Positions 1 through 34,353 of a stretch of 34,353 nt of DNA are shown piece by piece. Source of the stretch: Malacoraja senta (Eukaryota); NCBI GenBank assembly GCA_038087875.1, contig JAXLNO010001468.1:124001-158353 (forward strand). Reading direction: 5' to 3'. The notes under the pieces are model-generated. The model searched no databases and was not told the DNA's origin. It saw only the letters and a list, made by a program, of their open reading frames with translations. Position 1 is the first letter of the stretch, and each line of letters opens with the position of its first letter. The translations under genes and the position numbers were made by a program.

Positions 1-1633
1 GTGAGAGTAGGAATGGAGTGAGGTGGAGGATAAATGCGTGGCTGAGGAACTGGTGCAGCGGGCAGGGATTCAATTTCTGGATCATTGGGACCTCTTTTGG
101 GGAAGGTGTGACCTGTACAGAAAGGACGGGTTGCACTTGAACACGAGGGGGACCAATATCCTGGCGGGGAGATTTGCAAAGGCTACTGGGGAGACTTTAA
201 ACTACAACGGTTGGGGGGAGGGACTCAAATAGAGAAAGCTAGTGGAAAATGTGGGAGGCAGGAGGCAGAGAAGGGAAGCACTCGGACCCAAAATGTAGGG
301 GAGAAAGAAGAAAAAGATAATAAACAGAGAATAAGTGGTGGTGGGTTTCTTAAATGTGTATATTTTAATGCTAGGAGCATTGTAAGAAAGGTGGATGAAC
401 TTAGAGCCTGGATTGACACCTGGAAGTATGATGTTGTGGCGATCAGTGAAACATGGTTGCAGGAGGGCTGTGATTGGCAAATAAATATTCCAGGATTTCG
501 TTGCTTCAGGGGTGATAGAATTGGAGGGGCAAGAGGTGGGGGTGTTGCATTGCTTGTCAAGGAAGATATTACAGCAGTGCTTTGGCAGGATAGATTAGAG
601 GGCTCGTCTAGGGAGGCTATTTGGGTGGAACTGAGAAATGGGAAAGGTGTAGCAACACTTATAAGGGTGTATTATAGACCGCCAAATGGGGAGCGGGAAT
701 TGGAAGAGCAAATATGTAAGGAGATAGCAGATATTAGTAGTAAGCACAAGGTAGTGATTGTGGGAGATTTCAATTTTCCACACATAGACTGGGAAACACA
801 TTCTGTAAAAGGGCTGGATGGTTTGGAGTTTGTAAAATGTGTGCAAGATAGTTTTTTGCAGCAATACATAGAGGTACCTACTAGAGAAGGGGCAGTGCTG
901 GACCTCCTGTTAGGAAATGAGACAGGGCAGGTGGCGGAGGTATGCGTCGGGGAGCACTTCGGGTCCAGTGATCACAATACCATTAGTTTCAATATAATTA
1001 TGGAGAGTGTCAGAACTGGACCTAGGGTTGAGACTTTTGTTTGGAGAAAGGCTAACTTTGAGGAGATGCGAAAGGATTTAAAAGGAGTGAATTGGGACAT
1101 GTTGTTTTATGGGAAGGATGTAGAAGAAAAATGGAGGACATTTAAGGGTGAAATTTTAAGAGTACAGAATCTTTATGTCCCTGTTCGGTTGAAAGGAAAT
1201 AGTAAAAAATGGAAAGAGCCATGGTTTTCAAGGGAAATTGGACACGGTTCGGAAAAAGAGAGAGATCTACAATAATTATAGGCAGCATGGAGTAAATGAG
1301 GTGCTTGAGGAGTATAAAGAATGTAAAAAGAATATTAAGAAAGAAATTAGAAAAGCTAAAAGAAGATATGAGGTTGCTTTGGCAAGTAAGGTGAAAGTAA
1401 ATCCAAAGGGTTTCTACAGCTATATTAATAGCAAAATGATAACAAGGAATAAAATTGGTCCATTAGAGAGTCAGAGTGGACAGCTATCTGCAGAGCCAAA
1501 AGAGATGGGGGAGATATTGAACAATTTCTTTTCTTCGGTATTTACGAAGGAGAAGAATATGGAATTATGTGAGGTAAGGGAAACAAGCAGAGTAGCAATG
1601 GAAACTGTGAGATTCAAAGAAGAGGAGGTGCGG
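1..1633 (+). mobile_element. CR1 LINE fragment: end of ORF1 (SGNH esterase-like) and N-terminal ORF2 (AP endonuclease), frameshifted, 3'-truncated
   Basis: DGLHLN..GT.ILA (ORF1); CVYFNARSI, AISETWL, YRPP, VGDFNFP, LDLLL, SDHN (APE). Frameshift near 1240-1275. Confidence 0.92.
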
Positions 1634-2109
1634 ACAATTTATATTTCTTCAACATAACAACTAATTGTTTTTCCTCACATTGATCTTTGTGAGAATGTGC
1701 TGCACCCCTCAGATTCCTATTAAGTCTTTTCCCCTACACATTAAACCTATGGTCTCTGGTCCTTGATTCACCTACTCTGGGCAAGAGATTATGTGCATCT
1801 ACCCGATCTATTCATCTCATGATGTATATTAATGATTGTTACAATCATAGATTATTGCAATGTATGATAATCACCATGAGATGTGGGTTTAAGTTTTTGT
1901 TCAAGGAATTAGGCACAAAAAGCTAGAAAGTCTCTCCAGTCCTGTGCCAAAGGATGGCAGCAGTTAGTTACACTTTCACATAAGTTGTTAAATTAAAGTC
2001 CCCTCTAGTTGACATAAAAGATTCTGTAACACAATTTTAAATTTAAAGTGGCAGAGTTCTGCCCAATTTATTCTAGTATCCTGGTCAATATTTATCACTA
2101 AACCAACAT

Positions 2110-2205
2110 CAGTCTGAAGAAGGATCCCAACTTGAAACGTTACCCATCCATGTTCTCCAGGGATGTTACCTGACCCACTGAGTTACTCCAGAACTTTGTG
2201 TCTTT
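2110..2205 (+). mobile_element. Degenerate Penelope pLTR-derived short repeat (duplicated at ~3454-3549)
   Basis: cagtctgaagaagg...gaaacgttaccc...gagttactccagaactttgtgtc resembles the intact copies at 12132 and 14475. Confidence 0.75.
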
Positions 2206-2478
2206 TTGTTGTTGTAAATCAGCATATACAATTTATTTTTCTTCATCATTACAACTAATTGTTTTTCCTCACATTGCTCTTTGTGAGAATGTGCTGCACC
2301 ACATTTCGTTGCTTCACGTCAAAGGCACTTTATTGGTGATAAAGTGTTTGCGTAGTCCTGAATGGTATGAATGCTCCCCCATAAATCCAAGTCATTCTTC
2401 CCCCCCCTCATAATAATTCAAGTGAAAATACTTTTCACATTCAGTTCCTGTAAATTTCTCATTAATTTCCATACAAAC

Positions 2479-2742
2479 CTTGAACCTGGAGTTTGTTGTT
2501 GTTGATCTGCTTCCCCAGAGCATTAGTGGCCTCACATTGATACTGTCCTGCATCAGCTGGCTGGACAGCACGGATTGTCAATGTCCCATTCTCAGAGTCT
2601 AGCTCGCTCCATCCGCTCGATGACTGCCTCCTCAGTACCAGCTGGGCAGGGGGGTTGGACTGGGTTGTGCAGCTGAACGTGACCCTGTCTCCTTCCTTCA
2701 CCGCAGAGGGGGTGATGGAGAGAGTGGTGTCCCTGGGGCTAC
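2479..2742 (-). CDS. vcam1: VCAM1-like Ig exon, D7-like copy B (264 bp), same protein sequence as copy A
   Basis: Same splice sites as copy A, open frame, two synonymous differences. Inclusion in mRNA is not shown by the sequence. Confidence 0.8.
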
Positions 2743-2812
2743 CTGAGACCAGAGGCGTGAGAAATTAATGAATTGCAAAAGGTTTAGCCAAATCCGTGCA
2801 AAGAAACATAGT

Positions 2813-3172
2813 CATAGCCATAAAGTGATATAGTGTGGAAACAGGCCCTTCGGCCCAACTTGCCCACACCAGCCATCATGTCCCAGCTACACTAGTCCCG
2901 CCTGCCCGTGTTTGGTCCATGTCCCTCCAAACCTGTCCTATCCATGTACCTGTCTGACTGTTTCTTAAATGTTGGGATAGTCACAGCCTCAACTACCTCC
3001 TCTAGCAGCTTGTTCCATACACCCACCACCCTTGGTGTAAAAAAATTACCCCTCAGATTCCTATTAAGTCTTTCCCCCTACACATTAAACCTATGTTCTC
3101 TGGTCCTCGATTCACCTACTCTGGGCAAGAGACTCTGTGCATCTACCCGATCTATTCATCTCATGATGTATA
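2813..3172 (-). mobile_element. CR1 3' end, chimeric junction copy of the duplication
   Basis: Reverse complement of the CR1 ORF2 C-terminus/3'UTR with a (ctatga)-type tail. Left part matches 4157-4326; right part matches 1704-1828. Confidence 0.85.
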
Positions 3173-3822
3173 TTAATGATTGTTACAATCATAGATTATT
3201 GCAATGTATGATAATCACCATGAGATGTGGGTTTAAGTTTTTGTTCAAGGAATTAGGCACAAAATGCTAGAAAGTCTCTCCAGTCCTGTGCCAAAGGATG
3301 GCAGCAGTTAGTTACACTTTCCCATAAGTTGTTAAATTAAAGTCCCCTCTAGTTGACATAAAAGATTCTGTAACACAATTTTAAATTTAAAGTGGCAGAG
3401 TTCTGCCCAATTTATTCTAGTATCCTGGTCAATATTTATCACTAAACCAACATCAGTCTGAAGAAGGATCCCAACTTGAAACGTTACCCATCCATGTTCT
3501 CCAGGGATGTTACCTGACCCACTGAGTTACTCCAGAACTTTGTGTCTTTTTGTTGTTGTAAATCAGCATATACAATTTATTTTTCTTCATCATTACAACT
3601 AATTGTTTTTCCTCACATTGCTCTTTGTGAGAATGTGTTGCACCACATTTCGTTGCTTCACGTCAAAGGCACTTTATTGGTGATAAAGTGTTTGCGTAGT
3701 CCTGAATGGTATGAATGCTCCCCCATAAATCCAAGTCATTCTTCCCCCCCCTCATAATAATTCAAGTGAAAATACTTTTCACATTCAGTTCCTGTAAATT
3801 TCTCATTAATTTCCATACAAAC

Positions 3823-4086
3823 CTTGAACCTGGAGTTTGTTGTTGTTGATCTGCTTCCCCAGAGCATTAGTGGCCTCGCATTGATACTGTCCTGCATCAG
3901 CTGGCTGGACAGCACGGATTGTCAATGTCCCATTCTCAGAGTCTAGCTCGCTCCATCCGCTCGATGACTGCCTCCTCAGTACCAGCTGGGCAGGGGGGTT
4001 GGACTGGGTTGTGCAGCTGAACGTGACCCTGTCTCCTTCCTTCACAGCAGAGGGGGTGATGGAGAGAGTGGTGTCCCTGGGGCTAC
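3823..4086 (-). CDS. vcam1: VCAM1-like Ig exon, D7-like copy A (264 bp)
   Basis: tctcag| acceptor, |gtttgt donor, phase 1-1. GSPRDTTLSITPSAVKEGDRVTFSC...ENGTLTIRAVQPADAGQYQCEATNALG...LQVQG resembles human D7 (VKEGD, DAG.Y.CE, L.VQG). Confidence 0.9.
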
Positions 4087-4152
4087 CTGAGACCAGAGGC
4101 ATGAGAAATTAATGAATTGCAAAAGGTTTAGCCAAATCCGTGCAAAGAAACA

Positions 4153-4670
4153 TATTCATAGCCATAAAGTGATATAGTGTGGAAACAGGCCCTTCGGCTC
4201 AACTTGCCCACACCAGCCATCATGTCCCAGCTACACTAGTCCCGCCTGCCCGTGTTTGGTCCATGTCCCTCCAAACCTGTCCTATCCATGTACCTGTCTG
4301 ACTGTTTCTTAAATGTTGGGATAGTCCCAGCCTAAACTACCTCCTCTAGCAACTTGTTCCATACATCCCACCAGCCTTTGTGTGAAAAAGTTACCCCTCA
4401 GATTCCTATTAAATCTTTTCCCCTACACATTATACCTATGTCTGGTCATCGATGCATCCACCCTAGGCAAAAGACTCTGTGCATCCACCCGATGTATTCC
4501 TCTCATGATTTATACACCTCTATAAGATCACCCCTCATCTGTGCTGCAAGGAATAGTCCCAACCTGCCCAACCTCTCCCTATAGCTCAGACCCTCTAGCA
4601 CAGGCAATATCCTGGTAAATCTTCTCTGCTCCCTTTCCAACTTGACCACGTCTTTCCTATAACAGTGATG
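4153..4670 (-). mobile_element. CR1 3' end in the intron between D3 and D7-A
   Basis: Same family as 2813-3172, 16716-16925, 22144-22462 and 27568-27805. Extends into degenerate ORF2 C-terminal codons. Confidence 0.85.
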
Positions 4671-4699
4671 GTAAAATTACAATAGTGAAAGCCACGCAC

Positions 4700-4966
4700 C
4701 TTGAACATGTAATTCCACTTCCTTGGTGATTGTCCCCAGTTTATTGCTGGCTTCACAGCAGTACATTCCCGTGTCCCCGAACAGGGCCGTTGACAGGTGC
4801 AGAATCGCTCGGTCCTTGGCCACGACTGACCAGTTGCCGGCGGATAACTTGCTCCACACAATCCTGGCAGCGGGGCTGCTGTCTGCAGCACAGGTTAGCC
4901 GAACATCCTGACCCTCTCTCACTGTGGCAGACGGCTCTGCAGTAATGTCAATCCCTGTGGGAGCAT
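4700..4966 (-). CDS. vcam1: VCAM1-like Ig domain 3 exon (267 bp; D3/D6-like)
   Basis: ctacag| acceptor, |gtgcgt donor, phase 1-1. YAPTGIDITAEPSATVREGQDVRLTC...IVWSK...DTGMYCCEASNKLG...EVELHVQ. Confidence 0.92.
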
Positions 4967-5084
4967 CTGTAGAAGGAGATGGGATAATTCAGTACAATAA
5001 AGGCGGGCGACTTAAACCATTGTCCAGACTAAGTCTATAACTGTGACTCCTTTCTCAATGTTATATCTCTGTCTCCATACTTAC

Positions 5085-5387
5085 AGTGAACCTGTAACGT
5101 TAGAGTCCCGTGGGCCTTGTGTGGTTGGTTCTCCGTGAGTAATTCCACTCGGCATGTCAGCTCTTGTCCCGAGTCTCCCAATTCGGCCGTCAGTTCGTAG
5201 GTGAAGGTCATCGCCGTTTCTTCCTCTGTGTAGTCACGGAACGTGTCGGTCTTCAGCACCGTTGTTCCTTTCAGCCATTCCACCTCCACATGAGCGGGGT
5301 ACAATTTGGGGACCGTACATCTCACAGAGCCTCTCTGGCCAACTTCCAGACTGCCCACTGTCTCCACGATGAGGGTGTCGGACAGAG
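5085..5387 (-). CDS. vcam1: VCAM1-like Ig domain 2 exon (303 bp)
   Basis: ttgcag| acceptor, |gtaagt donor, phase 1-1. SLSDTLIVETVGSLEVGQRGSVRCTVPKLYPAHVEVEWLKG...GQELTCRVEL resembles VCAM1 D2/D5 (G.LE.G...V.C.V...YP, LKG). Confidence 0.92.
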
Positions 5388-5454
5388 CTGCAACGACACA
5401 TGGATTCAGGGATCAAACAGGGATTCAGGGTGGAATGTACAGCACCCAAGGTGC

Positions 5455-5700
5455 CCATCGATTTAGTCAGAGGGTGGTGAATCTGCGGAATTCATTGCCA
5501 CAGAAGGCTGTGGAGGCCAAGGCAATGGATATATTTAAGGCGGAGATAGGTAGATTCTTGATTAGTATGGGTGTCAGAGGTTATGGGGAGAAGGGAGGAG
5601 AATGGGGTTAGGAGGGAGAGATAGGTCAGCCATGATTGAATGGCGGAATAGACTCGATGGGCCGAATGGGCGAATTCTGCTCCTTATGAACTTATGATTT
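5455..5700 (+). mobile_element. CR1 3' end in the D1-D2 intron
   Basis: FSQRVVNLRNSLPQKAVEA...GYGEK followed by the 3'UTR gatgggccgaatgg and a ttatga tail. Confidence 0.88.
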
Positions 5701-5944
5701 GTTACTAAACTCTCATTCCAATCAGTAAAAGGACCACTTTCATGTTAGAAAACATTCATGAAGCTGTTAACTAAAATATTTGTTGAAGACCAAAACAGGC
5801 AATCGTTGGAAGGCCCTGAATAAAACAGCGTGTGGTGGAAATACTCATCTGGCAGAGAAAACAGAGGTGATTCTTGTCGGTTAGAGACTTTTGCTCTCTC
5901 CGGACGCTGCGCTACAACGTGTGAAATCTCCCCAGAACAATGAC

Positions 5945-6130
5945 CTTTCAGTGTTAGGAAGAAACTGCAGATGCTGGTTTAAACCGAAGATGGACGCAAA
6001 AAGCTGGAGTAACTCAGCGGGACAGGCAGCATCTCTGAGAGAGAAGGAACGGGTGAGATTTCGGGTCGAGATTCTGTTTCTCTCTTCGTGGAGGCTGCCC
6101 GAATAGTTGAGTGTTGCCAGTATTTTTTTT
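5945..6130 (-). mobile_element. Penelope pLTR-derived repeat with degenerate hammerhead core, possibly with a decayed opposite arm
   Basis: aggaagaaactgcagatgctgg...gctggagtaactcagcgggacaggcagcatc matches the family. Confidence 0.7.
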
Positions 6131-6192
6131 ACTTTTACCTGGACGTACAAAGTTGCAACAAGTTTACAGTCAGGAGATGGGTTAATACTCAC

Positions 6193-6468
6193 AGAATATA
6201 TTGAGGTTGACATATTTTCGTTTTTCTTCTGCGCCGCATTTTGCGGAACAAATGTACTTGTGTTCGTTCTGCGGGGTAACCGCGGAGATGGTGAATGTGG
6301 ACACCGAGCCCGGAGTTGTGATTGTTCCGCCCAGGGGGTTATCGGTCCCGATTCTCCACGTGAAGGTCGGAGACGAGCAGCTCTTCGCCAGACATTTCAA
6401 CTCCAGCGAGTCCCCGATACGAGCCCACACGTTTCCAGACGGGTTTAACTCCAAATTGAAGGCGGCTC
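6193..6468 (-). CDS. vcam1: VCAM1-like Ig domain 1 exon (276 bp)
   Basis: ctgcag| acceptor, |gtgagt donor, phase 1-1. FNLELNPSGNVWARIGDSLELKCLAKSCSSPTFTWRIGTDNPLGG...NEHKYICSAKC matches the VCAM1 D1/D4 pattern (IGDS, CxxxxC.SP.F.WR, D.PL.G, NEH.Y.CxxxC; four Cys). Confidence 0.95.
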
Positions 6469-6657
6469 CTGCAGTTTTGAAACAAAACAAAAGCAATATT
6501 ATTTTTTAAAAGCTTACAAGTTTAACGCTTTAAATATTCACCTCTTTATTTCTTTAAACAAACAGATACCAAAATTGATACTTTGGTGCCTGATATTCAA
6601 CACAAAACGAATCAGAAGAAAATGCAGATTATTAGTGCTGTAAAATAAATTAGAAAC

Positions 6658-6718
6658 CTGTGGCGAGCAGCAATGCAAGAGTGATTGTAGCGGCTGGGTC
6701 GCATCTCCCTCCCGCCAT
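6658..6718 (-). CDS. vcam1: VCAM1-like exon 1, signal peptide (MAGGRCDPAATITLALLLAT-G)
   Basis: ATG at 6718 in strong Kozak context (gaaccATGg), hydrophobic core, phase-1 donor G|gtttct. Splices in frame to the next exon, giving ...LLLATGAA/FNLEL, comparable to human ...FAASQA/FKIET. Downstream of a TATA box. Confidence 0.85.
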
Positions 6719-6817
6719 GGTTCAGCCTGCACTCGGACACACACAAGCCGAGGTTGACTTCACTTCTGCAAGGGGCGCCAGGCTCTGGAGCTGTGAGCCT
6801 GGGCTCCGCCGCCCCGC

Positions 6818-6823
6818 TTTATA
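6818..6823 (-). promoter_or_regulatory. TATA box (TATAAA) of the VCAM1-like gene
   Basis: Minus-strand ggggtTATAAAgcgg, ~100 bp upstream of the ATG. Predicts a TSS near 6790. Confidence 0.75.
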
Positions 6824-6841
6824 ACCCCGTCTGGAAGAGCA

Positions 6842-6852
6842 GGGGACTCCCC
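6842..6852. promoter_or_regulatory. Second kappaB-type palindrome GGGGACTCCCC, next to a TGACG CRE half-site (6854-6861, minus)
   Basis: p50-type 5-1-5 palindrome ~20-30 bp upstream of the TATA box. Confidence 0.6.
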
Positions 6853-6916
6853 TTGGCGTCAGGCGAACATTCCCGACCACGCACCGTTCACTGGCTCCTG
6901 GTCTTTCTCTGCTGAA

Positions 6917-6927
6917 GGGAATTTCCC
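6917..6927. promoter_or_regulatory. NF-kappaB site GGGAATTTCCC
   Basis: Canonical GGGRNWYYCC match ~95-105 bp upstream of the TATA box. VCAM1 is an established NF-kappaB target. Confidence 0.75.
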
Positions 6928-8019
6928 ACAAAGGGCATCACAGTTCAAATAACCACATAATTATTTCACAAATTTCCCAATTCCATATCTTGCAGATCAT
7001 AACCAGACACTTATGGAAGCGCAGAATCGCGTAATCTTTTTTTAATGCATTTTACGCACGAACGAGAGCCACTCGGCCCATTGAGTTCGTGCCACTCCCG
7101 CCCCTCTCCCCATGGTCTTGCAAATCCTTTCCTTCCATTAATGTTTCCAGCTTTCTTGGAATGCAAGCACGGAATGTGTTTCGTTTCTCTCATGTCACTA
7201 TTAATTATTTGCCAATCGCCTTCTTTCTTTTTCACCTCCTTTTTGACGCCAGGACCAATTTATTTTCGACTTTCAACCATCTTCACTGGCCTATGCCCAC
7301 ATCAGTTTCCTCCCGTGTTATGTTTCAAAGAGACTATAGAAGGACACATATCGAATGCAGCACAGGGTGTGGGGTCATTGAGCCCACTGTGTCTTTTCCA
7401 ACTCTCTACCAGAGCACCTGATAAATCAGATCATACCCCGAGTCCCTCTGCTCATGCACCTCTTTTGGGATAGTATGCTTTATTCCACATTGTCCAGCCC
7501 ACCAAACTGCAGCACCGTACATTTCTCTGCATGAGGATCAAAGGAAATATTTTAGGAGTGGGTCATTTGTCCCCTCGGGCTTGCTCTACTAATCATCAAG
7601 ATCATAGCTGATCTTCTAACTCCATCTCATTTTCTCTGGCTATTCATAAATCCCTTCCTTCCGTGATTATCTGAACATTACTCCTCATCTGAATTATCTA
7701 ATGTTTGTTCCATGACTGAGATCTCTGGTTCAGATTTCTCAGAGAAGGAAAACATCCTCCCTGTATCCTCTTATCCTAATCTCGAGAGAAAAACAGGTCC
7801 AGTCTATTCAATATCTCCTCCTATTGAAACTTACCATTCCTGGAACCAGTCTGCTGATATTTTTTTTGCCCTTTATACAAGAACATGTCTTTCGGTTACA
7901 GAGAACAAAACTGAACATAACGCCCCACGTGTAGTTTTCCTAAGGATCTTTGTAATTGCAGAAAGACATCCTTACTCCTGTACTCAAATACTCTCATCAT
8001 AAGGTTACATACTTTTACT

Positions 8020-8125
8020 TCCTAAATTCTGCTCTAACTCCATTTACAAGTTTGTAGATGATACCACCATAGTGGATCGAATCTCGAACAATGATGAGAT
8101 GGAGTACAGGAAGTAGAGAGATTAG
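8020..8125 (+). mobile_element. Rex1/Babar-like RT fragment
   Basis: Translates to SNSIYKFVDDTTIVDRISNNDEMEYRK (KFADDTT motif). Confidence 0.6.
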
Positions 8126-8134
8126 TAATAGGGT

Positions 8135-8412
8135 AGACACAAAATGCTGGAGTAACTCAGCGGGACAGGCAGCATCTCTGGAGAGAAGGAATGGGTGACG
8201 TTTTGGGTCGAGACCCTTCCTCTGATGTCAGCGGAGTGGGCAGGACAGAGATTGAATGTAGATGGAGACAGTAACACTGGTGGGAGAACTTGGAAGGGGA
8301 GGGGATGGAGAGAGAGGGGAAGCAAGGGCGATTTGAAGTTAGAGAAGTCAACGTTCATACCGCTGGGGTGTAAGCTACCCACGCATAATATGAGGTACTG
8401 TTCCTTTGTAAA
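8135..8412 (-). mobile_element. 5'-truncated Penelope-like element (end of GIY-YIG ORF plus pLTR)
   Basis: GSLHPSGMNVDFSNFK* as in the 14005-14570 copy. Possible TSD agtaatagggt (8124-8134) / agtaatagagt (8413-8423). Confidence 0.85.
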
Positions 8413-8899
8413 AGTAATAGAGTGACCACATCAACCTCTACTTTGACATTAGCAAAACAAAAGTTCTGGTCATTGATGTAGGAAGCAGGGTGTAGTACAC
8501 ACCCCATTGCACAACAGTGAAGCTGCAGTTAAGATGGTCAACCGTTTCCAGTTCCCAACAATTCTTCCTGATCCGACCACATTGATGCCACAGCCAAGAG
8601 CCTCTACATCCTCAGAAAACAAAGAAATCAGCATGTCTCCAATAATTCTCCACTTATTATCACTGTTGCAGGTTGGAGGAATACTGATCCACTGGGACAA
8701 GCATGGGACCACCAGCACCACCACGTGGTCAAGACTGAGCTGCCGGGAAAAGCCCTAGACATCCAGTGCCGTCACTGAGGCCAGGATTGAGTGGCCGGGC
8801 AAGCCTGAGACTGACTGCCAGTGCCTCACAGATAATGAGGGACTGTGCCCACATACGAGGCAAAGATATTGAACCTGGTGACATCCCCGATGCTCCAGC

Positions 8900-11580
8900 G
8901 TTTATTCCCACTCTTTGCCTTCTACCTGTCAGCCAATCTTCTATCCATTCTGGTATCGTGCCTCTAATACCATGGGGTCCAATCTTGTTTAGCAGCTATG
9001 TGTGCGGCACCTTATCAAAGGCCTTCCGGAAATCCAAGTAAACAATATCGACTGACTCTCCTATGTTCATCATTCTTGTCTGCCTATTTTACCATGTGCC
9101 TCCAAGTACCATGACACCTCATCCTTAATAATGGACTCTAAAATCTTCGAACTTCAGAAGTCAGGCTAATTGGCTTAAAGTTTCCTTTCTTTTGTCTTGC
9201 TCCCTTCTTAGTGGAGTTACATTTGTGATTTTCCAGTCCTCTGGAATCATTCCTGACTCTAGTGATTCTTGAAAGGTCGCTAGTAATGCCTCTACAATCT
9301 TTACAGCTATCTTTTTCAGAGCCCGAGGGTGTAATGCATCTTGTCCAGGTAATTTATTCACCTTCAATCTTTTAGCTTCCCAAGCACCTTCTCCTCATGC
9401 TCTAAGAAACTGCACTCATTTCTGCCCCCTGACTCTCTTGAAATTCTGGCATGTTGCTGTGTCTTTCACTGTGAAACTGATGCAAAAAACATTCAGTTCG
9501 TCTGCCATCTCTTTGTTCCCAATGACTACTTCTCCAGTATTATTTTCCAGTTGTCCAATGTCCACTCTTGCCTCTCTTTTACTCCTTATACATCCGAATT
9601 TTTTTTTAATATCCTCTTTTATATCATTGGCATGCTTACCCTCATCGTTTTCCCCCATAATGCTTTTTTAGTTGTCTTCTCTTGGTTTTTGAAAGCTTCC
9701 TAATCATCTAGCTTCCTGATAATATTTGCCACATGATATGATTTCTCTTTAGCTTAATGCTGTCTTTGACTTCCTATGTCAGCAATGGTTGTCTCATTCT
9801 CCCTTTGGTATGTTTCTTCTTCTTTGGGGCAAAAAGATCCTGAGTCTTACAAGTTACTCCCAGAAACTCCTGCCATTGCTGCTCCTTCATCATTCCTGCT
9901 GGGGTCCCTTTCCAATCAAATTTAGCCTGCTCCTCCCTCATGCCTCTGTAGTCACCTTTACTCAACAGTAATACTGATACATCCAATTTTAGTTTCTCCT
10001 TCTCAAACTGTAGGTTGAAACGTATCATATTATGATCACTGCCTCCTAGGGGTTCCTTCACCTTAAGCTCCCTAATCAAATCTGGTTCATTACGCCAAAT
10101 CCAGAATCGCCTTTTCCCTAGTAGACTCAACCACAAGCTGCTCTAAGAAGCCATCATGTAGGCATTCTACAAATTCCTTCTCTTGGGATCCCGTACCAAC
10201 CTGATTTTCCCAGTCTACCTGAGTATTGAAATCTCCCATGAGCACTGTAACATTGCCTTTCTTACATGCTGATTGTACCTCCGGATGTCATTTGTTCCCC
10301 ATTTCCTGGCGGCTAGTTTTCGGAGGCCTGTATGTGACTCCCATCAGGGTCTTTTTACCCTTTTCTTAGTTTCTTAGCTGTACCCACAAGGATTCTACAT
10401 TTTCTGATCCTATGTTACCCCTTGCTAAGGACTGAATTTCATTCCTGACCAGCAGAGATACCCCACCACCTCTGCCTACCTGTCTGTCTTTTCGATAGGA
10501 TGTGTAGCCTTGTATATTCAGCTCTCATCTCTGATCCTCTTTCAGCCACGACTCTGTGATGCCCGCAATGTGGTACCTGCCAAATTCTAGCCGCGCTATA
10601 AGCTCATCCTTATTTTATGTTCTGCGTGCATTCAAATATAACACCTTTAGTTCAGTATTCACTCTTCTCGAATTGGTCCCCATGTTGCCTGACATTAGAC
10701 TCTTATCCCCTACTAAACTCTCAGTTCTATTTCTTATTCCTGAGACTTCAGTAACCTCTCCTGTGCTCTCCTTCCATTTAATTTTAACCATACGTTTCCA
10801 ATCTGAAATCTGCTGAAACATTCCACCATTTAGTTTAATCCACAGCACCAGTTATGTGATTTGCCAGAACCCTGGTCCCAACAGCGTTCAGGTGGAGTCG
10901 GTCCCATCGGAACAGCTCCCTCCTTCCTCAATACTGATGCCAATGTCCCATGACTACTTCCACACTAATCTTTGAGCTAGCCATTCATCTCTTTAATCTT
11001 ATCACGCCTATGCCAATTTGCTCATGGCTCAGGTAGCAATCCAGTGCTTAATTCCATTTTGGTTCTGATTTGTAATTTAATCCCTATCTGCTCAAATTCC
11101 CTCAGCAGAATCTCTTTCCTTGTTCCACTTCCATCATTGGTAGCCACATGGACTCCGACAACTGGATCTTCCCCCTCCCACTGCAAATTAATCTGCAGGT
11201 CAGATGAAATGTCCTGAACTCAGGCACCAGGCAGGCAACAGCCTTTGGGGCTCTTGATCCTTGCGAGAATTTTGTCCATTTCCCCAACTATACCATCCCC
11301 AATTATAACTAAGTTTCTCTTCTCTTCCCCCTTTTGAGTGGCTCGCTGATCCACGATGCCATGGTTAGGTTGATCATCCTTCCTACAGCCCCCAGGGAGC
11401 AAGAATCTCAGGCCTGTTAGACAAGCTCCTCCAACACTGCCTCTTGGATTCCCCCTACCTGCCTCACTCACAGTCACACCCTCCTTCTCCTGACCATGGG
11501 CCGAATTAAAAGTAGTTATTCTACTAACAGGTGTGACTACCGCCAGAAACACAGTATAATTCTCCCCATCCCTGATATGC
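8900..11580 (-). mobile_element. Old decayed CR1 LINE (ORF1 esterase, APE, partial RT)
   Basis: LVIIGDGIV/CLPGA (ORF1), LKVLYLNAR, LGGSDHNMI, PEDWKITNVTP, VDIVYLDFRKAFDKVPH; many stops and frameshifts. Confidence 0.88.
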
Positions 11581-11624
11581 CACCGATTCTAGCTTATGGA
11601 AACATTTTCTCATGAGTGAGTGTG

Positions 11625-11956
11625 CAGGATTGATAGAGGTCTTTAAAATTATGAGCGGGTTAGACAGAGTTGACATGGATAAGCTTTTTCCATTGAGAGT
11701 AGGGAAGATTCAAACAAGGGGACATGACTTGAGAATTAAGGGACAGAAGTTTGGGGGTAACATTAGGGGGAACTTCTTTACTCAGAGAGTGGTAGCTGTG
11801 TGGAATGAGCTTCCAGTGGAAGTGGTGGAGGCTGGTTCGATTTTATCCTTTAAAAATAGATTGGATGGGTATTATGGACGGGAAAGGAATGGAGGGTTAT
11901 GGTCTGAGTGCAGGTAGATGGGACTAGGGGGAAGTATTTTATTTTTTATTTTTTTA

Positions 11957-12007
<51 letters not shown>

Positions 12008-12080
12008 TTCGGCACGGACTTGAAGGGCCGAGATGGCCTGTTTCCGTGCTGTAATGGTTATATGGTTATATGGTTACATT
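11625..12080 (+). mobile_element. CR1 3' end with embedded (AAT)n
   Basis: LIEVFKIMSGLDRVD...FFTQRVVAVWNELP; (ggttatat) tail repeats. Confidence 0.9.
11958..12006. repeat. (AAT)n microsatellite, ~16 units
   Basis: Seen directly. Confidence 0.97.
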
Positions 12081-12131
12081 CCACACAAAAGCATAGTAAG
12101 ATGCTGAAAGACTAGGGTGTCCTTAAATCTG

Positions 12132-12228
12132 AAGATAGACACAAAATGCTGGAGTAACTCAGCGGGTCAGACAGCATCTCTGGAGGAAAGGAATAGGTGA
12201 CGTTTCGGGTCGAGACCCTTCTTCAGAC
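12132..12228 (-). mobile_element. 97-bp Penelope pLTR insert with intact minimal hammerhead core
   Basis: TSD ccttaaatctg (12121-12131) / ccttgaatctg (12229-12239). Confidence 0.85.
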
Positions 12229-12230
12229 CC
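12196..12230 (-). ncRNA. Minimal type I hammerhead ribozyme motif
   Basis: Minus strand gggt-CTGAAGA-a-gggtctcgaccc-GAAAC-GTC/acct: conserved core, 4-5 bp stem II, palindromic ACGU helix III, 3-4 bp stem I. Confidence 0.7.
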
Positions 12231-12720
12231 TTGAATCTGGCTGTGTGATGTTTTCACCGTATATGAGCACCATCTATGGTGCTGAATCCTTCTGCTGTGT
12301 CACATAGCTGCATGGAAGGTACACATATTTAGAGATGCAACAAAGCCTACTGCTTTCCACTTGCTCAGCCTGCTTAACTACTGATTTATAATACACAGAT
12401 GATCACATAGGTCCCATCCAGGCACAAAATGAGGACTGACAATGGAACACTCATCAAAGTCAACCTTGCACGATATTACTCATGAACATCTGGGCAACTC
12501 ATCCTTATATGGGGCAAAAATGTCCTACAGCTTGATGAACTCACAGTCAGACATGATCATACTCACAGAAACAAGTTCCAAACAAAATCCTATCATCTTT
12601 CTTCAGCATAAACTCCCTCCTTTATCCTTTAGTGGTCCTAACTTCTCCCTAGTTACCCTCTCATTTTTAATGCATATACAAAAAGCATTGGGATTCTCTT
12701 TAATCTGACTTAGCAATGAC

Positions 12721-13041
12721 AGGGCAGCACAGTGGTACAGCTGGTAAAGCTGCTGCCTCTCAGCACCAGAGACCCGGGTTCTATTCTGACCTCGGGTGCT
12801 GTCTGGGTGGAGTTTGCATGTTCTCCCTCTGACCACGTGGTTTCCCTCCGGGTGCCTAAGTTTCCTCCCACATCCCAAAGACATGCGGGTTTGTAGGTTA
12901 ATTGACTTCTATATATAGCCCCTCGCGTGAAGGGATGAGAAAGTGGGATAACATAGAACTGGTGTGAATGGATACTTGATATTTGGTATGGTCTCAGTGG
13001 GCTGAAGCTGTATCAATGTTGTATCTCTAAACTAAACTAAA
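12721..13041 (+). mobile_element. tRNA-derived V-SINE (HE1-like)
   Basis: A box tggtacagctgg, B box gggttctattc, V-domain-like gtggagtttgcatgttctccc...ttcctcccacatcccaaagac, (taaac)n tail. Confidence 0.85.
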
Positions 13042-13224
13042 TTTCATGGTCACCTCCTAATTCCCTGCTTCAGTTCTTTCCTGCTTCCTTTATATTCCTT
13101 AAAAACAATATGATTTTACCTTTTGAAACTTTACATGTACTTCCTTTATCTTTTTCACCACATTTACTGCCTATTTCATCAACCAAGGTTCCTTTACCTT
13201 GCCATCCCTGAACTTCATCTTTAC

Positions 13225-13370
13225 TGTTAGTTTAATTTGTTTATTATTATTGTCACGTGCACTGAGATACAGTGATAAACTTCGTTTGTTGCATGCTATC
13301 CAGTCAGTGGAAAGGCTATACATGATTACAATCAGCCTGTCCACAGTGTACCGATACAGGAGAAAGGGAA
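13225..13370 (-). mobile_element. 3'UTR fragment of Rex1-like LINE (same family as 19317-19830 and 25210-25700)
   Basis: Reverse complement of gattgtaatcatgtatag..tttcc.ctgactgg...gtgacaataa. Confidence 0.75.
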
Positions 13371-13611
13371 TCATGTTTTGTGCAAGATGTGCCAGTCTGG
13401 AACATGCCAGTCCTGAACTCTGATCAGCTGGTCTTTAAGTGACACCCACATGTCAAATGAGGACTTACCCTATAACAACTGCTCTCAATTTAATCTGATT
13501 AGCTCCTGCCTAATAATATTGTAATTTGCCCTCCCCCCAATTTCGTACTTTCCCCCAAGTTACAGACTTATCCTTATTCATTAAAACATAATGATCACCG
13601 TTCCAAAAATG

Positions 13612-14570
13612 TTTAAGAAAGAACTGCAGATGCTGGAAAAATCGAAGGTAGACAAAAATGCTGGAGAAACTCAGCGGGTGAGGCAGCATCCATGGAGCGA
13701 AGGAATAGGTGACGTTTCGGGTTGAGACCCTTCTTCAGGCTGATGTGGGTGTGGGGGGGGGCAGGAAGAAGATAGGAAGAGGGGTGGGCTGTGGGAGAGC
13801 TAGGAAGGGGAGGGGAAGGAGGGAGAAAGCAAGGACTATCTGAAATTGGAGAGGTCAATGTTCATACCGCTGGGGTGTAAACTACCCAAGCAAAATATGA
13901 GGTGTTGCTCCTCCAATTTGCGATGGGACTTACTCTGGCCATGGAGGAGGCCCAGGACAGAAAGGTCAGATTCGGAATGAGAGGGGGAGTTGAAGTGCCA
14001 CACTTGTCGCTTTACCTCCGCCCTCGACTCCATCCAAGGACCCAAGTAGTCATTCCAGGTAAGGCAGAGGTTCACCTGCATCTCCTCCAACCTCATCTAT
14101 TGCATCCGCTGTTCTAGGTGTCAACTGCTCTACATCGGTGAGACCAAGCGTAGGCTTGGCGAACGCTTTGCCCAACACCTCCGCTCAGTTCGCAATAACC
14201 AACCTGATCTCCCGGTAGCTCAGCACTTCAACTCCCCCTCCCATTCTGAATCTGACCTTTCTGACCTGGGCCTCCTCCATGGCCAGAGTGAGTCCCACTG
14301 CAAATTGGAGGAACAGCACCTCATATTTCGCTTGGGCAGTTTACATCCCAGCGGTATGAACATTGACCTCCAATTTCAGGTAGTCCTTGCTTTCTCCCAC
14401 CTTCCCCTCCCCTTCCTCGGTCTCCCACAGCCTACTGTCTCTGCCTCTTCCTTTCTTCTTCCCCCCCACCCCCACATCAGTCTGAAGAAGGGTCTCGACC
14501 CGAAACGTCACCTATTCCTTCGCTCCATAGATGCTGCCTCACCCGCTGAGTTTCTCCAGCATTTTTGTCT
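13612..14570. mobile_element. Penelope-like element as a back-to-back inverted pair; plus arm encodes a GIY-YIG endonuclease remnant
   Basis: FTCISSNLIYCIRCSRCQLLYIGETKRRLGERFAQH...LEEQHLIFRLGSLHPSGMNID. Minus arm ~13612-14000. TSD accgttccaaaaatg (13597-13611) / actgttccaaaaatg (14571-14585). Confidence 0.93.
14479..14512 (+). ncRNA. Minimal hammerhead motif in the Penelope pLTR
   Basis: agt-CTGAAGA-a-gggtctcgaccc-GAAAC-GTC/acc. Stem I is only 2 bp. Confidence 0.6.
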
Positions 14571-14779
14571 ACTGTTCCAAAAATGCTCAGCCACAGAAAC
14601 TCCAGTCATATGGTCAAGCTTATTTCCCACTAAAAGATCCAATGTGGTCCATCCTCAAGTGGGATTATCCACATATTTCTCCAAGAGGATCTCTTAGATT
14701 CACAGAACTAATTTTCCTCCATCCAATCTTCTTGCATTACGGAAGTCCCAGTCAATTGGGAAGATAAAGCTACTCAGTA

Positions 14780-15200
14780 CAACAACCCTGTTTCCCATCT
14801 GATTTTCCATCTTTCCATAATCTGTCCACATATCTATTCCTCTATCTCCCGCTGGCAATTGGGAGGCCTACAGTAGAATCCAATCAGGGTGATTGCACTT
14901 TTCTTATTTTTGAGCTCTAGTCATATTGCTTTGGTATCCGCCATTAATGTAACTCCACCACCTCCTTCTCTATCACATCTGAAATATCAAAACGTGGGAA
15001 CATTAAACAGCTAGTCCCATCCCTCTCACAACTAAGTGTCTGTAATGACCACCACATCATTGTTCCATGCACTGATGCAGGCTCTAAATTCATCTTTTTT
15101 ACCCACAATACTCCTTGCATTTAAATAAACACACTTCAGTCCACCATATTCACCATGTTTATTAATCTATTCCTGCCTCTCATTCCTTTCAGACTTACTT
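14780..15200 (-). mobile_element. Old CR1 APE-region fragment
   Basis: Minus-strand LKCVYLNARSIVGKKDEFRACIS, homologous to the start of ORF 211..1275. Confidence 0.75.
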
Positions 15201-15219
15201 GCTCTAAACATCTTCTTGT

Positions 15220-15460
15220 GACCATGCGTGTTTCCTCAGGGTGCTCCTGATTCTTGCCACATCCCAATGCTACATGCATTGGTAGTTAACTGGCCACTGT
15301 AACTTGTCCATGGTATGTAGATGAATAACATAATCTGCAGTGGGCTGATGGGAATGTGATTTGAATGAAAAAAAGTATTAATATAGGATTAGTATAAATG
15401 GGTACTTGATAGTAAGTGTGTACTCAGTGGGCCAAAGGTCCTGCTTCCATGCTCTGGATG
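15220..15460 (+). mobile_element. Degenerate 5'-truncated V-SINE
   Basis: gtttcctcagggtgctcc..ttcttgccacatcccaa and actcagtgggccaaagg, similar to 12721-13041. Confidence 0.65.
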
Positions 15461-16315
15461 GAAGTGTCTCAACTTTCAACATTCTTCCACAGATGTTCTA
15501 TGGCCGACCAAATTCAGCCAGCAGTTTAATATTTAACCCAGACCCCTGCTTCTGCAGTCTCTCGGGTCTCCCGTTTCCATGCTGTATGACTCAATTAATG
15601 GATTTGTAAAGTTATCCGCATCTTAAGAATTAATTTAAAAACAGCCATTAACTGAGGAAGAACTTGCTCCTCAACATGGGCAAATAAGGAAGAATGGTTG
15701 ATTTTCCTGAATTGGCATATGTCAACTTTGCTGACATTTGGCATCACATTATCCCTTTTGAAGGAAAGGCATAATTAAACATATTTTTTATGAGGTGTAT
15801 GTCTGGACACAGGAAAACAGTGAAATTCACAATAAAAAGATAATCCACGCAGAAAACGATTCTACTTAAACAAAGGAAGAAACATAGCCTATAAAAGAAA
15901 TGCCGGAAGTTCTCCAGTTGTATAATTTTATTTTTCGTTACCATCACACTAATGCAAAATGGAACAGTTTTTCATAATTTCACAGAAAATATAGAAATAA
16001 TATTCAGCTAATTTTAAGACAACTAGAGCCTCAGCAAAATGAAATCAACAGAAATGTCATGCCCTATTTGTGCTTCGCTTTGTGAATGAGAGGATGTGTG
16101 GTATTTGCTGAATTGAATTACCTCATGGATTTTCTGAGAAATGAAGTTATCAAAGACATTAACTTGTTTCCCTTGGTAAAACACAGGAAGTGTCAGGGAA
16201 AGGATATTTGGCCGAGTAAATGATCCAGAATAAATTGTTTTACCTCAGTTCCATCAATGTCTCAACTGTTCTTTTAAAGATTTACTCAGAAATCAAACAA
16301 AATTATATAACCAAA

Positions 16316-16531
16316 AGGGCCTGTCCCACTTTCACGACGTAATTCACGACCTCTGCCGAGTTTGCCCCTGACTCATACTCGCAGCATGGTCGTCACGAGG
16401 TCGTAGGAGGTCGTGATGCTAGTCGTAGGTACTCGTGGCATCAAGTAGGTCGGGGCGTTTTTTTAGCCTGATGAAAAATGTCCACGAGTAAAAAAGGTTG
16501 AGAATTAGGTCGTGAAAGTGGATCAGGCCCT
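16316..16531. mobile_element. 216-bp MITE, PIF/Harbinger-like
   Basis: ~30-bp imperfect TIRs agggcctgtcccactttcacgacgtaatt / aattaggtcgtgaaagtggatcaggccct; 3-bp flanks aaa/aaa. Confidence 0.8.
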
Positions 16532-16715
16532 AAAGCAGGAAATGTCCTTTAGCAATAACAATGATTTATGGGATCCCTGTGTGCACAGGATTATTCGCTG
16601 AATCCAGGCAGAATCAGAACCTATCACCGCATCCCAACCAAACCGGAAATGGAATTTAAAAATGGCTTGGGGAATATATGAAACTTTAGATGCTGTCCAT
16701 GTAATACTAGAGATG

Positions 16716-16925
16716 TCATAGTCATAGAATGATACAGTGTGGAAATAGGCCCTTCGGCCCAACTTGCCCACACCGGCCGACATGTCCCAGCTACACTAGT
16801 CCCACCTGCCCGTGCTTGGTCCAACCGGACCTATCCATGTACCTATCTAACTGTCTCTTAAACGTTGGGATAGTCCCAGCCTCAACTATCTCCTCTGGCA
16901 GCTTGTTACATACACCCACCACTAC
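16716..16925 (-). mobile_element. CR1 3' end
   Basis: VVGVCNKLPEEIVEAGTIPTFKRQLDRYMD; (ctatga) tail. Confidence 0.88.
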
Positions 16926-17179
16926 GGGGGAGATATTATCTTTTGAAATGCTACTTTTAGTTTCAAGCTGACTTCTGCAGACACAACAAACTCGCAAAGA
17001 TTAATTGTTTTTGCACAGGAAACACATGGCAGTGCTGATGGTTAATGTAGAACAATCACACTGATTCCCAATACGATTTCGTGCACATTAAAATAAATTC
17101 TTTATCACCTTTTCCAGTTTTGCTAACGGGAATTGGAAGGGATTCAAGATGAATGCAGCCAACAAGTGCCATTAGCAGA

Positions 17180-17440
17180 GTGGGACAGGCAGCATCTCTG
17201 GAGAGATGGAATGGGTGACGTTTCGGTCGAGGCCCTTCTTCAGACGTCACCCATTCCTTCCCTCCAGAGATGCTGCCTGTCTCACTGAGTTACTCCAGCA
17301 TTTTCTGTCTACCTAGCTGACAGTGGGACAGCCATGATCATATTGAATGGCGGTGCTGGCTCGAGGGGCCGAATGGCCTACTCCTGCACCTATTGTCTAT
17401 TGTCTATTCAGTTTAAACCAGCATCTGCACAGGTGTCACA
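17180..17440. mobile_element. Penelope pLTR fold-back insert with a nested CR1 3' tail (~17325-17408)
   Basis: Arms joined at the gacgtc palindrome (17243-17248). TSD aacaagtgccattagcaga (17161-17179) / aacaggtgccattagcaga (17441-17459). Confidence 0.85.
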
Positions 17441-17639
17441 AACAGGTGCCATTAGCAGAAACATTTTGGATTTGAAAAGACTAATTTTATGATCTAATGC
17501 CTGTAATTTTGTACACACTTTCCATTGTTCATGGGGGATTGCTATTTCTACATTTTCTTTTTTGTGTTTTTGGAAGGAATTCTGTCCCTGATTTGTGTAT
17601 TGGTCTTTATAACTTATTTTTTTAAATTCTGATTATATG

Positions 17640-17720
17640 TTTCCTATAAATCTCTGTAAGGTGTCCTTGAGACCTCGGTATAAGGCGCCCGTAAATAAAA
17701 TTCATTATTATTATTATTAC
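17640..17720 (+). mobile_element. L2-clade LINE/SINE 3' tail
   Basis: tgtaaggtgtccttgag...aaggcgcccgtaaataaaattc(att)n resembles the L2 3' stem-loop plus microsatellite tail. Confidence 0.6.
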
Positions 17721-18114
17721 ATTGACACAGAATAGGGCCTACTTGTAATACACAGACTAGTCCACATTGTAAAGAATCATTTGCCTACTGAGCAGCAGAG
17801 GATGAGTGTCCAGTGTTGGACAATGTACGTATCAAATATAAAATCTGAGTAAATATAATTCAAGTGGATCAACGGAATTTTCAGTCAATTTTGTGGCACA
17901 GTAAAAATGTTTGGTTTATCGCTGTATCTGTCATTATCCAGGAAGCACAACAGACTAAAAAGGTGGAAAGCAAGGTAAATCCAGGATAGGAATAGTGGTG
18001 ATATGTAGAAAGCCAAAAGGGTCATTATATGAAGGACATGTTCTCATCTGTAACATATGAAGGGTCTTCATACCTGTCCTGTGCTGAATAGGTTAATGGG
18101 TTATTTATATTTAC

Positions 18115-19245
18115 CTCACCTTTCACCCCAGCAGCCTCACATCATCCTCTGACATTTCCATCACCTCCAATGTGATCCCACCACAATTCACATGTTCCCA
18201 TCTCCACCCCTTTCTGCCTTCTTCGGAGACTGCTCCCTCCACAACTCCTTGGTTCACTAATCCCTTCCCAGCCAAATCCCCCCCTCCCCAGGTACTTTCC
18301 CCAGCAATGGCAGGAGATGTACCACCTGTCCTTATACATCCTCCCTCGACTCCATTTAGATACCTCGCCAGTCCTTCCAGGTGAGACAGAGTTTCACATT
18401 ACAGACAGCCTCACCTGGTCCAGAAACACCACTGGGACCGTCAAAAGGGCCCATCAGCGACTGCACTTCCTGAGGAAACTAAAACAGGCCTCACTCCCCA
18501 CCAACATCCTCAGGACTTTCTACAGGGGTACGGTGGAGTCTGTACTCACGTACTGTTTAAATATGTGGTACTCCACCTGCAACTGCTCGGACAGGAAGGC
18601 TCTGCAGAGGGTAGTGAGGGGAGCAGAGAAGATCATTGGCGTCTCCCTACCCTCGGTACAAGAACTGTTCCTGAGCCGCTGTTGGAAAAAAGCTCAGAGA
18701 ATTGCTAAGGACAAACTGCACCCCCTCCACATACAACTGGATCTCCTGCCATCAGGCAAGAGATATCGCAGCATCAAAGCCCGGACTACAAGACTGCTAA
18801 ACAGCTTCCTGCCATATGCTGTGAGGCTGCTAAACAGCCACTCGGTACTCACAGTCACCTGATTCTGCGGCTTGGCACGGACACTATAATAACTGGCACT
18901 GGCCACTTCAATAACTGGCACTGGCCACTCAAATCAGCCACCCCGGACATGTTTATGATTGGTCTTACTGTTTTTTAACGTTGTTTTTATCTATTTTAAC
19001 TTTATACTGTTCCATCAGGGACTGGATTGTTTTTAGTGTTATTATGTGTGAAATGTTTTAAACTTCATGTGCGGTGCTCCGGTATTCCCTAGGAAACGTC
19101 TTTTCGTTTTGCACTGTACAACTGTTGCTTGCAAGATGACAATAAAGGTTGAATTGAGTTTCACATGCACCTCCTAAAATCTCATCTACTGCATCAGATG
19201 CTCCCAATTGGCGAGACAAAGCGTAGACTCAGAGACCGTTCGTTG
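18115..19245 (+). mobile_element. Old Penelope ORF fragment (linker to GIY-YIG) split by a Rex1 insertion
   Basis: GTFPSNGRRCTTCPYTSSLDSI..RQSFQVRQSF | resumes at 19167 with CTS*NLIYCIRCSQ..GETKRRLRD. Confidence 0.85.
18400..19155 (+). mobile_element. 5'-truncated Rex1/Babar-like LINE
   Basis: HITDSLTWSRNT...KRAHQRLHFLRKL...VESVLTY...LLPSGKRYRSI (C-terminal DUF1891-type region). 11-bp TSD gagtttcacat (18389-18399 / 19156-19166); aataaa followed by a ttgaa tail. Confidence 0.92.
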
Positions 19246-19316
19246 ATTACCAGGTCAGCTATTGTACCAAATATGTGAATTAGCACCAGGATCATTCGCT
19301 CCTTAAACCTGCTCTG

Positions 19317-19830
19317 GTGTGAAAATGCACACCTCCAGATTTAGGTACAGTTTCTTCCCAGCTGTTATCAGGCAACTGAGCCATCCTATCACCAACTAGA
19401 GAGCCGTCCTGGCCTACCTACCATCTGACTCATTGGAGACCCTCGGACTATCTTTAATCAGACTTTACTGGACTATCTTGCACTAAACGTTATTCCCATT
19501 GCCCCATATCTGTATACTGTGGACGGCTTGATTGTAATCACGTATAGGAAGGAACTGCAGATGCTGGTTTAAACCAAAGATACACACAAAATGCTGCAGT
19601 AACTCAGCGGGATGGGCAGCATCTTTGGAGAGAAGGACCAGTCTGAAGAAGTGTTTCGACCCGAAACATCACTCAATTCTTCTCTGCAGAGATGTTGCCT
19701 GTCCCTTTGAGTTACTCCAGCATTTTGTGTTTCTCTTGTAATCATGTATAGTCTTTCCGCTGACTGGGTAGTACATAACAAAAAAGCTTTTTGCTGTATC
19801 TAGGTACAGGTGACAATTAATTATAGTAAA
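19317..19830 (+). mobile_element. Rex1-like 3' end interrupted by a Penelope fold-back
   Basis: VKMHTSRFRYSFFPAVIRQL; collinear with 25210-25700. Confidence 0.85.
19548..19735. mobile_element. Penelope pLTR fold-back insert
   Basis: TSD ttgtaatcacgtatag (19532-19547) / ttgtaatcatgtatag (19736-19751). The empty-site sequence is visible in the related copies at ~25605 and ~13320. Confidence 0.88.
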
Positions 19831-19907
19831 CTAGTTCTAGATTCTCCCACAAGACGAAACATCCTCTGCCCTGGACCCTGTCACAATCTCAATTTCAAAT
19901 AGCTGCT

Positions 19908-20150
19908 GAGAATCAGAATAGTCAGAATCAGAATAGTACTTTATTTGCCAAGTATGTTTTGCAACATATGAGGAATTTCATTTGCCAAGTCGGTCATACA
20001 AATTAAAAGCAACAGAACACACAACATACATTTTAACATGAACATCCACCACAGTGACTTCTACACATTCCTCACTGTGATGGAAGGCGAAATAAAGTTT
20101 GTCTCTTCCCTTTGTTCTTCTTTGTTGCTCCTCGACATCCAGGTCATCAG
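19908..20150 (-). mobile_element. 5'-truncated non-autonomous retroelement with hairpin core and Rex1-type tail
   Basis: Shares gaagaacaaag...ccatcacagtgagga...cactgtggtggatgtt with 21595-21685; (attctg) tail. Confidence 0.65.
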
Positions 20151-20334
20151 GTAATTGTGAAGACATTTGTTATTTCCAGCTTCAGGAAAGTATTGAATAG
20201 AGATGGAAGTACTTAAAAAACGGAAGTTTTCAAAAAAGTACCACAAAATTTGCGACTGAGATAAAAAGAGGTAAGTGAAAACGTATCACATGAAATCAGT
20301 GAACAGAGAATATGGGATTAAGGTAATTACAGTC

Positions 20335-20965
20335 CATTAGGAAGCAACGTCCCACAAGTAGCCTCCACAGTCAAAAAGGTTTTTAAAAAGGCACAACAGA
20401 AGATGTACTTCCTGCGGCAGATGCGGAAGCACAATCTGCCACAGGCAATGATGGTCCAATTCCATACGGCCATCGTAGAGTCTGTCCTCACCTTCTCCAT
20501 CATGGTCTGGTTTGGCTCAGTCACCAAGCACGACACCTGGGGGTTGCAGCGAATCGTCCGATCAGCAGAGAAGGTTATTGGCTGCAACCTTCCCTCCATT
20601 GATGAACTGTACACTGCAAAGGCCAGGAAGCGAGCGGGCAAGATCATCTCTGACCCCTCTCACCCTGGCCACAAACTCTTTGAATCACTTCCCTCTGGAA
20701 GGCAACTCCGGACTGTCAAAGCTGCCACAGCCAGACATAAAAACAGTTTTTATCCACGAGTAGTTGCTCTACTCAACAGCCAAAAATCTGTAGCCTCCCT
20801 TTGATCTGGTATTTTGTTGGTTCGCATGCTTGATCAATGGTGTTTTATCATTAATGTTTTATTATTATTAATGTTTAGTGTTTTCTGAGTCATTCGTAAC
20901 TGTCACTGTATGTCATGTTGTTACTTGTGGGCGGAGCACCAAGGCAAATTCCCTGTATGTGAATA
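20335..20965 (+). mobile_element. 5'-truncated Rex1/Babar-like LINE
   Basis: KKAQQKMYFLRQMRKH...IVESVLTFSIMVWFG...LPSGRQLRTVKA.TARHKNSFYP. Confidence 0.9.
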
Positions 20966-20967
20966 TA

Positions 20968-21815
20968 TTTCCGGAAGTGGCGGCGCTGTCGTACAGCAGC
21001 GGCTCGCCTGCAGTCCGTCTGTTTTTACTTTTTTTGTTGTTTTCTTTTGTCCTGTTTTAGTTACATTTTAGTTTATTGGGTTGTGTATGTGTGGGGGGGG
21101 GGGTGAAACATGACTTTTGTCTCTTCCTTCGGGGGAATGCGACTTTTTCTTGTCGTATCCCCCTTCTCTGCCTCCGTCTGCGCCGAGGCCTAATGGCGGA
21201 GCTGCCGGCCTCCAACTCCAACTGCGAGCGACCGACCTCGAGGCTCCGGAGGCAGAGCCAGGACTTACCAGCGCGGGGCTGGCCGGCTTCGGGGCTGCGG
21301 TGGCGTTCCGGCGGTGGCGACCGAGGACACTGGTGGCGACCTGAATCCGGAGGCTCGGCCGCGGGCCCGGTGGACGACATCGTCGGGAGCGCGCAGGTCA
21401 CAGGTGGGTGACCTGTTTTTCTGGAGCTCCCGCAACTACAGCTGCGTCCGCTGGACTGGAGGGCGGCAGCTTCGGCCACCTCGGGCCGCGGAGTTTGAAC
21501 CGGCCCGTCACGGAGCACGGATTCAGCCGCGGGATTGACTTACCATCACCCGGCGGGGTCACAACATCAGAAGCCTGGATCGCCTCGGCGCAGAGGAAGA
21601 ACAAAGCGGGAAGAGACAGAGACTTTAAGACTTTTGCCTCCATCACAGTGAGGAGGTGCCTGGTGAACTCACTGTGGTGGATGTTAATTTGTGTTTATTG
21701 TGTGTTTTGTTATTTATTATTATATGTATGACTGCAGGCAACGAAATTTCGTTCAGACCGAAAGGTCTGAATGACAAATAAAGGAATCTCTAATCTCTCT
21801 AATCTCTAATCTCTA
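20968..21815 (+). mobile_element. ~850-bp GC/CpG-rich non-autonomous retroelement candidate
   Basis: Starts ccggaagtggcggcg. Ends with the hairpin ttcagacc-gaaa-ggtctgaa, aataaa and an (atctct)n tail. No credible ORF. Confidence 0.65.
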
Positions 21816-21863
21816 CTTACTTACTTACTTACTTACATACTTACTTACTTACATACTTACTTA
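21815..21863. repeat. (ACTT)n simple repeat adjoining the gap
   Basis: Seen directly. Confidence 0.9.
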
Positions 21864-22035
21864 NNNNNNNNNNNNNNNNNNNNNNNNNNNNNNNNNNNNN
21901 NNNNNNNNNNNNNNNNNNNNNNNNNNNNNNNNNNNNNNNNNNNNNNNNNNNNNNNNNNNNNNNNNNNNNNNNNNNNNNNNNNNNNNNNNNNNNNNNNNNN
22001 NNNNNNNNNNNNNNNNNNNNNNNNNNNNNNNNNNN
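21864..22035. other. Assembly gap, 172 N
   Basis: Run of N. Confidence 1.
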
Positions 22036-22143
22036 TCAGGAATCTGAAGCATGATTTCAAGTCTGTAGTATAGACAAAATTTAGGGCAATGTTCAATGAA
22101 GAGGAGAGATGTGCCAAGATACACAAAGACATTAATAAAGTAG

Positions 22144-22462
22144 GCATAGAGTCATAGTCATAGAGTGATACAGTGTGGAAACAGGCCCTTCGGCCCAACT
22201 CGCCAACACCAGCCAACAATGTCCCAGCTCCACTACTTGCCTGCGCTTGGTCCATATCCCTCCAAACCTGTCCTATCCATGTACCTGTCTAACTGTTTCT
22301 TAAATGTTGGGATAGTCCCAGCCTCAAGTACCTCCTGTGGCACCTTGTTCCATACACCCACCACCCTTTGTGCGAAAAAGTTAACCCTCGGATTCCTATT
22401 AAATCTTTTCCCCTTCACCTTGAACCTATGTCCTCTGGTCCTCGATTCCCCTACTCTGGGCA
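22144..22462 (-). mobile_element. CR1 3' end
   Basis: GESRTRGHRFKVKG...FFAQRVVGVWNKVP...GLEGYGP. Confidence 0.9.
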
Positions 22463-23149
22463 TGAAGTTGCCAAATTAATTTCATGTCAAAGAAAATTGT
22501 CCATTAGTTGGTGTCATTCCCCACACACAAGAAGTTGGTGTAGTTGTAGGAAGTCAATTATTCCAGCCAAAGCACATGAGGAATTAGAGGACAGTGTCCC
22601 ACGACTACCTCTCTACAGCTGACACATCATAAGGTTAATGGTTCAATGGTTCAATAGTTTATTTATTGTCACATGTACCAGGTACAGTGAAATACATTTT
22701 TTGCATACAGATCAGTAAGACTACCCCCATATATCAGAAGTGAGGACTATCACTCATGGCTCTACAATATTCAATTGCATCGTTGACTCCTCCGAAAATG
22801 AAGCAATCCGCGCTTGCATGCAACCAGACCTAGAAGGCACCAAGTATGGGCTGATAAATGTAAGGGTGTCTGTAGTTTATGCAAGTATTTTGGCTGGTAT
22901 GTCATCATATAGTGTTGTCTGTGCCCAGATCAGATTTGGACCGCACACAAGTAAGGTAGAAGTTCTGTTTAAGATTGTTTGCTACTTTAGAAAGTTCATT
23001 AAGTATATCGTCAGCCTCTGAATACCCGGATCACATTTTCTTTTCTTTCTTTATTTTCTTTATCTGGGATTTTTGGGAGATGGGATACATCGTCAAAGGA
23101 ATTTAAAGACTCTACTACTTTACTAGACGTAGGATCCCATCATTTACTG

Positions 23150-23460
23150 CTTTGTTTTAACTGCCCCAAGAAGATGTTGATGAGCTGGTGTACCTCCAAC
23201 ATAGTAATCCCCACTGGCCTCTGGCAAATAAAACTGCGAGTTCAAGGTGGTCATTGCAGTCAGTGTGTAAGTGCTCGGCAAAGCGCTCACCTCGTCTACG
23301 CTTAGTCTCTCCAGTGTAAAGAAGGCCACGTTGCGAGCACCAAATGCAATAGACAAGGTTGGAGGGGGTGCATGTGAATCTCTGCTGTTTGGTGCCCTGG
23401 ACGTTGGTGAGGGAGAAGGTGTAGGAACAAGTGTTGCGTCATCCTATGGGTGCAGATAAG
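23150..23460 (-). mobile_element. Old Penelope GIY-YIG fragment
   Basis: QQRFTCTPSNLVYCIWCSQRGLLYTGETKRRRGERFAEHL. Confidence 0.85.
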
Positions 23461-23469
23461 AAGGGGTGG

Positions 23470-23690
23470 GGACAGACAAATGGGACATGGAGTGAAACCA
23501 ATAGGAAAGGTGGCCCAGCCGTGGCTAATCAATGTAAAAGGGGGGTGGGAGATTGCAACCTTCACGTGGTCCGCCCTGTTTCGACGAATGCAATCAACCT
23601 GGCGTGCACAATCAAGTAAGATCAAATGGAACAAGTTGTCCTACAACTTTAGGCTGTGCACGTCATACACAAGAAGAAGAAGAATGTAAA
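23470..23690 (+). mobile_element. Probable LINE 3' end with (AAG)n tail, clade uncertain (RTE-like?)
   Basis: Ends ggctgtgcacgtcatacac(aag)n. No protein evidence. Confidence 0.35.
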
Positions 23691-24079
23691 AGGGCTTATA
23701 ATGTTGCCAGAAAAAAATCCTGAGTTCAAGGACAATTACAAAATACACCAAGAAATATAAAAGGATAGAGAAAATAGAGTACATGGGTGGTCTAACAAGA
23801 AATATAAAAATATATTGTTAAAACTTCTGTCGTTATATGAAGAGGAAAATGTTAGCCAAAGTTAACAACTTTACAGATGAGACATGTACATTTTGTCTGT
23901 CTTCAGTTTTCACCAGCATCTGCAGTTCCTCCCTACACATGTAAATTATATTGGGAGAATTGGAAATGACTGAAATATTTTGTAGTTATGTTCACAGAAG
24001 AAGATGGAAATTATCCTGGAAATAGTCGGGAAAAGCAGTGCCAAATAAACAAGGAGTTGGAATAAATAACATTAGCTAA

Positions 24080-24780
24080 AAGTAGTATGAGGCAGATCAA
24101 TGGAACAGAAAGTCAATAAATTCTGATGACCTGCATGCCAGGTTCTTGAAATAAGTCGACATGGAGATAGTGGATGCATCAGCTGCCAGCTTCCAAAATT
24201 CCACAGATACTGGAACCGTTCCCACAGACAAAAAGGAGAGAGAGATAGCAGTGAACAATAAGAAGAGAAAAAACAGGGAACTGTTAACTAAATGGTCTGA
24301 CATCAGTCGCAGCGAAAATGGTAGAATCTATTACTAAGGGAGTGGAAACATAATAATATAATAATATCCAACAGAGTCAATGTGGATTTGTAAAAGAGGA
24401 AATGTTTGATAAATTACTGGGAGTTTTTTGCAGTTGTAACTTCTCTTTTTAGGTTGTCACTCGGAGATAGTAACTTGTAACTGGCTGAATAGATAAAGGA
24501 AAAGATGTTCACATGGTGTGCTTGGATTCTTACCATAAGGAATGAGTTGCGTGGTGAATCTATGGAATTCTTTGCCTGTGGAGGCCATCAGTGGATATTT
24601 TTAAGGCAGAGATAGATAGATTCGTGATTAGTACGTGTGTCAGAGGTTATGGGGAGAAGGCAGGAGAATAAGGTTAAGAGGGAGAGATAGATCAGCCATG
24701 ATTGAATGGCAGAGTGGGCTTGATGGGCCGAATGGCCTAATTCTACTCCTATTCCTTGGCCTTATGACCTTATGATCTTG
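24080..24780 (+). mobile_element. Decayed CR1 RT pieces plus younger CR1 3' end (~24545-24780)
   Basis: tggtgaatctatggaattc...gatgggccgaatggcctaattctactcc, (ttatga) tail. Confidence 0.75.
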
Positions 24781-25209
24781 TCTCAGTGACTCGTCCAAAC
24801 AAAGGAAAAATAAAGCCATTTGCTGTTCAGAAAATGTAGCCTTTGTGAAACTGTGATTTGCCAGGACTCCAGTGAACATATTTCTTATACAAGATTGTGA
24901 TCAGATTCATTGTTTTCCTCTCATGGGTATACTCAGGCCATACCAACCTCCTGACTATGACAGCAGATATGATTTATTTCACACAGTTCAAACCAGGGCT
25001 GAAAACTGAACTGAACAATGACAGGAAAGTGCATGACCACAAGGTTGTTTCCAGAATTACGATACTATTAGAAACCAGAGTGGAAAGTGAATCTGCTGCC
25101 AATCAAAGCTTCTGACCATACCCCTGCAAACGGCTGAAACTGTTCTTATGCAGCCTATGAATATGATTAGTCTGGAAGTATGGTTCGGCTGATTAGTTTG
25201 GAACTATCA

Positions 25210-25700
25210 CAGCATGACTTGGGAACAGCTCCATCCACGACCGCAAGAAATAGCAGAGAAATGTCGACGCAGCCCAGACCATCACTCCATTTATACCACA
25301 CGCTGCCTCGGCAAGGCCAGCAGCATAATCAATGATGAGTCACACACTGGCTTCTCCCTCTTCTCCCATCGGGCAAAAGTTATAGAAGTGTGAAAACGCA
25401 CACCTCCAGATTCAGGGAGAGTTTCTTCCCTGCTGTTATCAGGCAACTGAACCATCCTATCACAGCCAGAGAGCAGTGCTGAACTACTACCTACTTCATT
25501 GGATACCCTTGGACTATCTTTGATTGGACTTTACTGACTCTATCTTGCACTAAACATTATTCACGTTATTCCCTTTATCATGTATCTGTACTCTGTGAAT
25601 GGCTCGATTGTAATCATTCATTGTCTTTCCGCTGACTGGTTAGCACGCAACAAAAGTTTTTTCACTGTATCTCGATACACGTGTCAATTATCTAAACTAA
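25210..25700 (+). mobile_element. Rex1-like LINE 3' end
   Basis: YTTRCLGKASSII...SGKSYRSVKTHTSRFRESFFPAVIRQLNH plus 3'UTR. Confidence 0.85.
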
Positions 25701-25869
25701 GTCTTTTGTTAAGTGCATTTTCCTGGAGAAATTACCCTTATTTCCTTGGGGGTGATGGATGTAATTTTTGTTATTGAGTTTTATTTGTACTATAAAGAGG
25801 CGCTGCTTTTCCTGTAAGTTAACTTTTTCTGTTGTAAATCCAGTCACTTACCTTATCCTGCTTTTTTAT

Positions 25870-26088
25870 GTGTAGGAAGGAACTGCAGATGCTGGTTTAA
25901 ATCAAAGATAGACGCAAAATGCTGGAGTAACTCAACCGGACAGGCAGCATCTCTGGAGAGAAGGAATGGGTGACGTTTCGGGCCGAGACCCTTCTTCAGA
26001 CTGTTCTCGACTCGAAACGTCACCCATTCCTTCTCTCCAGAGATGCTGCCTGTCCTGCTGAGTTACTCTAGCATTTTGTGTCTATTTT
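25870..26088. mobile_element. Penelope pLTR fold-back insert
   Basis: Inverted arms. TSD ctgcttttttat (25858-25869) / ctgctttttat (26089-26099). Confidence 0.85.
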
Positions 26089-27567
26089 CTGCTTTTTATT
26101 CATTGGCTGACTTGAAGGCGCTAAATTCTATTGAGACAATTCATATTCATAAACTTTTGCATTGGTTTGCACAGATATATTGAGCTGGAACAGAATCCAC
26201 ACTTGCCATTCACAGATCAGTGGTTCTGTCATAAAGTGTGAGATGCCCCTGCAGAAGGAATTTACGTAACTCAAGGAAGAGCAAGGGCCAAAAGAAAGTA
26301 TCAGAATTTCATTAGTGCAGGTTCCAGGAAAAGATGGACGATTTTGCATTTAAAACCTTTTTGTAGCCTCTCCCAAAGGCAACATGAAGAGAATAATTTG
26401 CTTCTGATCATTAAACAAAAGGTATCCTGATCATTGTACAGCTTTTTATAGCTCCTTACTGTTACAAGATCACACAGCCCAACATGGGCCATGTTATTTC
26501 ATCATTTGGAAATCTCTATCCTGGAGAGATGAACAATTAAATAGATTTAAGTCTGGGACCGATTTTTGGTCACACAGGGAGTCAAGAATTAGAAATGGGA
26601 AAGGAGTAGGATTGCAGGTCAAGATTAGATGATTTCATTGAATGGCAAGGCAGACTCAATGGACCCTCTGGACAACTACTGCTGCTTTTGGTTGTGTTCA
26701 CATGAACTAGGAACAAGAGCATGAGACGGGATTAGTAACAGCAACATGAACATGAGATTATCTTCACATGAACCCACGATCAGGAAATCTGGCAGAAATG
26801 CCAGTGCTCGAGACCGCCCCAAAATTACAGACCAGTCGGCGATTTTTGCACAAAACAACAGCTTGCTCCATTTTTTTGCTCACAATCACTATGGAGCAGC
26901 CACCTGCAATGTTCTACAAGAAAATAAGATCTGTGGTTAAAACAAAAAGTTGTTCTATCATGTTGGGACTGGAAGGCTATAAAATGATTCGGAATATAAT
27001 TTAAATCCTAGCTTCATGGACAGATGGTATGAAACAAAACAAACAAGGCCTGCTGGAACTGTAAATAACAACTCATATTTTTCTGGCAGCACAATTGGTA
27101 AGAAAAAATAGTCACTGACCAAACAATGAAGGAAAATAACGTGTCTCGCAGAAAGAGAAGGGAAGCAAAAATCCACACAAAATGCTGCAGAACTCAAGGT
27201 CAAAGGGACTCCAAGCCTAACATTCCGTGCCTTAAACAATCCTGGCCATGACAGTGTCCTGAGATTAGCCTTATCTCCGGCGGGTGATGTGGGGTGAGAC
27301 TGATGGCTGCAAGAGGACTCTGTGAACTAGCACTTAAATTAACTTAAATGATCATCAGTAAAATGGAAGAATTTGAGAATTGAAACAATAGCTTTTGTCC
27401 AAGTCAATAAACTTAATCTGGTCAAAAGTTGGGGATAACAATTGGACTAGAAATGAAAATAAAGAAAAGTTTAGTCTTCCAGAATACACATCAGGATTGC
27501 TAATAAAACAGGAATTTATCGCTAATAATTTCTACCCTCCTTCTTACAATTGTCACAGGCTGTACAT

Positions 27568-27805
27568 TATAGAGTCATAGTCATAGAGTGTGGAAACAGG
27601 CCCTTCGGCCCAACTTGCCCACACCGGCCAACATGTCCTAGCTACACTAGTCCCACCTGCCCGCGTTTGGTCCATATCCCTCCAAACCTGACCTATCCAT
27701 GTACCTGTCTAACTGTTTCTTAAATGTTGGGATAGTCCCTGCCTCCACTACCTCCTCTGACAGCTCGTTCCATACATCCACCACCCTTTGTGTGAAAAAA
27801 TTAAG
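27568..27805 (-). mobile_element. CR1 3' end
   Basis: Same family as 22144-22462. Confidence 0.88.
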
Positions 27806-28399
27806 GAATCCAAGTCTGCTTCATATGGTTTTGCTGTAAACTTAAATAGAAGGAAACCTGTCCCTCAGGGCCGGCCTTAAGCCAATTGGACCGATTGCGC
27901 CCAATTGGACCCTGCGCCTAAGGGGGCCCCGCACTAATTTTCCGTATTTCGTACGGAAATATGAATTCGCGTTGTTAAATACAGATTTTTTTTTTGACAC
28001 ATTCGCCTTTTTTTTGACACATACGGATTAAAAAAAAAATAACATGGATAAAAACCGCTGCACCGGCCATCAGACAAAAACGATTTGTTAACTACCACTG
28101 TTAGCACTTATTAACGGCCAGTAGTTAACACGTAGTTATACAATGTGTCATCAATGCATCGATCCACACTCCTCAGTAAATGTAATTGTGTTTTGAACTC
28201 CCGTGAATTTTATTCAAAGGAACGTGGCGTCATTAATACTTGGTCAAAACACAATTACATTTACTGAGATGTAGATCGATGTATTGATGACACATTGAGA
28301 ATTTCTTAATATTCACTGTCATGATTGAGAGCTCCAGACCGCGAGTACGGGCTTCTTCTTGGTGTGCAGGTAAAGTCATTCACCTACCGACCCACGTTG

Positions 28400-28512
28400 T
28401 GTCTCTCTGTCTTTCGCTCTCTCCCTCCCTCCCTCTCTCTCTCACGTGCTCTCTCTCTCTCTCCCGCTCCCCATCTCATCTCTCTCTCGCTCTCTCACTC
28501 CCTCTCTCTCAC
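28400..28512. repeat. CT-rich microsatellite-like tract
   Basis: Seen directly. Confidence 0.85.
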
Positions 28513-28689
28513 CCTGTCGCCTCGGCATTCCCGGAATCATTTGACGTTTTGCGCTGATGGCTGCATCTGCGGTTTCTTTCTGTTGGGGGGGGGAGTCCTG
28601 GCCCGTGGCGGCTCCTGGTCTGTTCCCTCCGTGGGTGCCGCCTTGACCGCTCTCTGCACTCTGTGTTTTTTGTTTGGCTCTGGAGATGA

Positions 28690-28885
28690 AGGTGGACACA
28701 GGGGGCTGTGGTAGCTCAGTGGGACGGGCAGCGGCTCTGGGGAGAGGGTTGCATTTCTGGTCAAGACCCTTCTTCAGACAATCACAAGTACTCTCACCGA
28801 CGAGAGTTCAGTTCAGTCTGAAGAAGGGTCTTCTCTCCAGAGTCGCTGCGCTGCCTGTCCTGTTGAGTTAATCCAGCAGTCTATC
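28690..28885. mobile_element. Diverged Penelope pLTR fold-back inside the hAT element
   Basis: gacccttcttcagac ... cagtctgaagaagggtc inverted arms. No clear TSD. Confidence 0.7.
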
Positions 28886-30012
28886 TTCAATTTCAGAGTT
28901 AAATAAAATTTCTCATGGGTGGGGGGGGGGGGCGAAGGTTAGGTTGTTAGCCAAGAAAGATAGACCAAGAACGATGTTACTGTACTGAGGGATAGCCAAG
29001 TCTATCCCTCATTGATAGCAGCTGATGGGAAGCGGCTGTAAAGTGGGAAGCGGCTGTAAAAGGACAGCGCAGCTGGGAGTGGGGGGGGGGTAGAGTTTCT
29101 TTCACAGCGTGTGGGGAGTCTTGCCAGGGGTAAAATTGCGGGGAGGGCAGGAGCGTTGAGAAGGAGGGGGTCGGGGATCATGCCAGCATCCAGCTCAAGA
29201 GCGGGTCAGCGGGCGATGGATAACAGGACAGCGGGCGGTGGAGCTTACTCCATATGTCAGTGTGAGTAACCTCAATTGGTCCCTTGTTCGCGCTGACACA
29301 GGAGTAAGCTCCACTGCCCGCTGTCCTGTTATCCATCACCTGCTGACCCACTCCGCTCTATGATCTTTGCTCTTGAGCTGGTCCCCTCACTGTTCAGACG
29401 GAGAGCACTGCCAGAGGTGAGCGGGCCGGCAGAAGGCGCTGATGTCCTGACGGCCGCTCGTAGCCATGCGAGCTGCTTCCCTCCCCGGCAACAATGTGGC
29501 GTCTCCGCGCCCGGAATGCCGCGGCAGCGGTGAGTGAGTGGGTTACTGGCATGATCCCCAACCCCGCTCCTTCTCAAAGCTGTTGCTCTCCCCACAACTT
29601 TACCCCTGGCCATGACTCCCCACACACTGTGAAAGGAACTCTCCCCCCAATTGGTCCCTTGAACAAGTATTGTCATTCAATAAGATCACAACTGATTCAA
29701 CTTGTCCCGGTGTGCTCCCGTTTTTCCACCATCTCTCCACCTGCCATCACCCTCCACCCCCCACCCATTCAGTAATTCAGAAAGATGGAGGTTTGGAAGC
29801 CTTGTGCAAATTGAAATGTTACTTACTTTCTTTTTCTTTTTTCTTTTTACGGTGAGAACAATCTGCGCATGCGCGGTTTAAGATTTTTTTAATAGCCGAC
29901 TGACTGCCTACCCTGAGTAATTACTCATGGCACGTGCCTGAATATGACTCATTTATAATTATATATTTATATTTCTATGAAAATTGTTCCCAATTGGGCC
30001 CTGCACCTCCTA

Positions 30013-32440
30013 AAAATTAGAAATGCGTGCAACAAAGGTAAAACAGTTATAATGGGTGACTTCAATCTACATATAGATAGGGTGAATCAAATTGGCAGGG
30101 GTGCTGAGGAAGAGGATTTCTTGGAATGTATGCGGGATAGTTTTCTAAACCAACATGTTGAGGAACCAACGAGAGAGCAGGCTATTCTAGACTGGGTATT
30201 GAGTGATGAGGAAGGGTTAGTTAGCAGTCTTGTTGAGTGTGGCCCCTTGGGTAAGAGTGACCATAATATGGTTGAGTTCTTCATTAGGATGGAGAGTGAC
30301 ATAATTAATTCAGAAACAAGGGTTCTGAACTTAAAGAAAGGTAACTTTGAGGGTATGAGACGTGAATTGGCCAAGATAGACTGGCAATTGATTCTTAAAG
30401 GGTTGACGGTGGATATGCAATGGAAGGCATTTAAAGACTGCATGGATGAACTACAACAATTGTTCATCCCAGTTTGGCAAAAGAATAAATCAGGGAAGGT
30501 AGTGCATCCGTGGATTACAAGGGAAATCAGGGATGGTATCAAAAGATGAAGCATACAAATTAGCCAGAAAAAGCAGCCTACCAGAGGACTGGGAGAAATT
30601 CAGTCCATAAGAGGAGGACAAAGGGCTTAATTAGGAAAGGAAAAATAGGTTATGAAAGAAAACTGGCAGGGAACATAAAAACTGACTGCAAAAGTTTTTA
30701 TAGATATGTGAAGAGAAAAAGATTAGTTAAAACAAATGTAGGTCCCTTGCAGTCAGAAACAGGTGAATTGATCATGGGGAACAAGGACATGGCAGACCAA
30801 TTGAATAACTACTTTGGTTCTGTCTTCACTAAGGAAGACATAAATAATCTGCTGGAAATAGCAGGGGACCGGGGGTCAAATGAAATGGGGGAACTGAGTG
30901 AAATCCAGGTTAGTCGGGAAGTGGTGTTAGGTAAATTGAATGGATTAAAGGCCGATAAATCCCCAGGGCAGATAGGCTGCATCCCAGAGTACTTAAGGAA
31001 GTAGCCCCAGAAATAATGGATGCATTAGTGATAATTTTTCAAAACTCTTTAGATTCTGGAGTAGTTCCTGAGGATTGGAGGGTAGCTAATGTAACCCCAC
31101 TTTTTAAAAAGGGAGAGGGAGAGAAAACGGGGAATTACAGACCAGTTAATCTAACATCGGTAGTGGGGAAAATGCTAGTCAGTTATTAAAGATGGGATAG
31201 CAGCAAATTTGGAAAGTGGTGAAATCATTGGACAAAGTCAGCATGGATTTATGAAAGGTAAATCATGTCTGACGAATCTTATAGAATTTTTTGTAGATGT
31301 AACTAGTAGAGTGGATAAGGGAGAACCAGTGGATGTGTTATATCTGGACTTGGCAGACAGGAAGCAAAGAGTAGGAGTAAACGGGTCCTTTTCACAATGG
31401 CAGGCAGTGACTAGTGGGGTACCGCAAGGCTCAGTGCTGGGACCCCAGCTATTTACAATATATATTAATGATTTGGATGAGGGAATTGAATGCAACATCT
31501 CCAAGTTTGCGGATGACACGAATCTGGGGGCAGTGTTAGCTGTGAGGAGGATGCTAGGAGGCTGCAAGGTGACTTGGATAGGTTGGGTGAGTGGGCAAAT
31601 GCATGGCAGATGCAGTATAATGTGGATAAATGTGAGGTTATCCACTTTGGTGGCAAGAACAGGAAAGTAGACTATTATCTGAATGGTGGCCAATTAGGAA
31701 AAGGGGAGATGCAACGAGACCTGGGTGTCATGGTACACCAGTCATTGAAAGTAGGCATGCAGGTGCAGCAGGCAGTGAAGAAAGCGAATGGTATGTTAGC
31801 TTTCATAGCAAAAGGATTTGAGTATAGGAGCAGGGAGGTTCTACTGCATTTGTACAAGGCCTTGGTGAGACCACACCTGGAGTATTGTGTACAGTTTTGG
31901 TCTCCTAATCTGAGGAAAGACATTCTTGCCATAGAGGGAGTACAGAGAAGGTTCACCAGACTGATTCCTGGGATGGCAGGACTTTCATATAAAGAAAGAC
32001 TGGATAGACTCGGCTTGTACTCACTAGAATTTAGAAGATTGAGGGGGGATCTTATAGAAACGTACAAAATTCTTAAGGGTTTGGACAGGCTAGATGCAAG
32101 AAGATTGTTCCCGTTGTTGGGGAAGTCCAGAACAATGGGTCACAGTTTAAGGATAAGGGGGAAGTCTTTTAGGACCGAGATGAGAAAAACATTTTTCACA
32201 CAGAGAGTGGTGAATCTGTGGAATTCTCTGCCACAGAAGGTAGTTGAGGCCAATTCATTGGCTATATTTAAGAGGGAGTTAGATGTGGCCCTTGTGGCTA
32301 ATGGGATCAGGGGGTATGGAGAGTAGGCAGGTACAGGATACTGAGTTGGATGATCAGCCATGATCATATTGAATGGCAGTTTCGGCTCGAAGGGCCGAAT
32401 GGCCTACTCCTGCACCTACTTTCTATGTTTCTATGTTTCT
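30013..32440 (+). mobile_element. 5'-truncated CR1 LINE ORF2 (partial APE, RT, 3'UTR)
   Basis: [61 protein letters not shown]; (tttctatg) tail; frameshifts and an internal deletion. Confidence 0.95.
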
Positions 32441-33273
32441 AAGGCCGGCCCTGCTGTCCCTTGGCTTTTCTGAATAAAGAAAGTCAGACTGCTCTGAATG
32501 AGCATTCTTAGTCTCTGAAACTCTGAAACATATACTCTGAAACAATGCAGAGCAATTTTACCAAGAAACGAATTGAGCAAATAAACTCGCTCCTAGGCTA
32601 TGGTGGGAGACTTGGCGAGCTTTTACCAAGAAACAAATCTGTGACTTTTCGCTTCCTCCACAATCTGTGAACTTATTTATATTTGTAAATGAGACTAAAC
32701 ATGCTTCAAAATAAATCACTTTAGACTGTGCCAGCAACAATTTACCTTTATTTAATGCTTTAAATCATCTTTTTAAATCCAAGGCATGTCCCAGAACGGC
32801 CAACATGGAATGACATTTTGAGCTAAAGAAGATATTTAGACAATTTAAAAAAAATACAAATCTGGAAATCTGATATAAAAAAAACAAAAAATGCTGGAAA
32901 CACGCAACAGGGCAAGCAGTGTACTGTAAGGAGAGTTTTCCTTAACCCCCTTGGGAAGAATTTCGTCCGGAATATCTGTCCACGGGTATTTTCTGATTGG
33001 CTGGGTGTGATTAACGAGAGATGTTTCTGTTCAGATGTTGTACCTAATAGTCTGAAAAGGCAGAAACTATGCATGGTGCAAGGGTGCGGCTGCAAGGAAA
33101 TTGGCTTTTTGATGTAATGTTAGGGAACTCGGGAGACAACGATAAGGAGTTGGCAAAACCGATGTAAAGGTGTTCAGAGGGTCGGGGGAGTTGGGTTGAT
33201 GAGGGAATGGGTGGCAAAGACGGCAGGGAAGTGGAGAGGCCGAAAAATAGCAATCCACCATATTCACGAAAGC

Positions 33274-33483
33274 AGACACAAAATGCTGGAGTAACTCGGC
33301 GGGACAGGCAGCATCGCTGGAGCGACGGAATGGGTGACGTTTCGGGTCGAGACCCTTCTTCAGACTTCTTCTGTCTGAAAAGTGACCCATTTCTTCTCTC
33401 CAGAGATGCTGGCTGTCTCGCTGAGTTACTCTAGCATTTTGTGCCTATCTTCAGTGTAAACCAGCATCTGCCGTTCCTTCTTA
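33274..33483. mobile_element. Penelope pLTR fold-back insert; minus arm has an intact hammerhead core (33333-33366)
   Basis: Perfect 15-bp TSD catattcacgaaagc (33259-33273 / 33484-33498). Confidence 0.9.
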
Positions 33484-33579
33484 CATATTCACGAAAGCGG
33501 TTATCTTCTATGACGGGCTGAGTGGAAGCTGGAGTAGAAACCTATTGCGTGAGATTGGAAAGCGGTTTCAGTTTGGCGC

Positions 33580-33666
33580 GAAGACATAAAGCGCTGGAGT
33601 AACTCAGCGGGTCGGGCAGCATCTCTGGAGAACATGGATAGGGGACGTTTCAGGTCAAACCCTTCC
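33580..33666 (-). mobile_element. Truncated Penelope pLTR copy
   Basis: gctggagtaactcagcgggtcgggcagcatctctgg...gacgtttcaggtcaaacccttc. Confidence 0.75.
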
Positions 33667-34353
33667 TATACATACAACACTTTCGTTTTAATTTCCCCTT
33701 TCAACACTTTAGTCACGAGTTATCTGATCTCTTTCATAATCCCCGGGATTTGTCATTCTCCGGCACTTCCAGTGTGAAAGTACCTGGCTGCCTCCAGCGC
33801 GACTGTAACGTGGCGCTCCAGTTTGGGGATTTCGGTGGCGCTTTTGTTTATCTCAGCGATGGAGAGTGGACCGTTCCCACGAGACCGCTCGAATTTTGTA
33901 CAATCCGAAGATCAAAATCTGTCCAAAATGAGGATCAATGGTTGCGTGACCCAGAGGGCAGAGGAGTGGAAAGTGGTACTTTGCCAACTAGTCTTAGCGG
34001 CGGGGTTTTTCCCCGCTTCGTTTTGCACGTTCGAACCAAACTAAAAGATATTTAAATACGAACAGCAAGCAGCTTAGTTCTATTTGATGTGAAAATATCT
34101 AGATTTGCTGCAAACATTTCCTCATTACTTTGAAGCAAGCTTAATATTTTGCGTTGAACACCTGGCTTCTCAGCGGGTTGACGAGTTTGAATGGAATATA
34201 CTGCCAACCCACACATCTTGCAAACCTTCTCTCAGCGAGCAGTAGAGAGTGGGGCAAGGCCAATTTTGGAGGTGTAAAAGGCAGGAATTTGCAGCGGTCG
34301 ATGAGGTCGAACTCTTTGCAGGTAAAGGGACATCTGGCAAGTGGAGGCTTTCA

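Follow-up and report, generated by a model that had tools for sequence, protein, structure and literature searches.

The two Ig exon copies in a 34,353-nt stretch of Malacoraja senta DNA (the whole stretch analyzed, called the window) probably represent the head of an old skate VCAM1 array that was partly homogenized by recent exchange, and not a first duplication; we place the probability of this reading at about 75%. A sequence-only reading of the same DNA had proposed a recent tandem duplication to two copies, a claim that comparison with other skates did not support in that form. The repeated unit is present 2-14 times elsewhere, with arrays of 13-14 copies in other skates, the window holds the remnant of a third unit, and near-identity is limited to 1191 bp. 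Thus, the recent part of this history would be a homogenizing exchange within an old array. The main value of the two-copy finding is corrective, in that it points to the head of an array where a new two-copy event had been read.

VCAM1 is a textbook leukocyte-adhesion receptor. To our knowledge, its domain number is usually discussed only with regard to the mammalian duplication of D1-3 to D4-6 and the splicing of D4. The skate locus would represent a second, very different solution, in which a single stalk domain was massively amplified and kept homogeneous by unequal exchange. Related skates differ greatly, and their 1, 2, 13 and 14 copies offer a natural series for relating stalk length to integrin-mediated adhesion.

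Structure of the direct repeat

A repeat search and an offset-identity scan of the full window identified a head-to-tail direct repeat with a period of 1344 bp at 1704-4514. Identity at an offset of 1344 bp is 92-100% per 100 bp across 1701-3000 versus about 25% outside the repeat, and similarity of such length and identity cannot be due to chance. Positions 1704-2982 differ from their partners at 13 of 1279 bp (98.98% identity), with 5 mismatches in 1704-1791 and 8 in 1792-2982, and there are no indels up to about 3021. The two 1344-bp units of about 99% identity described from the sequence alone were thus recovered. Gapped BLAST aligned 1704-3172 with 3048-4514 at 97.4% over 1470 columns. 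The repeated block is about 2.09 units long. The span first given for it, 1704-4326, is correct at its start, but 4326 merely marks where near-identity stops, and homology reaches 4514. The features of the repeat and its surroundings are as follows.

211-1633 (+): LINE fragment with an endonuclease domain, antisense to the gene (ORFs; Pfam PF03372, E 3e-17)
1634-1828 (-): third-unit remnant, exon lost (mismatch and BLAST comparison)
1829-3172 (-): array unit 2 in gene sense, holding copy A; 1704-3047 in the phase used by the sequence-only reading (repeat, mismatch and BLAST comparison)
3173-4514 (-): array unit 1 in gene sense, holding copy B; 3048-4391 in that same phase (repeat, mismatch and BLAST comparison)
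4327-4514 (-): array 5' edge, the start of unit 1, within the interspersed repeat and not homogenized
1792-2982 (unstranded): near-identical tract, paired with 3136-4326; 1191 bp, 99.3%, 8 mismatches
2810-3172 (unstranded): interspersed-repeat copy, present inside every unit; the equivalent copy at 4154-4514 runs further into the repeat
2479-2742 (-): Ig exon copy A, 264 bp, phase 1-1, protein identical to copy B
3823-4086 (-): Ig exon copy B, first after D3 in transcript order, 264 bp, phase 1-1

The near-identical tract is flanked by older homology of 85-94% identity, and the paired segments 1792-2982 and 3136-4326 are taken to mark a recent exchange or conversion. The array 5' edge is about 85% identical to the equivalent part of unit 2, with indels. 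The edge of unit 1 is nearest to unit 1 of Amblyraja radiata (91%) and the edge of unit 2 is nearest to internal Amblyraja units. The unit-to-unit junction (CTCATGAT, 3165-3172) lies at the end of the interspersed repeat, further copies of which are found in the window at 22150-22465, 16715-16922 and 27579-27803.

Each unit contains one 264-bp phase 1-1 exon with intact splice sites, as had been proposed, with an AG acceptor (...ctggtctcag/GTAGCC) and a GT donor (TTCAAG/gtttgtatg). Both copies were identified by Pfam as an I-set Ig domain, and their translations are identical. They differ at only two positions, 2534/3878 and 2702/4046, and both differences are synonymous; the earlier count, the synonymy and the second pair were right, and the first pair had been placed one base off (about 2535/3879). 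Since all copies are phase 1-1 with common splice sites, any number of them could be included or skipped with the frame kept, as the description of the duplication as in-frame requires.

The remnant consists of two pieces. Positions 1828-1704 correspond to the first 125 bp of a unit and are about 95% identical to unit 2 (5-6 mismatches), and positions 1703-1634 match unit positions 2300-2228 at 94.5%. A 747-bp deletion in the third unit took the rest of the repeat and the exon, leaving a junction at 1703/1704 with ACC microhomology. The LINE fragment is cut off on its 3' side where it abuts the remnant, and it has no match at the 14-copy Amblyraja locus (L001).

Identity of the gene carrying the repeat

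The minus-strand gene in the window is assigned to the VCAM1 family, as had been suggested, and the window appears to hold its 5' half. The exons upstream of the repeat in transcript order are listed below.

6658-6718 (-): exon 1, start codon and signal peptide MAGGRCDPAATITLALLLAT, ending in phase 1, donor ACAG/gt
6193-6468 (-): D1 exon, 276 bp, phase 1-1, integrin-binding-type VCAM1 domain 1 (Pfam I-set and structure match)
5085-5387 (-): D2 exon, 303 bp, phase 1-1 (structure match and Pfam)
4700-4966 (-): D3 exon, 267 bp, phase 1-1 (Pfam Ig_3/I-set; 91% identical to Amblyraja D3)

Exon 1 was located by tblastn with the Amblyraja N-terminus (78% over 27 aa). VCAM1-type domain 1 is characterized by two disulfides and an acidic C-D loop motif, which is QIDSPL in the human protein. 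In the window gene, all four Cys of D1 are conserved and the corresponding loop, RIGTDNPL, keeps the Asp. The best match of D1 among solved structures was human VCAM1 D1 (1VCA/1VSC/1IJ9; E 8e-19), aligned end to end over residues 1-88. A D2 of the VCAM/ICAM type follows directly; its best solved-structure match was human VCAM1 D2 (E 1e-5), and Pfam ICAM1_3_5_D2 (PF21146) scored 28.7 bits against a cut-off of 27.5. In addition, relatives of the gene carry the names VCAM1 or VCAM1-like in RefSeq/UniRef.

The RefSeq name of the Amblyraja orthologue, hemicentin-2-like, was considered and rejected. Hemicentins have a VWA-type head domain and an EGF/fibulin C-terminus, and the Amblyraja orthologue has a signal peptide, a VCAM1-type D1-D2 and Ig domains only. 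The name is an artefact that reflects the long run of Ig domains. Two public skate gene models also fuse two paralogues, and both the name and the fused models call for caution in using the annotation of this locus.

Transmembrane and tail exons were not found in the window by tblastn with the Leucoraja and Rhinoraja tails, which do match in their own loci. No protein or contig of this genome was found in word-indexed protein searches (288-915 aa and 855-2720 aa) or by an exact match to the 98-aa ORF covering copy B. A transcript-like protein from Logan (P0170) was rejected as cDNA evidence, since it comes from another species, being Leucoraja-like (86-92% identity).

The duplicated exon had been called D7-like, and this description holds weakly. 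When compared by BLAST with VCAM1 of mammals with seven domains, D7 was the top match in four of six species (68-76 bits versus 53-68) and tied in the other two. A domain tree was poorly resolved and left the relationship to D7 without resolution. We initially took the description to be unsupported, based on amphibian and caecilian comparisons, and the seven-domain mammalian test reversed that view. The remaining domains match their mammalian counterparts, D1 with D1/D4, D2 with D2/D5 and D3 with D3 and D6. Among mammalian domains the duplicated exon thus seems weakly closest to D7, and it corresponds to the fourth domain of cartilaginous-fish VCAM1.

The array in other skates and its possible histories

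An exhaustive search with the exon gave as top match Amblyraja radiata XP_032885016.1, a protein of 1554 aa with D1-D2-D3 followed by 14 copies of the domain. The Amblyraja locus has 14 exons with a spacing of 1344-2166 bp. Rhinoraja longicauda has 13 copies in one gene (spacing 1334-1346 bp, mostly 1344 or 1346) and two in a neighboring paralogue. Leucoraja has one copy and a fragment in one gene, an upstream paralogue that looks eroded, and two copies in the other. Copy number across species and paralogues is therefore variable (14, 13, 2, 2 and 1), and the exon and intron unit recurs in other skates at a period of 1344-1346 bp, matching that of the window. All 34 copies are 264 bp long and open, with the AG acceptor and the AAG/GTTTGT donor in common.

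Window positions 20118-9254 and 7094-3703, the upstream flank included, are collinear with positions 1-13040 of L001, which makes the window gene the orthologue of the 14-copy Amblyraja gene. The D1-D2-D3 heads of XP_032885016.1 and of Rhinoraja longicauda VCAM1b have 87-91% amino acid identity to the window gene, their 264-bp exons 88-94% amino acid identity, and their intron units 93-94% nucleotide identity. These orthologues have 14 and 13 intact copies, whereas the window has two and a remnant. Between the two window units identity is 99%, versus 93-94% to Amblyraja units, introns included. In the unit tree the two window units are sisters (99/96) and the Rhinoraja units group by species. 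Amblyraja and Leucoraja keep a distinct first unit, whereas the first unit in the window is homogenized with the second. The arrays of Amblyraja and Rhinoraja both end with n units plus an identical 42 bp of the interspersed repeat.

We propose that the two units after D3 are the first of an old tandem array, common to skates of two families, whose units are roughly 1.34 kb long and hold one 264-bp I-set Ig exon and its intron each. The array would probably have started by recombination between two interspersed-repeat copies on either side of the exon. Later unequal crossing-over and gene conversion would explain the differences in copy number and in identity between copies from one species to another. 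Within this genome, units 1 and 2 would have become 99.3% identical over 1191 bp through a recent exchange, and the third unit would have lost its exon to the 747-bp deletion, its remnant coming to abut the LINE fragment. Each copy included in the transcript would set the integrin-binding head (D1-D2) off from the membrane by a further rigid Ig domain of 88 residues. One unequal crossover alone was rejected as an account of this history, since the third unit should then be near-identical to unit 2 over its first 125 bp, where 5-6 mismatches were seen. An identity of only about 95% over that piece points to a history more complex than one event, a mosaic from repeated exchange.

A single, recent, first-time tandem duplication of a formerly single-copy D7-like exon, perhaps still segregating as a copy-number variant, would account for the 99% identity of the units without indels, for their sister position in the unit tree and for an exon difference of just two synonymous sites. 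However, homology at 85-94% continues past the near-identical tract, a third-unit remnant is present, three other skates carry this unit, with its period, 2-14 times, and the unit junction is the one found throughout their arrays. In addition, the 0.7% by which the units differ amounts to about one twelfth of the 8% divergence from Amblyraja and is older than a typical polymorphism, although copy-number variation within the species is still quite possible. We regard this history as very unlikely. An assembly artefact, in which haplotypes or reads of one unit were placed in tandem or copy number was mis-assembled, is also unlikely, even though near-identical tandem units are difficult to assemble and mis-joining could account for the odd junctions at 1703/1704 and 1633/1634. 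The window contains one N run (21864-22035), so the assembly does have gaps, but this one lies more than 17 kb from the repeat. Where the two units meet, the sequence is the native one seen at 25 junctions in two further skate species. At their 5' edges the units are about 15% divergent, indels among the differences, and the nearest Amblyraja units are not the same for both edges; two alleles of one unit are not expected to look like this. Independent assemblies of three other skates show at least two copies.

A further alternative concerns the use of the exons. One or both copies could be intronic pseudo-exons at the head of a decaying array, left out of the mature mRNA, or the gene could be split. 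The exon-less remnant and truncated LINE immediately downstream are consistent with this, as is the eroded-looking Leucoraja paralogue. The pN/pS ratio is about 1.0 among the 14 Amblyraja copies and 0.4-0.8 between species; ratios of 0.4-1.0 suggest weak constraint on the domain sequence in relatives, and some copies might go unused. Both copies in the window, however, have an open frame, an identical protein, intact conserved splice signals and synonymous differences only, and splicing of an intron of about 3 kb is not stopped by an antisense LINE fragment alone. Decay is the least probable of these alternatives, and the head of an old, partly homogenized array is the reading we favor.

Comparison with known systems

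In mammals, as described in PMC2119269, a three-domain block including the integrin-binding domain was duplicated to give a bivalent receptor. Mammalian VCAM1 and the skate gene both have an ectodomain extended by internal duplication. The two also have homologous D1, D2 and D3, and each Ig domain is encoded by its own phase 1-1 exon, so that skipping can give rise to isoforms. The mammalian protein has seven Ig domains (D1-3 duplicated to D4-6, with D4 alternatively spliced), whereas skates would have multiplied a single non-binding stalk domain many times, with concerted evolution keeping the copies near-identical. Neither a further D1-like nor a further D2-like exon was found after D3 in the window or in the arrays of skate gene 1, where only the repeated I-set exon follows, which bears out the earlier claim that this route of ectodomain extension differs from the mammalian one.

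Other VCAM1-like genes of cartilaginous fishes have the D1-D2-D3-D4 core in common, with a stalk that has been expanded repeatedly. For example, three D4-type domains are found in Pristiophorus, Heptranchias, Heterodontus and Cetorhinus, and five in Carcharodon X1. Pristis has one, as does the Narcine model as far as it runs, and Rhincodon and Stegostoma have one followed by a divergent last domain. In stingrays and chimaera, a two-domain D3-D4 module is repeated instead. None of the other cartilaginous-fish groups compared reaches 13-14 copies. Between predicted isoforms of the same shark, the difference in length is an exact multiple of 88 aa (880 versus 704 in Carcharodon, 712 versus 624 in Heptranchias). 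In a full-text literature search of incomplete coverage, VCAM1 exon arrays of skates or sharks were not described.

The human LPA kringle IV-2 and CR1 long-homologous-repeat arrays consist of in-frame tandem exon and intron units kept near-identical, introns too, through unequal exchange. Their copy number is variable and sets protein length, and this polymorphism is documented within species. The skate array likewise has head-to-tail units, each with a whole symmetric-phase exon and its intron, and its copies are more alike within a genome than between species. The repeated domains of the human arrays are kringle and SCR domains, and in skates the copy-number differences shown are those between species. 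We tentatively suggest, as a possibility we hold to be rather doubtful, that the skate VCAM1 stalk is a coding tandem repeat (about 2 to 14 or more copies) with fast turnover by unequal exchange, polymorphic within species and trimmable by exon skipping. If so, how far the integrin-binding head stands from the endothelial surface would be both tunable and heritable, and elasmobranchs would have, in a leukocyte-adhesion receptor, a parallel to the length polymorphisms of LPA KIV-2 or CR1.

The repeated exon and its gene

A repeat search and an offset-identity scan identified 1704-3047 and 3048-4391 as head-to-tail copies at an offset of 1344 bp. In a position-by-position list, 1704-2982 differs from its copy by 13 mismatches, five of which lie in the first 88 bp, with the remaining eight in 1792-2982 (1191 bp; 99.3% identity between units), and there are no indels up to approximately 3021. 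In a gapped alignment the homology reaches 3172/4514 (97.4% over 1470 columns), so the repeated block is 1704-4514, about 2.09 units. The sequence-only reading had ended the repeat at 4326, which is correct for the near-identical tract but not for the repeat itself; its two approximately 99% identical 1344-bp units, each with a 264-bp phase 1-1 exon, were confirmed by the alignment and splice sites. The sole N run in the window is 172 N at 21864-22035.

Features of the window gene and its surroundings
6718-6658, minus: signal-peptide exon, ending in phase 1
6468-6193, minus: D1 exon, phase 1-1
5387-5085, minus: D2 exon, phase 1-1
4966-4700, minus: D3 exon, phase 1-1
4086-3823, minus: repeated Ig exon copy B, 264 bp, phase 1 at both ends
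2742-2479, minus: repeated Ig exon copy A, 264 bp, phase 1 at both ends
1828-1634: third-unit remnant (first 125 bp of a unit, a 747-bp deletion, then 70 bp)
211-1657, plus: LINE ORF fragment, endonuclease domain (Pfam PF03372, E 3e-17)
29977-32326, plus, and 9416-10136, minus: further LINE-type ORFs, endonuclease-like and reverse-transcriptase-like translations
2103-2237 and 3447-3581: SINE-like element, one per array unit
8134-8225, 12136-12228, 14478-14572, 25910-26089, 33274-33450: examples of some 15 other places with the SINE-like element

The four head exons lie upstream of the repeated exons on the same strand. Among all solved structures, D1 is closest to human VCAM1 domain 1 (E 8e-19), with four cysteines conserved and the acidic loop retained (GTDNPL versus IDSPL), and D2 is closest to human VCAM1 domain 2, which bears out the earlier assignment to VCAM1. 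Exons for the last domain, the transmembrane segment and the tail are absent from the window, so only the 5' half of the gene lies within it. The region upstream is rich in retroelements. Copies of the SINE-like element, approximately 100 bp long, occur across the window on either strand and in many cases face each other in pairs.

Copies A and B share the acceptor ctggtctcag|GT and donor AAG|gtttgt and encode an identical protein, a generic I-set domain; their two differences (2534/3878 and 2702/4046) are synonymous. All 34 skate copies, including these two, are 264 bp and open, with an AG acceptor and AAG|GTTTGT donor. The window copies lack the N-I-T/N-S-T sequon kept near the domain end in other skates: 2479-2742 and 3823-4086 read QINNNKLQ, and the corresponding string is QINITK in Amblyraja and Leucoraja (with QINVTK in a single Amblyraja copy) and QSNSTK in Rhinoraja. 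Thus one N-glycosylation sequon is gone from the Malacoraja senta copies, while an NGT sequon is retained.

Arrays of the exon in other skates

An exhaustive profile-free protein search with the 87-residue exon translation returned as top match Amblyraja radiata XP_032885016.1 (1554 residues, named 'hemicentin-2-like'), in which D1-D2-D3 is followed by 14 copies of the repeated-exon domain. Exons were then mapped on the loci of three skates.

Copies of the repeated exon in three skates
Amblyraja: upstream gene 14 copies, spacing 1344-2166 bp; downstream paralogue begins 5.5 kb downstream
Rhinoraja longicauda: upstream gene 13 copies, spacing 1334-1346 bp (mostly 1344/1346); downstream paralogue 2 copies
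Leucoraja erinacea: upstream gene 1 copy and a fragment; downstream paralogue 2 copies

The window gene is the orthologue of the long-array gene, because 20118-9254 and 7094-3703 (the upstream 13 kb and the stretch from D1 to the first unit) are collinear with the Amblyraja 14-copy gene (L001, the Amblyraja locus, 1-13040; approximately 92%), whereas the Amblyraja downstream paralogue has just a promoter of about 2 kb in common with the window. In two public models, P0159 (2100 aa) and P0160 (1067 aa), a pair of tandem VCAM1 paralogues is merged into a single protein (Rhinoraja locus L002, 5001-54766; Leucoraja locus L003, 5001-43720). The array can already be seen in public gene models, and a full-text literature search found no paper describing it.

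In Rhinoraja, 11 internal units (L002 10955-24671) are almost identical (branch lengths 0-0.0075, protein identical), and the first and last units of its two paralogues pair with each other, which indicates either very recent amplification or gene duplication followed by expansion. In some Amblyraja units (L001 13347-13931, 17010-17592, 20079-20663, 21564-22148 and 27233-27810) there is a fold-back element, some 590 bp long and related to window 13645-14572, and some of these units lack a distal intron segment. The Amblyraja array is therefore made up of at least two kinds of unit, with periods of approximately 1344 and 1485-1585.

Age and origin of the array

In gene sense, the first 190 bp or so of unit 1 (4514-4327) is about 85% identical, with indels, to the same part of unit 2. 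This edge is closest to Amblyraja unit 1 (91%), and the 5' edge of unit 2 to internal Amblyraja units (95-96%). Behind unit 2 lies the third-unit remnant, whose 747-bp deletion removed the exon (junction 1703/1704, ACC microhomology) and whose last 70 bp match 2300-2228 at 94.5%. The unit, with its interspersed repeat and SINE-like piece, is common to all four skates at an equal period. The unit tree joins the two window units as sisters (99/96) and groups Rhinoraja units by species; Amblyraja and Leucoraja retain a distinct first-unit clade. On these four grounds the window copies are not a first duplication, and their pattern is one of concerted evolution. The repeat proposed as a recent two-copy duplication is real, but its reading as a first duplication is contradicted by the older flanking homology, the remnant, the shared arrays and the tree. 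Divergence is 0.7% between the window units versus approximately 8% in orthologous single-copy flank to Amblyraja, so the last exchange is roughly a tenth as old as the Amblyraja split; it is recent, yet older than typical polymorphism.

A false duplication created by assembly is improbable. There is no gap near the repeat, the window unit junction is the native array junction, the two 5' edges have different nearest relatives, and independent assemblies of three other skates hold at least two copies. The pair is better understood as the first part, recently homogenised, of an old Ig-exon array that varies between species.

The remnant adjoins the antisense LINE fragment, which is cut on its 3' side at approximately 1633, exactly at the remnant start, and the Amblyraja locus lacks this fragment. 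LINEs are seldom truncated at the 3' end, which points here to a later deletion or rearrangement.

The unit-to-unit junction falls within the interspersed repeat, at CTCATGAT (3165-3172), and the array's 5' edge is the one place where the repeat runs on past it. In Amblyraja and Rhinoraja, n complete units are followed by a 42-bp piece of the repeat, the same in both species, immediately ahead of the next exon; this is the expected leftover of recombination between two repeat copies flanking an exon. The array probably began with such an event.

The stalk and other VCAM1 lineages

Because all exons are symmetric in phase with identical splice signals, any copy number can be included. Each included copy would put one more Ig domain of 88 residues, without linker, between the membrane and the D1-D2 head; among predicted shark isoforms, length differences are whole multiples of 88 residues. 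With pN/pS of about 1.0 among Amblyraja copies and 0.4-0.8 between species, the domain sequence is under weak constraint, which fits a spacer role but also leaves room for unused copies.

In cartilaginous fish the repeated exon is domain 4, immediately after D3. One D4-type domain occurs in Pristis, in Narcine (as far as the model runs), and in Rhincodon and Stegostoma, where a divergent last domain follows; the number is three in several sharks and five in Carcharodon isoform X1. Sharks and skates repeat D4 alone; stingrays and chimaera (elephant shark) extend the stalk via a two-domain D3-D4 module (proteins P0164, P0165, P0039, P0154).

Searched against seven-domain mammalian VCAM1, D1 matches D1/D4, D2 matches D2/D5 and D3 matches D3/D6. 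The label 'D7-like' finds weak support: the repeated exon scores highest with D7 in four of six mammals, but ties in two, and a domain tree does not place it. PMC2119269 describes the mammalian route as duplication of D1-3, binding site included. The skate gene, in contrast, has no second D1 or D2 after D3, and its route is, as the sequence-only reading held, unlike the mammalian D1-3/D4-6 duplication.
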